Shown here in pieces: positions 1 to 64,000 of a stretch of 64,000 bases of DNA. Origin of the DNA: Chloroflexota bacterium. GTDB taxonomy: Bacteria > Chloroflexota > UBA11872 > VXOZ01. The stretch lies in NCBI GenBank assembly GCA_964291655.2, contig OZ219802.1:832001-896000 (forward strand), read 5' to 3'. The position numbers and the translations under genes are program-made. How positions within the stretch are numbered: the first letter of the stretch is position 1; every line of letters starts with the position of its first letter. The notes beneath the pieces were generated by a model, which ran no database searches, was not told where the DNA came from, and saw nothing but the letters and a program-made list of their open reading frames with translations.

Positions 1-1
1 A

Positions 2-397
2 TACACCAGCATATAGGGCCTCTACATCCTCATCCGATGTCGGGGACACCTTCTGCAAAACGAAGAATCCATCACGGAGCTCTACTTGGACCCTGGAGTT
101 ATTCCGTAGGGTGGCGGTCACAGCGATGTGTACATAACTCTCACCGACTCGCCGGTAAGACACGTCGTGCATTATCGTCAAGTGCGGCTCGGACTCTCGG
201 AATACCTGCCACTTGTAAGCGGCAAAGAGCCCACCGGCGACAATGGCAAGAATCGTGACAGAAGACTGGATAGCCCTTAGCACATCCCCAGGCGCAACCG
301 TGTCGGGAGCAATAGCGAGTGCCACAAGAATAACCCCGCACAACACCGCCAAGCCCGCCACAACTGTTATTGCAAGTCCTTTGTCTACCTTGCCCAT
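2..397 (-). CDS. Hypothetical membrane protein, 3' end outside the window (not in ORF track)
   Basis: Manual translation from ATG at 397: MGKVDKGLAITVVAGLAVLCGVILVALAIAPDTVAPGDVLRAIQSSVTILAIVAGGLFAAYKWQVFRESEPHL...; open to the window edge, two hydrophobic segments, purine-rich sequence upstream. Confidence 0.7.
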   Translation of the reverse strand, partial: MGKVDKGLAITVVAGLAVLCGVILVALAIAPDTVAPGDVLRAIQSSVTILAIVAGGLFAAYKWQVFRESEPHLTIMHDVSYRRVGESYVHIAVTATLRNNSRVQVELRDGFFVLQKVSPTSDEDVEALYAGV

Positions 398-540
398 GCA
401 GTCTCTTTTCCCGCATCGTAGTTCCAATACAGCATGTTCCCATACACTGTATTATACTGCTCCTCCAAACTATCACAATCGCTGGACATTCAGGCCCATT
501 GATGCAAGTAGCCATCGCCATTCCTATCTAACTCTTTGGT

Positions 541-1329
541 CTAGCTGCTCGCACTGGAGTACTTGGTCAGCGCCAGGCGCCAGAAGAGGTGAGAGAGGAC
601 CAAGAGCCCGGCGGTCATGGCGACGGCAGCGAGGGCGAAGATGGGGCTGAGGAGGCCCATGAGGGCTTGGCTGGGGACCATGGCTATGAAGGCCACCGGC
701 AGCACGAACGTCAAGCCGATGCGGAGCGCGCCGCGAAAGACGTCGGTGGGTACGCGGGAGGCCTCGATGAGGTTGTAATAGAGGTGTCCCACGTTGTTGA
801 GGCGCCCCACGAAGAACGTCACCGAAATGATGATGAACCAGAGCGAATAAGCAATCAGGCACGCACACACCACCATCCCGAGATAGAGCAGCGCCCCGAT
901 CCACGTCACCGGCTGCGCGAGCAGGCTGATCGCGTACCACAACACACCGCCGCCGATCACCACCTGCACCAGCGGGTCCCAATCGAACTTGCGGGTGGAG
1001 ACATAGAAGCGCGTATTCACCGGCTTGCTCAGCACGAAGTCCAATTCGCCGCGATTGATCAACCCGGAGAGCGCGTTCATGTTTTCGCCAAAGATCGACT
1101 CCACAACGCCGTCCACGATCATCACCGTAGCCGCCAGCACGAGCATCTGCTCCACGCGCCAGCCGCCGATGGTCTGCACGTGGCCGAAGATGATTTGGAT
1201 TGAGGACACGTAGACCACCGCATAGCAAATGGTCGCGATGCTCCAAACCGTGAAACTCAGCCGGTATTCCAGCGCATTCAGGAATGAGTTCTTGGCAAAG
1301 GCCAGATAGAGGCGCCCGTAGCGCTGCAT
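541..1329 (-). CDS. ABC-2 family transporter permease (DUF990/ABC2_membrane_6 type)
   Basis: Six TM segments, GELDFVLSKP motif, C-terminal YSSASS; operon with second permease and ATPase. Confidence 0.9.
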   Translation of the reverse strand: MQRYGRLYLAFAKNSFLNALEYRLSFTVWSIATICYAVVYVSSIQIIFGHVQTIGGWRVEQMLVLAATVMIVDGVVESIFGENMNALSGLINRGELDFVLSKPVNTRFYVSTRKFDWDPLVQVVIGGGVLWYAISLLAQPVTWIGALLYLGMVVCACLIAYSLWFIIISVTFFVGRLNNVGHLYYNLIEASRVPTDVFRGALRIGLTFVLPVAFIAMVPSQALMGLLSPIFALAAVAMTAGLLVLSHLFWRLALTKYSSASS

Positions 1330-1332
1330 AGC

Positions 1333-2145
1333 CTAACCTCCGTACGCGCCGTAGCGGCGCACCCCGGCGGCAAACACCCACTGCACGAACAGATAGCACA
1401 CCAGCAGCCATCCCGCTTGTATGGCAAGCGCACTCAGCGCCGATAGAAAGTCAAGGCGGCCCTGCAGCAACTGCACCGGAAAGAAGTACAAGTAGCGGAA
1501 CGGCAGGAAGTGCGTTACGCGCTCCACCCCCGCCGGCATGAGGTCCAAGGGAATGATGCTCCCAGCCAGAAACATAGTAACTACCGCGTATGATTCGATA
1601 ATGCCCGCCGTCTGGCCCACCCAGAACGCCAAGAGGCCCAGGGTCAGCTTAAGGCAATAATTCAGCAAGAACGAAAAAACCATGCTTGCCAGCAGTATCG
1701 GCGCAATCTCCCACCTGAGCGCGAAGCCGCCGAGCACCTCCTGCCCAAACAGCAAAAAGAAGAGCAGCAGCATCGGCACGAGAAAGACCACCCGCACGCC
1801 CTTGAACGCGACCTCAACCGCAAGCTGCCACAGTTGGTAGGGGAACGGGCGGACAAGGTGCGCGGAAAAGGCGCCGCTGCGGATCCAATCGCCCGTATTC
1901 CACTCCAGATGCGGCGTCAGCAGGTTGCTCAATATCAAGAACATGACGTAGTAGTTCACCATGTCCTGCACGGTGTATTCACCGATACGGTCTACGGTGC
2001 GGTACGCCGCCAGCCAGAGGGCGATCATGATGAGCGGTATAATCGCCTCGCCGATGAACCAGACGAGACTCTCGGCGCGATATATCAAGGACTCTTGCCA
2101 GGAGGCCAGGAAGACCGCGCGTAGCTTACGAAGCGACTTCAGCAT
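1333..2145 (-). CDS. ABC-2 family transporter permease (DUF990 type)
   Basis: IRSGAFSAHLVRP, PLDLMP and C-terminal YGAYGG motifs; start reassigned to ATG 2145 (MLKSLRK), overlapping the end of the ATPase gene. Confidence 0.9.
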   Translation of the reverse strand: MLKSLRKLRAVFLASWQESLIYRAESLVWFIGEAIIPLIMIALWLAAYRTVDRIGEYTVQDMVNYYVMFLILSNLLTPHLEWNTGDWIRSGAFSAHLVRPFPYQLWQLAVEVAFKGVRVVFLVPMLLLFFLLFGQEVLGGFALRWEIAPILLASMVFSFLLNYCLKLTLGLLAFWVGQTAGIIESYAVVTMFLAGSIIPLDLMPAGVERVTHFLPFRYLYFFPVQLLQGRLDFLSALSALAIQAGWLLVCYLFVQWVFAAGVRRYGAYGG

Positions 2146-3127
2146 GCGCGGGCTTTCCGCCGGAAAAGAGCTGGCGCACCACATCGTCGACTTCGGGTTC
2201 GACGATGTTGAGATCGAGGACAGGGTAGTCCTGCAAGAGTTGCGCGGAGACCTGCGGCACGGCATCGCGGGCGATACGCAACGTGGTAGTGCGCGGACGG
2301 TGCCGCAGCACATCGCCAAAGCCTGATAGTTCGGCTTCCGTTACCGGTGTTTCAAACGTCACGGTCATGAACTTGTAGTCGGCGTAGCGGCGCACCACCG
2401 TTTCCAGATCGCCGTCGAAAACGAGGTGGCCGTGGTCGATGATGAGCACCCGGTCACAGAGCGCCTCCACGTCGCGCATGTAGTGGCTCGTGAGGATGAC
2501 CGTCGCGCCGTAGCGCGCGTTGTACTCGCGCACGAAGTTACGGATATTCTGCTGCATCACCACGTCGAGGCCGATGGTCGGCTCGTCCAGGAAAAGCACC
2601 TGCGGCCGGTGGAGCAAGGCAGCCAGCAACTCGCATTTCATCCGCTCGCCCAGCGAGAGCTTCCGCGCCTGCACGTTGATGACCTGCTCGAGTTCCAAGA
2701 TCTTCACGAGCTCATCCAGCGTTTCCCGGAATTGCGCGTCCGGTACCTCGTAAATCTCCTTATTGATAAGGAAGGTTTCCATGGGTGGCAGGTCCCACCA
2801 GACCTGGTTCTTCTGTCCCATCACCAAGGCAAAGCGCCGTTGAAAGTCGGCCTGGCGCTGCCACGGTGTGTAGCCCAGCACGGAAACCTCGCCGCCGGTG
2901 GGATAGAGCAGACCGGAAAGCACCTTCAGGGTCGTCGTCTTGCCCGCGCCGTTGGGCCCCAGAAAGCCGACCAGTTCACCGCTCTCGATTGAGAACGAGA
3001 TGTCATCCACCGCCTTCACGTCGTAGGTCTTGCGCAGCACAAACGACTTCAGCGAGCCCACCAGTCCCGGCTCTTTCTGGTGGACCTGATAGTATTTGGA
3101 AAGATTCTGCACGGATATTGCGGTCAC
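2126..3127 (-). CDS. ABC transporter ATP-binding protein
   Basis: Walker A GPNGAGKTT, signature LSLGERM, Walker B LFLDEPT, H-loop TSH. Confidence 0.95.
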   Translation of the reverse strand: MTAISVQNLSKYYQVHQKEPGLVGSLKSFVLRKTYDVKAVDDISFSIESGELVGFLGPNGAGKTTTLKVLSGLLYPTGGEVSVLGYTPWQRQADFQRRFALVMGQKNQVWWDLPPMETFLINKEIYEVPDAQFRETLDELVKILELEQVINVQARKLSLGERMKCELLAALLHRPQVLFLDEPTIGLDVVMQQNIRNFVREYNARYGATVILTSHYMRDVEALCDRVLIIDHGHLVFDGDLETVVRRYADYKFMTVTFETPVTEAELSGFGDVLRHRPRTTTLRIARDAVPQVSAQLLQDYPVLDLNIVEPEVDDVVRQLFSGGKPAHAEVAS

Positions 3128-3517
3128 AATGGCGAAGTTTGTCTCTCTTGATGCAGTGAATCAATGTGGGGTTAGCGGCGATGCACACCGTACCGATCCA
3201 GTTTTCCATTGTGTAGAAAAGTGGGAAGGCGCACCGCAGTCACTAAGATATCCGCCGCTCAATACACCCAGGCGGACTCACATATGCTATTCTAGCACGT
3301 ACCTTAAGCACTTCTAGGGTGAAAGGCAGCGGCTCTCCACCCCGCTGATCTCAGTCTTAGAGACGAACTTACAATAGCTAGGCTGCCAAGTCCATTTGGA
3401 ATGCGGCTGTTTATGGTTCGATGCTTCGACAGGCTCAGCACGAACGGAAGGTGCGCCTTCCCAAATGAGACCTTTGCATAGCCCCACTTTCAACCAGGGG
3501 CACTCCCTCTCCTGGGA

Positions 3518-4782
3518 TGTACAGACCGGGGACATAGGTAACAGATGTTCGGGTAGATAGGTTACACATTTTGTGCTCTGAGGTCTATGGTTTTTACTCT
3601 TTGGATCGAGAAGTACACGTCCCAGACACCGTCCGTTCGGGTGGGTCGCAGGGCGACTTGCTTGTGCGTGAAGGCCCTGCCCACACGGAGCCGTCTGCCT
3701 TGGAAGGAGATGCGGCCGGAGACATCGACGCTGCGTACGCGGTCGTCGGGAGCGTAGGCGAGGGCAGGCAAGGTCTCTGGGAAAGGGCGAGGACTAGGCG
3801 TGTATCTGGTAATGGGAGTGTCGAGATCGAGGGCATGGTGTGGGCGTTCCAAGTTGTAGAAGTGGCGCCAGGTGTCAAAGGCGCGCTGGCAATGGTCCAG
3901 GTCGGTAAAGGTGGTCCCTGCCAGCAGTTCGCTCTTGAGGGAGCGGTGGAAGCGTTCCAGCTTGCCGAGTGTCTGGGGATGGTAGGGTCGGCTGTGCAGG
4001 ACGTTGATGCCCAGCTGCATGAGCCAGACGGTGAGGGGCGTGAAGGGCTGGGCACTGTCGTTACCCCAGGGAGAGCCGTTGTCCATGAGCATGGCCTGGG
4101 GCAAGCCGTAGCGGCGAAAGACAGCGGTGAGGCGGTCTTGGACCGTCTCTCCCCGCTCGTTGGCACAGGCCTGTAACCCGAGGTTGAAGCGGGAGTGATC
4201 GTCTAGGAGGGTGAGAGGATGACAGCGGTTCTGCTGCATGACGAAATGTCCCTTGAAGTCCATCTGCCACAGCTCGTTGGGCTGGGGTCGTTCGAAGCGC
4301 ACATGGGGCGTGTGCTTGGCGCTCTGGGCTGGATCGATGAGCCCATGGCGTTTGAGAATGGCATTGATGGTGCTCTTGGCCGGCACGTCGGTGACCCCCT
4401 GGTCCTGCAGCATCCGGCGCAGCACGTGTGCGCCTTTCTTCGGATGCGCCAGGCGCAAGGCGATGATGCGCTCCTCCAGCGCCGGGCGCGTGCGGTGCGG
4501 ACACGTGTGCGGCCGCCGCGACCGGTCGTGCAAACCGTCTTCGCCAGCTTTCGCATACCGCTCCAGCGTCTTGTACGCCGTCTTGCGACTGATCTCCAGA
4601 CGGCGACACAGCTCGCTGATGTTGGCCCCTTCCATCAGTGCCAGTGCAATGAACTCCTTGCGTTCAGACACAACCGTACTCTCCTTCCAAGGCATGGCGC
4701 TCCTCCATCTGTAAGAATCTCCATGCCTTAAGGTGTAACCTATGTGCCCGAACATGTGTAACCCATGTACCCGGTCTATACA
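3518..4782 (-). mobile_element. IS481-family insertion sequence, apparently complete
   Basis: TGT...ACA termini; about 50-bp imperfect terminal IRs (3518-3567 and 4733-4782), each with two tandem TGTAACCYATGT-like motifs; encloses a transposase. Confidence 0.92.
3562..4695 (-). CDS. IS481-family DDE transposase
   Basis: MPWKE start with GGAGGAG RBS, N-terminal HTH, WQMDFKG, MDNGSPW and GKLERFH catalytic motifs, YNLERPH. Confidence 0.95.
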   Translation of the reverse strand: MPWKESTVVSERKEFIALALMEGANISELCRRLEISRKTAYKTLERYAKAGEDGLHDRSRRPHTCPHRTRPALEERIIALRLAHPKKGAHVLRRMLQDQGVTDVPAKSTINAILKRHGLIDPAQSAKHTPHVRFERPQPNELWQMDFKGHFVMQQNRCHPLTLLDDHSRFNLGLQACANERGETVQDRLTAVFRRYGLPQAMLMDNGSPWGNDSAQPFTPLTVWLMQLGINVLHSRPYHPQTLGKLERFHRSLKSELLAGTTFTDLDHCQRAFDTWRHFYNLERPHHALDLDTPITRYTPSPRPFPETLPALAYAPDDRVRSVDVSGRISFQGRRLRVGRAFTHKQVALRPTRTDGVWDVYFSIQRVKTIDLRAQNV

Positions 4783-5085
4783 GGGGAGAGGGTTGGGGTG
4801 AGGGGGTGTATTTGCTACGATGGCCCTTTACGCTGGGCAGTGTCAAGACGTATCAGGGCGGACTTGGTGTGCATATGGAGAGATTTCAGGATATCCACCC
4901 TCACCCTAGCCCTCTCCCGTCGAGGGAGAGGGAGCTATTTCGCTACCGCTTGAGTTGCGCAAAGGTCTCCGCGTCGAGGGAGAGGGGACATCCGCGCTGT
5001 GGCGAGGGTTATGCAAAGGTCTCAAAATGGAGAGACCGGCCGACACGTAGTACGTGTGCAAAGAGAGTTAGCAAGAAGGTCTCAG

Positions 5086-5718
5086 GTGAATACGAAGCCA
5101 CAATCGGAAGGGTTTGCAGCCACGCCGCCGCTCGAAAATATCGTTGGCGAGAAAGTTGCTTTGGGCCCGCAGGGCAAAGATCTGAGCCCGCTCTTCGCAC
5201 GCTGGTATAACGACTTTCGCACCCTGAGCAGGCTGGGAGTTCCAGTCCAACCGTGGACCGCAGATCAGGAAGCGCAGCGGAATGAGCGTTTGACCGCGCC
5301 CAATGAGGCGGAAATTGACTTTGCGATATATGAGCGGTCTAGCGGACGCCCCATCGGCGTTACCGGTATAGGCGTTGACTATCGCAACCGCACTGCCGAA
5401 TTCGGCATCATCATTGGCGAGCCGGACGCCCGCGGCAAAGGCTATGGCACGGAGACGGCGCAACTAATGCTCGATTATGCGTTCACCGCACTCGGCTTAC
5501 ATAGCGTGAAGCTCACCGTCCACGCTTACAACGTGGCCGGTATCCGTGCCTACACGAAAGCCGGCTTCAAGCAGTATGGGCGCCGTCGCGAGAAGATATC
5601 CATGGGCGGCAAGCGCTGGGACGAGATTCACATGGAGTGCCTGTCAACAGAGTGGGGGCCAAGCCCCGTGCTGGCCGAGGTCTTCCAGCCGGACGAACCG
5701 CGCCCGAGGCCCTGGTAG
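5086..5718 (+). CDS. GNAT N-acetyltransferase, RimJ/RimL type (paralog 1)
   Basis: ARGKGYG acetyl-CoA motif, N..GIRAY.KAGF; GTG start chosen by alignment with paralogs. Confidence 0.9.
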   Translation: MNTKPQSEGFAATPPLENIVGEKVALGPQGKDLSPLFARWYNDFRTLSRLGVPVQPWTADQEAQRNERLTAPNEAEIDFAIYERSSGRPIGVTGIGVDYRNRTAEFGIIIGEPDARGKGYGTETAQLMLDYAFTALGLHSVKLTVHAYNVAGIRAYTKAGFKQYGRRREKISMGGKRWDEIHMECLSTEWGPSPVLAEVFQPDEPRPRPW

Positions 5719-5902
5719 TGGTTTCCGTTCGCCCGGAGCTTGTCGAAGGGTCGAAGGGCAATTCGTAAAATAGTTAAGCGCCCTGCTCACTCACAGCCGT
5801 TCACGCGTATGTACTTCGGCAGGCTCAATACGAACGAGGTGGTCGGAGGAGCCTGAGGAGCGCAATGATACCAGACTGGAATTGCAGCTACGTGGGTCTC
5901 AA

Positions 5903-6538
5903 GTGAAAACGATGCCACAAGCAGAACCACAGGAAGTAACGCCGGTCTTGAACCTGGTGGGTGAGAAGGTCGCGCTGGGGCCATTGCGCAAGGACCTGGT
6001 GCCAACCTACACCCGGTGGTACAACAGCTTCTACACACTGCGCACGCTCGGCGCGACGCCGCTGCCGCTTACCTTGGAGCAGGATGAACGGCAGCATGAA
6101 CGCCTGATAGCGAATGCCAAGACCGATATCTCATTCACGATTTACGAGCGATGCGGCTCCCGTCCTATCGGCAATGCGGGCCTCCTCGACGTTGACTATC
6201 GCAACCGCACGGCTGAGCTCGCCCTCGCCATTGCAGAACCGGACGCCCGCGGCAAGGGCTATGGCACGGAAACCACCCAACTCGTGGTTGACTATGCGTT
6301 TACGGCACTGGGCTTGCACAACGTGATGCTCACGGTGTTTGAGTACAATCTTGCCGGCATCCGTGTTTACAATAAGACCGGCTTCAAGGAGTTTGGCCGC
6401 CGACGCGAGAGTGTCTTCATGGGCGGCAAGCTCTGGGACATGATTCTCATGGACTGCTTGTCATCTGAGTGGGGACCGAGCCCCGTGCTGGCACAGGTCT
6501 TCAAGCCGGACAAGCCGCGACCGTCTCGCGAGGAATAA
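5903..6538 (+). CDS. GNAT N-acetyltransferase, RimJ/RimL type (paralog 2)
   Basis: ARGKGYG and NLAGIRVY.KTGF motifs; shared EWGPSPVL tail; start GTG 5903 or ATG 5912. Confidence 0.9.
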   Translation: MKTMPQAEPQEVTPVLNLVGEKVALGPLRKDLVPTYTRWYNSFYTLRTLGATPLPLTLEQDERQHERLIANAKTDISFTIYERCGSRPIGNAGLLDVDYRNRTAELALAIAEPDARGKGYGTETTQLVVDYAFTALGLHNVMLTVFEYNLAGIRVYNKTGFKEFGRRRESVFMGGKLWDMILMDCLSSEWGPSPVLAQVFKPDKPRPSREE

Positions 6539-6789
6539 GCCTCCGTTCGCCTCCGTAGCGTGTAGATACGCCGTATCGAGCACGGGGCAGGCCCTGAGCG
6601 TGCCTGTCCTGGTCGAAGGGCGAAACACGGCAACCTGCAAATCTCAGAGCGCTCTTGGCCGATCAAAAAACGGAGATTAGACCTACACTAAGCAAGCAGA
6701 CTTAGTCCTCGCGGCACTTTCTGGCCCACAGTAAGAAGACGGTGCCGCCCAATGCGACCGGTCATTTCAAGCACACAGGAAAATTACCT

Positions 6790-7419
6790 ATGAGCACAAG
6801 TCCACAGAGTGAGTCGTCCAAAGCCACATCGCCAATCTACAACATCGTGGGCGACAAAGTGGCGCTCGGCCCGCAGCGCAAAGACCTGGTCCCCACCTAT
6901 CTGCGCTGGTTCAACGACTTTCACACTCTGCGCACGATGGGCGCCATGCCGGTGCCGCTGACGTTGGAGCAGGAAGATAAGTGGTACGAGCGCGCGATCA
7001 CGCGTAGCGATACCGACATATTCTTCACAATCTATGAAAGGACTGCTAAGCGTCCCATCGGCAACGTCGAACTCCGTGACATCGATCACCGTAATCGTAC
7101 GTCCCTCTTCGGTATTGCCATCGGCGAACCGGACGCCCGTGGCAAGGGCTACGGCACCGAAGCGACCCAACTTATGCTCGACTTCGCCTTCACGGTGCAA
7201 GGTCTGCACAACGTGATGCTTCACGTCCACGAGTACAACCTCGCCGGCATCCGCGCGTACACGAAAGCCGGGTTTAAAGAGTTCGGCCGCCGTCGCGAAA
7301 GCCACTTCATGGGCGGCAAATTCTGGGACGTGATTCACATGGAATGCCTGGCCACAGAGTGGGGACCCAGTCCGGTGCTGGCCGAGGTCTTCAAACCCGA
7401 CGAACCGCGACAGTCCTAG
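6790..7419 (+). CDS. GNAT N-acetyltransferase, RimJ/RimL type (paralog 3)
   Basis: ARGKGYG and NLAGIRAYTKAGF motifs; AGGA RBS before ATG 6790. Confidence 0.9.
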   Translation: MSTSPQSESSKATSPIYNIVGDKVALGPQRKDLVPTYLRWFNDFHTLRTMGAMPVPLTLEQEDKWYERAITRSDTDIFFTIYERTAKRPIGNVELRDIDHRNRTSLFGIAIGEPDARGKGYGTEATQLMLDFAFTVQGLHNVMLHVHEYNLAGIRAYTKAGFKEFGRRRESHFMGGKFWDVIHMECLATEWGPSPVLAEVFKPDEPRQS

Positions 7420-7476
7420 GCGAGCTGATTTCCGTTCGCCCTGAGCCTGTCGAAGGGCTATCCGCATAGATCACAA

Positions 7477-8112
7477 ATGAATACTCAGTCAAAGGCAGAG
7501 CCACCAGCAGTACCGACTCTCGTCAACATCGTGGGCGAGAAAATAGTGCTCGGTCCCATGGGCAGGGACCTGATCCCTGCCTACGCGCGTTGGTATAACG
7601 ATCTGCATATGCTGCGCGCGCTTGGCGACATTCCTCGTCCGCAGACCCCGGCACAGAAAGCGCAGTGGTACGAAAACGCGAATACAGGTAGTGGCTCGAA
7701 CATCACTTTCACGATATGCGAGCACGACTCCGCGCGCCCAATTGGGATAGTCGGCCTCTACGGCGTCGACTTTCGCAACCGCACCGCCGAATTCGCAATC
7801 ACGATCGCTGAACCGGACGCGCGGAGCAAGGGCTACGGCACGGAAGCGACGCGACTGATGCTCGACTATGCGTTCACCGCATTGGACCTGCACAACGTGA
7901 TGCTGCGGGTCTTCGCATTCAACGTCGCCGGCATTCGTACGTACACAAAAGCCGGGTTCAAAGAGTTTGGCCGCCGCCGTGAATGCTACTCGATGGGCGG
8001 CACGAATTGGGACGTGATCTATATGGAATGCCTGGCTACGGAATGGGGGCCAAGCCCGGTGCTCGCCGAGGTCTTCAAGCCGGACCAGCCACACCAAAAC
8101 CGTAAGTGTTGA
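7477..8112 (+). CDS. GNAT N-acetyltransferase, RimJ/RimL type (paralog 4)
   Basis: ARSKGYG and NVAGIRTYTKAGF motifs; shared EWGPSPVL tail. Confidence 0.9.
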   Translation: MNTQSKAEPPAVPTLVNIVGEKIVLGPMGRDLIPAYARWYNDLHMLRALGDIPRPQTPAQKAQWYENANTGSGSNITFTICEHDSARPIGIVGLYGVDFRNRTAEFAITIAEPDARSKGYGTEATRLMLDYAFTALDLHNVMLRVFAFNVAGIRTYTKAGFKEFGRRRECYSMGGTNWDVIYMECLATEWGPSPVLAEVFKPDQPHQNRKC

Positions 8113-8142
8113 CGAAGACCACAGACTACGGTCGGCGGAAAC

Positions 8143-8357
8143 CACCTCTTCCTCGAGGAGACCTTCCCACAACTCAGGCCGGTAAGTGAAAAGATCCCCT
8201 CACCCTAACCCTCTCCCCCAGGAGAGGGAACCGGAGCCGCTCCATACTTGCTCGGATTCGAACTCTGCACTCTCGCTTCCCGGGGAGAGGTGCTGAGACA
8301 TTTCCCTCAGAATCTAGTCTCGCAAGGGTCTCCCCAGGAGAGGGCCGGGGTGAGGGT
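8143..8357. repeat. Cluster of CCCTCACCC/CCCTCTCC-GGAGAGGG REP-like palindromes with GAGACC...GGTCTC ends
   Basis: CCCCTCACCCTAACCCTCTCCCCCAGGAGAGGG at about 8196 and inverse copy GGAGAGGGCCGGGGTGAGGG at about 8337, between convergent genes. Confidence 0.75.
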
Positions 8358-8442
8358 GTTTCCTAATACTTCAACGTCATCGCATGGCTGAATGGGCATT
8401 TTATCGCACATAGTTTGGGAAGTGGTGGCTCATGCCATGCCA

Positions 8443-9228
8443 TTACGCCATGCCCAGACGTCTTTCCAAGAACTCCCGGTTATACACCGCCGACGCATGG
8501 GCGTCATCGCCGGTGGAAGTCTCCAGCACCAGCCAACCGTCGTAGCCGATAGCATCAATTGCCGTAAAGATGGCGTCCCAGTCCAGCGGGCCGGTGCCCA
8601 TGAGGGGGATACTGTCAGGTTCCTTCGTGTGGATCTGGCTGACAAGGTCGCCAAGTGCCCGCAGATCCTCAGCGGGGTCAAACCCCTGCGTATGGGCGTT
8701 GCCGACATCGAAATAGACGCCGATTTGCGGTGAATCGATGGCGGCAACCAGGCGGCGAAAACGTTCCACCGACTGTGGATGCGTACGACCCACGCTCTCC
8801 GGCGCCATTGTGACGCCGGCGCGTTCCGCCGCGGGCATGATCTCGCTGAAACCGTCCACCCAGCGGTCGAACGACTCGTCGTAGGGCTGCTCGGGGGGTG
8901 CGTCCATGGCGCAGAGGATCAGCCGGGAATCGAGTGCCGCAGCAGCCGCAATGGCGTTCGTCGCCACCTGAATGCCCTGCCGGCGGGCGTCGCTATCCCC
9001 CGTCAACATCACTCCAAGATTGCCGACGCACAGCGAGCAGACCGCTACGCCCGTCTCGGCCGACTGGCGTTTCAGCACATCCCAGCCGGACTGCTGCGCA
9101 AGTATGTTTCCCACCGGGTCGCGGGCGCTGATGGAGAACTCCAGCCCCGCAAAGCCCAGTGCCGCGGCTACCGGCAGGGCGTCCTCTCCTTCAGCGCCAA
9201 TCGAGCCCGTACGTGTGCCGATTTTCAT
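8443..9228 (-). CDS. Sugar phosphate isomerase/epimerase (xylose isomerase-like TIM barrel)
   Basis: APE, FDVGN, IHTKE and LVLET metal-ligand pattern; overlaps stop of the upstream oxidoreductase. Confidence 0.88.
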   Translation of the reverse strand: MKIGTRTGSIGAEGEDALPVAAALGFAGLEFSISARDPVGNILAQQSGWDVLKRQSAETGVAVCSLCVGNLGVMLTGDSDARRQGIQVATNAIAAAAALDSRLILCAMDAPPEQPYDESFDRWVDGFSEIMPAAERAGVTMAPESVGRTHPQSVERFRRLVAAIDSPQIGVYFDVGNAHTQGFDPAEDLRALGDLVSQIHTKEPDSIPLMGTGPLDWDAIFTAIDAIGYDGWLVLETSTGDDAHASAVYNREFLERRLGMA

Positions 9229-10262
9229 TGCGCTACCACCTCAAGGTCATCGGTGATCCGCACTTCGCGCCGCAACTCCGCCGACTTCTGCGCGGCGTAG
9301 GTGAAGGCAAATGACCGCAGCGAATCGGAGTAGGGCGATAGAATACCGTCCTGTGTGTTATTGGCAACCGCGTTGACAAACGCCTGGTTGAGCAAGAGAT
9401 TTGAGTCCTGATCGGACGTGATAGTCTCCGGCTGCTCGCCAGGACGCCAGTACGTCGTGCTATCGAATCCTGCCGTCACCGTGAGGTCTTTGGCGAGAAT
9501 GTGCAGCACATTGGTGACGTTCGGCGGAATGCCCGCATGGGCCGCAGGCGAGTTGCCGATCATGCCCACCGCGCGATTCTTGAAACGCACGGTGGCCGCA
9601 TTGACGTCGAAGATGTTCAGATTCGGCGTATCCGTGAGCAGCACCGTGTCGCCAGCGGCGTAAATGGTATCCGGCTCGCCCACGAAATAGCGCACCAGGT
9701 CTATGCCGTGCGTATGCTGCTCGATGAGCATGCCACCCGACTGCTCCTGCACCCGCCACCACGGCGTACCCGGCAAGCCGCCCCAGCGCACGGCAATGAC
9801 CATGCCAATCGGCACACCATCCAGCAGCGCGCGGGTCTGCCCGACGGATGGCGCATACCGCATCTGATAGCCGACCGAGTTCACTATCCCTTTTTCGGCA
9901 ATGTGGGCCGCTATCTCCTTAGCTACGGAAAGCTCGAGAGCGATGGGCTTTTCGATCAATACCGCCTTACCGGCCGCGATCACGTCGTGGTCAATCTGGC
10001 CGTGCGCAAAGGTGGGCAATGAAATGTAGACCGCATCCAACTCCACCGCGTCCAGCATGGCCCGATGATCGGAAAAAATGCCCGGTTGTATGGGTCCGGC
10101 GCCCTCGGGCAAGGAGCCATTGATTGACTCTACAGCTCCCGCGCACCGCGGCTCATCGATGTCGCACAAGCCCACAATCTCCGCATCAGGTATCCGAATC
10201 AGATCGTGCATTTCGCGCACGGACCGCCCGCCAACGCCAATGATGCCTATTCTCACTGCCAC
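9225..10262 (-). CDS. Gfo/Idh/MocA family oxidoreductase
   Basis: IGIIGVGG Rossmann motif, IEKP, GYQMRY, SGGMLIEQHTHGID. Confidence 0.92.
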   Translation of the reverse strand: MAVRIGIIGVGGRSVREMHDLIRIPDAEIVGLCDIDEPRCAGAVESINGSLPEGAGPIQPGIFSDHRAMLDAVELDAVYISLPTFAHGQIDHDVIAAGKAVLIEKPIALELSVAKEIAAHIAEKGIVNSVGYQMRYAPSVGQTRALLDGVPIGMVIAVRWGGLPGTPWWRVQEQSGGMLIEQHTHGIDLVRYFVGEPDTIYAAGDTVLLTDTPNLNIFDVNAATVRFKNRAVGMIGNSPAAHAGIPPNVTNVLHILAKDLTVTAGFDSTTYWRPGEQPETITSDQDSNLLLNQAFVNAVANNTQDGILSPYSDSLRSFAFTYAAQKSAELRREVRITDDLEVVAQ

Positions 10263-10442
10263 GGCACTTTGCTCCCTTCATGTGTGCGCTCGCTTCGCTC
10301 GCGCGGATGAGCCGACGCCGCTCGCGCCGGCCGCTTCTCAGCCTATTGTACGTGGCGCCGGATGAAACACAAAATCGCCACACATGTTAGGAAGCGAGTT
10401 GCTTCGAGCCTCCCCAGCAAGAGAGGCTGTGCTTTGCCCGAG

Positions 10443-10717
10443 GAGACTTTTGCGCCATTTCGGCCAGCGGCGCAAAATCTACATCCTCTCCTGGGGGAGA
10501 GGGCCGGGGTGAGGGGATTGCATGTTGTGCTGTCCTCATTTACCTCTAAGACCTATACAAAGACGGGTAAGACTGGCGAAAGTCACCCGAACTGCAGGGG
10601 ATTCCCCCTCACCACCGTATCGTGTCGATACGCTGTATCGAGTACGGGGCAGGCTCTAACCCTCTCCCTGGGGAGAGGGGGACTCTCTCGCTGTGGAATA
10701 GATTATCCAAGAGTCTC
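10443..10717. mobile_element. Second copy of the MITE-like element (GAGAC...GTCTC ends) carrying an inverted REP pair
   Basis: Same architecture as 3467-5023 without the IS: GAGACTTTTGCG start, CCTCTCCTGGGGGAGAGGGCCGGGGTGAGGGG, inverse copy, GATTATCCAAGAGTCTC end. Confidence 0.55.
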
Positions 10718-10803
10718 ACAAGATAGAAGCACGACTTTGTCTGCCGGTCTCACGCGGTCTATACTGAGCCGTGAATACTCCCTTGTGTACAGGAGACCGC
10801 GCC

Positions 10804-11730
10804 ATGCAATTGACTGGCATCTATCCACCGCTTGCCACGCCTTTCGTGGATCAAGAACTCGCGTTGGACCTCCTTGCGGAGAACGTCAGGCAACTCGCGC
10901 CCACGGGTCTAATGGGCTTTGTTGCGCTTGGTTCCAACGGCGAATTGCCCGCGCTTACGGAATGCGAAAAGCTGCACGTGCTTGAGACCGTAGTCTCGAG
11001 TGCCCATGGGGACTCCCAAGTAATCGTTGGCGTGGGTTACGAGTCGACAAAGCAAGCGTTGGCCTTCATAACTGCGGCGGCTGCGCGCGGCGCCCACGCC
11101 GCTTTGGTGCTGCCGCCTTCCTACTATAAGTCTGCGCTGACTCCGGACGTATTGCGCGACTATTACGCAACGCTGGCGGACCGCGCCGACCTGCCGCTTC
11201 TGATCTACAACATGCCCGCCAATACCGGCATCAACCTTGGCCCCGATGTGGTCGTGCCCCTGGCGCAGCATCCGCGCATCATCGGCTTGAAGGACAGCTC
11301 CGGCAACATCGTGCAGATCACCGAGATCATCCGGCAGACACGAGACGAGGAATTCGCGGTCATGGCAGGATCAGCGAGCTTTCTTTTCACGTCACTTTGT
11401 GTGGGCGCCGCCGGCGGCGTGGCCGCGCTGGCGAACCTGGCGCCGCGCGAGTGCGTGCAGATCTTCAATCACTTCCAGCACGGCGAGGTCGATGAGGCGC
11501 GCGCACTTCAATTCCGGCTCATGTCGCCGAACGCCGCGGTTACGACCCGCTTTGGCGTTGCCGGCCTTAAAGCGGCGATGACCCTCTGCGGCTACTACGG
11601 CGGCGAACCACGCCACCCCCTCATGCCGTTGCCGAACGAAGCGCATGAAGCAGTGCGCGCCATCCTTGCAGAGGCTTACTTGCTGCCCAAAGACGAGTCG
11701 CGGTACGCGGATACAGCTGCGTCTGCTTGA
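10804..11730 (+). CDS. Dihydrodipicolinate synthase family aldolase, 4-hydroxy-2-oxoglutarate aldolase-like
   Basis: GSNGE, YNMPANTG, Schiff-base IIGLKDSSG, AGSASFL and NAAVTTRFGVAGLK resemble the HOGA1 subfamily; AGGAG RBS. Confidence 0.85.
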   Translation: MQLTGIYPPLATPFVDQELALDLLAENVRQLAPTGLMGFVALGSNGELPALTECEKLHVLETVVSSAHGDSQVIVGVGYESTKQALAFITAAAARGAHAALVLPPSYYKSALTPDVLRDYYATLADRADLPLLIYNMPANTGINLGPDVVVPLAQHPRIIGLKDSSGNIVQITEIIRQTRDEEFAVMAGSASFLFTSLCVGAAGGVAALANLAPRECVQIFNHFQHGEVDEARALQFRLMSPNAAVTTRFGVAGLKAAMTLCGYYGGEPRHPLMPLPNEAHEAVRAILAEAYLLPKDESRYADTAASA

Positions 11731-11963
11731 CAGCTTGCCAAGTCTGTCGAAGAGAGTCGCCTGTGTTAGCCTCGCGCCAATGGAATTGCTCATGTACAGG
11801 CTTTCCGCCAGGTGAGGCTTCTTCAATCCAAGGGGCCTTCACTAAGTGATGGCTTGCGCCCGCTCTTGCATTGATCGCCCCCGCGATTTCTTTATCTCCG
11901 AGTTACCATACTCAGGCGATTCACAAAACTGTCGAAAAAGTGCTATTTTCTTCTTTAACATAC

Positions 11964-11993
11964 TTGACTAATTCCCCCAAAGAGTTTTACAAT
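11964..11993 (+). promoter_or_regulatory. Putative sigma70 promoter of the PspC-domain gene
   Basis: TTGACT-N18-TACAAT about 45 bp upstream of the start. Confidence 0.55.
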
Positions 11994-12037
11994 CCTAAAG
12001 AGCATGTTTAGACTTGACTAGTGAGGAGGAGAGAGCG

Positions 12038-13198
12038 ATGGCAGAAAATGTAGAACCCGCCGTGCGGCGCCTCATGCGAAGCCGGGCCGATCGCACCTGC
12101 GCCGGCGTTTGTGGAGGCTTGGCAGAATACATCTATTGGGATCCCACCATCGTTCGACTGCTCTGGATATTTGCGATCTTTCTCTCCGGCGGTATGGCAC
12201 TGTTCGCATATCTCGCCTTCTGGATAGTCATGCCGGAAGCGCCGGCATACACAGGTGCGGGCGCAGGCTTTGCCCACGCGAAGCGCCTCACGCGCAGCCG
12301 CAACGAGCGCATGCTCGCCGGTGTGTGCGGCGGTCTGGCCGAGTATCTGGGCATGGATACCACTCTCATGCGCGTGCTCTGGGTCGTCGCAACCCTCATA
12401 AGCGGTGGCGTCACGCTGGTCGCTTACCCCATCTTCTGGCTGGTCATGCCGGAAAGCGGTCGGTTCACGTCGGCTGCCGACGATACATTTAAGGATGTGG
12501 CAGAGCGCGTAGACCCAATGGTAGAGCGCATAGGCGACCGGGTGCGGGAAACATTCAACAGGGAGCCGCGCCCTACCGATCCTGCAACTGCCAGGCGAGC
12601 CCAAGAGCAGGAGCTAGAAAACGAGATTCTCGGTATTAGCGAGGAAGACTTGCAGGGAGAGCAGCGCCCAGCGACCGCCGCACCTAAGGCGAAGGCAAAA
12701 AAGCGCTGGCTGCCCTTGTTTGGCGCGGGTTTGATCACTGTCGGCCTCATAGTGCTCGCCGAAAACGTGGACTTTCTGTGGTTCTCACCGGAATCGCTCG
12801 TGGTACTCGTTATTGGCGCTCTCTTGCTCTTCTATCGCAGCGATGATAGTCCTCGCCCAGCATGGCGCACCTGGGTCGGCGGTGGCTTGGTCCTCCTTAG
12901 CCTCCTGACTCTACTGGACAGTTTGAACGTCTTTTGGTTCTCGGATGGTATTGTTGGCGTATTCCTCATGATTGGAATCGGCCTCGTGATGCTGGTTCAT
13001 AGAAATCGGGCAATACCCCGACCGGCGTGGCGTACCTGGGTCGGCGGCGGTTTGGTAGCATTCGGGGGACTCATTGTCATCGATCAAATGCTCCCCTCTT
13101 TTGTTTCCAACTTCACCTGGCCGATGGCCTTGATCGGGTTTGGCGCATTCCTGTTGTGGCATTGGAGCCGCAGCAGAGCGGCAAGCAACGGCCATTGA
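12038..13198 (+). CDS. Membrane protein with two PspC domains and a C-terminal multi-TM (LiaF-like) region
   Basis: Two copies of RL.RSR..R..AGVCGGLAEY...D.T..R.LW; GAGGAGG RBS; repeated PRPAWRTWVGGGLV TM units. Confidence 0.88.
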   Translation: MAENVEPAVRRLMRSRADRTCAGVCGGLAEYIYWDPTIVRLLWIFAIFLSGGMALFAYLAFWIVMPEAPAYTGAGAGFAHAKRLTRSRNERMLAGVCGGLAEYLGMDTTLMRVLWVVATLISGGVTLVAYPIFWLVMPESGRFTSAADDTFKDVAERVDPMVERIGDRVRETFNREPRPTDPATARRAQEQELENEILGISEEDLQGEQRPATAAPKAKAKKRWLPLFGAGLITVGLIVLAENVDFLWFSPESLVVLVIGALLLFYRSDDSPRPAWRTWVGGGLVLLSLLTLLDSLNVFWFSDGIVGVFLMIGIGLVMLVHRNRAIPRPAWRTWVGGGLVAFGGLIVIDQMLPSFVSNFTWPMALIGFGAFLLWHWSRSRAASNGH

Positions 13199-13222
13199 CG
13201 CCTTGCCGACCGAATAGTGAGA

Positions 13223-13262
13223 GGGGGGTGTGCACCAAGACAATGCACACCCCCTTTGCTTT
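13223..13262 (+). terminator. Rho-independent terminator
   Basis: GGGGGTGTGCA-N9-TGCACACCCCC followed by TTTGCTTT, just after the stop. Confidence 0.75.
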
Positions 13263-13418
13263 CTGCATTGCCAATCGCCATTACGCGCAATGCCTTCTTG
13301 CGTATGTCGGACCGCGCAAGTAAGTGTGTTGAACAGCCGTCTATCTAGTGCATGACAAATAAACGGGCATAGGCAATTGTTGTTGTCAAAGCGATCAAGC
13401 CACATTGGGAGGCTACGC

Positions 13419-14717
13419 ATGGCAAAGACACTAAGCGCCCCGGCAACATTGGCACTAGATGGCGGACCAAAGGCCGTGACCGCTCCGATTGACGACCGCT
13501 GGGAGCGTGTGACCGACCTGGAAAAGGAGTATGTGCTCCGCGTAATGGACAGCTTCGGCGACGCTTACGCCGAGTTAGACCTCTTTGAAAGAGAGTGGAG
13601 AGAGTTTATCGGCACCAAGCACGCGCTGGCCATGTGCAACGGCACCGCTACGCTGCATTCCGCGATCTTTGCGGCAGGCGCCCACGCCGGAAAAGAGGTG
13701 ATCGTGCTTTCCGTGACGTGGCATGCGAGCATCAGCCCCATCCTGCATTGCGGCGCGACGCCGGTGTTCTGCGATGCGGACCCGGAGACCTTCTGCGCCG
13801 ATCCGGCAGACGTCAGGCGCAAGAACACCGACCGCACCTGCACCATCGTCGTCACCCATGTCTACGGCAATCCGGCAGACCTCGACGCCTTCCGCGAAAT
13901 CGTGGACGGTACCGACATCGTCCTCATCGAGGACGCTTCACACGCCCACGGCGCGACCTGGGACGGGAAGCCGGTGGGCTCATTCGGCCACATCGGTTGC
14001 TTCAGCCTGCAGAAGGGCAAGGCCATGACGGGCATCGAGGCCGGTGTTGCCGTTACCGATGACGACGCGCTCTACGACCGCATGCTGGCGCTGGGGCAGT
14101 ACGGCCGCTGCGGCGAGCTCTGGTCCACTGCCGAGTTCGCGGACCTGCGTGACATGGGTCTTGGCGTGAAGTATCGCGCCAATCCACTTGCCATTGGCAT
14201 GGTGCGCGCGCAGTTCCGGCGGCTACCGGAGATGAACGAGAAACGCCGGGCATGGATTGACCGGCTCGACTCCTTGCTGAGCGCCATCCCGGGTGTACGT
14301 CCCCAGCAGGTCTATCCCAAGGCAGTACGGGGCGGCTTGGTGCACTACGCCGGGGCGCTCGACACGGAGGCTATTGGCGTGCCCGCCAATTCCATGCTGA
14401 GAGCGTTGGTCGCTGAAGGCGTACAGACAAAGTCGGAGATTACGCCGTTCGGCTACGGCGTGATGCACCTTGAGCCGCTGTTCAACGATTACGCCCTCGA
14501 TGGCGTAGGCGGTCCCTGGAAAGACCTTCCGTCAGATTCGCGCGTGCGCAGGCAGCGCGGCCATTTGCCCGCGAGCGAACGCATCCACGGCTCGGCCTTC
14601 TGGATCAAGACTCCCATCGACCCGAATCCGGAATGGGTGGAGCAATTCGGCGCAGCCTTCCGCAAGGTGATCGCCAATGCCGACCGTCTGTCCGAGGTTG
14701 CGCCCGTAGATGTCTAG
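13419..14717 (+). CDS. DegT/DnrJ/EryC1/StrS family PLP aminotransferase
   Basis: LALDGG, NGTATL, IEDASHAHGA and FSLQKGKAM (PLP Lys) motifs; GGGAGG RBS. Confidence 0.92.
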   Translation: MAKTLSAPATLALDGGPKAVTAPIDDRWERVTDLEKEYVLRVMDSFGDAYAELDLFEREWREFIGTKHALAMCNGTATLHSAIFAAGAHAGKEVIVLSVTWHASISPILHCGATPVFCDADPETFCADPADVRRKNTDRTCTIVVTHVYGNPADLDAFREIVDGTDIVLIEDASHAHGATWDGKPVGSFGHIGCFSLQKGKAMTGIEAGVAVTDDDALYDRMLALGQYGRCGELWSTAEFADLRDMGLGVKYRANPLAIGMVRAQFRRLPEMNEKRRAWIDRLDSLLSAIPGVRPQQVYPKAVRGGLVHYAGALDTEAIGVPANSMLRALVAEGVQTKSEITPFGYGVMHLEPLFNDYALDGVGGPWKDLPSDSRVRRQRGHLPASERIHGSAFWIKTPIDPNPEWVEQFGAAFRKVIANADRLSEVAPVDV

Positions 14718-14767
14718 AGTTGACCCCTGTCGCACTGCCCTACCTGAGTCGCAGAGTTGTTAGGCTA

Positions 14768-15044
14768 CTAGTGGTTCGACATCTTTGCAGTGATGGGTAG
14801 GAGTGCCGGGGGATGAGTAGGAGCTCCGGTAGCACAGGTTTGTAACCTGTGCCCGGCCCCTCGGTTTGGTGTGCTCGCTCCACGCTACGGCAAGATGGCG
14901 CAGAGCCTGCCCCGTGCGTGATACGGGGTTGCAAACGTGTCCTGAGCACTTCGGCAGGCCTGTGCTGAGCCTGTCGAAGCGCTCAGTACAGGCTCTGTTG
15001 AAGGGACTACGCTACCTATCAATACAATCGTGTCGAACCACTAG
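14768..15044. mobile_element. Non-autonomous MITE with CTAGTGG ends (IS630-like)
   Basis: Perfect 14-bp IR CTAGTGGTTCGACA / TGTCGAACCACTAG, extending imperfectly to about 33 bp; interior made of other REP families; no ORF. Confidence 0.6.
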
Positions 15045-15062
15045 GTTGGGCTGGCTACGTTT

Positions 15063-15090
15063 GCGCTGAGGCAATGTATTGCCTCAGCGC
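15063..15090. repeat. Perfect 13-bp palindrome
   Basis: GCGCTGAGGCAAT-GT-ATTGCCTCAGCGC. Confidence 0.8.
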
Positions 15091-15382
15091 CTTCAAGCAG
15101 CTAGTATGAATTTAGAGTAGCCTTAGTAGAACTCAACTCATAAATACCTCCTCTGTGCAAATGTGCTCTTCGACCCTTCGACAGAGCCAGTCCCGTACTC
15201 GACACAAGATATCGACACGATACGGGGGCAAACGGAAAAGGTAAGAATCCGTTCGTGCTGAGGGCTGCGCGAAGTCTGCTGCGCGAAGCCCTCGCCTGTC
15301 TGGAGCTTGACGAAGGGTCGAAGCACGAAACGGCATGACGAATCTATTTATGAGATATCCTCTAGATACAGGAAGGAGCACA

Positions 15383-15943
15383 GTGGAAGAGAGTCAGTAT
15401 GAAGAGGGATGGGTGGCGATTCCGGAGGATCTTGGGGGTTATGTAGCGGGCTTGAAGAACGCGGTGGAAAAAGGCGTCGAGGCGCAGCTTGCCCCCTTTG
15501 CCATCACCTCACAGGAATACGCCATCTTAATCATCTGCCAGGCCAAAGGGACGACTACGGTCTCGGAACTAGCGCAGTACATACCGGTTGACGCAGGACG
15601 CATCAGCCGCATTGTGAACAATCTCCACCAGCGCAGACTGCTGGCGCGGCGGCGCTTGAAAGAGGATCGGCGCGTGGTGAAGCTGTGGCTGACCGAGGAT
15701 GGGCAGCGTTTGGCGCCGGAACTCGTGGAGCGGGTGATGGTGTACAACGAGATGCTGGCGGAGGGGGTTACGCGTGAAGAGAGGGATGCGTTCGTCTCCG
15801 CGTACAACAAGGTCATGCGCAACTACGCGCGCTATCGGGACCGTCAGACTGAGGTAGAAAAGGCAGAACGAGAGGCGATGGCCACGCGCCGGCGGGAGCC
15901 CCAAGTCACCGCGAACCGCCCAGTCCTCGGCGAAGACGAATAA
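15383..15943 (+). CDS. MarR family transcriptional regulator
   Basis: TVSELA..I.VD.G.ISRIV..L winged HTH, EDRRVVKLWLTEDG; AGGAAGGAG RBS before GTG 15383. Confidence 0.9.
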   Translation: MEESQYEEGWVAIPEDLGGYVAGLKNAVEKGVEAQLAPFAITSQEYAILIICQAKGTTTVSELAQYIPVDAGRISRIVNNLHQRRLLARRRLKEDRRVVKLWLTEDGQRLAPELVERVMVYNEMLAEGVTREERDAFVSAYNKVMRNYARYRDRQTEVEKAEREAMATRRREPQVTANRPVLGEDE

Positions 15944-16073
15944 GCGCAGACGCGCGGATTGCGCGATCCTGGCGCGTCACGGCGCGTTCATGCCAAGCGT
16001 AGAGAACTACGAGAGACTTGGGGAGATTCTTCGGCGTTTGCGGGTACGCAACGCGACGGCTCCCGTGCGAACG

Positions 16074-17813
16074 CTAGCCGTTTTCCCCATTACCAGCGCC
16101 AGCAACGCCGCGGCAAAATGCCGTCGCCTCCCGGTCAAGCTCGCCATCAGGCGTTACTACGACCCCGTAGACTTCGCGGGCGCGTTCATGCGATACCTTC
16201 TCGTTGCGCACGTCCTCCAGTACCAATTGGGGATCCCGCTCCAGCGGATCGCCCCAGCCGCCGGCCCCGGAAACCATGTGCCGGAACAGATCGTTTTCAT
16301 AGATCGTCTCGGTCGCCTTGCTCGTTAGTACGCGAGCCTCCGTATCCGGATTGAGGATGTTCTTTGAAGGCGCGCCGTCATGACCGCCGGCCAGCCCGTA
16401 GGCGTGGTTTTTATGTCGATCCGAACGCAATTGCAACGTGGCGCGCCGCTCGCGCAGGCGATAGTCGCGTACGAGCGCCAGGCCGCCGCGAAACTTACCG
16501 GCGCCTTCGGAGTCCGGCACGTAGCCGTAGCGCTCGATGCGCAAGGGCAATTCCGCCTCCACCACTTCTACGGGGTTATTCGAGAAGTTTACGACGATGC
16601 TTGCCATGGCGTCAGTGCCGTCGCTCCAGGGCTTGCCTCCCCACGAGCCAAAGAGGAACTCCAGGTAGACAAACGGATTGCCGTCGTCGTCATAGCCGCC
16701 GATGCTTACGCCGGTATCGCCGCCAACTTCACACGCCGGTATGCGCTCCGGCGCCAGCTTGGCCAGCGCGCCCATCACGGCGTTAGCGGTCCGGTAGCCG
16801 GTGAGGCCCCGCGCCGCCACCGGCGCGGGCATGCTGGGATTGATGACCGAGCTCTTCGGCGCAATTACCTCGATGGGACGGAAGTACCCCTCATTATTTG
16901 GGATCTCTTCTCCCATTAAGCTGCGGACACAAGCATAGACCGCCGAGCGCGTAAACGGTATCGGCGAGTTGATGCCGCCGCGGACCTGGGGCGACGTACC
17001 GGCAAAGTCCACCGTCATCGAGTCGCCATGCACCTTCACGGTGACGGCGATGGGGATCGGACCTGGATCGAAGCCGTCGTCATCAATGTAGTCGGTGAAC
17101 GCGTATTCGCCGTCCGGCATATCGGCAATGGCCTGGCGCGCCAGCCTTTCCGTGTAGTCGAGCAGCGCGGAAAACCGCGCCTGGAGATCGTCGTGTCCGT
17201 AGCGCGCAAAGAGCGTCTCCACACGCCGCTCTCCCACGTGACAGGCGGAGAGTTGGGCGCGAAGATCGCCGAGCACCAGCCGCGGCACGCGCACGTTTGC
17301 CCGCATCAACTCAAAGACTGCATCGTTCGGTTCGCCGGCGGCATAAAGTTTGAGCGGTGGAATGCGGATGCCTTCCTGGAAGATCTCGGTGGCGTCGCAG
17401 CCGTTGCCGCCTGCCACCATGCCGCCTACGTCCGCGTGGTGGGCGATGGAAACCAGGTAACAGGCAAGCACGCCATCCAGGAATACCGGCTTGAAAATAT
17501 AGATGTCCGGCAGGTGCGTACCTCCGGCATAGGGATCGTTGAGCATGTACACGTCGCCGGGCTGCACGTCATCGCCAAACGTCGCAAAGACGCTCTCAAT
17601 CGCATGGGGCACAGACCCAAGGTGCAGGGGAAGTGTTAAACCCTGGGCGATAAGCTCCCCGCTGGGCTGGCAGAGCGCGGTCGAAAAGTCCATGCTGTTC
17701 TTGAGATTATTCGAATACGCCGTGCGCAGTACTGTCATCGCCATCTCATCAACGAGCGATTCCAACGCGTTCTTGAGGATTTCCGTTTCTACCGGGTCGA
17801 ATTCTCGGCTCAC
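16074..17813 (-). CDS. Hydantoinase B / oxoprolinase family protein
   Basis: DFSTAL, PLHLGS, NDPYAGGTHLPD, HHADVGG, GAGGWGDPLERDP. Confidence 0.93.
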   Translation of the reverse strand: MSREFDPVETEILKNALESLVDEMAMTVLRTAYSNNLKNSMDFSTALCQPSGELIAQGLTLPLHLGSVPHAIESVFATFGDDVQPGDVYMLNDPYAGGTHLPDIYIFKPVFLDGVLACYLVSIAHHADVGGMVAGGNGCDATEIFQEGIRIPPLKLYAAGEPNDAVFELMRANVRVPRLVLGDLRAQLSACHVGERRVETLFARYGHDDLQARFSALLDYTERLARQAIADMPDGEYAFTDYIDDDGFDPGPIPIAVTVKVHGDSMTVDFAGTSPQVRGGINSPIPFTRSAVYACVRSLMGEEIPNNEGYFRPIEVIAPKSSVINPSMPAPVAARGLTGYRTANAVMGALAKLAPERIPACEVGGDTGVSIGGYDDDGNPFVYLEFLFGSWGGKPWSDGTDAMASIVVNFSNNPVEVVEAELPLRIERYGYVPDSEGAGKFRGGLALVRDYRLRERRATLQLRSDRHKNHAYGLAGGHDGAPSKNILNPDTEARVLTSKATETIYENDLFRHMVSGAGGWGDPLERDPQLVLEDVRNEKVSHERAREVYGVVVTPDGELDREATAFCRGVAGAGNGENG

Positions 17814-19903
17814 GGCTGCTCCTCTCCTAAAGTAATCACCACGTTATCCCACGCATCTCGCTTTACGGTGCAGTGGGGTGGCACCAGCACGGTGGTGTCG
17901 TATTCCTCGATGATCAAAGGTCCCGGTTGATCCTCTGTGCCAATATCCTCGCGTGCGAGCAACGGCACAGTCCGCATGCCAATTGCAGCGCCAAAGTATG
18001 CTGAACGCTCTTTGGGGCCGTCGAGAGATCTCTTTCCGGTCGATGACCCTCCCCACTGGTGCGCTCCCTCGCGCGGCAGCGTTGCTTCTACCCGTAAATT
18101 GACAAGCTCCACGGGATCATCCGGGGCCTTGTGCCCGTATGTGCGCTCGTGTTCACGCTCAAACGCCTCCCGCATCAGCGCTGGAATTGACTCCTGCAGT
18201 GGGATGGTGAGTTCGAATGACTGGCCCGCATACCGTAGGTCCGCGAAGCGTTGCCACTCGCCATCTTGCCGCGCACCGCTGCCCTCACCAAGCTCGGCGG
18301 CCAATCGAGACTCAAGCGCGAGATATTGCCGGTCGATCTCGTCCTGGCTCACCGCATCAAGCGGCAGCAGCACGGTCTGCACGGCGTGCTGGGAAACATC
18401 AACGCACAAGAGGCCTAATGAGCTAAATAGTCCCGGAAACGGCGGCACTACAACCTGCTGTACTCCGAGCTCCCGTGCCATTTCAACGGCATGTAGCGGG
18501 CCGCTGCCGCCAAAGGCAAACAGTATGAAGTCAGCGGGAGAGCGTCCGCGTTCTACGGTCACCGCACGTACGGCACGGCTCATGTGAGAGACCGCAATAC
18601 GGTGGATGCCATGCGCCGAATCTTCCACACTCAGGCCCAGTGGCTCCGCCAGCCGCTTCTCGAGTACAGAGCGTGCGCGGGATGCATCAATCGGCAGTTC
18701 GCCACCCAGAAAGTGCGTAGGGTTTAAGAAACCAAGCGCAACATTGGCGTCCGTGAGTGTTGGTTCTTCTCCGCCAAGGGAGTAACACACGGGGCCTGGT
18801 TCGGCGCCCGCGCTGTGCGGGCCGACGCGGAGCCCGCCGGCCGGGTCTATCCACGCGATACTGCCGCCGCCGGCGCCGACTTCCGCAATGTCTATGGCCG
18901 GCACCCGCAGTGCATAGCCCGCACCGCGTTGCAGGCGCGCGCTCAGGCTAATGCCGCCGCCGACCTCGTAGTCGTTCGTGCGAGTGATACGTCCGTCCTC
19001 AATCACTGAGGCCTTGGCCGTCGTGCCGCCCATGTCGAGGGTGATTGCGTTGGCGGCACCCATTGCGTTCGCGAGCGAGAGCGCGCCCATCACTCCGGCA
19101 GCGGGACCGGACTCGATCACGTGAATTGGCTGCTCCGCAGCCTTGGCGGCGCCCATCATGCCCCCCGCGGACTGCATCATGTAAACCGGCGCAGTGATGC
19201 GCCGTTCATCGAGAGACTCATGGAGGCGATTGAGATACGAGCGCATGACGGGAGCAATGTACGCGTTGATTACCGTCGTGCTGGTCCGCTCATACTCGCG
19301 AATTTCCGGGAGGACATGCGACGAAAGAGAAACGAACACGTCGGGAGCCGCAGCGTGGAGCAGCGCGCCGATGCGTTCTTCGTGTGCCGGATTGCGGTAG
19401 GCATTGATGAGGCACACCGCAATCGAACGCACACCAGCCTTCAGCAAGTGTGCTATCGCGGCGTGGACACTATCTTCGTCGAGTTCTTGCACCACGTTGC
19501 CCAGCGTGTCCAAGCGCTCGATGACTTCCCGGCGCAGCGCGCGCGGTACCAGCGGCTGCGGCGGTTCCCAGTGCAGGTCGTAGAGACGGGGCATGCGCAA
19601 GCGCCGGATCTCCAGCACGTCGCGAAAGCCCGCAGTGGTAATGAGACCTGTGAGCGCGCCTTTGCCCTCCAGAATGGCATTGGTTGCCACCGTCGTAGCG
19701 TGGATGACCTCGGCAATGTCGGCGCTCTCGGCATTCGTATCGTGAATGAGCGAATCAAGTCCCCGGACTATGCCTTGCGCAAAGTCGTCGGCGGTGGATG
19801 ATACCTTAGTCCATGCCCGCAGCCCCTGCGAGTCCATGAAGACAAGGTCGGTGAAGGTACCCCCAATGTCTACACCGACACGCAAAGATGAGTCCACAAG
19901 CAT
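17810..19903 (-). CDS. Hydantoinase A / oxoprolinase family protein
   Basis: [45 protein letters not shown]. Confidence 0.93.
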
Positions 19904-19906
19904 CGC

Positions 19907-20650
19907 CTAGATGGTCACAGGCACAGGCTGCGCCGCGGGGGAAAGCTCGAAAAGCTTGCCGTAGCCGGGTATCGCCGCAGTATGGCCCAACGCACGCAGG
20001 CACTGCCAGTACGTCGCCTGGTTGCTCGTTACAACCGGAATGCCCAGGTCTTCTTCAAGGGCCTGGATGACGTCCATGGTACGGAGATTGGTACAACTAA
20101 TGAAAAGCGCGTCGGCACTCTCTGCCACGTGATCGCGGGCAAAGCGGTAGGTTTCCTCCAGGGGAACAACGCCGATGTCGAACGCCGTCAGAATGCTCAT
20201 GCCGGACTGGCTGACCACGTCGAAGCCCCAATCCTGCAGGAACTTGACCTCAAGGTCATTCAATTCAGGAATGTACGGAGTGACCATGGCAACGCGCTGT
20301 GCGTCTAGAGCGCGCAGGGCCCCCGCGACCGCGCCGGCAGTAGTCACTGCCTCGATATTGCTGCCGCCCCGCAACCGTTCGCGCAATGCCTCTTCACCGT
20401 CAGCGCCCTCGAAGAAACTGCCTGCGGTGCAGGCAAACGCGATTGCGTCGACGTTCGCGCTGAGCAACTCATCAACGCCGCGATCGACGTGCGCGCACAT
20501 CTGCGCCATGTCGTCCGCATCCGAGCGGGAATTGCGCATGCGAGTGGCATAAACGGCAAAGCCGTCAGGCAGCAATGCGCAACCTTCCGGCTCCACCACC
20601 GTGTTTACCGACGGTACAAGCAGACCGATGCGTCCACGCCATCCAAACAT
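19907..20650 (-). CDS. Maleate cis-trans isomerase / Asp-Glu racemase family protein
   Basis: RIGLLVPSVNTVVEPE, both catalytic Cys present (FACTAGS, ISCTNL), VVTSNQA; GGAGGAG RBS before ATG 20650. Confidence 0.88.
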   Translation of the reverse strand: MFGWRGRIGLLVPSVNTVVEPEGCALLPDGFAVYATRMRNSRSDADDMAQMCAHVDRGVDELLSANVDAIAFACTAGSFFEGADGEEALRERLRGGSNIEAVTTAGAVAGALRALDAQRVAMVTPYIPELNDLEVKFLQDWGFDVVSQSGMSILTAFDIGVVPLEETYRFARDHVAESADALFISCTNLRTMDVIQALEEDLGIPVVTSNQATYWQCLRALGHTAAIPGYGKLFELSPAAQPVPVTI

Positions 20651-20881
20651 GCCAACTCCTCCATTCAATTGGTTCTTTGACGCCTTCAAAGGCTAAGAAC
20701 TCGCGTTAGACTCAGTTCATTGAAGCAAGAAAAAGCGTGTGCACGACATGCCACTCACCAGGAATGCTGTTTGAGCATCATCTACCGCACTCCGCCTGTC
20801 TTTCGCTCTCCCTGAGCGCATTTGCTACACCGATGATAGCGCAGCAAACTTGCCAAAACAACCTGTGTTGCTAAGCTTCGG

Positions 20882-20910
20882 TTGTCGCTAGCTTTCATGC
20901 ACCATACAAT
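20882..20910 (+). promoter_or_regulatory. Putative sigma70 promoter upstream of the ychF-like gene
   Basis: TTGTCG-N17-TACAAT. Confidence 0.55.
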
Positions 20911-21122
20911 ACGTAACGGATGCCAGGCTGTGGACGCGTGCTAACAGGCCACGCAGACGCGTAAGAGTACGGCCGCACTCTCCTGGCACCCATGCTGCTT
21001 TGGGCGAATCTTCTCCTTCTCCTTGGGGAGAGGGCCGGAGTGAGGGGGACGTTTACTGAGTCCCGGCCAAACTCCTCCAGCCAAACTCACTTTTGCAAGG
21101 GAAACTAAAGGATAGAATCCGG

Positions 21123-22187
21123 ATGCAGATTGGCATAGTTGGGTTGCCGTTCTCCGGCAAGACCACAGTTTTCACTGCCCTTGCCGGCGATGCGTCGGAA
21201 CAGAGCCACCAGTCCCACGGCTTGGAACCAACCCTCGCCACCGTGCGCCTGCCCGATGCCCGCCTCGAGGCGCTCTGTACCCTGTTCGCAACTGAACTGT
21301 GCATCCCCACTGAGGTGCAGTACCTGGATTTTCCCGGCGCCGGATTCGGCAGGCAAGAAAAGGATGCCGCCTGGGTAGGCACGCTCCGCACCGTAGATGC
21401 CCTGCTCATTGTCATTGGCGCCTTCAGCGGCACCCAAGACCCCAGCGACGAACTTGAGAGCATTCATCTCGATCTCGTCTTGCCTGACCTGCAAATCGTG
21501 GAAAGCCGACTGGAGCGGCTCGCGTTGCAATGGCGCACGGCCCCCGCAGCCGAACGCCTCCAACTTGAGCGCGAACAGAGTCTCTTGGAACGCATACAAA
21601 GCGCGCTGGAGCAGGGCGTGCCGGTACGGGCACTGGAACTCTCCGCTGACGAAATACAAGCTATCCGAGGGTACCAGCTCCTCACCATGAAGCCCACTCT
21701 CGTCGTCCTCAATCTCTCTGAGGAACAGATGGCGCAGGCTGAAGAATTGGCCACGAACGTACGCGCCACTTACGCCCACGCGCAGACGACAGTGTTAGGC
21801 CTCTGCGCGCAACTGGAAATGGAAATCGCGCAACTGCCGCCGGCAGAGGCCGAGCTTTTTCGCGAGGACTTAGACCTCGCAGAAGCGGGCGCGGCACGGG
21901 TCGTGCGCGAGTCGCATGCGCTCTTGGGCCTGATCCATTTCTTCACCATGAACGAACAAGAGGTGCGCGCGTGGGCGATTCCGCAAGGCACTAGAGCGCA
22001 AGACGCCGCCGGCAAGATCCACACCGACATGGCGCGGGGTTTCGTCCGAGCGGAAGTGATTCCCTGGGACCAGTTGGTCGAGAACAACGGGTACGGCGAT
22101 GCGCGCAAGCACGGGCTCGTGCGCCAGGAAGGCCGGGATTACGTCGTTCAAGACGGCGACGTGCTCTATATACTCTTCACGCGGTAA
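21123..22187 (+). CDS. YchF/Obg-like ATPase with C-terminal DUF933/TGS domain (divergent paralog)
   Basis: GIVGLPFSGKTT P-loop, DFPG, LLTMKP..VVLN, AAGKIHTDMARGFVRAEV, EGRDYVVQDGD. Confidence 0.85.
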   Translation: MQIGIVGLPFSGKTTVFTALAGDASEQSHQSHGLEPTLATVRLPDARLEALCTLFATELCIPTEVQYLDFPGAGFGRQEKDAAWVGTLRTVDALLIVIGAFSGTQDPSDELESIHLDLVLPDLQIVESRLERLALQWRTAPAAERLQLEREQSLLERIQSALEQGVPVRALELSADEIQAIRGYQLLTMKPTLVVLNLSEEQMAQAEELATNVRATYAHAQTTVLGLCAQLEMEIAQLPPAEAELFREDLDLAEAGAARVVRESHALLGLIHFFTMNEQEVRAWAIPQGTRAQDAAGKIHTDMARGFVRAEVIPWDQLVENNGYGDARKHGLVRQEGRDYVVQDGDVLYILFTR

Positions 22188-22342
22188 GGTGGCTAAAACC
22201 TGACCGTTCGCGCTGAGCTTTGCCTGTCCTGAGCTTGCCGAAGGATCACAGCGTGGCTGAACACTTGGCCGTTCGCGCTGAGCTTGTCGAAGCGTGGACC
22301 TCATTCCAAACGCGCAAGTAAGACACTTGGATTGGCAAGTCG

Positions 22343-22371
22343 TTGTAGATGCTGGCCAGTGTTTATATAAT
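22343..22371 (+). promoter_or_regulatory. Putative sigma70 promoter of the aminotransferase gene
   Basis: TTGTAG-N17-TATAAT. Confidence 0.55.
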
Positions 22372-22418
22372 CATCTTGAGTTCTCTTCCTTCTCTTAGCA
22401 TCTGGAGGCAATCCGCTC

Positions 22419-23582
22419 GTGGCACCCCCAAGCTCCGCGCAGGCAGTAGCCAACCGAATATTGGAATTGACCCCATCCCCTACCATGGCCATGGATGCCA
22501 AGGCCAAAGCCATGGTGCGGTCTGGCATTGATGTCATCAATCTCTCTGTGGGCGAACCGGATTTTGATACGCCGGAACACATCAAAGCGGCTGCCATAGC
22601 CGCGATCCAGGATGGATTCAACAAATACACCCCGGCCGGCGGCATCCCTGAACTCAAAGAGGCCATTGCCGAGAAGCTCTCCCGGGAAAACGGTGTTGAC
22701 TATAGCCCAAGTGAGGTGGTTGCCTGCGTCGGCGGCAAGCAGGCCGTGTGCAACGTCTTTCTCGCGATCTGCGATCCCGGCGATGAGGTTATCGTGCACG
22801 CGCCGACCTGGCCGACCTTCCTCGAGCAAGTCAAACTGGCGCAAGGTGAGCCGGTCACCGTGCCGCTTCATTCGCCCTTCTCGATTACGGCGGACCCACT
22901 GCTCGAGCGCATCACCCCCAAGACCCGGGCCATTCTCCTCAACTCGCCGTGCAACCCCACCGGCGAGGTAGCTGATCCTGCGGAGATCCGCAAACTGGCC
23001 GAAGCATGCGTGGAACGGGGCATCTACTTCATCGCGGACGAGACCTACGAGCACTTTCTCTACGGCGATACTGAGCACCTGTCGCCCGCCTCAATGGGAC
23101 CGGACGAGAAAGCCCACGTAATCACCGTAAATACCGTATCGAAGACGTACGCCATGACCGGCTGGCGCTTGGGCTACGTGGCCGGGCCGGAACCGGTGGT
23201 CAAGGCGATCAACGACCTGATGACACAGATCACGAGTAATCCGACGGCTGCCGCCCAAAAGGCCGCCATTGCCGCCCTCACCGGACCGCAAGACTGCGTG
23301 CGGGAGATGGTCGCTGAGTTTAGCGCCCGTCGCACATTGCTTGTAGAAGGGCTGCGCTCAATTGGCTATACCTGCTCGCTGCCGGGCGGCGCATTCTACG
23401 CTTTCCCGCAAGTCAGAGGGGATGAAGAAGACATGGCGGTTGCCGACCGCCTCTTGGAAGAAGCCCACGTCGCCACCGTGCCGGGGTCGTCGTTCCTCGC
23501 CGACGGCCACCTGCGCATGTCGTACGCCACCAGCCGCGAGAAGCTGCAGGAAGCCCTCGAACGGCTGCGAAAGCTAATGTAA
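22419..23582 (+). CDS. Class I/II PLP aminotransferase (aspartate aminotransferase-like)
   Basis: GEPDFDTP, NSPCNPTG, ADETY, SKTYAMTGWRLGY, GAFY, LRMSYA. Confidence 0.93.
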   Translation: MAPPSSAQAVANRILELTPSPTMAMDAKAKAMVRSGIDVINLSVGEPDFDTPEHIKAAAIAAIQDGFNKYTPAGGIPELKEAIAEKLSRENGVDYSPSEVVACVGGKQAVCNVFLAICDPGDEVIVHAPTWPTFLEQVKLAQGEPVTVPLHSPFSITADPLLERITPKTRAILLNSPCNPTGEVADPAEIRKLAEACVERGIYFIADETYEHFLYGDTEHLSPASMGPDEKAHVITVNTVSKTYAMTGWRLGYVAGPEPVVKAINDLMTQITSNPTAAAQKAAIAALTGPQDCVREMVAEFSARRTLLVEGLRSIGYTCSLPGGAFYAFPQVRGDEEDMAVADRLLEEAHVATVPGSSFLADGHLRMSYATSREKLQEALERLRKLM

Positions 23583-23609
23583 GCGAATGGCATAGCGAGC
23601 AATGCTCCT

Positions 23610-23851
23610 GCGTCCCAAGGATTGCGGTCGGTCGCTTGGACAGCTTCAAGATCAGGTGCTCCCGTGCTGATGGCGGCTTATCGGCCGAATAGCGCACGAG
23701 CAAATGGAAGAGCTTCCAGGCGGATGTTGGCTCGGGAGACGAGACTGCGGACGTCGGTCATGTGGCCGTGAGGGAGCTGCCCACCTTGGAGGAGGACGCT
23801 AGTCAACCATTCAGGAGTGGTCTGCTCCGGGATGGTGAGTAGTTGGGAGAT
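23610..23851 (-). pseudogene. Frameshifted N-terminal fragment of a phosphotransferase-like gene
   Basis: Manual translation ISQLLTIPEQTTPEWLTSVLLQGGQLPHGHMTDV, continuing in another frame as FHLLVRYSADKPPSAREHLILKLS; resembles TPEWLT...L.Y..d.p..AP..L.LK starts of APH/EcKinase-like proteins. Confidence 0.5.
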
Positions 23852-24276
23852 CGTAGCTGTTTCCCCCCGGAAGGTCGTCGTAGCGCCTCAGTACATGAGG
23901 TGCCGCCCCACCTGGTGGCTCTCAGCGGAGCATTCGTCCTGGGGGCCGAGTTGCCACAGAGCGCACAGCGAGGGGGCTGTCAGCATCAGGGGGATGCAGG
24001 ATGGGAGGATGAGCAGTATAGTGGAGATACCATCACGGCGGCGGAAGCCAAAGTCCAGGGGGCCGGGGCACGCTTCACCACACCCCGACACAAAAACCTA
24101 CCTCGCCATTCCCGCGCACGCAGGAATCCAGCGCCGTAGGGGTGTCTCTTGTGGGCGCCCTGGCTGCGGCCGGGGTCTGGGTCAATCACCTGGGTTGCCC
24201 CTGCAGCGGCGACACCTATCCGATGGAGGTGGCCGGGGAAGAGCACCGCTAGGCGAGAATGCACGTAGCACTTCAA

Positions 24277-24305
24277 TTGACAGCAGCAAGGATGGTGCGT
24301 ACATT
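24277..24305 (+). promoter_or_regulatory. Putative sigma70 promoter
   Basis: TTGACA-N17-TACATT upstream of the phosphotransferase. Confidence 0.6.
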
Positions 24306-24427
24306 TTATGCCGCCCCGGAATGAGGTGTTTGCCTAGACATAGGGACATGTTTTCCGAGGAATGGGAGCAAGCCTTGATAGTAGGAGAGGAGCTCTGTCA
24401 TCTGCTTGCTGTGGCGCAGAAACCCGT

Positions 24428-25360
24428 ATGACTGATCCGGCAATCATTCGTGCCGCTTTGACTGCATATGGCCTTGATGGCGCCTCAATCGAGTTGCTGC
24501 AAGACTTCGTCAATGCGTCCTTTCGCGTCGCGGTTGGTGACCAGGCTTACTCTCTGCGCGTCTACGCACCGGATCGCCGTGAGCTCCCGGAAGTGGAGTC
24601 GGAAATGCGTTGGCTGGCAGCGGTTGCCGCGGACAGCGTGATTCCATGCCCCCGACCACTGCGTCTGGCGGATGGTCACTACGCTTGGGAAGCTCCCGGC
24701 GTATGCTTCGTGACCGTGGCCTCCTGGGTTGAAGGCGGCCTGATCCCCAATGCCGAACGGACACCGGCACACTTCGGGCTTGTCGGAGCAATGCTTGCAA
24801 AGCTCCACCTCTTCTCCGAGCGGTGGCAGGCGCCGGTCGGATTCACGCGACCACGCTGTGACGCCGACGGTATCTTCGCCGGGGATCGTCAGGAGCTCGA
24901 TGCCACGCTGAGGTGTGATCTGGCGCGAGCCCAGCAAGAACTGCGGCAGGCGGAGGATGCAATCGGCCGAGACGCCGCAGCTTACGGCCTCGTTCACGGC
25001 GATCCGAGCTTCAGCAACATCCTGTTCGACGTCGACCGGCCGGCCCTCATTGACTTTGACGACTGCGGTTTCGGACACTACGCCTTCGACCTCGCGGTGG
25101 TGCTGGCAGGGGCGTGGGGCAAGCCGAGGTACGCTGTAAATCGAGTCGCGCTTCTCGACGGTTACCAGGAGATCCGCAGACTATCGGAAGTGGAGCGCGC
25201 GGCTCTCCCCGCTCTGATGGCCGCGCGTGCAGCGTCCCTCATCTTCTGGGCCGCCGCCCAGTCAACACCTGAACACAACTGGATATCCGCCCAGTGGGAG
25301 CGGCTACGGGAGTACTTGGAAGGCGCGGCTCCAATGCCGCTCAATCCCCATCAGGAGTAG
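24428..25360 (+). CDS. APH/homoserine kinase type II family phosphotransferase
   Basis: YSLRVY, LAKLH, VHGDPSFSNIL, IDFDD and YAFDLA motifs. Confidence 0.88.
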   Translation: MTDPAIIRAALTAYGLDGASIELLQDFVNASFRVAVGDQAYSLRVYAPDRRELPEVESEMRWLAAVAADSVIPCPRPLRLADGHYAWEAPGVCFVTVASWVEGGLIPNAERTPAHFGLVGAMLAKLHLFSERWQAPVGFTRPRCDADGIFAGDRQELDATLRCDLARAQQELRQAEDAIGRDAAAYGLVHGDPSFSNILFDVDRPALIDFDDCGFGHYAFDLAVVLAGAWGKPRYAVNRVALLDGYQEIRRLSEVERAALPALMAARAASLIFWAAAQSTPEHNWISAQWERLREYLEGAAPMPLNPHQE

Positions 25361-25454
25361 CGCGGGGGCTTGTCCCCCACCTCCTGGCATGAGAGGCTAT
25401 GTCCGAAACCGCCTGTTTCTTTAAGCATAAACACGCTGGAAGTGGAGGCAAACC

Positions 25455-26594
25455 ATGAAGATCAGCGACGTCCAAACCCATATTGTAAGTGGCGGCACGC
25501 GCAACTACACATTCGTCACCGTCACCGAGGAGAACGGCCTCTACGGCATTGGCGAGTCCGGCTGCTCCGGCAAGGACAAGGCCGTGGCGGCGGCCGTGGA
25601 GCACTACCGGCCGCTGCTCATCGGCCAGGACCCCGCGCGCATCGAGCACATCTGGCAGGACCACTTTCGCGGCAACTTCTGGCGGGCGGGCCCGGTGCTC
25701 ACAGCGGCCATTTCGGCCCTCGACATCGCCCTCTGGGACTTGCTTGGCAAGGCCCTCGAGGTGCCAACCTACCAACTGCTCGGCGGCAAGACCCGCGACA
25801 AAGTGCGTTGTTACGCCCATTTTGGCGGCGGGACCGACAGCCCGGAGTCTTTTGCGCAGTCCGCGCAAGCGCGCGTGGATGAAGGCTTCGAAGTGGTGCG
25901 GTTCGGCCTGCCGACCGATCCGGGCGACATTCTGGAACCGGCGCGGGCAGTGTGCAATGCGGTGGAAGCCTTCCAAGCCGTGCGTGAGACCGTGGGGCAT
26001 GAGATTGAAATCGCCCTCGACGTGCATACGCGCCTCAACCCGACGTGGGCAATCCAGTTATGTAAACGACTTGAGCCGCTCCGTCCCTTCTTCATCGAAG
26101 ACCCCATTCGCTCGGAGAACCCGCAATCATTCGCTAATTTGCGCCACCACACCAGCGTGCCCATCGCCACCGGCGAGCAGCTTATCACCAAGTGGCAGTT
26201 CCGCGAGCTCATCGAGAACGAACTGATCGACTACATGCGCGCCGACCTCGGTCTTGTCGGTGGAATCACTGAAGGCAAGAAGATCGCCGCTATGAGCGAG
26301 GTGCACTACATCGACTCGGCTCTGCACAATCCGCTGGGCCCTGTGAACACCGCCGCCAGCGTGCAGCTTGATATGTGCATTCCCAACTTCGGCATTCAGG
26401 AACTTTCCATGGTTCCACCGGCCATGACCGACATCTTCCCCACCCAGTGCCGTGTGGAGGCCGGACACCTCTATCCCGCCGACGTGCCTGGGATTGGCAT
26501 CGAGTTCAACGCCGAGGCAGCAAAACAGTACCCGTATCAGTACTGGGAACACGCCCGGCTACACCGGGACGACGGTTCACTCACAGACTGGTAA
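25455..26594 (+). CDS. Mandelate racemase/muconate lactonizing enzyme family dehydratase (DgoD-like)
   Basis: SALDIALWDLLGK, LDVHTR, FIEDP, ATGE, HNPLGP, IQE; GGAGG RBS. Confidence 0.92.
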   Translation: MKISDVQTHIVSGGTRNYTFVTVTEENGLYGIGESGCSGKDKAVAAAVEHYRPLLIGQDPARIEHIWQDHFRGNFWRAGPVLTAAISALDIALWDLLGKALEVPTYQLLGGKTRDKVRCYAHFGGGTDSPESFAQSAQARVDEGFEVVRFGLPTDPGDILEPARAVCNAVEAFQAVRETVGHEIEIALDVHTRLNPTWAIQLCKRLEPLRPFFIEDPIRSENPQSFANLRHHTSVPIATGEQLITKWQFRELIENELIDYMRADLGLVGGITEGKKIAAMSEVHYIDSALHNPLGPVNTAASVQLDMCIPNFGIQELSMVPPAMTDIFPTQCRVEAGHLYPADVPGIGIEFNAEAAKQYPYQYWEHARLHRDDGSLTDW

Positions 26595-26648
26595 AGCAAG
26601 GGAGCGAACGTACGCAGCCTATCTCGGAAGAACAGCCGATAAGGACCG

Positions 26649-27668
26649 CTATCCGTTGGCTACTACGATTTCAGCGCCTGCACGTACATGGCACGTGAAG
26701 CGCACACGCCCTTCACCGGCCGCAGTGACATTTGCAATGCCATCCGGCCCTTGAATGTGCACGGGTCCAGGATCTTCAGCAAAGGAGACGAGAAACGTCA
26801 GCTCACCCTTCTCAATCTGCAGCGGCAGTTGCGGGAAATCCAGCGTGATGGTGGCATGGGTATCCGAATCCTGCGTGACCGCTGGCGCGCAGTGGCGCCG
26901 CAGGTAGGCATAGCGCACGACGTCGTCCGGATTCGCGGCCCACATGTTGGCGCCAAAATGCGTCCGCATTTGGTCGAAACGCCCCTCCAGCGCGTAGGGC
27001 GAGATGCACTTGTGTCCCTGCGGCGTCTTGTACATGACCAGGTGCGTGACATCCACCAGCCACTTGCCCTGCACGCGCTCCGGTTCGAACCCGCCGCGCG
27101 AGAGCCACGGAGGCAGGTATGCTATGGCGTCGTCCTCGCACAGGCGGTTGCGCCAGATGCTGAACGGATCGAAGTCCGGCTGGTTTACATGTTCCGCGTC
27201 GTTGGAGGCGCGTGTCAGACCGAGATAGCCCGGCACGCGTTGCACCCACGCCCGCACCGTGTCGTAGACCTCGAAGCTATTCCACGATGAGAAGATCGGC
27301 GCCGGCTGTCCCAGCGCCTGTTCCAGGATGCGGTAGGACTCCACGATCTCCTGTGCAAAATCGATGCTGTCCGGTTCGCGCAACGGCGGATGGCAATAGC
27401 TGTGGTTGCTGATGCTCCAACCCTGCGACAGAAGAAACTTGAGGTGGTCCGGCCCCATGTGGAAAAAGTCGTTGAGGGAACTGCGCTCGACGTGGCGCTT
27501 TTCTCCCAGTTGCCCGGCCACCACCGCCACGTCGCCGGGAATGTCGTACTGCTGCGCGAGGGGAAACGCGTTGGCCAAACAGTCGATGGTGCCCTCGTCA
27601 AAGACCACCGAGTAGACGAAGCTGGCGTCGTCTTTCCAGGGGGCCACCTCTACGGACGAAATCCTCAT
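26649..27668 (-). CDS. Polysaccharide deacetylase (NodB-like) family protein
   Basis: VVFDEG and WSISNHSYCHP metal motifs; GAAGGAG RBS before ATG 27668. Confidence 0.7.
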   Translation of the reverse strand: MRISSVEVAPWKDDASFVYSVVFDEGTIDCLANAFPLAQQYDIPGDVAVVAGQLGEKRHVERSSLNDFFHMGPDHLKFLLSQGWSISNHSYCHPPLREPDSIDFAQEIVESYRILEQALGQPAPIFSSWNSFEVYDTVRAWVQRVPGYLGLTRASNDAEHVNQPDFDPFSIWRNRLCEDDAIAYLPPWLSRGGFEPERVQGKWLVDVTHLVMYKTPQGHKCISPYALEGRFDQMRTHFGANMWAANPDDVVRYAYLRRHCAPAVTQDSDTHATITLDFPQLPLQIEKGELTFLVSFAEDPGPVHIQGPDGIANVTAAGEGRVRFTCHVRAGAEIVVANG

Positions 27669-27923
27669 CGCAACTCCTTCTCGCCATGAACTTCGTGGCT
27701 CTGACGGCATACAGCGAGCGTGGGCTCAGCACAGCTTGCTGTCACTACTATGAGAGTAGCCGCTACAGACGGTCTTGTTCCGGTAGCGTAGGTTTGCAAC
27801 CTGCGCTCGCTGCCCAAATGCCGGAAGTATACTAACTCTTACCCGAACCCGCTTTGGGACGGAATTCACTGCTACCCACGCTGCCTGGACTCCGGCTTTC
27901 GCCGTCCTACGCGTCTTCCAAGA

Positions 27924-29264
27924 CTAAGATATCCGCGCCGAGTCGTAGACGCCCGCCATGCCCAGATCCAGCGGGTTTACCTGCACCCAGACCTCTTCCG
28001 GCTGCGCGTCGTCTTTCAACTCCAGCGAGACCGAGACCCGCTCCAGACCAGGCACCGGCGCAATGCAATGCCCAATTTGCCGCCGGATCAGGATGTTCGA
28101 CTCCTCGCGGGTGGCATCGGCGTCGGCAGCAGTTTTCGGGTCGCCGTTGAATGCCACTGCAAGCATCCGAGTGACATCGAATGCGCCGGTATTCTCCACT
28201 ACGATATCAGCTAGCAGCCGTCCATCTTCCCGGCGTACGCGTGATGCCTCCGTGTCAATGCGCAATCCCGCCGAAAGCTCGCCTGGTGTGAGCGAGACCG
28301 CCCGGTAGGCATCGAAGATGCCATGTCCAAGCAACGGTTCCCAGCCGGATCCCTGCGACGTATTGCGCAGAATCTGTCGAATCTCCACGTTGGAAAGGTG
28401 CGGATAGCGCGAGAACGCCAGCGCCGCGACGCCGCCGCCAAAGGCGGACGCCATGCACCCGCCCTCGAAGGGAATGTAGTCGAGGTCGCCGCCGGTTCCC
28501 CAAACTGACTCGGTGGGGTCGTCCGTATAGCGTTCGCCGCCGGGTGTGGCCGCCTCCACGTAATCCGCCGATGCCGCGATGTTCGCTGCTTGACCGTGCC
28601 GGTTCGTCGAACCGACGGCAAAGACGCTGTCAATGCCAGCATTCACGGTTGCTACCCGCCTACCGCGGTTGTCGGCCGTACCTTTGAAAACCAGGCAGCC
28701 CGATTGGTAGGCGTAGTCCAGCGCCTCGATCAGGCCGATATTGTCGTAGGGATAGCTGAAGTCGATGCCCTTGTAGAACAACGGGACGCCGTCCGTGTGG
28801 TCCATAGTGATGTAGCCATGGGGCATCACGAGCACCTTGGCGCCGTGATCGACCGCATAGCGTACGGCGCGTGGCCAGCTCTTCTGGTGATGCGGCTCGT
28901 AGCCCACGCGCAACACCATGATCGGGCACTTGGGCGCCGTCGCGGCTACTTCGCCCACGACAAACGCGTGGTGACCGCGATGATACATCGTGTCAGAGCG
29001 CGACCCCTCATATTCAAGCGTGGCGTCTTCCTCGGCAAAGTCCCAGCCGTGCACGTCGCCCCGCGTGGGCCGTGGATTGACCCACAGGTGACCCTCATGA
29101 TCGGGATGATAACGATAGCCCAGGTCTATCACCGCCACGATTACGTCAGGACTGCCCTGTGTGATGGCATGTGCTTCCGTCACACGCATCTGATCGAGCG
29201 CCCAGTCGTACGGCTCTCGCACGCCCTCCGGCAGCACGCCGCTCTGCTTCTCGGCTATGGCCAT
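27924..29264 (-). CDS. S8 subtilisin-family protein with Cys in place of the catalytic Ser
   Basis: VAVIDLG (Asp), GHHAFVVGEVAA (His), TADNRG (oxyanion Asn), EGGCMASAFGGGVAAL (nucleophile), DVHGWDF, GHGIFDA; AAGGAG RBS before ATG 29264; no signal peptide. Confidence 0.85.
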   Translation of the reverse strand: MAIAEKQSGVLPEGVREPYDWALDQMRVTEAHAITQGSPDVIVAVIDLGYRYHPDHEGHLWVNPRPTRGDVHGWDFAEEDATLEYEGSRSDTMYHRGHHAFVVGEVAATAPKCPIMVLRVGYEPHHQKSWPRAVRYAVDHGAKVLVMPHGYITMDHTDGVPLFYKGIDFSYPYDNIGLIEALDYAYQSGCLVFKGTADNRGRRVATVNAGIDSVFAVGSTNRHGQAANIAASADYVEAATPGGERYTDDPTESVWGTGGDLDYIPFEGGCMASAFGGGVAALAFSRYPHLSNVEIRQILRNTSQGSGWEPLLGHGIFDAYRAVSLTPGELSAGLRIDTEASRVRREDGRLLADIVVENTGAFDVTRMLAVAFNGDPKTAADADATREESNILIRRQIGHCIAPVPGLERVSVSLELKDDAQPEEVWVQVNPLDLGMAGVYDSARIS

Positions 29265-29340
29265 GTGACTCTCCTTTTGCGTCTGTAGAACATCAAACAA
29301 GCACGTGTTCTTGGTGAATCCGATAGTGTCGCCATTGTCC

Positions 29341-29789
29341 GTCATTCCGGCGAAAGCCGGAATCCAGTCTTCACCGCGCACACCCGAGATACCGCCCCGC
29401 GATCAACGTTGCAAAGCCAAGCAATTCGCGGGAAGGGCGTATTGAGGTGATCTTCTCCTTGTAGCGCGGGGGCTTGTCCCCCGCTCTTGAGATTGAGCAC
29501 AAGGGCTGAAGACTCGGTGGTAAAGTGTGGTTGTAAGCAGGAGAAGATGGATTCCCGCTTTCGCGGGAATGACGGACGGCGCGCCCCTCATGTTGCCCTC
29601 TCACCTCCGCTCATCTATAGGCCATCTTCAACGTACATATGTCGGATGATGCCCCTCTCCCTGTCCTCTCTCCCTCACTTGTAGCCCTTTTTCAAACACT
29701 CAAAAAACGGTTAGAGAGCCGACCACACTTCGCATTCCTAACTCTGCCCAAACCAAGACCATGGTCATTCCGACTTTCGCCGGAATCCA
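29341..29789. repeat. Cluster of GTCATTCC-N-GGAATCCA and GTAG-type REP-like palindromes
   Basis: GTCATTCCGGCGAAAGCCGGAATCCA 29341, GTAGCGCGGGGGCTTGTCCCCCGC 29461, inverse copy about 29548, third copy 29764; others at about 24107 and 35401-35621. Confidence 0.85.
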
Positions 29790-29799
29790 GTCTTCTTGC

Positions 29800-30909
29800 T
29801 CACACAATAGCCACTTCCTGCGGGATCGTCCCCAACCGCTCGAATCCATCTTCCCTAAGCACGTACATGTCCTCCTCGAGCCACGAGGACTCCAGCGAAA
29901 CGACGTTGTTCTCCGCAAACAAGATTTCCGGCCGCACGTCAACGGCGGACGGCAGCAAGCTGCCGATCAACGGTTCTTCATGTTTATCCATGCCCACGCC
30001 GTGAATCCACCAGGCATATTCATCAATGCCCCTAAACTCACGCTGGCAAGCGTCAAAGACCTCTCGCTTAGTCTTGCCGGGCCGTACGAAGTCTTCCATA
30101 AAGAGCTGCCGCTCGCGGTGCTCCCGCCAGACCGCCAAGCTTTCCTTGCGCGGCGTGCCGACGCAGAAGTTGAACTTCTGGTCGGAAAAATAGCCGGCAG
30201 AGACTGCAGCAAGGTCGACACGGTAAACCAGACCCGCTTCAACGACACCGGGGCTACGAATCACGGCGGCGTTCGGTTGCTCCCGCGAGCTCGTACCGCC
30301 GTGGGGCAGCATCCACGAGACCGGCGACGTGTTGATGGGCAAGGCCCCGTTATCCAGCACCGCTTTGGCCCATACGGTCACGAGGTCTTGAAAGGACATG
30401 CCCTCGCGAACTTCCTGCAGCATCTCGCGATAACCGGCCTCCGAGGCGGCAATTGCCTTACGGAGCCACCGAATCTCCTCCGGCGTCTTGCACGCCCGCG
30501 CCTCGGCGAGCAACAAGTCGGCGGAAACAAACGTGGCCCCCGGCAGCAATTCCTCAAGCCTTCGCAGATCGCTCACCGCGGCAAATTCCATATCCAGACC
30601 GATGCGCGCCCGCGCCAGCCCCCGCTGGTGCATTTGACTTGCGAGTTCCGCCAGCCGCGCCGCACGGGCATGGTCGGGCCCTAAGCTGTCAACCGGCAAA
30701 TCTGAATTCCTAAGCCGACCGCCAAACGTAAACGACCGGCCGGGGGGAATGAGACACGTCATCCACGGCGCCAACCCCTGCGGCTCATTGAGCCACGGCC
30801 CTTCGCTGACCGCGCCCGCCAGGTACGCGCAGTTGCGCATGCCCAGCGTGACCAGCGCATCGAGCCGCTGCTCCGCCATTGACCTCGTTATGCCCGCAAT
30901 ATCAGCCAC
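29800..30909 (-). CDS. M24 family (Xaa-Pro peptidase/creatinase-like) metallopeptidase
   Basis: RACKTPEEI, VDL...GYFSD, HGVGMDKHE, SLE and EEDM metal ligands. Confidence 0.85.
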   Translation of the reverse strand: MADIAGITRSMAEQRLDALVTLGMRNCAYLAGAVSEGPWLNEPQGLAPWMTCLIPPGRSFTFGGRLRNSDLPVDSLGPDHARAARLAELASQMHQRGLARARIGLDMEFAAVSDLRRLEELLPGATFVSADLLLAEARACKTPEEIRWLRKAIAASEAGYREMLQEVREGMSFQDLVTVWAKAVLDNGALPINTSPVSWMLPHGGTSSREQPNAAVIRSPGVVEAGLVYRVDLAAVSAGYFSDQKFNFCVGTPRKESLAVWREHRERQLFMEDFVRPGKTKREVFDACQREFRGIDEYAWWIHGVGMDKHEEPLIGSLLPSAVDVRPEILFAENNVVSLESSWLEEDMYVLREDGFERLGTIPQEVAIV

Positions 30910-31054
30910 ACAATTCCTATCTGATGAACGCTAGACTGCGTAAACTCACCCTTCGACAAGCTCAGGGCGAACGGATCGGCCCTTCATTGCTTGAATGCCC
31001 TTCTCATTCGCGCCCAGCCTGTCAAGAATTCACTCGTGCTAAGCCTGTCAGAAA

Positions 31055-31176
31055 CCGTTCGTGCTGAGCCTGCCCACTTCCGTTCGTGCTGAGCCTGCCC
31101 ACTTCCGTTCGTGCTGAGCCTGCCCAATTCCGTTCGTGCTGAGGGCTGCGCGAAGCCCCTGTCGAAGCATGAACGG
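31055..31176. repeat. 25-bp tandem repeat derived from the CCGTTCGTGCTGAGC REP family
   Basis: CCGTTCGTGCTGAGCCTGCCCACTT units at 31055, 31080 and 31105, fourth unit at 31130 running into a full REP; family also at 3424, 5725, 7432, 15249, 22204, 30949, 62354. Confidence 0.9.
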
Positions 31177-31192
31177 AAGTCCTTTGCCACAG

Positions 31193-33010
31193 CTAATTCA
31201 AGGTCTCCAACCAAATTGGGCTCGTCCACGCGCGATTGCCGTCCTGCTGCCGCACGCGCAGGTAGCAGTAGTGGACATCCATCGGTGAGTACCGCAGCGG
31301 CACCTCGTCCTCCAATTGCACGTGTTGCCGGCTGGGTGTGTAGCTTCTGACCGTGTCGCCATTCACAACCAGGTCGATCTGTTCGATGTCCGCCGTACCC
31401 ACCACGTCCGCCGTAAACGTGAATTGGCCTCCTTGCACCGTGGAACCTATCCAATTGTCGTTCACGCGAAAGTCAACGATCATGCGCACGCCGCTTGTCG
31501 CGTAGCAGCGCCGGTTGAAGAGCGCGTCGAAGATTGACGGCTTGTCTAACCGTTCCGCCCAGACGCCGGTGAGCCCGGCCACACCGGTCAGCGGCCCCGG
31601 TTCCTTGTAGGGATTGGCAGGCCGGCTGTCGTGGGTATCGCTTCCGCTCACGAAGCCGAGCTTCACGCCTTGCATCAGGTACTGATTAATCTTCTCCTCT
31701 TCCACCTCGCCGTCCGTTCTCTGCTTCTGAAATATCTCCGCCAGGTGTTCCTGGACGTAGAAGTGCGTATGGAAGTGACCGTGCATTAGCGCGCCCCGGC
31801 GCTTCATCTCGCGATAGAACTCTTGATAGTCGTTGCAGAAGACCGTATCCGGGTGAAAGCGCGCCTGGAGTTTCGGATCGTGTGCCGCGGGACGATCTTC
31901 GCAGAACACCGGCGGCTGTCCCACAATCTCCGGAAAGAAGGCATGGCGGTGGCTACCGTCGGGAGTGGTGCCGAATTCCGCCGAAGGCAGCGCGACGAAC
32001 TCCCCGGGCAGGTCGTACTGCTGCCACGCATCCTGGAGCTTTTCCCACGTTTCTTTGATAGAAATACTGTAGGAGAACAACTGGCCGCCGGCAAAGTCGA
32101 GGTCATTCACATCTTTGCCCCAAGCAAAGTGTTCCTCGATGGGCCGCTGGCTGAAGAGCATGCCGTGGGGATCGCCCCAATAGAGCGAGAGGGGCGGCGG
32201 CTCCTCTGCCACCCGTACCGGGTTGCTCACCGCCTCGATGCCCCGATACGACGCCGTAACACAGTCAACCGGCCCCCGCACGGGAATCGTCCCTGCGGCG
32301 CTAAACGAACTTAGCGCGACCGTTTTTTCGCCATTGCCGGACCGCAAGGTCACCTCTCCCTGGGCATCGCGTACCGGATTGCCAAACTTATCGGTGACGA
32401 CGACGCGCGTGGCCGCTTGCCCCGTGGTATGCGAAGGCGTGGTTACTTGCAGCGCCGCCGGTTCAGCCTCCCTGATCGTGAGGGGATTACTCTCCAGCAA
32501 GGATAGTTCCGCGTCCCGCGGCAGGAAGTAGTGGTGTTTGTCGCGTTCCGGGTGGTAGAACGTAAGCTCACCGGACGGGTCCTCGACCAGCCAAAAGCGG
32601 AAGGCGTCGATGGCATTGCGGGGGAGCAAGAAGCCGTCAGGGGCAGTGCGCAGTTGCACCGTTACACGCTCTGCGGCTTTCACTGCGCCCGCAACGCACT
32701 TCACGTGCACCACGTGGAGGAATTCAGGCGCCGGAGCATGGATATCAAACGTCCGCACCACGCCGCCAGCAACGAGCGCCTCGGCTTCCCACGCCGACCC
32801 CACCGGCCCGCGGACCGCTATGGAGTCCGGCCAAGCGAAGTTGAGCACCCACTCGTCAAGCTGGCGAATGTCAAAGAAGAACCAAAGATTCCCACCCGCC
32901 TGCAGACCGCCCGCCGGCGGCGAGTAGTGAAGCTGCAGCGTGACTGTTTCAGCAACTTGCAGCGGGCCGTCCACACTGACCCGGAAGCGTCCGCTCTGCC
33001 CCAAAGACAT
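31193..33010 (-). CDS. DUF3604 / PHP-like metallohydrolase (paralog A)
   Basis: SNPV...LYWGDPH, GSDTHDSRP, GLTGVWAE, RRCYATSG, YLRVRQQDGNRAWTSPIW. Confidence 0.8.
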   Translation of the reverse strand: MSLGQSGRFRVSVDGPLQVAETVTLQLHYSPPAGGLQAGGNLWFFFDIRQLDEWVLNFAWPDSIAVRGPVGSAWEAEALVAGGVVRTFDIHAPAPEFLHVVHVKCVAGAVKAAERVTVQLRTAPDGFLLPRNAIDAFRFWLVEDPSGELTFYHPERDKHHYFLPRDAELSLLESNPLTIREAEPAALQVTTPSHTTGQAATRVVVTDKFGNPVRDAQGEVTLRSGNGEKTVALSSFSAAGTIPVRGPVDCVTASYRGIEAVSNPVRVAEEPPPLSLYWGDPHGMLFSQRPIEEHFAWGKDVNDLDFAGGQLFSYSISIKETWEKLQDAWQQYDLPGEFVALPSAEFGTTPDGSHRHAFFPEIVGQPPVFCEDRPAAHDPKLQARFHPDTVFCNDYQEFYREMKRRGALMHGHFHTHFYVQEHLAEIFQKQRTDGEVEEEKINQYLMQGVKLGFVSGSDTHDSRPANPYKEPGPLTGVAGLTGVWAERLDKPSIFDALFNRRCYATSGVRMIVDFRVNDNWIGSTVQGGQFTFTADVVGTADIEQIDLVVNGDTVRSYTPSRQHVQLEDEVPLRYSPMDVHYCYLRVRQQDGNRAWTSPIWLETLN

Positions 33011-33305
33011 CGTCTCCGCTCCTTGGGCTCTACCGCTTGAAGTGACGGACTAACTGTATCCCCGTGCTACGGTATCGTATCACCAGCGTGGGTCCCGGCA
33101 GCCCGCACACGAGCGGACACTGCGGCCTCGCGATCAGACGCGGCGTCCACGCGCCGTAGCGGACTGACCCCTACCACTGCCCACCTGCTTTGATGACGCG
33201 CTCAATGCGCCAGGGCCCGGGGGAAACCTCTTCTCTTGCTATACTCCGCTCGTCTGCCCGCCACGGGATAGCACCCAAGCCCACCTGTCCATGTCTCCAG
33301 GCCGC

Positions 33306-35120
33306 CTAGGCCATGGACTCCAACCAGACCGGGCTCGTCCATGCGCGGTTGCCGTCCACCTGCCGCACACGCAAGTAGCAGTAGTTTGCGCCAACCGGCG
33401 AAAACCGCAACGGTACCTCGTCCTCCAACTGCACGTGCTGCCGATTGGGTGTGTAGCTCTTGGCCGTGTCTCCGTTTACCACCAGGTCAATCTGCTCGAT
33501 GTCTTCAGTCCCGACGACGTCGGCAGTAAAGCCAAAGCCGTCGGACTTTACCGTGGAGCCTATCCAACTGTCGTTCACACGGAAGTCCACGATGATGCGC
33601 ACGCCGGTGGTGGCGTAGCAGCGCCGGTTGAAGAGCGCATCGAACAGTGTGGGCCTATCCAGCCGCTCCGCCCAAACTCCCGTCAGTCCGGCGGGACCGG
33701 ACGGCCCCGGTTCCTTATAGGGATTCGCGGGCCGGTTGTCGTGCGTGTCGCTTCCGCTGACAATGCCGAGCCTGACGCCCCGCATCAGGAATTGGTTTAT
33801 CTTTTCCTCTTCCGTAACACCGTCTGTCTGCTGCTTCTGGTAGATCTCGGCCAGGTGTTCCTGCACGTAGAAGTGGGTGTGAAAGTGACCGTGAATGAGC
33901 GCGCCCCGCCGTTTCATCTCCCGATAGAACTCTTGATAGTCGTTGCAGTAGACGGTATCGGGATGGTACCGGGCGTGCAGTTTGGGGTCGTTGGCGGCTG
34001 GGCGGTCCTCACAAAAGACCGGCGGCTGTCCCTCAGGCGCGGGGAAGAAACCGTGACGGTGACTGCCGTCGGGACCGGTGGCGAATTCCGCCGACGGCAA
34101 GGCGACGAATTCGCCCGGTAGATCATACTTCCTCCATGCGTCCTGCAATTCTTCCCATTTCTCGCTTATGCAGATGCTGTAGGAAAAGAGCTGGCCCCCG
34201 GCGAAGTCGAGATCGTTTACGTCCTTGCCCCACGCAAAGTGCTCGACAATCGGGCGCTGGTTGAAGAGCATGCCGTGGGGGTCTCCCCAATAGAGCGAGT
34301 ACGGCCCGGTGTCTTTGTCAACGCGCACCGGGTTGCTCACGGCCTGGATATCCCCGTATACCGCCGTTACACGATCGGCAGGACCCTGCACCTGCACCGT
34401 ACCCTCAGCGCCGAAAGAATTGAGTACAGCAGTTGTTTCATCACCGCCGGTACGCAGGGCAACTTCTCCTTCCGCGTCGTGGACAGGATTGCCAAACCTA
34501 TCCGTAACGACGACCCGTGTCGTTGCTTGTCCCGCGGCAAGAGAGGGAGTGGTCACCTGCAACACAGCCGGTTCGGCGGCAGTAATCGAGAGCGGGTTAC
34601 TCTCCAAAACCGAGAGTTCCACCTCGCGCGGTAGAAAGTAGTGATATTTTTCGCGGTCGGGATGGTATAGCTCGAGTTCTCCAGCCAGGTCTTCCACCAA
34701 CCAGAAGCGGAAGGAGTCGATGGCATTTACCGGCAGCAGGAAGCCCTCGGGTACGCTGCGCAGTTCTACGGCAATCTGCTCGCCTTCCGCGACCGAACCG
34801 CTAGCGCACCTCACGTGCACCGCATGGAGGAATTCGGGCGCTGGAGGATGAATATCAAACGTCCGCACCGTGCCGCCGTTGACGAGCGCCTCTGCTTCCA
34901 AGGAAGTTCCAGCCGGCCCCTCGACAGTGATACCGCCCGATGCTTCAAATGCGTGCCTGCGATCGCCAAACTGACGGATGTCGTAGAAAAACCAGAGGTT
35001 GCCACCGGACTGCATGCCGCCAGCAGGAGGCGTGTAGTGCAACTTCAGAGCCACAGTCTCCGCAACCTGCAGCAGCCCTTCCGCACTAACCTGAAACCGT
35101 CCGTTGGCACTCGCAGACAT
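33306..35120 (-). CDS. DUF3604 / PHP-like metallohydrolase (paralog B, close duplicate of A)
   Basis: Co-linear with 31193-33010 over the full length, same motifs. Confidence 0.8.
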   Translation of the reverse strand: MSASANGRFQVSAEGLLQVAETVALKLHYTPPAGGMQSGGNLWFFYDIRQFGDRRHAFEASGGITVEGPAGTSLEAEALVNGGTVRTFDIHPPAPEFLHAVHVRCASGSVAEGEQIAVELRSVPEGFLLPVNAIDSFRFWLVEDLAGELELYHPDREKYHYFLPREVELSVLESNPLSITAAEPAVLQVTTPSLAAGQATTRVVVTDRFGNPVHDAEGEVALRTGGDETTAVLNSFGAEGTVQVQGPADRVTAVYGDIQAVSNPVRVDKDTGPYSLYWGDPHGMLFNQRPIVEHFAWGKDVNDLDFAGGQLFSYSICISEKWEELQDAWRKYDLPGEFVALPSAEFATGPDGSHRHGFFPAPEGQPPVFCEDRPAANDPKLHARYHPDTVYCNDYQEFYREMKRRGALIHGHFHTHFYVQEHLAEIYQKQQTDGVTEEEKINQFLMRGVRLGIVSGSDTHDNRPANPYKEPGPSGPAGLTGVWAERLDRPTLFDALFNRRCYATTGVRIIVDFRVNDSWIGSTVKSDGFGFTADVVGTEDIEQIDLVVNGDTAKSYTPNRQHVQLEDEVPLRFSPVGANYCYLRVRQVDGNRAWTSPVWLESMA

Positions 35121-35230
35121 TACTCACCGCCACCTTTCATCCAACTGCTTGAATTCCCTTGAATTCGGCGCTATTGCCCTGCGGTATCGTATCACAGCAT
35201 GGGGCAGAGCGCTCTAGCGTATTGCCGGTT

Positions 35231-35258
35231 GTAGGGGCGGTTCGCGAACCGCCCCTAC
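35231..35258. repeat. GTAG-type REP palindrome
   Basis: GTAGGGGCGGTTCGCGAACCGCCCCTAC; second copy at 40399-40426. Confidence 0.85.
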
Positions 35259-35752
35259 GCAGGACTGCAAGCCCACGCTTGAATACATGCAGGCACAGCA
35301 TAAAACGGAGAGGAAGGATTCCGCGCCGTTTACACGAGAATCACCATGGCCTTACATAGGCCGCACAGGGGATTGAAGAGCGGCGGCTGGCTTCCTGACC
35401 GTCATTCCGGCGAACGCCGGAATCCAGGGAGTGGGCGACGAAGTTAGATTCCGCGCCCCCACGCGGGGCGAATTCTCGCGGGAATGACGGAAGTCCTTCG
35501 TCTCCGCCGTAGCGCGGGGGCTTGCCCCCCGCTCCTGTGCGTGAGCATGAGGGCTGAAGACCCAGTGGTGATGTGTGGTTGAAGGAAAGTGAAGATGGAC
35601 TCCCGATTGCGCCGGAATGACGGACGACGCGTTCCTCGCGCTACCCTCGCACCTTCGCTCATCTATAGGCTTTACTCAACATACAAATGACAGAATTCAC
35701 ATCCACTTGAATGAATATCGCCAACGTTCAGAGGGCAAGCTGTGCAAAAAGC

Positions 35753-37303
35753 TTAGAAGACGCGGCGGGCGTCTTCAATCCAAATGGGGCTCGACCACGC
35801 CATCTCGCCGTCTTCCTGCGTTACCCGCACGTAGTACCAGTCGGCACGGTCTTGGGGCATGTCCAGGTCATCCAACGAGAAGACGCACTCCCAACCAGGC
35901 TCTTCCACAACGTGCCAGTCGTGATTGTTCTTGACTACCACCACTTTGGCAAGCGGCGCGGTGCCGTGGACGCGCACCCGCATTTGTTTGGGCGGCGTTT
36001 GCACACTGATCGTCTCGCCCATGGGCTGGTTGTCCACGCTGAAATCAAGCAGGATGCGCACACCGGTGGTGCCGATGGTGCGGCGGTTCCAAAGCCCGCT
36101 GAACATGGCGTCGCGCTCGCGGCGGCGCGACCAGAGTCCCGTCATACCGGCGTGGTGGTTGAACGTCGTCAGCTTAATGGGCAAGTGCGCAATCTGCACG
36201 CTGCTCGTGGGGCGGCCGTCGTGACTCTCGCTGCCACCCACAAAGCCAAACCGGAAGCCCTGCCGCAGCCCGTCCTGCAAGAAATGCCCAGTGGCCTCGA
36301 AAGGAGGATACTCCGCTTGGGGTTCGTCCCATTGCGTCCGTTCATTCCTCCCCTTGAGGGCGTAGGGCTCGCCCTCGTGCTCGCTGCTGCCCCAATGGCT
36401 ATAGACTTCCATAAGTCGCTCGAACTCCGGGTCCATGGTCTCCCAATTGTGCCAGATGCGATTGCCCAGGCGGGCGGGGTGATGGGGTATCGAAAGAATG
36501 TCCCTGCCGGTTCGGGAAAGGCTTCTGAAGACGTTGAAGAGGTCCTGCGGCGTGTTTGATCCTTTCCAGTTGCTGGAGATGAGCGGCATGTCGCCGTGCC
36601 GAAAGATCACGTTGCGGTGGCCGCAGTCGGCGTCCGGCCCCCGGTTCCACGACCACTCGTAACCCAGCAGCGTCACGAACCGCTCCGGTTGGTTGAAGTA
36701 CTCCGCGCCTTCTTGTATTTCGCGCCATTCATCCGTGCTCAGCGCGTAGTCGTGGTCGGTCAGCGCCGTGAAGTCCAAGTGCACCACGTCGCGGGCAAAA
36801 CGGTACACCTCATCGACGGTAGCGGGTCCATAGCTCCACAAGAGAGGATCGGTGCGCTTGCGGCTGGGGTTTTCCAAGCGGTGGCAATGCAGGTCGCCCC
36901 AATAGAGCTTGTGGTCGCCTTTGTACATGAACGCAGGCGCCCAGGCGGGATTGCTGATGGCTTCGATGCCGGTCTCGCGATCTCGCGCGCGCACGCGAAA
37001 GACTCGATCTTTCTCCGCAACCGCACCCCGCACGGCATGATGGCTGTCGTACTCCGGCAGCATCGGCACATCTGCCGGGACCTCACCGCTTGCTCCCTCT
37101 AGAGACAACTCAAGACGGGCGCTCTGCTGCGGTAGGTGGAACCCCCACCTATCCCGCAATTCAAGGCCGATCGCGAATTCGCCGTTGCTCACGTCCGGCG
37201 GCACTATGCTGGGCACGGTCACGCGAATTTCCGCTAACTCCGGTGTTCCCTGGTAGTCCAGCGGCAGCCGAATGAGGTTTTGATCAAATTCCTCTGCACT
37301 CAT
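35753..37303 (-). CDS. DUF3604 / PHP-like metallohydrolase (distant paralog C)
   Basis: WGDLHCH, LTDHD, GYEWS, GHRNV, IPHH, GGSESH, YYVRVTQEDGEMAWSSPIW; GAGGAG RBS. Confidence 0.85.
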   Translation of the reverse strand: MSAEEFDQNLIRLPLDYQGTPELAEIRVTVPSIVPPDVSNGEFAIGLELRDRWGFHLPQQSARLELSLEGASGEVPADVPMLPEYDSHHAVRGAVAEKDRVFRVRARDRETGIEAISNPAWAPAFMYKGDHKLYWGDLHCHRLENPSRKRTDPLLWSYGPATVDEVYRFARDVVHLDFTALTDHDYALSTDEWREIQEGAEYFNQPERFVTLLGYEWSWNRGPDADCGHRNVIFRHGDMPLISSNWKGSNTPQDLFNVFRSLSRTGRDILSIPHHPARLGNRIWHNWETMDPEFERLMEVYSHWGSSEHEGEPYALKGRNERTQWDEPQAEYPPFEATGHFLQDGLRQGFRFGFVGGSESHDGRPTSSVQIAHLPIKLTTFNHHAGMTGLWSRRRERDAMFSGLWNRRTIGTTGVRILLDFSVDNQPMGETISVQTPPKQMRVRVHGTAPLAKVVVVKNNHDWHVVEEPGWECVFSLDDLDMPQDRADWYYVRVTQEDGEMAWSSPIWIEDARRVF

Positions 37304-37628
37304 GGCGTTGCTCCTCAGCATATTTGCAGGTGACGTCTTCAGATGGCCAGACCTGAACCTAAGTGGCTAGACCTTCTAAGCTCATTGTGTATCAGTATTT
37401 TGTGCTACCGACAAAAAACTACCCTAACCGAAACTGTACCCGTACTGTTATCCATTATTTGTGGTAGTTCTCACACACTGCTAGCATTGTGTGGAGAAAG
37501 TCTGTTAGGTACAAAGGGACTTGACCAAGCCGATGATTAAATGCAGTCGATTCTTGGATTTCGCTCCTCTGCACACATCGGATTGAATCAAGTGCCCACC
37601 TCAATGAGCTTCGCAAGGAGAAATTTAT

Positions 37629-38327
37629 ATGCGAACAATCGTTCGCCGTTCCCTCTTCCTCGTTGCCATGTTGCTGATACTAACACCAGTAGCAATCTTC
37701 GCCCAAAGTGAAACGGCAAGGCAGTTCGTAGAGTTAGTCTTCTCTGAGGACGAATCGTCGGTCTCGATCACAGAGACAATAAGCAGCTCCGCACGCGTTT
37801 CATTCACACACGACGGCCAGGACTACGTGATGAGGGTGCCAGTCACAATCGAAATTGATGAGACTATTCCAATCGCAGATAGCGTGAGTGCAACCGACTC
37901 TGCAGCGCGTGTAGGCGTATTCGCGTTTACAGTGGTTGAAACGGTCGAGGGAAACTCGATGAAGATCGGTTACGATACCTTGCAAGCTGGGGATGAAAAC
38001 AAACTCGTTGCTGTGGACTTTAATCTGACGAACCTTAGCGATGAAACTATGGAGTTTGCCCACTGGTTCAGGACATATGGCGATCATTCCCATGGAGAGC
38101 GAGTGTTCGGTCTAGACGACATGGGGCGCCGCTTTGAACCGGAGATGATCTTTGGCTGCGCCGAGGTTAACCCGGGTAGTACCGAAAAGTGCACAGTTGT
38201 CTTTGAAGTAGGAGAAAGTGTGACTATTGTGCAGCTCGAAGTCAATGCGATAGATAAGGGCGTGGTTCCAGTGTCCGCGGCTGAAGAAAAAGAAGATGCA
38301 GAAGGGGTCGAGGAGGATGACTCGTAA
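37629..38327 (+). CDS. Secreted acidic hypothetical protein, possible DUF4352-like Ig fold
   Basis: Signal peptide (AIFA-Q), VAVDFNLTN..., EVNPG....VVFEV pattern; AAGGAG RBS. Confidence 0.65.
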   Translation: MRTIVRRSLFLVAMLLILTPVAIFAQSETARQFVELVFSEDESSVSITETISSSARVSFTHDGQDYVMRVPVTIEIDETIPIADSVSATDSAARVGVFAFTVVETVEGNSMKIGYDTLQAGDENKLVAVDFNLTNLSDETMEFAHWFRTYGDHSHGERVFGLDDMGRRFEPEMIFGCAEVNPGSTEKCTVVFEVGESVTIVQLEVNAIDKGVVPVSAAEEKEDAEGVEEDDS

Positions 38328-38698
38328 TGTTTGATAGGCTAGTTGGTAACGCTGGCGTTCTCTCAATAGAAGCTATGGAGAATGACTTCGCGCAACTGCT
38401 AGCGGAAGACGAGGAATTCCAGATCGGATTCAACGTGATGCGGGATACATTTCTCTTTACTGATCGGCGACTGGTGCTTGTAGATGTGCAGGGCATGACG
38501 GGCAGGAAGAAGGAATTCCTCTCCATCCCCTACGACAAGATCACCATGTATAGCGTCGAATCCGCCGGCTTCCTCGACCGTGATGCAGACTTCAAGCTAT
38601 GGGTTGGCAGCAATCCCAATCCAATCGAAAAGAAGTTCAATAAGAGCGTGGACATCTATGCCATTCAGCAGGTGCTCGCAGCCAAGTCGAAACGATAG
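38327..38698 (+). CDS. Bacterial PH domain protein (bPH_1)
   Basis: RDTFLFTDRRLVLVDVQGMTGRKKE..SIPY..I..YSVESAG..D.DA. Confidence 0.9.
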   Translation: MFDRLVGNAGVLSIEAMENDFAQLLAEDEEFQIGFNVMRDTFLFTDRRLVLVDVQGMTGRKKEFLSIPYDKITMYSVESAGFLDRDADFKLWVGSNPNPIEKKFNKSVDIYAIQQVLAAKSKR

Positions 38699-38830
38699 GT
38701 CGGATTCTGTAGCTTAGGGGCACGGTTGCCGCGGTTCCTGGAGAACACCAGACTTCCCCACACGGAGGCTTCACGACAGCCAACGCGCACTCCCCTTGCC
38801 AAATCCCCTCAGCAAAGGCAGTACATATAC

Positions 38831-38876
38831 AAAAGAAGCACCTGGCGCCTCGTAGTCGTGGGCGCCAGGTGCTTCT
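38831..38876 (-). terminator. Rho-independent terminator of the solute-binding protein gene
   Basis: 16-bp perfect stem AGAAGCACCTGGCGCC / GGCGCCAGGTGCTTCT with a T-run on the minus strand. Confidence 0.8.
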
Positions 38877-38924
38877 CTCAATTCCATGCAAGCGACTACC
38901 CGCGTAGCCTCTCGTGAATGGTTC

Positions 38925-40289
38925 TTACTCGCGCGCCAGCCACTCATCGAGCACTGTCTGCGCTTGGGCCTCGGTATTGCGCAGGCCTTCCTCGATGGTG
39001 GTCTTGCCGGTGAGCATGTCGGGCACGCCGCCGCTCATGATGCCGAGCATCTCGTTCGCGCCGGGGGCCGAGACCACGAAGCGTCGGCCTTCCATGACGT
39101 CAACCTGATGGATGACGAACGGATCGCCGCCGTGGTAGGCCTCACTGTACGACGTGTCAACGCGAATTGGGAGGCGGTCGAAGTGCTTGGCCCAGCGGAT
39201 ATTCACGTCATCTACGCCGAAGTGCTCCATGAACGTCCACCCAAGGTCTTTATGCGTAGCGCCCACGGGCAGCACCCACGTATGGCAGCCGCCGTACGTG
39301 CGGTTGAAGCCATCTGCCGGCTTCGGCCAGTGTCCCCAGTGATACTCAAGGTCCGGCGCTTCCTGGGCGATACTCTCAAACCGGATGGAGCCGGTATCGT
39401 AGAGGTTTGCCAAACGGCTGCCGTAGAAGTGTGCCCGGGCATTCTCATCGCCCTTGAACTCCTGCAAGGCGTCGTAGCCGCCCTGCATGTCGTGCACCTT
39501 CTTCAGCCACGCCATACCTTCGCGGCCTTCCTCGGTATTGAGGGTGATCTTGGTGGCGTCTTCGTTAATGTTCTCGCCACCAAGCTGCCACATGGGCACC
39601 ATCCACACGTGGCGGTTAGCCCACAACGGACCCCACGCCACCTGCTCGATGGTATTGCCGCCCTTGAATGACTTGGAGATTACATCCTCTATGTCCGTCC
39701 ACGTCACCGGCGGATTCTCCGGATCGAGGCCCGCATCCAGGTAGAGATTGTCGTGGATGTAGAAGAAGCGCACGTCCGGGCCGAAAGGCATGCTCCACAC
39801 CTGGCCTTTGTGGTCCATGTCGATGCGCAGCGAGGGCCAGATGTCATCCTTATTGATGACCGGCGATTGGGCGTAATACTGTTCCAGGCTATCCACGATG
39901 CCGCCGGCCGCCACCTGCTGGTTCTGCCAGACGCCCACCTGACCGATGTCAGGAGACGCATTCGCTGCTTGCGCGGCAATTAAGATGGTGAAGCGGTTGC
40001 CTTCCGGGATGAGGTCTTTGACCGTAAGACCCTCGACCAGGGCCTCGATCTCTTGCTTGACCTCCAGGCCCAGGCCCTGTGAAAGGTCCCACCGGGCGGT
40101 CGTCCACACCTCTAGCTCGACAGCCTCTGCCGGTGCGGGTTGTGCTTCCTCTGCTTTGGGCGCCTCTTCTTCCGCTGGGGCATCTACGGAATCCATCGGG
40201 GCCGCCTGGCCACAGGCCACAAACAATGCACCTGCCGCGATCGCGCCTACGCCACCGAGGAACGTCCGTCTGAGAATCTTATCTCGCAT
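38925..40289 (-). CDS. Extracellular solute-binding lipoprotein (sugar ABC family 1), Tat signal
   Basis: LRRTFL twin-arginine, FVAC lipobox, acidic Ala/Pro linker, PDI, PPVTW.D, TYGG. Confidence 0.88.
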   Translation of the reverse strand: MRDKILRRTFLGGVGAIAAGALFVACGQAAPMDSVDAPAEEEAPKAEEAQPAPAEAVELEVWTTARWDLSQGLGLEVKQEIEALVEGLTVKDLIPEGNRFTILIAAQAANASPDIGQVGVWQNQQVAAGGIVDSLEQYYAQSPVINKDDIWPSLRIDMDHKGQVWSMPFGPDVRFFYIHDNLYLDAGLDPENPPVTWTDIEDVISKSFKGGNTIEQVAWGPLWANRHVWMVPMWQLGGENINEDATKITLNTEEGREGMAWLKKVHDMQGGYDALQEFKGDENARAHFYGSRLANLYDTGSIRFESIAQEAPDLEYHWGHWPKPADGFNRTYGGCHTWVLPVGATHKDLGWTFMEHFGVDDVNIRWAKHFDRLPIRVDTSYSEAYHGGDPFVIHQVDVMEGRRFVVSAPGANEMLGIMSGGVPDMLTGKTTIEEGLRNTEAQAQTVLDEWLARE

Positions 40290-40505
40290 TTTCCTCTCCT
40301 TACACTTCACGAATCACGTCCCAGAGTCTCACTCAAACTCTAGTCCCAATTTGGTTTGAGTGCAACCGCACCCAACGGAGTGGCAGAGACCCCACATGGT
40401 AGGGGCGGCTCGCGAACCGCCCCTGCGGATGTCGCCATGTCACCGTTTGTCTATACTAGATGGACGGATGCAGTCCTCCGCGGAACGTTGTCGAAAAGGA
40501 AAGTC

Positions 40506-41297
40506 ATGGCGGAATGGCGCTACGCAAAGCTCACCTGGCCGGAAGTGCGAAAGGCAGCGCGGGAGCAAAAGGCGGTCTTGTTGCCTGTAGCGGCCATCGA
40601 ACAGCACGGTCCGCACTTGCCGATTGACACTGATAACGTCGCGGCGCTGGCCGTCTGCGAGCGCGCGGCACAAGCCGCCCCTAGCAAACTCCTCTGTGCG
40701 CCGCCGATCCACTACGGCTTCAACGAGCACAATATGGACTTTCCCGGTACCATTTCAGTCCAGGCGCAGCACTTCATCGACTATTGCTACGACGTGGCGG
40801 TGAGCTTTGCGCGCCATCGCTTTCCCATCATCCTCTTTGTAAACGGACACGCCTCAAACGACCCATTGCTGCAAGTCGCCGCGCGCCTCGCCACACTGCA
40901 CTCCAACGCCGCGTGCGCTCTCGTATCCTATTGGGAACTGGCAAAGGAAGAAGTTGAAGAATGGCGGGAATCTGAGTATCCCGGCGGCATGGATCACGCC
41001 GGCGAATTTGAAACCTCAATCTACTTGGCGCTCGATCCGGCACGCGTGCAAATGGACAAGGCGCAAGCCGACTACAGAATCCGCACCAAGTGGCATTACC
41101 GCGACCTGATGGGCGGCTCGCCGGTGAAGTACGTAGACCACCTCAGCAAGATGTCGGCAGACGGCACCGGCGGCGATCCTACCCTCGGCGCGGCCTGGAA
41201 AGGCGAACGCATTCTGGAGACGGTGAGCCAGGCCATCATCGAGGTTGTGGAAGACATTCGCGGCCTGCAGTACGGTCCAAGAGTGGACCACCACTGA
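40506..41297 (+). CDS. Creatininase family amidohydrolase
   Basis: EQHGPHLPIDTD, H.DFPGTI, NGHASN, HAGEFETS. Confidence 0.92.
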   Translation: MAEWRYAKLTWPEVRKAAREQKAVLLPVAAIEQHGPHLPIDTDNVAALAVCERAAQAAPSKLLCAPPIHYGFNEHNMDFPGTISVQAQHFIDYCYDVAVSFARHRFPIILFVNGHASNDPLLQVAARLATLHSNAACALVSYWELAKEEVEEWRESEYPGGMDHAGEFETSIYLALDPARVQMDKAQADYRIRTKWHYRDLMGGSPVKYVDHLSKMSADGTGGDPTLGAAWKGERILETVSQAIIEVVEDIRGLQYGPRVDHH

Positions 41298-41338
41298 AAG
41301 CCAATACCAGACTGATTGCAACCCACCACGAGTACCGG

Positions 41339-42559
41339 TTAGGACAGCACTTCATTCACCAGCGACAGGCCGGCATCCAGTCGCTGCGGCCAGTCCGGGG
41401 CAAGGTGGCGCACGGGGTTGGTGCAGACCCGGAAGATACAAACGGCCTCACGCAGATTGAGATCCCGCTCTTCCCAGCCAAAACGTTGCAACGCTGCGGA
41501 GCGAAAGGCCTGGTAATATGCGCCGCTCGCCTTCGACTCCCCTTCGCGCCCAAACCGTGCCGTCCAGCGCATGTGGGCGAGAAAATTGCCCACGTCGATC
41601 ATTGGATCGCCCAATCCGGTTTCCTCGAAGTCTACGAGTGCAAGTCTGCCGTCGAAAACACGAATCATCTGGTCGTCATAGAAGTCATTGTGAGCGACGG
41701 ATGAAGGTTGCCACGCTCTGGCAAAGTCGTCCAGCACTGCGGTTGCATCCTGCAGCTTGAGGCGGATTGCGGCGTGATCTCGCAGTACCTGCCGGAAGAC
41801 GCGCCTAGCGCGACGGTAGGCTCCGTGGAGGTTCAACGGGCGGGCGTCGCCGGCCGCTGGAGGGATTTTCCATAGCTGTTCCAGATTGTCAAGGATTGGA
41901 TTGAGGTCTACGTCTTCTCCTCTGCGGATGAGGCGGCGCACATTCTTGCCCGGTATTTCGGCCAGCCACACGACGCCACCTTCGGCCCAGCAGCCTGCCA
42001 AACGGGGCAGCACAAATCCGGTCTGCCCAACGAGCTCTGCAGCAGCCATAAGCCGCGGCACGCGGCCGGGCCGCATAACCCGCACGTAGAAGCGCACGCG
42101 GCCATGCTTATGACGCAATACGGCATGTCCGCCGGGTCTGTAGCGCACAAGATCCAACCGCACGCGCTGTACTGACGTCGCGAGCACATACTGGCTAAGC
42201 AAGCGGCTGGCCGCCAGTGGAGAGGCTGCCTCCGCAAGGCCGGGCAGGGAGGGGTCATCGGGGTAGCAAAAGAACCGCGGCGGTCGGTCGCGGATGAGCT
42301 CGATAGCGAACTGCTGCTGAGTGACGAATTCATCCCACGGCCACTCAGCGACGTAGGTGGCAGTCGCGCTTCGTCTGGGATTGTAGCTCAGTTGGCGCAA
42401 GCGCAGCCGCTGCGGTATCTCCTCCGGCTCGCCAAGCCTGGAACAGAACGTGCGCCAGACCCAATCGCCGTCAAAGAGGCTAGGAAAGTCACTCAGGCGC
42501 TGGTCGTTCGGGAATGCCATCTGCGGAGACAAGGGCGGAGCGGTAAGCAAGCTCGACAC
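41339..42559 (-). CDS. Aminoglycoside phosphotransferase-like kinase
   Basis: DPSLPGL, RYRPG..A, HNDFYDDQ, LVDFE, GDP.IDVGNFLAH. Confidence 0.82.
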   Translation of the reverse strand: MSSLLTAPPLSPQMAFPNDQRLSDFPSLFDGDWVWRTFCSRLGEPEEIPQRLRLRQLSYNPRRSATATYVAEWPWDEFVTQQQFAIELIRDRPPRFFCYPDDPSLPGLAEAASPLAASRLLSQYVLATSVQRVRLDLVRYRPGGHAVLRHKHGRVRFYVRVMRPGRVPRLMAAAELVGQTGFVLPRLAGCWAEGGVVWLAEIPGKNVRRLIRRGEDVDLNPILDNLEQLWKIPPAAGDARPLNLHGAYRRARRVFRQVLRDHAAIRLKLQDATAVLDDFARAWQPSSVAHNDFYDDQMIRVFDGRLALVDFEETGLGDPMIDVGNFLAHMRWTARFGREGESKASGAYYQAFRSAALQRFGWEERDLNLREAVCIFRVCTNPVRHLAPDWPQRLDAGLSLVNEVLS

Positions 42560-42603
42560 GTCATGCCCGCTTCAATGAGCGGCAGAATCTCGGTGTTTCG
42601 CGG

Positions 42604-43695
42604 CTAGTCGCTATCATCATCACTATCGACATCTTCCGAGCCGCTCTCGATTGGGGTATCGTCGGTTGGGTCAGTATCGGTAACTGTCACTGAAGTACCG
42701 TCATCCGTAGCCGTCGCCGTGGCGGTTGCTGTCTGGTCGCCTGTGGCAGTCGCCGTTGCCGTGTCGGTCGCAGTCGTTGTGGAGACATTCTGGCCGGGAG
42801 GCGTGTCGTCGGTACCAGTTTGAGTTGCAGAGGTGCCGTCGTCTGTCGCCGTAGCTGTTGCCGTAGCGGTCAGATCACCGGTTCCCGTCGCGGTCGCGGT
42901 CGCCGTCGCTGTTGCCGTGTCTGTGGCAGTCGCAGTCGCTACACTCTGACCTTCAGGCGTATCGTCCGTTTCGGTATGCGTCTCTGAGGTGCCGTCGTCG
43001 GTCGCGGTCGCCGTCGCCGTCGCCGTTTGATCGCCTGTCCCCGTCGCTGTTGCGGTTGCCGTTGCGGTTTCAGTGTCGTCGTCCAAGTCGTCAACATCGT
43101 CATCATCGTCAATCTTGTTGACCAAACGTAGGAGAACCGCCTCCCTACTATCGGGAGCCGTGGGATCTGTTCCCGGGGCCGGACTTGAGGGAGTTGTGGC
43201 TGGCTCGAGCGCCAAGCGCACAAGACTATCCGCCGACAGACCGTACGTGCCCTCCCACGTTGGCGGATCAAGCACGAATTCTCCATAATTACCGCTGTCT
43301 ATCCCGAAGAGTTCCACATCGTTCAAAGACTGTATGTGCAGTAATTGTGGCTCCGTCCACTCCGTTTCCCACTTAACCAGATAGATGGGATCGCCATCTT
43401 TCAGCAATCCGGTGGAAAGCCATGGATCGCCGATATCCAAGACCTGGAGCTCTTCTAAGCTGACCTCTACGCGCTTATTCCAGTCTATGAGACGCCCGGA
43501 AAGGGCGCGTGTATCGCCGCCCCAATGCAGGATGCCTTCCTCATCGGCAAACCAAAGGTGGGGAGTGCCCTGCAGGGAAACGACAGTGCCGGGAGGCAGC
43601 GTGACCTCCGCCTGCACTCCGAGGGCCGGAGAAAGTGCGGCAAAAACCAGGACAGCAAAGACGAGGACGCTTAATGGGCCCTGAAGGTACTTCAC
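42604..43695 (-). CDS. Secreted protein with a C-terminal Thr/Ala/Asp periodic repeat region
   Basis: Signal peptide (VQA-E), globular N-domain (LQGTPHLW...HWGGDTRAL), then about 3 copies of a TATATAT-rich unit; start GTG 43695 inferred. Confidence 0.75.
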   Translation of the reverse strand: MKYLQGPLSVLVFAVLVFAALSPALGVQAEVTLPPGTVVSLQGTPHLWFADEEGILHWGGDTRALSGRLIDWNKRVEVSLEELQVLDIGDPWLSTGLLKDGDPIYLVKWETEWTEPQLLHIQSLNDVELFGIDSGNYGEFVLDPPTWEGTYGLSADSLVRLALEPATTPSSPAPGTDPTAPDSREAVLLRLVNKIDDDDDVDDLDDDTETATATATATGTGDQTATATATATDDGTSETHTETDDTPEGQSVATATATDTATATATATATGTGDLTATATATATDDGTSATQTGTDDTPPGQNVSTTTATDTATATATGDQTATATATATDDGTSVTVTDTDPTDDTPIESGSEDVDSDDDSD

Positions 43696-43879
43696 CGGGA
43701 ACTCCCATCCAGGCAGCGAACAAAGCCGCACAATTCATGCAGCCTTTCGCAGGCTTTACTCTCTACCTTCAGCACACCCTAAATGAAAGAGGCTTGACTG
43801 TCAAATTTATAAACGTATATGAACCAGGATACAGTCTCCGGAACTGACAGTAATGTGCCTTGAACTAGGTGCTGTATGC

Positions 43880-45196
43880 TTACACCGGCGCGGGGAACGC
43901 GTCACAGAGATCGAGCACGTCCCGCTGTACCCGCTGCAACATGGCCGCGTCCTTGCGATTGTGGACTACCTCTGCCATGCCGGTCCCGATGCGCTGCATT
44001 TCTGGCACGCCCATGCCGCGCGACGTAACCGCTGGCGACCCAATGCGAATGCCGCTGGTCACGAACGCCGAGCGAGTCTCGCGCGGTACCGTGTTCTTGT
44101 TTACGGTGATGTTGGCCTTGGCCAGAGCAGCCTCCACCACCTTGCCGGAGGGTCCCTCTTTGCCAAAGTCCACGACCATGAGGTGGTTATCCGTGCCACC
44201 GGAGACAACGCGCAGGCCGTGCTCCATGAGAGTCGTGGCAAGCGCGTCTGCGTTTTCTAGGACGGACTCGCTATACGCCCTGAATTCCGGCGTCATCGCC
44301 TCCGCCAATGCTACCGCTTTGCCTGCCATGATGTGCATGAATGGGCCGCCTTGCAGGCCGGGAAATATCGCGCTATCCACCTTCTTGGCAAACTCCTCCT
44401 TGCAAAGGATTATGCCGCCGCGAGGCCCACGCAGCGTCTTGTGGGTGGACGAGGTTACGAAATGCGCGTGGGGCACCGGGCTGGGATGGAGGCCGGTGGC
44501 GACAAGACCGGCAATGTGCGCCATGTCCACCATGAAGAGCGCGCCGACGGAGTCTGCAATTTCTCTCAAGCGGGCGAAGTCAATGATGCGCGAGTAAGCC
44601 GTAGCCCCACCGACGATTAAGCGCGGCTGGCACTCGTGAGCGATGCGCTCCACCTCGGCGTAATCGATGAGCTCCGTATCCAGATTCACCCCATAGGGGA
44701 CGAAATTATAAACGAGTCCGGAAAAGTTCTTGGGGTGCCCGTGAGTGAGGTGCCCGCCTTGGGCTAGGGACATGCCCATGACCGTATCGCCGGGCTCCAG
44801 CATGGCAAGGTAGACCGCGGCATTGGGATTGGAACCGGAATATGGCTGCACATTGGCGTGTTCAGCGCCGAAGAGCGCCTTTGCGCGGTCGATTGCCAGT
44901 TGCTCGATCTCATCCACGAATTCGCAGCCGCCGTAATAGCGCCGTCCCGGGTAGCCTTCAGCGTACTTGTTCGTAAGAATAGAGCCGCACGCCTCGCGAA
45001 CCGCTACACTCGTGTAATTCTCGGAAGCGATGAGTTCCAGGTGGTCTTCCTGGCGTTGGCGCTCTTTCACAATCCATTGGTAGACTGCCGGGTCTTGCCG
45101 AGCGATTGACTCTAGTCCGGCGAGATCCTCTTGTACGGCGTTTGCAACGAAGTCGGCGTCTGCAACGAAGTTGGCGTCTGCGACGAAGTCGGCCAC
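43880..45196 (-). CDS. glyA: Serine hydroxymethyltransferase
   Basis: [57 protein letters not shown]. Confidence 0.97.
45137..45193 (-). repeat. In-frame 18-bp tandem repeat x3 at the 5' end of glyA
   Basis: GGCGTTTGCAACGAAGTC / GGCGTCTGCAACGAAGTT / GGCGTCTGCGACGAAGTC encoding [18 protein letters not shown]. Confidence 0.9.
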
Positions 45197-45512
45197 GTCT
45201 GGGTTTCCTTTCTAGTATTCACTTGTCCTGACGGCCAGTACTCCACACACTACGAATGTACGTAAATGGGGCAACATCTGCGCTCCATGATCCTGCCTTA
45301 ATCGTAGCACAGGGCCACACCCTACAGACCACCTTGCGTACCAAATTCGCCGGCATCCGCGAACGCGCAAACATGGTCGAACCTAGCAGTGGGAGCCCTG
45401 GAACCTTCATTGGCAAGAATCGCCTGTGCAGGTCATGCGACCTGCCAAGAGTTGGGGTATAGTGAGGTGAAGGGCGTGAAACGCTGCCGGCATGGGAATA
45501 AGGCGGTGCTGG

Positions 45513-46823
45513 ATGCAAGAGGCTGAACGTCAGTCAGAGCGTGGGACGGTACAGGTAGAACTGGAGCGGCCGCTCATCTTCGTGCTGACCGCCGCCATCT
45601 TGCTGCTTGCGCTAATCTCCGGCATCAACGTCCTCTACTCCTTCCTCTACGCCATGCTCGGCCTCATTGCCCTGAGCTATTTCTGGACGACCCGGAATAT
45701 CCGCAACCTAACCGTGGAGCGCCATCTTCTCTCCAAGTGGGCGACGCTCGGCGATGAGATTGTGGAGACGTTTCGCGTAGATAATTACGGTGCGCTGCCC
45801 GTGCTTTGGGTGGAAGTAAACGACCACTCAGACGTACCCGGTTACGAGGCCGGCATCGTCACCGGACTGGGGCCCCGCGAGCACCGGGAATGGAAGTCGC
45901 GCGCTGTGTGCAGCCGCCGCGGACTCTATCGTCTGGGGCCTTTGCGCGTGTTTACGGGCGACCCGTTTGGCATCTTCCGCGCCACCAAGGTGCTGCCGGA
46001 TGAAGCGACATTTCTCGTCTACCCGCCTATAACCGAAGTGCCGGGGCTTGCCCTGCCGACGGGACGCCAGACGGGAGAATCACGCTCCTTGCGGCGCGCC
46101 TTGCACCTCACCACCGATGCCGCCAGTGTCCGTGAATACGTGCCCGGAGACGCCTTGCACATCATTCACTGGCCCACCACTGCCCGACGCGGCCGCCTGC
46201 AGACGAAGGAATTCGATATGGAACCGGGCGGCAGCACCTGGATCTTGCTCGACCTGGATAGGTCGGTTCAGGCAGGTGAAGAAGATGAGTCTACGGAGGA
46301 ATATACCGTTAAGCTCGCCGCCGCATTGGTGTACCGCTTAATCCGTGAGCAGAAGTCGATTGGCCTAATTACTTACGGCGACGAGCAACGGGTCTTGCGC
46401 GCGAATAAGGGCAGCCAGCACATGTGGCGCATTATGGAAATTCTGGCGATCATTCGTGCCCAGGGCACTGCCAAGGTAGGAGAAGTGTTGTCTGAAGTCG
46501 CACCGCAAATCCGGGGCAGCATGAGCCTTATCGTCATCACACCAAGCACCGACCCCGAGTTGGCGCCAATCCTGGTTAATGTGTCCCGCAGAGGTATTCG
46601 ACCCACAGTGCTCCATCTGGTGCCGGAAACTTTCGGCAGCGCCAAGCCAAGTGCTCCATTGCAGAGTGCGCTTGGCGCCGCCGGGATCTCGTATATTGAA
46701 ATCGAGCAGGGGCAGGAGTTCCGCACAATCGCCTTGGAAAAGGGCGACGAGGATATCCGGCGCCGCGCACAAACAGTGGAAACCACCGCAACGGGCCGAG
46801 TCCATGGTATGAGCGCAGGCTAG
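45513..46823 (+). CDS. DUF58 domain membrane protein
   Basis: RRGLY.LG, DPFG, LVYP, VREYVPGD..IHW..TAR.G.L.TKEF. Confidence 0.9.
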   Translation: MQEAERQSERGTVQVELERPLIFVLTAAILLLALISGINVLYSFLYAMLGLIALSYFWTTRNIRNLTVERHLLSKWATLGDEIVETFRVDNYGALPVLWVEVNDHSDVPGYEAGIVTGLGPREHREWKSRAVCSRRGLYRLGPLRVFTGDPFGIFRATKVLPDEATFLVYPPITEVPGLALPTGRQTGESRSLRRALHLTTDAASVREYVPGDALHIIHWPTTARRGRLQTKEFDMEPGGSTWILLDLDRSVQAGEEDESTEEYTVKLAAALVYRLIREQKSIGLITYGDEQRVLRANKGSQHMWRIMEILAIIRAQGTAKVGEVLSEVAPQIRGSMSLIVITPSTDPELAPILVNVSRRGIRPTVLHLVPETFGSAKPSAPLQSALGAAGISYIEIEQGQEFRTIALEKGDEDIRRRAQTVETTATGRVHGMSAG

Positions 46824-46827
46824 CAGT

Positions 46828-49287
46828 ATGGCGAACTTCGTTTACTCCGACACGTCGTCTGATGACAAGCCGAGCTTGCTTGAAACCTTGCTCCAGAACT
46901 GGCTAACCCTCCTGCTCTTGGCTGCCATGGTTCTGGTAAGTTCCTGGGCCATCCATCAGTCCGGCTGGGCAACAGGCACTGAAGCCATCTTTTCCACCGC
47001 CACAATCGGCCTGGCCGTGGGCTTTCTTGCCGCCCACACAACGTGGCGAACCCGCAAGGGCTGGCTAATTGGCGCTGCCATCGGCCTTGTCTATTGCTTC
47101 TTGCTCGTAAGTGAAGCCCTGCCGCCGGTCGACCGTGTTTTCCAAGACGCCTTTGCGCTGCTCCTGAATACGCTCACGTGGATCCTCGGCGCGTTGGGCG
47201 GTCTACTTGGTGGTCGCGGGGTGCCGCAACCGATTCCTCCGGTGGATGCGGTATCCACCTTTGTCACCAATGCCAGTGACTTTGGCGTTCGCTTAGTCGA
47301 TTGGACGCAGGCAGGTATCAGGGGCACCTACTCTGAGGACAACGGTGTGTTCGTTTTCTGGATCACACTCGTCGGTTGGGCAATTGGGTTCGTGGCGACG
47401 TGGGGTTTCTTCCGGCACAACGACGTGCTCATTGCGGCAATCGTACCCGGCGTCGCAATGGTCATCAATCTGGCTTACTCCGGCCAGGGGCGTTGGCCCT
47501 TCGTCCTGTTCCTCGCTGCGACGCTCCTGCTCATGGTGCGCTTGAATCTTCACGCGCTTCACAAACGATGGGAGTCACGCAAGCTCGACTATGCGACGGA
47601 AGTAGGACTGGACGTTTTGATTGCGAGCGTGATTCTGACAACCGCGATTACGTTCATGGCAACTATGGCCCCGCGAGTGGGCAGCAATCCGATATCAGAG
47701 ACGTTCTGGACTGTTTTCGGCGGTGAATGGTCGGAGATTGACAACACCACAAAGCGTCTGTTCTCAGGCATTCAGAATCCTACCGGCGTAGGTCTCATCT
47801 TGGGCTCCGACAATCGTCTCTTTAGCGGGCCAAGGCGATTCAGCCAACCGTACCGCATGTATGTGACAACAGACGAAAGAAACTTCAACGGCTACTGGCG
47901 TGGCGCTACGTTCGATGCCTATACCGGCTATACCTGGTACAACACCAGCGGAACGCTGCTCGACCGGAGAGCGAATGAAGAGCCTATTCCACCGCCTCCC
48001 GTGAGCTATCGTCGGCCGGCAACTTTCGCGTTCCGCATTGTGGATAGTCCGAGCGACATTGTCTTTGCGCCGGACTTTCCAACCAGCATAAGTATTCCGT
48101 ACCGTGTGCAGGTAGCGTCCACGGACATACCGCTCGACTATGACCTACTGCGTGCGCGACGCGTTGCGGTGCCCGACCTGGAGTATACCCTGGAGAGCCT
48201 GGTTACTACGGCCACAGAAGATCAACTCCTCAACGCCCAGGGCGAGGTCCCCGCGGAAATCCGCCGGTATATGCAATCGCCAAGGTTGCCACAGCGGGTG
48301 GTGGACTTGACGAAGACCGTTGTGCGCGGGAAGGAATCACAATACGAGAAGGCCCTGGCGATCGAGCTGTTCCTGCGGCGAATACCCTATTCGATTGCCA
48401 TTCCGCCACCGCCTGCGGACAAGGATGCGGTTGACTATTTCCTCTTCGAGGCTAAGCGCGGTTATGCGGACTACTATGCCAGCACCATGGTGGTCATGCT
48501 GCGCACGGTGGGCGTTCCTGCCCGCCTGGCCGTGGGATTCGCCACCGGCCGGTACGACGTGGCGCAACGAAGATTCGTCGTGACCGAAAAACAGGCGCAT
48601 ACGTGGCCGGAAGTGTATTTCGCAGGCCTTGGTTGGATTCCCTTCGAGCCCAGCCCCAACCAGACGCCTATTGACCGCGGCATTCTCGCCTCTGAGATCA
48701 GCGGCTCGGCAAACCCTGAACTTGACGAATTCTACGACGAGCTCGGTGATGAGGACTTCCTGGTTACCGGCGCGGCCACCGTGCTTGGCGGGAGCGTACC
48801 GGGAACTAGCATACTCGGGGTGGCAGTCCCCAATCTGCCCGATCTCCGCCCGCTACTTTTGGTTTTGGCCGCTATCGTCGCAGGCTGGTTCACCTATAGT
48901 TTTGTGCAAGAGCGGCGCATGAAACCCCACCAAATGGTGCGGCACGTTTACCGAAAGCTTGTGCGCGCCGGCAAGCTCGCAGGTATACCCGGCTCAACTG
49001 CGCTTACCCCCCATGAATACGGTTTTCGGTTGCTCAACGACATGCACGCGATTTCTGATAAGCGCTTTCCCGAAAGTGCGGTACGGGCGATCTGCGCGAC
49101 GTATGCGGAGTCGCTCTATAGCGGGCAAGGCATCTCATCAACGCAGAAGAACACGGCGGTCAAGGCCTGGAGGCGACTCCGTTGGCGGCTCTATCGCCGA
49201 GGACTACGCTTGGGGGCAAAGCGGCTCATTCCCTTCTTGCGCAAGAGAACGCCCGTCAGCGCATCTGCAAGCAGTACTCATCAGTAG
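46828..49287 (+). CDS. TgpA-like membrane protein: DUF3488 + transglutaminase-like + DUF4129 (catalytic Cys absent)
   Basis: YWRG..FD.Y.G..W, DAVDYFLF...GYADYYAS.M.VMLR..GVPARLAVGF, AHTWPEVYF.G.GWIPFEP, LTPHEY. Confidence 0.9.
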   Translation: MANFVYSDTSSDDKPSLLETLLQNWLTLLLLAAMVLVSSWAIHQSGWATGTEAIFSTATIGLAVGFLAAHTTWRTRKGWLIGAAIGLVYCFLLVSEALPPVDRVFQDAFALLLNTLTWILGALGGLLGGRGVPQPIPPVDAVSTFVTNASDFGVRLVDWTQAGIRGTYSEDNGVFVFWITLVGWAIGFVATWGFFRHNDVLIAAIVPGVAMVINLAYSGQGRWPFVLFLAATLLLMVRLNLHALHKRWESRKLDYATEVGLDVLIASVILTTAITFMATMAPRVGSNPISETFWTVFGGEWSEIDNTTKRLFSGIQNPTGVGLILGSDNRLFSGPRRFSQPYRMYVTTDERNFNGYWRGATFDAYTGYTWYNTSGTLLDRRANEEPIPPPPVSYRRPATFAFRIVDSPSDIVFAPDFPTSISIPYRVQVASTDIPLDYDLLRARRVAVPDLEYTLESLVTTATEDQLLNAQGEVPAEIRRYMQSPRLPQRVVDLTKTVVRGKESQYEKALAIELFLRRIPYSIAIPPPPADKDAVDYFLFEAKRGYADYYASTMVVMLRTVGVPARLAVGFATGRYDVAQRRFVVTEKQAHTWPEVYFAGLGWIPFEPSPNQTPIDRGILASEISGSANPELDEFYDELGDEDFLVTGAATVLGGSVPGTSILGVAVPNLPDLRPLLLVLAAIVAGWFTYSFVQERRMKPHQMVRHVYRKLVRAGKLAGIPGSTALTPHEYGFRLLNDMHAISDKRFPESAVRAICATYAESLYSGQGISSTQKNTAVKAWRRLRWRLYRRGLRLGAKRLIPFLRKRTPVSASASSTHQ

Positions 49288-49427
49288 CATCGCATAAGTA
49301 CAGAGCGCGTGGGCGCCACGCCGGCCGTTGCGCGTAGCGCATGCGCGATCGCCAGAGGTGAGCATATACTATAGAAGTCTCAATCTTTCGTCTTTCAAAA
49401 TATCAATGACGAGAAAGGATAGCGGAC

Positions 49428-49727
49428 TTGGGTCTTAGCGAAATTCGCGACATTGCGGTCATTGTGCTCGCCCTCGTGTCAGCACTCATGGCGTTTTCAG
49501 TCCTCTTTTTGGTACTGTCGGTAGTACGACTTGCCGGCACTATTCAGGACGAGATTAGGCCGCTGCTCCGATCTCTTACCGAAACCAGCAATACGGTAAA
49601 AGGGACGACTCAGTTTGTAAGCGAAGCCGTTGTGGGGCCCACTGCCAAGGCCGCAGGCAGGACCATTGGCATACTGCGGTTCACACGCACGCTAGTGGAT
49701 GCCGTAACACGTGTAAGGAAGAGATAG
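49428..49727 (+). CDS. Small membrane protein (DUF948-like)
   Basis: RDIAVI TM segment, EIRPLL.S...T...VKGTT.FVSE.VV.P; AAGGA RBS. Confidence 0.75.
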   Translation: MGLSEIRDIAVIVLALVSALMAFSVLFLVLSVVRLAGTIQDEIRPLLRSLTETSNTVKGTTQFVSEAVVGPTAKAAGRTIGILRFTRTLVDAVTRVRKR

Positions 49728-49745
49728 CACAAGGAGCGCAAGTTA

Positions 49746-49943
49746 ATGCTAGGGTTTACGGTCGGATTTGCGATGGGAATTTCCCTTGGCATGGTAGTTG
49801 GCGGTCTATTGGCTCCGAGCAATGGAGAGACATTCAGAGAGAGCATTCGCCGCCAGATTGAAGTAGCCAGAACCGAAGCCGCGCAGGCGGCGCAAGACAC
49901 TGAACAGGAGCTCCTCGCCCGCTTCGAGGAAGCGAAGCAGTGA
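49746..49943 (+). CDS. YtxH domain protein
   Basis: GF..G...G...GLLAP..GE..R motif; AAGGAG RBS. Confidence 0.85.
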   Translation: MLGFTVGFAMGISLGMVVGGLLAPSNGETFRESIRRQIEVARTEAAQAAQDTEQELLARFEEAKQ

Positions 49944-49950
49944 AGAGAGC

Positions 49951-50250
49951 ATGACGCTGGCACACTGGCGCGATATAGCGGTCCTCATCCTTGTCATCGA
50001 AGCGCTAATCGGCACCGTACTCTTCTTGGCCTTGACTCTCATTCTCGCGGGCATTGTACGCCGGTCCAACACTGCCCTGCGTGACGTGCTGCACAGTGGT
50101 CAAGCTCATGCGGCCAGTATTGCAGCACACACCGATGAGATTTCACGAGAGCGGCTTGTAAAGCCTGTGGTGCGCCTTCACGCGGCCCATGCCGGGGCGC
50201 GCGCCTTCCTGCGGAGCTTAGCAAAGAATGTGCCCATCCCTCATCGCTGA
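49951..50250 (+). CDS. Small membrane protein, paralog of 49428-49727
   Basis: RDIAVLIL TM segment and VKPVV; operonic spacing. Confidence 0.7.
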   Translation: MTLAHWRDIAVLILVIEALIGTVLFLALTLILAGIVRRSNTALRDVLHSGQAHAASIAAHTDEISRERLVKPVVRLHAAHAGARAFLRSLAKNVPIPHR

Positions 50251-50397
50251 GGCCCGATAGTCGCATCGCCCCACTGCACCTGGCGCCGCGCATTGTCACG
50301 CCGCTCGATCACGCTACCTCAGCCATGGTCCGGCCGTGCAAGCGCACGCTGCCGCTGCTTGGCAGCAACCGTTTCTTGTCGCGGGGTAGGAGTTGCC

Positions 50398-51780
50398 TTA
50401 GGCGAGCTTATTGTACGCATCGAGCGCTGCCACTTTGTAGCACTCGGCGAGCGTGGGATAGTTGAAGACATTGTCCACAAAGAAGTCGAGCGTGCCGCCA
50501 AGGGCCATCGCCGTCTGTCCGATATGGACTAACTCTGAAGCGCCGGTGCCGAGCAGATGGACACCGAGTATGGTCCTGTCGTCAGCGTGAATGAGGAGTT
50601 TTACCAGACCATTTGGATCGCCGATGATTTGCCCGCGTGCAATTTCCCGGTACCTGGCCACACCAATCTCATAGGGGATCCCGGCCTCGCTCAGCTCTTT
50701 CTCGGTCTGTCCGACCATCGACGTTTCCGGAATCGTATATATCCCATACGGGAAGAGGTTTGAGTTAAAGGAGCCGCCTTCACCGAATGCGTGGCGGGCA
50801 GCCAGCCTGCCTTGTTCCATAGAAGATGCCGCCAAGGCCGGAAATCCAATCACGTCGCCGCAGGCATAAATATGGGGCACTTCGGTTTGAAACTGTTCGT
50901 TGACTTTCAGCCGTCCCCGTTTGTCCGCCTCCAGGCCGGCAGCGGCCAAGTTGAGTGTATCCGTGTTCCCCTGGCGGCCCCCAGCATAGAGAAGGTGGTC
51001 GGCCATAATCGTCTTGCGGCTGCGGGTGCGTGCGACAATGCGGTGCCCCTCATCGCTCACTCCCGCCACCTCTTCGCGAAATCGGAACGTAATTCCCGCT
51101 TCCCGCATGTGGTAGGAAAGCGCTTCCCGTATCTCTTCATCGATAAAGTCAAGCATCTCATCGCGCTGCTCGACGAGGGTTACATCTATGCCTAGCGCCG
51201 CAAAGATACACGCGTACTCTACTCCAATGACGCCCGCGCCGACGATTGCGAGACGCTTAGGGAGTTCCTGAAGCATATACACACCATCGGTATCGATAAT
51301 CGTTCGGCCGTTGAAGGGCACCATGGGGGAGCGCGCCGGACGGCTCCCTGTTGCGATGATGACGTGGCCCGCTTCAATTTCTTCCGCCTTTCCGTCTTCC
51401 AGGGCAACGGCGACATGGTGCGGGCCGGTAAATTCGGCATCTCCGTATAGAGGAGTCACACCGTTGCGAGAGAGCTGCACCTCTAATACGTCGGTCTCAT
51501 TCTTAATGACGTGCTCACAGCGAAACATCAAATCGGCAATCGTGATGTTTTCCTTGACCGTGTATGTGATCCCATAGATATTTCGCTCAAAGAACCCGGT
51601 AAGATAGAGCACGGCTTGCCGCAGGGTCTTGCTAGGGATTGAGCCGGCGTTTACCAAGTTGCCGCCCACGAAGCGTCGACGCTCAATAGCTACCACTGAC
51701 TTTCCGAGCTTCGCGGCTTGGATAGCTGCACGGAGGCCGGCAGGACCGGTGCCGATGACGACCAGGTCTACTTTTCGCAT
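50398..51780 (-). CDS. sthA: Soluble (Si-specific) NAD(P)+ transhydrogenase
   Basis: GTGPAG, IPSKTLR, GAGVIGVEYA, GDVIGFPALAASSMEQGR, YGIYTIPE, FNYPTLAECYKVAA. Confidence 0.9.
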   Translation of the reverse strand: MRKVDLVVIGTGPAGLRAAIQAAKLGKSVVAIERRRFVGGNLVNAGSIPSKTLRQAVLYLTGFFERNIYGITYTVKENITIADLMFRCEHVIKNETDVLEVQLSRNGVTPLYGDAEFTGPHHVAVALEDGKAEEIEAGHVIIATGSRPARSPMVPFNGRTIIDTDGVYMLQELPKRLAIVGAGVIGVEYACIFAALGIDVTLVEQRDEMLDFIDEEIREALSYHMREAGITFRFREEVAGVSDEGHRIVARTRSRKTIMADHLLYAGGRQGNTDTLNLAAAGLEADKRGRLKVNEQFQTEVPHIYACGDVIGFPALAASSMEQGRLAARHAFGEGGSFNSNLFPYGIYTIPETSMVGQTEKELSEAGIPYEIGVARYREIARGQIIGDPNGLVKLLIHADDRTILGVHLLGTGASELVHIGQTAMALGGTLDFFVDNVFNYPTLAECYKVAALDAYNKLA

Positions 51781-52767
51781 GCAATAAACTCTCTATGCAA
51801 GTGCATACCTATGTCACCTCAGTGGATCGGGCCGCTGACCGCTTCCGTACGATAGCAGGCCCTCTTCGCGCAAGCAGCGTGTGCTTGTGCCCATTACCTC
51901 GGTCAATCGTAGCCTACAAGAATCACCTCGATTGACCGCAATGCGCCTTACTCTTAAGTATACCTTCTTAATGGTGAGACGCAGCCCCTGCAGCGGTAGC
52001 ACCGCAACAATTAACCGTTTGGTAAAGTACCGGCCGGCTCCCGGCCCGGCAACTCAAGGACTCACCACGGGGACGAGACCATTTCAGGCACATCCTTCAA
52101 TCGTGCGGCCCTATAGTGAGAACGCTGACGGTGAACACCGGGACGCACACCGGCGGCAACAGAGAATCTTGCCTGTAGTCACCGCCTCACCCGTCAGCAA
52201 GAGTCGGTCGGGATACTGAAGTACCGAGATGAACGTCATCCGACTAGCCATTGCATCTCGGCCCTGCTATACTATTTTGGAGCAGGAACACCTCGTTCGC
52301 TCTGATTTCCTCGGCCTTGCACTGTTTTTCCGCACCCAATCTCCGCTTTCTTGCGTCCGTTGCATCGCTACCTTCCCAGGATTCCCAGATAAACCACCGT
52401 AGATTTGTGCTCTTGTTATTTGAGCTACCAGCATTCTCTCAAACTGCGGCTTGCCAAAGCATCGGCAATGGTGATTCGAATTGTAGCGAAAATTGATTTG
52501 CATAGGGATTGCCGCTGTTTTGGACAGCCTTGGTGAGTGCTTTGGGAGACTACAGTTCCATATGTACTTCCCGCCATGTGAATTGACCTTCTGAACTATT
52601 GTCCCACCCTCCATGTCCGGCCTTTACGTCTAATTTCCAATTGCTATCTCATTTCCAGTGATTGCACATCGTTGCGAAGTACATTACCGCCCACCATTCA
52701 CACTCTCTCTGCTGTGTACAAATCAGAATAGACCCAGTCAACGTCTTTGTAGTATGAGGTGCTTCCT

Positions 52768-53484
52768 ATGAACGTAAACCACGTCGACCGTCCTACTGTC
52801 GATTCGGAGCAGCTTGGGTTTCCGCCCTATTTCGAGAAAGTGGCCCTCTTCATAGACCTAGGAAACCTGTATTTTGCGGCCCGCAAGCTAAGCATCCGCG
52901 TCGACTACACGCGTATGGTGGACGTCCTGACAAAGCGCCGGCGTTTGTTGCGTTCCTTCGCCTATGCGGGCGTGGACCCGCAAAACCCCGAGTCCCAAGG
53001 GTATTTAACATGGATGAAGCGCCACGGTTTTCGGGTAGTTACCAAACACCTTCGCCGCTTCCCTGACGGTACCGTCAAGGCGAACCTCGACGTGGAACTC
53101 GCTATCGACATGCTCATGATTGCGCCGCACATCGATACGGCGGTACTCGTTTCAGGTGACGGAGACTTTGTCCGGCTGGTGGAAGCAGTTCAGTTCAAGG
53201 GAGTGCGTGTCGAAGTCGTTGGACTAGCAGAAATGACGGCAATTGCGCTCATTGACGTTGCGGATACTTTCACGGAATTGTCTGAGTTGGTGCCAAGCAT
53301 TCAGATGGCCGTGCCACCAAACGGTACGCGCACACCCGCACCTGAAAGCACTGTGCCCTCGACGCTGGCGCACGACGGTTCTGACTCCTACGTCTCCTAT
53401 AGCACACCAAGTGAAACGCCGGAAGAAGCCTCCGACCGGAAAGGCGGCCACTACTACCCGCGGCCTCACAATGAGGGGAAGTGA
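52768..53484 (+). CDS. NYN domain protein (LabA/DUF88, PIN-like)
   Basis: FIDLGNL, KANLDVELAID, LVSGDGDF, GVRVEV, AD.F; GAGGT RBS. Confidence 0.92.
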   Translation: MNVNHVDRPTVDSEQLGFPPYFEKVALFIDLGNLYFAARKLSIRVDYTRMVDVLTKRRRLLRSFAYAGVDPQNPESQGYLTWMKRHGFRVVTKHLRRFPDGTVKANLDVELAIDMLMIAPHIDTAVLVSGDGDFVRLVEAVQFKGVRVEVVGLAEMTAIALIDVADTFTELSELVPSIQMAVPPNGTRTPAPESTVPSTLAHDGSDSYVSYSTPSETPEEASDRKGGHYYPRPHNEGK

Positions 53485-53487
53485 ACA

Positions 53488-54354
53488 GTGGGTCCTCCGC
53501 TTAGCTGCGCCCCAGGGCTTTGGAAAGAAGCGCCGGCCGAGAAAATTGCAGAGGCATGCAACGCTGCTCAGTTCAAGGGCTTGGAGCAGAGAGGTTTGCG
53601 GTTGCCGGCACTGCTGGCAACTCAAGACCGGTTAGCAGAGACCGGAGTCGTGCTGTCGGCACTTACGCTGCACCAACCCTGGTACGACCGCGCCATTGCG
53701 TCTACGCATCGCCCGGCCTTGCCGCAATTGCTCGATGGACTTGCCGCCCTGGAACCGGAATTCTGTATTCTTTCCGTCCCGGGCTCCAATGAGCGCATGT
53801 CCACCGCCGGTTGGCCGAACGCAATCCGCTTCGATTCACTTTCAGATAGTGAACATGCATTCCTCGTCGACACGGTACAGAGTGTGGCTGATATGATTCG
53901 CTCCGTCGGCATGCAGGTAGCGTTTCGTCCTCGACTTGCTTCCTTCATCGAGACCGAAGACGAGATGGAGCGATTCCTTGAAGATACCGAGCCGGAGCTC
54001 ATTAGCCTGGCTCTTGACTTAGGCCACCTCGCCCTCATGGAAATTGATGCCCTGGAGATCATCAAGCGACATGGAGCGCGGATTACGTATTGCTATGTGC
54101 GTGACCTCGACGAACAGCTGACAAACGACATCCACATTGGATTGCGCAGCCTGCCAAGCGCGGCAGCCGCGGGGCTCTTTGTGCCGCCGGGGCAGGGCTG
54201 CGTCCCTCTCTCCAATTTGCTGCGCCCGCTGCTTCTTGCAGAAGTCTGCCGGTGGTACACGCTTGACTTGCAGGCTGACACCACTGATCCCTGTGAGGCG
54301 CTGGACATTACGTGCGACTACATGGCGGCAACTGCTGCCGCGCAAGGAAAGTGA
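53488..54354 (+). CDS. IolE-like TIM barrel protein with degenerate metal ligands
   Basis: FIETEDEMERFL, LDLGHL, FVPPGQG.V follow the IolE layout, but the His/Glu ligands are replaced. Confidence 0.65.
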   Translation: MGPPLSCAPGLWKEAPAEKIAEACNAAQFKGLEQRGLRLPALLATQDRLAETGVVLSALTLHQPWYDRAIASTHRPALPQLLDGLAALEPEFCILSVPGSNERMSTAGWPNAIRFDSLSDSEHAFLVDTVQSVADMIRSVGMQVAFRPRLASFIETEDEMERFLEDTEPELISLALDLGHLALMEIDALEIIKRHGARITYCYVRDLDEQLTNDIHIGLRSLPSAAAAGLFVPPGQGCVPLSNLLRPLLLAEVCRWYTLDLQADTTDPCEALDITCDYMAATAAAQGK

Positions 54355-54369
54355 GGTACGGCGGAACTA

Positions 54370-55500
54370 ATGCAACGTAGAAGCATCTTGGCGGCAGGTG
54401 CGGCCATCTTGGGTGCGGCCGCGTGCGGCCCGTTTCGCGGTGAGGATGAACCGGATATCGTGCGCACGATTCCGGAAGCACAAGTCAATCCATGGGGCGC
54501 CAACGCATTTCTCCACAAAGAGGTTGAGACCTGGAAGAAAGAGAAGACCCTCGAGATGGCTCGAGATGCCGGCATCGTGTGGATCAAGCAGCAATTTCCC
54601 TGGGAAGAAATTGAACAGAGCCAGAAGGGCGATTTCTTCGATCGGACGTGGCAAAAGCCAACGTGGCAAAAGTTCGATGAGATTGTGGATCTTGCGGAGC
54701 GGTTTGATATCAAGTTGATCGCCCGCATTGACCGCAGCCCGCGTTGGGCGCGAGCGGACGGCCAGCCGTCAGAAGCTCCTCCGGCAAACTTTGCTGACTT
54801 TGGCGACTTTCTTGCCGAACTGGCGAAGCACTACAAAGGGCGCATTTCCCACTATCAGCTCTGGAACGAACCCAACCTCGCGCATGAATGGGGCAGCCCC
54901 CCGGACCCCAAAGGCTACGTGGACCTCCTGCGCACCGGCTACCAACGCATAAAAGAGGTGGATCCCTCCATTAAGGTGTTGACAGCCCCGCTGGCCATCA
55001 CTCTGGAACGATCCCCGCGCGCCATGGTCGAGCTAGACTACCTGGAAGAAATGTATCAACACGGCGCCGCCGACTATTTCGATATCATGTCGGCGAACGC
55101 CTATGGGCTCGAGTTTCCCCCAACCGCGTTGCCCGACCCCAATGTCCTCAATTTTCGCCGCGTCGAGCTCTTGCGTGAAATAATGGTGCGAAACGGAGAC
55201 GAAGGCAAAGCGGTCTGGTTCAATGAATACGGCTGGAACGCTTCTCCTCCTGACATGGCCGACGAAAAGCTGATCTGGCGGCGCGTCGAGGAGGAAGAAC
55301 AGGCGGCGTGGACCGTTGAAGGCGTAAAGTACGGCCGCTCTAACTGGCCGTGGGCCGGCGTTTTCTGCATCTGGTACCTGCGGCAGGTAGGCGGCATTCC
55401 TCCCACTTCATCTGAATACTACTTCCGCATGGTTGACCCGGAATTCACCCCAAGACTGGTCTACAATGAGGTGAAAGACAACTCCAAGAAGATCAAGTAA
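54370..55500 (+). CDS. GH-A clan glycoside hydrolase lipoprotein (GH5/GH39-like)
   Basis: RR signal + AAAC lipobox, WNEPN acid/base, WFNEYGW nucleophile. Confidence 0.85.
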   Translation: MQRRSILAAGAAILGAAACGPFRGEDEPDIVRTIPEAQVNPWGANAFLHKEVETWKKEKTLEMARDAGIVWIKQQFPWEEIEQSQKGDFFDRTWQKPTWQKFDEIVDLAERFDIKLIARIDRSPRWARADGQPSEAPPANFADFGDFLAELAKHYKGRISHYQLWNEPNLAHEWGSPPDPKGYVDLLRTGYQRIKEVDPSIKVLTAPLAITLERSPRAMVELDYLEEMYQHGAADYFDIMSANAYGLEFPPTALPDPNVLNFRRVELLREIMVRNGDEGKAVWFNEYGWNASPPDMADEKLIWRRVEEEEQAAWTVEGVKYGRSNWPWAGVFCIWYLRQVGGIPPTSSEYYFRMVDPEFTPRLVYNEVKDNSKKIK

Positions 55501-55750
55501 CCTCACTATGGCTTGGCTTCCCCGGGGCCTTGCCTGCCACAAATCGATGTCGCTGACAGTCTGCCGAAAGAGCGCGACGACGCATACGACAGGCGTCAGT
55601 TTGTACCCCCTCAGTTCGCGACTTCACCAGGTATGCGAGAGAATCTGATTGTGCCCACTGTTGCTTCTCACCCGGTACGCTATACTAGCAGCATTAGCCG
55701 TAAGACTGGAGAAGCAGACAGATTGCCTGCGTAGCGTAGGGAAAAGAGCC

Positions 55751-57055
55751 ATGGACACCAAACAGAAGTACGAAAAATACGTCGTCACGAGCCACGCGCC
55801 CGCGATGCCGCCCGTTGAGGTCTCCCATGCCCTAGGGGCCACGATTACGGCCGCGGACGGTACAGCGTATTTGGATGGATTCGCAGGCTACTCCGTGGTG
55901 AATGCCGGGCACAGCAATCCCGAGGTCCTCGCCGCCGCCAAGAGCACCATGGACCGCCACGTGCACGTGGGGAGCTACCTTTACTATGCTCCCGCGGTGG
56001 CCGATCTCGCAGAAAAGCTGGCAGAAATTACACCGGGTCGGCTGGAGCAGTCGTTCTTTGGCAACAGCGGCGCTGAAGCCGTTGAAGGCGCGCTCCGCAT
56101 CGCCAAGACATATACCGACCGCACCGAGTTTATTTCCCTGCAGTACTCATTCCATGGCCGCACCCTTGGCACGCTAAGCCTCGGCGGCAACGCCCGCCGC
56201 AAACGCCGCGCCGGGCCGCTGACATCGGGTGTTGCTATCGCACCGGCGCCGTACTGCTATCGCTGCCCGCTCCACCTCACCTACCCTTCCTGCAACGTGG
56301 CTTGCGCCGATGAAGTCGAACGGGTATTCGAGACCCAGACCACCGGCAATGTCGCCGCCATGATTGCGGAGCCGGTGATGGGAGAAGCCGGCATTATCGT
56401 GCCGCCGCCTGAGTACTTTCCAAAAGCAAAGCGCATCGTCGAGCAGAACGATGCCCTCTTCATCGCCGACGAAGTTCAGACGAGCTTTGGACGCACAGGA
56501 TCGATGTTTGCCAGCGAAGACATTGGTGTTGAGCCGGACATCCTCACCTCGGCCAAAGGCATAGCCAATGGTTTTCCGCTCAGCGCCTTTACGACGCGGC
56601 GGGAAATCGGCGAATCATTCTTGCCCGGCGACCACTTCAGCACATTTGGCGGCAACCTCGTGTCGGCGGCAGCAGCCATAGCAACTATCGATTTCCTGGA
56701 ACGCGAAGACCTGCCCGCGCACGCAGAGTATGTTGGACGACACGTGCTGGACGCTCTTGCGACGATTCGCGACGACCATCCCCTGATTGGCGATGTCCGC
56801 GGCAAGGGACTCATGATCGGGCTCGAACTCGTGACCGACCGCGAAACCAAGAATCCCGCGCCGGACGAGGCAAAGCAAGTACAAGAAGAGTGCCGGAGAG
56901 CGGGCCTCCTCATTGGTTGCGGCGGATTCTATGGGAATGTCTTGCGCTTCCAGCCGCCTCTCATAATCACGCTGGCGCAAGCCGATCGCGCCCTCGACAT
57001 TCTCGATAGTGCCCTGTCGGCTGTGGAAGAGTCTGCCGCAGTGCTCACCACATAG
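55751..57055 (+). CDS. Class III PLP aminotransferase (GabT-like)
   Basis: NSGAEAVE, SFHGRT, AEPVMGEAG, ADEVQTSFGRTG, SAKGIANG, STFGGN. Confidence 0.93.
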   Translation: MDTKQKYEKYVVTSHAPAMPPVEVSHALGATITAADGTAYLDGFAGYSVVNAGHSNPEVLAAAKSTMDRHVHVGSYLYYAPAVADLAEKLAEITPGRLEQSFFGNSGAEAVEGALRIAKTYTDRTEFISLQYSFHGRTLGTLSLGGNARRKRRAGPLTSGVAIAPAPYCYRCPLHLTYPSCNVACADEVERVFETQTTGNVAAMIAEPVMGEAGIIVPPPEYFPKAKRIVEQNDALFIADEVQTSFGRTGSMFASEDIGVEPDILTSAKGIANGFPLSAFTTRREIGESFLPGDHFSTFGGNLVSAAAAIATIDFLEREDLPAHAEYVGRHVLDALATIRDDHPLIGDVRGKGLMIGLELVTDRETKNPAPDEAKQVQEECRRAGLLIGCGGFYGNVLRFQPPLIITLAQADRALDILDSALSAVEESAAVLTT

Positions 57056-57276
57056 TGAGCGGCGAGCGGTCCAACACACCGGAGACGAATGCTGTCACGT
57101 AGTTACGTGGGTTGCTGCCCTTGCACTCGTGTTCCGGCCAAATTGATTCACGCCTGTCCCGACCCAGATCATACGCCGTACGACCGTACGCCCACACAGA
57201 CTCCCGCAAAACGATATAAGATGGAATAAGGAGCCCATACGGCTGCAAATATCAACCTGGGAACTGGTGCACAGCG

Positions 57277-57915
57277 ATGAAGCACATCCTGCTCCTTGGC
57301 GGACCTAACCCGGCGCATCAGCCGAGGGACGTAGCCGCGTATATTGCAGACCACCTAGAGATGACTGGCGAGTTCAAAGTTTCGTTGACTGAGGACGCCA
57401 ACATCCTCGAAACTTCTGCCGTCGACGCCTACGATGCGATCTTGCTTTATCTCAACACAAAGGATGCGCGCTGGCCGCAAGCCAGAGAAGCGGCGTTTCG
57501 CAAGGCGTTGTCGCGGGGAAAAGGGTTGCTGGTCCTGCACGCGGGTGTCTTGAGCTTTCGCGGCTGGGAAGACTACACGCAACTCATCGGCGGCTCACCC
57601 TCGCCCGATTTCTACCATCCGCCCTATGGCCCATTCGCCGTGCAAATTGACGACTCCGCCCACCCTATTACGGCCCGCATGGTGGACTTTGCCGTGCGTG
57701 ACGAACTTTACGCCAACATACAACTGACGCCTGAGGCGCATCTTCTTGCCCACGCCACACTGAATGGGAACGTGCAGCCTCTCCTGTGGGTGGTCGAACA
57801 CCCTCAAACGCGCGTGTGCACACTTCTCTTGGGACACGATCGAGCTGCTTTGCAGTATCCGGGCGCGTCAACACTCTTGCGGCGCGGCGTGGCCTGGGTA
57901 GCCGGCGCATTGTAA
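57277..57915 (+). CDS. ThuA domain protein
   Basis: GKGLLVLH, HPP, HPIT, DELY, LGHD, RGVAW motifs. Confidence 0.88.
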   Translation: MKHILLLGGPNPAHQPRDVAAYIADHLEMTGEFKVSLTEDANILETSAVDAYDAILLYLNTKDARWPQAREAAFRKALSRGKGLLVLHAGVLSFRGWEDYTQLIGGSPSPDFYHPPYGPFAVQIDDSAHPITARMVDFAVRDELYANIQLTPEAHLLAHATLNGNVQPLLWVVEHPQTRVCTLLLGHDRAALQYPGASTLLRRGVAWVAGAL

Positions 57916-57961
57916 TCAGCAAGCAATTCCTGCCTCCACTTGGGAGAGTAAAGCAACACCG

Positions 57962-60352
57962 GTGACAACCTTAGGGTACATACTGCTTTGGTGGCTTGCG
58001 GTGCAAGTCATCTGCCTGGTGACATTTCCTCTTACCTGGCTGCTCTTCCGACACATGCCAATTGGCGGATACCCGTTCGCAAAGACCCTTGGCATTCTTC
58101 TCTTCGGCTTCGTCGGTTGGCTTCTGATGTCGCTGCGAATCTTGCCGAATACACTGTGGGCGCTCATCGTCGTCCTCGTCCTCCTCAGCGCACTTTCGGC
58201 GGTCATTGTGCGCCGCTCCCATTGGCGCTGGCAAGACGTACGTGAGGCCGTTGGGCATCAGTTGTATGTCGTAGAAGTCCTGTTCTTCGTACTCCTGTGT
58301 GGATACGCGGTACTGCGTCAATATGCCCCCGAACTTATGGGCACCGAGAAGTTCATGGACTTCATGATGGTGAATAGCATCCTCCAATCGTCCTCTTTCC
58401 CTCCCCACGATGCCTGGGCCGCGGGACTTACCATCAACTACTACTACTTCGGCTACCTCATGGTGGCGTTTCTCACCCGACTCACACTTATTCCCTCAGC
58501 GATCACCTACAATTTAGCGCTGGCGCTCTTCTTTGCCCTGAGTGGACTGGGTGCCTACGGCATAGGCTACAGCCTGGTTAAGTTTTTCCAAGCTGCAGGT
58601 GGGATCGTCGAGCCGCGCAAAGGAACGCTCACCGGTCTCTTTGCCGTATTCCTGCTCCTCTTCATCGGAAATCTCTTCACTATCTGGAAAGCCTTGACCG
58701 AGCCGGAAATACTCCGTCAAGGGTTTTGGTTCGGCATAGGCTGGAATGCCACCCGTGTGGTCCAACGCGTGGAAGGCGATACGCTGCTTGACTACACGAT
58801 CAATGAATTCCCGGCATTCAGCTTCATCTTGGGCGACATGCATCCGCACGTCATGGCGCTGCCCTTCGCCCTGCTCGCCGTCTTCACGGCGCTCACGTGG
58901 TATGCAAGACCTGACTACCCGCCTGTGCCCCTGTCATTCCCTCCAGATTGGAAATCCATCTTGGCGGTGCTTACCGTCGCGAGAGTCAGCCGTGTCGTGC
59001 TCAGTGCAATCATCTTCGGCGGTCTATACTTCCTGAATTCGTGGGACTTTCCCACCTACTTTGTACTGCTAACAGCGTTCGTACTTCTTTCGCTTCGCGC
59101 TAGAGGCGAATGGACGCAGTGGAGAAACGCGCTCATTTGGATAGGCGCCACCGGTGTTTTGGCCGTGGTACTCTATGCACCGTTCTACCTCACCTTTGAT
59201 CCTCCTGCGCAGGGGATCGGCCTGGTGCCCTACCGGTCAGACGTCGGCCAGTTCTTCACCTTGTTTGGCATCTTCCTGGTGCCCATAGGCGTACTCCTGA
59301 CGATAACTGGCATTCAGACCACTCTGCGGCGCATCCTGCCGGAATCCTCAGCACGTAAGTCCCAACCGCGAGGGCGGAAGGCACGACAGCAGCGCCGCCG
59401 CGCAGGCAGTGGCTCGCAGCAACCCCCCACCCCCGCACCGGAATCCAAGGCACGCAGGGAGTTTTATCTACCTTACGCGTTATGGATCCTTGGTTGGGTA
59501 GCCGTTACGTTGCTGATCGCGCGGCTCTTCGATACGGCCGCTTTGGCAATCATTGCCCTGAGCCTCGTGGCAGGGATCGGCATTCTACTCTGGTGGCGTG
59601 ACTACAGTGAACCGTTGCCCCTGGTGCTGGGTATGATCGGACTAGCCGCACTCCTCGTCCTGACGAGCGAGATACTTTATGTAAAGGATTTCTACGGCCC
59701 GCCGAATATGCGCATGAACACCGTCTTCAAGCTCTACTTTCAAGTCTGGACTCTTCTCGCGCCGGTAATGGCTTTCGCGATCTACTATGCGAGAATCTGG
59801 CTGCGGGAGAGGCAACGTCCGTTGAGTTGGGCATTTCGCGCCGTCACGATATTGCTCGTGCTCAGCGGTTTCTATTACAGCGCCCTTACTGCACCTATCT
59901 TTGCGTCATTTCAACGCGAGCCGCCGACTTTGGACGGCACCAAGTTCTACGCCCGCGATCATGCCGACGAAGTGGCGGCAATAGCGTGGTTGCAGGAGAA
60001 TGCCGCGTCAGATAGCGTGGTAGTAGAAGCTTCCGGTCAGGAATATAGTCTGTACAGCCGGGTAGCGGCGTTTACGGGATTGCAGACGGTGCTCGGGTGG
60101 CGGCAGCACGAGAACCTGTGGCGCAATGACTTCAAGCTTGTTCTCGAACGTGAGAACGATCTTCAGTTGTTCTACGTGATCGCGCCCAGAGATGGTGCGG
60201 AGGCGTTCTTGCGCAAATATGACGCTGACTATATCTTCGTAGGTGACTGGGAGCGGCAATTGTACGGCCAGGACGTGGATCACCTTCTCAACTGGTTCCC
60301 CGTCGTGTTTCAGAGCGGCGACGTGTATGTGCTGAAAGCCAATGTCAACTAA
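57962..60352 (+). CDS. DUF2298 / Chlor_Arch_YYY membrane protein
   Basis: GTEKFMDF, PPHDAW, INYYYFG, INEFPAFSF.LGD.HPH, NSWDFPTY, RMNTVFKLY, TGL.TVLGW..HE..WR. Confidence 0.9.
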   Translation: MTTLGYILLWWLAVQVICLVTFPLTWLLFRHMPIGGYPFAKTLGILLFGFVGWLLMSLRILPNTLWALIVVLVLLSALSAVIVRRSHWRWQDVREAVGHQLYVVEVLFFVLLCGYAVLRQYAPELMGTEKFMDFMMVNSILQSSSFPPHDAWAAGLTINYYYFGYLMVAFLTRLTLIPSAITYNLALALFFALSGLGAYGIGYSLVKFFQAAGGIVEPRKGTLTGLFAVFLLLFIGNLFTIWKALTEPEILRQGFWFGIGWNATRVVQRVEGDTLLDYTINEFPAFSFILGDMHPHVMALPFALLAVFTALTWYARPDYPPVPLSFPPDWKSILAVLTVARVSRVVLSAIIFGGLYFLNSWDFPTYFVLLTAFVLLSLRARGEWTQWRNALIWIGATGVLAVVLYAPFYLTFDPPAQGIGLVPYRSDVGQFFTLFGIFLVPIGVLLTITGIQTTLRRILPESSARKSQPRGRKARQQRRRAGSGSQQPPTPAPESKARREFYLPYALWILGWVAVTLLIARLFDTAALAIIALSLVAGIGILLWWRDYSEPLPLVLGMIGLAALLVLTSEILYVKDFYGPPNMRMNTVFKLYFQVWTLLAPVMAFAIYYARIWLRERQRPLSWAFRAVTILLVLSGFYYSALTAPIFASFQREPPTLDGTKFYARDHADEVAAIAWLQENAASDSVVVEASGQEYSLYSRVAAFTGLQTVLGWRQHENLWRNDFKLVLERENDLQLFYVIAPRDGAEAFLRKYDADYIFVGDWERQLYGQDVDHLLNWFPVVFQSGDVYVLKANVN

Positions 60353-62102
60353 GAAAGCAGCCCCAACCGGGGCGCAAGCGAATCCGAGCAAGTCTCGATC
60401 ACGCAAATCACCCTCGCCTCCGGAAGACCCGGTTACTGCTGACTGGCCGGCCATCGCGACGTGGCTGCGCGCCGAAACCCCATTCGGACTCTGCCGCTGG
60501 CAATTGCTCGTTTTTCTCGCGGTGCTGGTGTTTGTCGTCTTCACTCGCTTTTGGGATCTGGGCACGCGCGCCTTGCACCATGACGAGAGCATGCATGCCC
60601 GCTTTGCGTGGGACATCTACCGCTCATTCGATTACCGCTACAATCCGGTGTTGCACGGGCCGTTCCAGTTTTACTTCACCGCCTTCATGTTCTTCCTCTT
60701 TGGCGTTAGCGACGCCGTAGCGCGCTTTGGACCGGCACTCTTTGGCGTGATCTCCGTGCTGCTGGTCTTCCCCCTTAAGCCTTATCTGGGACGGGGCGGC
60801 ATGGTGCTCGCCGCGGTACTCCTGGCAATTTCGCCACCGTTGCTCTACTTTTCACGATTTGCGCGCAATGACATCTACGTGGTGGCATGGACGATGCTCA
60901 TCCTGCTGGCGCTCTTTGGGTGGCTGCATACCAGAAACCGAGGGTACATCTATCTAGGAGCCAGCGCGGTGGCGCTCTCATTGGCCACCAAGGAAAACAC
61001 CTACATTACGGTGGCGATCTTTGTAGCCTTCATCGTGGTCCGCTTCTTGCAAGAGCAGTTTACGCCCGGTCTTGCCGGACGCCTGCCCAGCCATGAATCA
61101 GTGAAGAGCGCGCTCGCCGATCTGTGGAGCGATTGGCGGCTGCTTATTGCCGGAATTGTGACGTTTCTCTTGGTGTTCGTTACCTTCTTTACCGCGTTTT
61201 ATACGCATCCCCAGGACTTCGCAAGCGGCGTAATCAAGGCGCTTGAGTACTGGCTGGCCCAACAAGACGTGAGCCGGGGCAACCAACCTATTTGGTACTA
61301 CTTCATGCAGGTGCCCCTCTATGAACTCATCGTGGCGATATTTGCGCTGCCGGCGCTCTGGTTTCTCGCGCGCCGAGGGAGCCTGACGGATCGCTTCCTT
61401 TGCTTCTGGTTCGTGGGAGCAGTCGTGCTCTATTCCCTTGCCGGCGAGCGCATGCCCTGGCTCGTGCTGCACCTTTCGCTGCCAGGTATCTTGTTGGTCT
61501 CACGATTCCTGGGACAGAAGTTCGCCGAGCCCAATGGCATACGCCGGCATCGCGTTGCACTCACTCTCTTTCTCCTTATTGGCGTCTACGCCTTGCATAC
61601 CGGCCTGCCACTGGCATTTGCGCATGGCGATACGCCGCGCGACTTGCTGGTGTACGTGCAGACGACCCCAGACGTACCATTCGTGGCAGCGCAGATTGAG
61701 CAGATGTCTCGCAAGCTCACAACCAACACTGAAATCGTCGGCCTTGTAGACAATGAAGATTCCTGGCCGTTTGCGTGGTATCTCCGCGACTATAAGAACG
61801 TAGGCTACATATCCAAGATCGGCGATCCGGGCGAGGCGGCATTCGTGATCGTGACTGCCAGCGAGGTCGATAACGCGCGCGAGCACCTCAGCAATTACGT
61901 ACCGTTCCGCTATAAATTGCGCTGGTGGTTTCCTGAAGACCTCTACCGCGAGCTACGCCCGACGTTCATATTGGACTTCATCACCAATGACACGACCCGC
62001 AGCAACTTCACGGCGTGGCTGGTAAGCCGCAAAATGCCCAAACCCATCGGCTCGCAGGACTTCTACTTCTTCGTACGGGGCGATCTGGTACAACTCCTCT
62101 AG
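60342..62102 (+). CDS. TIGR03663 family (Agl23-like) GT-C membrane protein
   Basis: RALHHDESMHA, YNPVLHGP, YFSRFARND, TKEN, LLVYVQT, WPFAWYLR. Confidence 0.88.
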   Translation: MSTKKAAPTGAQANPSKSRSRKSPSPPEDPVTADWPAIATWLRAETPFGLCRWQLLVFLAVLVFVVFTRFWDLGTRALHHDESMHARFAWDIYRSFDYRYNPVLHGPFQFYFTAFMFFLFGVSDAVARFGPALFGVISVLLVFPLKPYLGRGGMVLAAVLLAISPPLLYFSRFARNDIYVVAWTMLILLALFGWLHTRNRGYIYLGASAVALSLATKENTYITVAIFVAFIVVRFLQEQFTPGLAGRLPSHESVKSALADLWSDWRLLIAGIVTFLLVFVTFFTAFYTHPQDFASGVIKALEYWLAQQDVSRGNQPIWYYFMQVPLYELIVAIFALPALWFLARRGSLTDRFLCFWFVGAVVLYSLAGERMPWLVLHLSLPGILLVSRFLGQKFAEPNGIRRHRVALTLFLLIGVYALHTGLPLAFAHGDTPRDLLVYVQTTPDVPFVAAQIEQMSRKLTTNTEIVGLVDNEDSWPFAWYLRDYKNVGYISKIGDPGEAAFVIVTASEVDNAREHLSNYVPFRYKLRWWFPEDLYRELRPTFILDFITNDTTRSNFTAWLVSRKMPKPIGSQDFYFFVRGDLVQLL

Positions 62103-62315
62103 ACTTCACAGGAAGGCTTTCCGTCATCCTGGTGCATGAGAATGACCTGGATTACGAGTGTTCCCCCTCACCCCGTATCGTGAACGGGGAAAAGCCTCAC
62201 CCTCTTCCACCGGAAACTCCCGTATCTCAGGGGCACGGGTCAAGCTCCTCGGCAAGCTCAGAGCAGGCTTTGCGTAACATCGGCCGGAGGCGAAAGGATT
62301 ACTCTCTCTCCCTGG

Positions 62316-62455
62316 GAGACCGTCTCAGAATTACATCGCTCCGTGTAGACTTGCCCTTCGACAGGCTCAGGGCGAACGTAACAGGCAATAATCCGTTCGT
62401 GCTGAGCTTGTCGAAACACGGTTAGGCTTATCGAATCGACTTATGAGAAAGCTTC
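62316..62455. mobile_element. 140-bp MITE inserted in a REP hairpin with 4-bp CTGG duplication
   Basis: CTGG on both sides (62312-15, 62456-59); degenerate IRs GAGACCGTCTCAGAATT / ACTTATGAGAAAGCTTC; removal restores CTCTCTCC-CTGG-GGAGAGAG. Confidence 0.6.
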
Positions 62456-62784
62456 CTGGGGAGAGAGTATTCTTGCCAATTCAGTTTCCCTTCCCTGAGG
62501 AGACCTGTGCGTTAACTGCGCGAAACCGGTGAGAATGGGCTGGATTGCCGAGAACTCACCCTCACCCTTGCTTACTCCCGGCGTAAAGGGGAACTCTTTC
62601 TCAGCTTTGAGGACGTTGCGCCGGTCTCCAGAGGGCCGGATTGGGGGGATCCGCGTACATGCGGCTGTGGGAAGCCCTTCAGAATGCCCCTAACTCTATC
62701 GCGCCAGCGTCAGAGGTTGTTCCTTCACAGGAAAGACACCCAGGCGGCAATTTATGGAATGGGATACCGGCATGTAGCAGCTTG

Positions 62785-63363
62785 TTAGGACTGGTTCGGG
62801 AGTTTCGGCTCGCCAGATTCACCCGCATTGAATTGCATTCGCAGGGAAAGCACTGCCGAGCTGGCGAATACAGACGCGCCCAACACCGCGCCGACGACCG
62901 GCGCGAGAATTGCAAGCAGTCCCGTGATCAATGCCGCGCTGTCCAACGAAAGGCTGGCGAGAAAATACCCCATCCCCGCCATTTTGTCGGCAAGCTGGCG
63001 GCGTAAGCGGACGCGGAAAAAGTGACTGGCGTGAGCAACTACAATTGCCACCACCACCCAAAGCAACACGCTAGTGTCCGTCGAGCCGATGAGGCTAAGC
63101 ACGATCATGGCTGCGCTGAGGGGTCGGGCGACCAAGCCGGTCAGTGCTTCCGTACGCCTCCAGCGCGGATGCTTGTCGGCAAACACCTGTACCCCGGCAA
63201 GTACAAACAGGACGCCAATAGTGGCAGTGTGGGACAGGAATGCGAAGGGAGCATGCAGCAGAATGTCTACGTTGTCGGACCGAGCCAACACCGCCAGAAG
63301 AAACAGGGCCGCATACGGGTTCTGGCCGGCAGCAAACGTAAGTCCGATTGCGGTCCATGGCAT
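62785..63363 (-). CDS. DUF4126 domain membrane protein
   Basis: AAGQNPY, FADKHP and ARPLSAA match the G.N.Y / ADK.P / RP.AGA pattern. Confidence 0.75.
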   Translation of the reverse strand: MPWTAIGLTFAAGQNPYAALFLLAVLARSDNVDILLHAPFAFLSHTATIGVLFVLAGVQVFADKHPRWRRTEALTGLVARPLSAAMIVLSLIGSTDTSVLLWVVVAIVVAHASHFFRVRLRRQLADKMAGMGYFLASLSLDSAALITGLLAILAPVVGAVLGASVFASSAVLSLRMQFNAGESGEPKLPNQS

Positions 63364-63367
63364 GCTT

Positions 63368-64000
63368 CTACGACTCCTCGGTAGCGCGAAACATTGACTC
63401 TGTGACCTCCAACGCCTTGTGCACGTTTGAAGCTAATTCGGCGAGTGATCCCGTATTCTCAATGCTCATGGCCGGGCATGACGCGCCGCGCTTCCGTCTC
63501 AGGTGAGCGATCTTTTCCTCAGACGTAGACTGAACGTCTAAACGACGTTGCGCTTCGCCGCGAGGCATCCCTTTGGCCCGGAGACGCGCTCGTTGCAATT
63601 CAGGCGTGGCCTCGACAATCCACACTGCGTCCAACATCTTAACCAAATCGCTTTCTATCAGCTTGATGGCCTCAATGGCGCAAGCCGTTTGTGGCGACTT
63701 CCCATCCAATTCCTTTTGCACTTCGGCCACGACCGCCGGGTGAACGAGCGACTCAAGCGTACCTCGCGCCGCAGCGTCCTCGAATACTACTCTCGCCAGG
63801 GCCGTGCGATCAAGCGTACCATCTTGCGCAAGGACGCTCCCACCAAACTCATCGGCGACGGCCTCCACAAGGGCACTGTGCGGGTCGGCGTAAAGCGCAT
63901 GCACGATGTGGTCGGCGTCGATCACGTGCACACCCCGCTCGGCAAGGATCTTCGTGACTGTGCTTTTGCCGGTACCGATGTTGCCCGTAATGCCGATCAC
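63368..64000 (-). CDS. coaE: Dephospho-CoA kinase (5' end probably just outside the window)
   Basis: IGITGNIGTGKS, IDAD, LDR..LA..VF, HPAV, EAIKLIE. Confidence 0.93.
   Translation of the reverse strand: MIGITGNIGTGKSTVTKILAERGVHVIDADHIVHALYADPHSALVEAVADEFGGSVLAQDGTLDRTALARVVFEDAAARGTLESLVHPAVVAEVQKELDGKSPQTACAIEAIKLIESDLVKMLDAVWIVEATPELQRARLRAKGMPRGEAQRRLDVQSTSEEKIAHLRRKRGASCPAMSIENTGSLAELASNVHKALEVTESMFRATEES

Follow-up and report, generated by a model that had tools for sequence, protein, structure and literature searches.

A natural subtilase family with cysteine at the nucleophile position: a predicted Asp-His-Cys enzyme from an uncultured member of Chloroflexota

Whether cysteine at the nucleophile position of a subtilase may belong to an evolved, working active site, and which reaction such a site would serve, is the question raised by a gene located at positions 27924..29264 on the minus strand of the window, the 64,000-nucleotide stretch of contig OZ219802.1 analysed here. 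The gene encodes P0001, a subtilase homologue of 446 amino acids plus stop. Several protease clans have exchanged serine and cysteine nucleophiles in nature. To our knowledge, the subtilisin clan has been treated as purely serine, and cysteine versions are only chemical or engineered ones, namely, thiol-subtilisin, subtiligase and peptiligase. No report of a natural subtilase with a cysteine nucleophile was found in the literature searched, subscription journals and supplementary files aside; notes in MEROPS are possible.

The coding sequence begins with ATG at 29264 and ends with the stop codon TAG at 27926-27924; a Shine–Dalgarno-like sequence AGGAG, presumably functioning as such, is located 7 nt 5' of the ATG (29271..29275, minus strand). 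The longest ORF around the gene, 27924-29381 with a GTG start, is probably overlong, since all 15 same-genus orthologues begin at the ATG (MAIAE/MAITE...) and the additional 5' part overlaps a repeat element. No promoter or terminator signal exceeding the shuffled expectation was detected in the vicinity of the gene. Read-derived contigs of two sequencing runs, X7 and X8, about 95% alike, span the gene without indels, and no change at 28455-28457, the codon of the presumed nucleophile, was found among the differences listed. Word shares in other sequencing runs amounted to 0.14-0.27 and are uninformative on habitat.

The protein matches the Pfam family PF00082 (Peptidase_S8) over residues 40-315 with 52.7 bits at a cut-off of 21.8. 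The subtilase catalytic domain comprises approximately residues 18-327 (28284..29213, minus strand), as follows from the Pfam match, the alignment with BPN' variants and the extent of the alpha/beta core predicted with pLDDT above 90. In the AlphaFold2 model (pLDDT 94.6, pTM 0.93), this core is joined by an all-beta C-terminal domain, residues 334-446 (27927..28265, minus strand; model strands within 334-445), which is conserved in the family and contains invariant Q396, H399 and G406 (RQIGH motif). Comparison of the C-terminal domain profile with PDB sequences gave 2KUT alone, a CARDB-like structure, as a weak match with E of 0.19. Longer fused forms of the family were not found at E <= 1e-30, which is weak evidence, and no extra Pfam domains were detected in P0123 (555 aa) or in the 980-aa ORF of locus L055. 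Neither a signal peptide nor a prodomain was seen in P0001, in which the conserved PYDW motif begins after only 17 residues; a hydrophobic N-terminus is absent from 108 of the 117 family members (median of 16 residues before PYDW). Accordingly, P0001 is predicted to be cytoplasmic, and to fold and act in a reducing environment.

All residues of the catalytic tetrad have counterparts in subtilisin BPN', their codons being located on the minus strand. Asp47 (GAC, 29124..29126) corresponds to Asp32, His98 (CAC, 28971..28973) to His64, Asn199 (AAC, 28668..28670) to Asn155 of the oxyanion hole and Cys270 (TGC, 28455..28457) to the position of Ser221, while Ala274 (GCC, 28443..28445) occupies the position of Pro225. 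In the model, D47 ends strand 42-47, H98 lies within helix 93-109 and helix 270-286 begins with C270, which we take to be the canonical subtilase positions. The motif GGCMASA stands where subtilisins have GTSMA(S/T)P; HMMER placed C270 on the serine of thermitase GTSMATP, and alignment with the engineered S221C chains of BPN' (1V5I, 1SUB, 1SUC and 1GNS) placed it, without gaps, on Cys221, with A274 on Pro225. Asn199 is assigned by alignment with AAGNEG of 1GNS. For histidine, the family profile aligned G-H98-H-A-F-V-V-G-E-V with S-H64-G-T-H-V-A-G-T-V (the SHGTH segment) of 1GNS; the neighboring H99 is also highly conserved (112 of 117 homologues), and H98 rather than H99 is designated as the probable catalytic residue by alignment alone.

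The sequence features claimed in the first-pass annotation were thereby confirmed. The cysteine and alanine codons that it named were read directly in the sequence, and the strings VAVIDLG, GHHAFVVGEVAA, TADNRG and EGGCMASAFGGGVAAL are all present in the translation. The gap-free alignment of the nucleophile segment with BPN' that it described was seen with the four S221C chains, and the profile backs its assignment of histidine alongside the retained aspartate and oxyanion asparagine. Its statements on the missing signal peptide and prodomain and on a beta-rich C-terminal extension agree with the N-terminal analysis and the model.

An alignment of 117 homologues, drawn from many phyla and of 47-87% identity, showed that C270, D47, N199, G268, G269 and M271 are present in all of them and H98 in 116. 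Cysteine likewise occurs in a set of 24 relatives whose identity goes as low as about 30%. An orthologue of P0001 was found in 15 of the 16 other genomes of the same genus, the cysteine being encoded by TGC in 13 orthologues and by TGT in two. Pairwise dN/dS among these 15 has a median of 0.058 and a range of 0.031-0.107 (105 pairs, dS of about 1.06). The family is under purifying selection, with conserved residue identities. It is also rare and patchily distributed across phyla: the S8 family profile matched 9 of 301 genomes of Chloroflexota and 1 of 301 genomes of the second phylum sampled. With respect to an S8 serine peptidase in the MEROPS sense, P0001 has the PF00082 domain and the oxyanion asparagine and lacks the Asp-His-Ser triad; of the subtiligase-like characters, it has cysteine at position 221 and a small residue in place of Pro225. 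The database name 'S8 family serine peptidase' is inexact, since the nucleophile position is occupied by cysteine in the entire set of homologues.

In phylogenetic reconstructions, which were quick trees only, all 24 rows with cysteine fell inside one clade of 26 rows (123 S8 domains; SH-aLRT 99), and the cysteine clade was recovered also under a mixture model (59 rows). P0137, which has serine, is placed within the cysteine clade and may be a reversal. Besides the nucleophile itself, the only position separating cysteine from serine rows is 220, where threonine is replaced by glycine in 96% of the 24 cysteine rows and in none of the 92 serine rows. The clade includes a paralogue from the same genome (G000 contig 1; L002 805-2208, minus strand), whose family has the tetrad E-H-N-C in 25 of 25 full-length members. 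The paralogue shares with P0001 the GGCM motif, a C-terminal Q-x-G-H motif and the absence of a signal peptide, but differs in the acidic residue (Glu), in the classical DHGTH motif, which is kept, and in gene context, represented by solute-binding proteins and an M14-like gene.

Position 225 behaves differently from position 220. In the family of P0001, it is occupied by glycine in 102 members, alanine in 9, serine in 5 and glutamate in one, proline being found in none; sister cysteine clades, some of them including secreted forms, retain Pro225 (GGCMATPH), and in the paralogue family glycine, proline or alanine occurs. Therefore, a small residue at 225 is typical of the P0001 family, yet is no requirement for a natural cysteine nucleophile. 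The first-pass annotation had proposed an evolved Asp-His-Cys subtilase rather than a decayed serine protease, with T220G and P225A as accompanying changes, and had suggested a search for homologues with conserved GGCMASA and dN/dS below 1. The universal cysteine, its confinement to one clade and the low dN/dS uphold the former proposal, none of the 117 homologues has serine in its place, and T220G did prove to accompany the cysteine. The role given to P225A survives in part: the small residue is typical, whereas alanine is a minority state and proline persists in sister clades. What remains of the earlier interpretation as a whole is a selected, predicted cytoplasmic Asp-His-Cys subtilase; its suggestion of a ligase draws no support from the recurrent neighboring genes.

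The closest known counterparts include engineered enzymes. Thiol-subtilisin, subtiligase, peptiligase and omniligase (1GNS, 1V5I, 1SUB and 7AM3-7AM8) have the fold predicted for P0001, with Cys221 in a gap-free G-x-C-M-A-S motif, and are the top profile matches of the P0001 family, which likewise has a small residue at 225; in alignment with solved structures, residues 75-83, the calcium loop, are missing from it. By analogy with these proteins, P0001 would be expected to form a thioester acyl-enzyme (PMC7921005). Unlike them, the family is an old product of natural evolution and is under purifying selection, and identity over the aligned parts is approximately 30-35%. Further differences are glycine at 220, an additional C-terminal beta domain, the absence of a prodomain and a changed substrate-binding region; ligase activity is known for the engineered forms alone.

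The changed region includes a family-specific segment at approximately residues 148-171 (28752..28823, minus strand), where the alignment with 1GNS is interrupted from profile position 145 to 169. Here PHGY and an insertion of about 20 residues, with invariant G166 and D168, would take the place of the strand around SLGG that binds substrate in subtilisin. Relative to 1GNS, two residues are missing in the 97-104 segment and a gap of 23 positions follows the strand equivalent to 121-125. Asn199 is directly followed by an arginine cluster along the S1 rim, Arg200 (114/117), Arg202 (117/117) and Arg203 (116/117), R200 being aligned with Glu156 of BPN'.

S8A thermitase and subtilisins BPN' and Carlsberg share with P0001 the PF00082 domain, the Asp-His-Asn-nucleophile order and the motifs around each residue, and differ in that P0001 has a cysteine nucleophile, a predicted cytoplasmic location without a signal peptide or I9-type propeptide, and another gene context. 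Mycosins provided the best NCBIfam model (TIGR03921; 99.2 bits, below the equivalog cut-off of 278.75) and, over the C-terminal half of the catalytic domain, some of the best PDB matches (4KB5, 4J94), but they are membrane-anchored serine enzymes of type VII secretion, and no ESX genes were found in the window neighborhood examined around P0001. Intracellular subtilisin proteases (ISPs) of Bacillus and relatives are cytoplasmic enzymes without a signal peptide, with a serine nucleophile and a short N-terminal inhibitory extension. P0001 resembles them in lacking a signal peptide and is distinguished by cysteine and by about 17 residues before the core.

The gene neighborhood is represented mainly by genes of sugar-type enzymes. 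Downstream of P0001 is a CE4-like (Polysacc_deac_1) partner gene (26649..27710, minus strand; probable true start at 27668), the product of which matches PF01522 with 38.6 bits at a cut-off of 23.1. Residues D38, E39, H103, S104, H107 and H223 of the partner are conserved in 15 of 15 sequences, and D38-E39, H103-S104-x-x-H107 and H223 are presumably the CE4 metal-binding and catalytic motifs. A tblastn survey of 28 diverse loci detected the CE4-like gene in 17, within 300 bp and on the same strand in 12 of them, while it was not present in 11 loci as fetched. Other recurrent neighbors encode Gfo/Idh/MocA (17 loci), DegT (11), URO-D/MtaA-like (10), AraC (7), DUF3604 (5) and M14-like (3) proteins. 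Compact versions of the operon occur in loci L053 and L062. At least one recurrent neighbor was found in 23 loci; the five loci without any are all planctomycete, four of them with signal-peptide-like N-termini in the protein. The upstream M24/creatinase-like gene (29800..30909, minus strand), identified by a Pfam match, occurs in same-genus loci only and in none of the 28 diverse loci. Taken together, AraC, deacetylase-like, dehydrogenase and aminotransferase genes are more suggestive of an operon for catabolism or sugar modification, and no gene of an acyl-activating enzyme, carrier protein, ATP-grasp protein or precursor peptide was recurrent near the family gene in the loci examined. All specific NCBIfam models scored below their cut-offs against the neighbor proteins.

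The subtilase and the CE4-like protein are associated in phyletic pattern and in sequence distances. The CE4-like profile matched 11 of 301 genomes of Chloroflexota, compared with 9 of 301 for the S8 profile, and both were found in 9 of 9 sampled same-genus genomes, so that co-occurrence within Chloroflexota is that of one genus and one event. Distance matrices of the two proteins were correlated over 13 loci (Mantel r 0.49, a value reached in 1 of 2000 permutations), which could be explained by shared host phylogeny. Prediction of a complex of the two proteins scored 0.00, giving no answer and evidence neither way. PADLOC models matched neither P0001 nor the CE4-like partner, the paralogue alone matching a generic 'subtilase' model; a reading of P0001 as an anti-phage defence protein was rejected by the absence of such a match.

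It is considered very probable that P0001 is an active thiol enzyme. The Asp47-His98-Cys270 triad with the Asn199 oxyanion hole would form a catalytically competent subtilase-fold site. We infer that Cys270 is the working nucleophile; by analogy with thiol-subtilisin, it would attack an acyl carbon of an amide or ester, giving a thioester acyl-enzyme subsequently resolved by water, the presumed outcome being hydrolysis, or by an amine. The canonical peptide-binding strands would be remodelled by the PHGY segment and its 20-residue insertion together with the Arg-rich S1 rim, and Q396 and H399 are carried by the conserved C-terminal beta domain. Since the binding strands appear remodelled and a sugar-type operon recurs, P0001 may be a pathway enzyme, not a general protease. 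It would serve as an amidohydrolase or in acyl transfer within a cytoplasmic pathway, tentatively one acting on an N-acylated amino-sugar or glycopeptide-like compound. Blended, the active thiol enzyme and this role make up the best explanation of the data, which is considered reasonably probable. Engineered thiol-subtilisin is a poor amidase, according to PMC7921005, and by analogy a natural cysteine subtilase may favour esters, thioesters or acyl transfer rather than the hydrolysis of amides.

An intracellular peptidase that is ordinary in all but its nucleophile, i.e., a cytoplasmic thiol endo- or exopeptidase comparable to ISPs, which would degrade or process peptides and proteins, would be consistent with the predicted S8 fold and the complete tetrad. 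Peptidase-like genes also adjoin: the M24/creatinase-like gene in the genus of the window, the M14-like gene in the three diverse loci, and another such gene two genes from the Glu-His-Cys paralogue. However, the peptide-binding strands differ from those of 1GNS in both gap regions described above, the arginine cluster of the S1 rim is conserved, the most frequent neighbors are sugar-type enzymes and not peptidases or peptide transporters, and the rare, patchy distribution in the two phyla is at odds with a housekeeping protease. This makes a peptidase of such a kind unlikely.

The enzyme may also be viewed as a biosynthetic one, a natural 'subtiligase' catalysing mainly aminolysis. An acyl or peptidyl group would pass from an ester or thioester to an amine with formation of an amide bond, whether by ligation, by cyclisation or by aminoacylating an amino sugar. 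This agrees with cysteine at 221 combined with a small residue at 225, and with the loss of the calcium loop; among solved structures, 1GNS, an S221C subtilisin with this loop deleted, ranks first (3.3e-19), followed by the omniligase precursors 7AM3-7AM8. DegT aminotransferase, encoded in 11 of the 28 loci, could provide the amine acceptor. According to PMC7921005, thioester acyl-enzymes react preferentially by aminolysis, and good synthesis/hydrolysis (S/H) ratios need a small residue, glycine or alanine, at position 225. Nevertheless, the genes of acyl activation and of carrier or precursor peptides listed above do not recur nearby, AraC, deacetylase-like and dehydrogenase neighbors are more usual for catabolism, Pro225 is kept in sister cysteine clades, and a sequence provides no measure of the aminolysis/hydrolysis ratio. 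Such a biosynthetic function is quite doubtful. Equally doubtful is its extension to a natural superclade of cysteine subtilases, Asp-His-Cys and Glu-His-Cys, cytoplasmic and secreted, with the P0001 family, free of the calcium loop and with glycine or alanine at 225, as a natural peptiligase whose physiological reaction would be acyl transfer, by forming or exchanging amide bonds and not by hydrolysis, on an amino-sugar or peptide-conjugated metabolite.

Non-catalytic homologues of subtilases do exist, CspC and CspA being pseudoproteases. For P0001 as a pseudoenzyme, binding only a ligand or a partner, one may adduce the loss of the defining serine and the statement in PMC7921005 that most of the activity disappears in engineered subtilisin with S221C. 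In pseudoenzymes, the loss usually extends to several catalytic residues, whereas in this family all four, Asp, His, Asn and Cys, show no or almost no variation among the 117 homologues, the replacement is always the one residue able to act as a nucleophile, T220G co-varies with it and dN/dS is low; a pseudoenzyme is highly improbable. TGC and TCC differ by one transversion, and the cysteine could in principle be an error of sequencing or assembly, or a mutation confined to a single serine protease. This reading is refuted by the conservation of cysteine in homologues, in distant relatives and in same-genus orthologues with two different codons, and merits practically no credence.

The preferred reading, a predicted thiol enzyme of a cytoplasmic pathway, has several implications. 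The existence of a natural cysteine clade suggests that the subtilisin scaffold is able to evolve a working, as predicted, thiol site. The small residue at 225 and the loss of the calcium loop in the P0001 family match changes later made in the engineering of subtilisin, Thr220 to Gly is a further change outside the engineered ones cited, and the paralogue suggests that glutamate is able to replace aspartate once cysteine is the nucleophile. If the superclade reading were true, the subtilisin clan would be one of mixed nucleophiles. For the engineering of peptide ligases and transacylases, the family provides hundreds of natural proteins to start from, and its 'S8 family serine peptidase' label is a systematic mis-annotation. 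Finally, the family marks an uncharacterised, horizontally scattered operon of uncultured Chloroflexota, Verrucomicrobiota, Armatimonadota and others.

P0001, the S8 protein of the window, comprises 446 residues and is encoded on the minus strand at 29264–27924. The first-pass annotation described it as a natural 'subtiligase' with Cys as the nucleophile and Ala at the Pro225 position, and the coordinates and sequence strings quoted there were all confirmed against the window sequence. In HMMER alignments, C270 pairs with the Ser of the thermitase motif GTSMATP and, without gaps, with Cys221 of engineered S221C subtilisin BPN' chains, where A274 falls on Pro225. A word-indexed search yielded 174 relatives of P0001, the best 120 of which share 47–87% identity; 116 of these were aligned with P0001, with P0004, P0012, P0087 and P0110 omitted as clearly partial. 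Residues C270, G268, G269, M271, D47, N199 and R202 are invariant in all 117 sequences, H98 is present in 116 and H99 in 112. The Pro225 position is occupied by Gly (102 sequences), Ala (9), Ser (5) or Glu (1), and never by Pro; thus, the loss of Pro proposed from P0001 holds throughout, but Ala itself is found in just 9 of 117 sequences.

Orthologues of P0001 were found in 15 of the 16 other genomes of the genus, the only one lacking it being 69% complete. Conservation under purifying selection, a check proposed at the outset, was borne out by the GGC motif, retained in 117/117 sequences, and by the dN/dS of same-genus orthologues, with a median of 0.058 (range 0.031–0.107) at dS of about 1.06 (Nei–Gojobori, 105 pairs). 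A private mutation or a sequencing error as the source of Cys is refuted by its presence in all 117 homologues and by the use of both codons, TGC (13) and TGT (2), among orthologues. In two further public runs, X7 and X8, contigs about 95% identical span 27924–29264 without indels; one run is labelled as a sponge metagenome, so close relatives of the organism occur in other samples.

The ATG at 29264 is preceded by AGGAG, located 7 nt upstream on the minus strand. This codon was taken as the start, rather than the GTG at 29381 of the longest ORF, because ATG is the start in 15/15 same-genus orthologues and the additional 5' stretch overlaps a 25-nt repeat element. The element is a GC-rich palindrome present in three copies, at 29341–29365 (minus strand), 29549–29573 (plus) and 35401–35425 (minus), with 0–2 mismatches and zero such copies expected by chance. 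Two of the three form an inverted intergenic pair upstream of the subtilase gene, and the DWIPAFAGMT extension of the longest ORF is spurious, being a translated copy of the element. Residues 40–315 match the Pfam model Peptidase_S8 with 52.7 bits (cut-off 21.8), and the best NCBIfam model, mycosin, scores 99.2, far under its cut-off of 278.75. Judged by sequence, P0001 belongs by homology to the S8 fold family but lacks its defining 'serine' feature, so that naming it 'S8 family serine peptidase', as databases do, is inexact.

The AlphaFold2 model built on the family alignment has a mean pLDDT of 94.6 and a pTM of 0.93. D47 lies at the end of strand 42–47, H98 within helix 93–109, N199 after strand 191–195, and C270 opens helix 270–286; we take these to be the canonical subtilase positions. 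The C-terminal extension, previously described as beta-rich, is represented by about eight beta strands in residues 334–445; it contains invariant Q396, H399 and G406 and gives a weak CARDB-like sequence hint, with no stronger match. As also noted earlier, P0001 has neither a signal peptide nor a prodomain: 17 residues precede the conserved PYDW motif, and there is no hydrophobic N-terminal segment. Such a segment is absent from 108 of 117 family members; nine lie above the hydrophobicity threshold, and no fewer than seven of these resemble signal peptides. The N-terminal region has a median length of 16 and a maximum of 52 residues, so no member of the family has room for a prodomain. Members with signal-peptide-like N-termini include a subclade of the core family from planctomycete MAGs (L046, L052, L054 and L058), in which none of the recurrent operon neighbours occurs; the subclade may therefore be exported and serve a different role.

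The best solved sequence for the family profile was 1GNS (3.3e-19), a subtilisin BPN' variant. Its printed sequence contains GTCMASPH, and the part that would connect the His helix to VAPS is missing. The 7AM3–7AM8 chains rank just after it. The profile alignment sets GH98HAFVVGEVAAxAP against SH64GTHVAGTVLAVAP of 1GNS, identifying H98 as the His64 equivalent and showing that the natural family is also without the calcium-loop segment. N199 falls on Asn155 and R200 on Glu156. Compared with 1GNS, the family adds about 23 positions after the strand equivalent to residues 121–125 and has PHGY instead of SLGG. According to Toplak et al. 2021 (PMC7921005), the acyl-enzyme formed with S221C is a thioester and favours aminolysis, although activity is drastically reduced, P225A eases crowding at the larger sulfur, and good synthesis/hydrolysis ratios require a small residue (Gly/Ala) at 225; peptiligase combines S221C and changes at 225 with deletion of the calcium-binding loop, and 7AM3–7AM8 are omniligase precursors. 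Cys at 221, a small residue at 225 and the absence of the calcium loop are common to the engineered ligases and the natural core family, which would fit the less likely reading of P0001 as a true ligase or transacylase; sister Cys clades, however, retain Pro225.

These clades emerged when 1.84 billion representatives were searched exhaustively with phmmer; 5994 matches had E ≤ 1e-3, and 30 had E ≤ 1e-30. The 148 representatives listed, other than two already in the family alignment, were mapped onto P0001. The core family has the motif GGCMA[SA][GA]F, and Cys is also present in more distant relatives among the matches listed, in which Pro225 and the HGxH motif of classical subtilases are often retained and the Asp32 position is in several cases Glu. 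P0138, P0139, P0142 and P0147 are secreted-looking Cys subtilases of 572–1210 aa with GGCMATPH or GGCMANPH, as in GGCMATPHV, and hence with Pro225; tandem beta domains occur in them, three are multidomain, and P0138 carries additional lectin-like domains, including a Laminin_G-like domain. Signal peptides are present in all three whose sequences were read. Natural thiol subtilases are thus not confined to the cytoplasm, and given also the planctomycete subclade, a cytoplasmic location is typical of the core family but no rule for Cys subtilases.

In a quick maximum-likelihood tree of 123 S8 domains, all 24 Cys rows fell within one clade of 26 rows (SH-aLRT 99), and Cys is absent from the remaining 97. 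The other two members are P0137 (Ser) and P0146, with Gly at the aligned column, possibly through a one-column misalignment. The same clade was recovered in a quick mixture-model tree of 59 rows. Since the sampled sequences are matches to the P0001 query and the root was not inferred, the sequence data are compatible with a single origin of the Cys superclade but do not prove it. Only two columns of the alignment truly separate Cys from Ser rows: that of the nucleophile and the one just before it, where 96% of Cys rows have Gly and 89/92 Ser rows have Thr; two further flagged columns look like alignment artefacts.

A second Cys subtilase of 467 aa, a paralogue of P0001, is encoded in the same genome on the minus strand (G000:C1:407086–408489, equal to L002 805–2208). 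Its catalytic Asp is replaced by Glu (AVIEKGI), and it carries classical DHGTH and SGGCMAIGHV; E-H-N-C is conserved in all 25 full-length members of its family, and position 225 varies among G, P and A. Genes for two solute-binding proteins and an M14-like protein are located nearby, as is a glutamine-synthetase-like gene. A distinctive M14-like (zinc carboxypeptidase-like) protein, about 386 aa long, adjoins the Asp-His-Cys subtilase in the phylogenetically diverse loci L038 (6794–7957), L057 and L049; a relative with 30% identity to it (E 5e-41), at L094 5082–6242, is located two genes away from the Glu-His-Cys paralogue.

In the window, a CE4-like (Polysacc_deac_1) gene (26649–27710) lies downstream of the P0001 gene on the same strand; upstream are an M24/creatinase-like gene (29800–30909, minus strand) and three tandem DUF3604 paralogues (31193–33010, 33306–35120 and 35753–37321, all on the minus strand), each with a CehA/McbA-type metallohydrolase domain match. 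The genes at 19907–26594 represent a mixed catabolic set, namely, arylmalonate-decarboxylase/Asp-Glu-racemase-like, YchF GTPase, class I/II aminotransferase, APH-type kinase and enolase-superfamily (MR/MLE) genes, none recurrent with the subtilase in other phyla. Among 79 related loci from species-representative genomes, 28 with no same-genus orthologue or paralogue were analysed (L015–L027 and L030, same-genus orthologues, and L029 and L031–L035, the 57–59% paralogue set, were left out). By tblastn recount, CE4-like genes are present in 17 of the 28 loci (within 300 bp in 12, all on the same strand), Gfo/Idh/MocA in 17 (6), DegT aminotransferase in 11 (1), URO-D/MtaA-like in 10 (6), AraC regulators in 7 (1), DUF3604 in 5, from other phyla (0), M14-like in 3 (3, all adjacent) and M24 in none. 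At least one of these neighbours occurs in 23 loci; the five without are planctomycete. All NCBIfam matches of the neighbours lie under their cut-offs, the best resemblances being to UDP-GlcNAc 3-dehydrogenase or inositol dehydrogenase, sugar aminotransferases and MtaA-type methyltransferases. In the spirochaete locus L053 and the clostridial locus L062, the genes are compactly arranged and overlap or nearly abut.

The CE4-like partner retains D38-E39, H103-S-x-x-H107 and H223 in 15/15 sequences. The genome under study contains four copies of this family, the others at G000:C2:1576510–1577502, 2179921–2180922 and 2318891–2319886; sampled genomes of the genus carry 3–4 copies, and the family hardly appears among the remaining 292 sampled Chloroflexota genomes. 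The subtilase profile matched 9 of 301 sampled Chloroflexota genomes, all of the window's genus, and the CE4-like profile matched the same 9 and, more weakly, 2 of another genus; in the phylum to which a Kiritimatiellae locus belongs, the seed genome was the only one of 301 with the subtilase. The core family is rare and patchy, yet occurs across many phyla, as would be expected if an accessory operon had spread horizontally. The subtilase and the CE4-like partner have correlated distance matrices (Mantel r 0.49, 13 loci; 1/2000 permutations as high), a result that could also derive from shared host ancestry.

Taken together, the results speak strongly for a functional thiol active site in P0001. 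In the mechanism that we prefer, Cys270, activated by His98 and oriented by Asp47, would form a thioester with an acyl group, the oxyanion would be stabilised by Asn199 and backbone amides, and water would release the acid from the acyl-enzyme. With its remodelled binding strands and Arg-rich S1 rim, and given its operon partners, P0001 more probably acts on a non-protein or conjugated substrate that carries an anionic group than as a plain cytoplasmic thiol peptidase. Tentatively, the substrate may be an N-acylated or aminoacylated amino sugar or glycopeptide fragment, subsequently processed by the CE4-like deacetylase, transaminase and dehydrogenase. A pseudoenzyme is a very unlikely alternative. 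No report of a natural Cys-nucleophile subtilase was found in full-text searches of the main text of open-access articles, and to our knowledge the subtilisin clan is regarded as all-serine. For exchange of the nucleophile within this clan, the P0001 family provides an evolutionary precedent, and it is a natural counterpart of a classic protein-engineering result.
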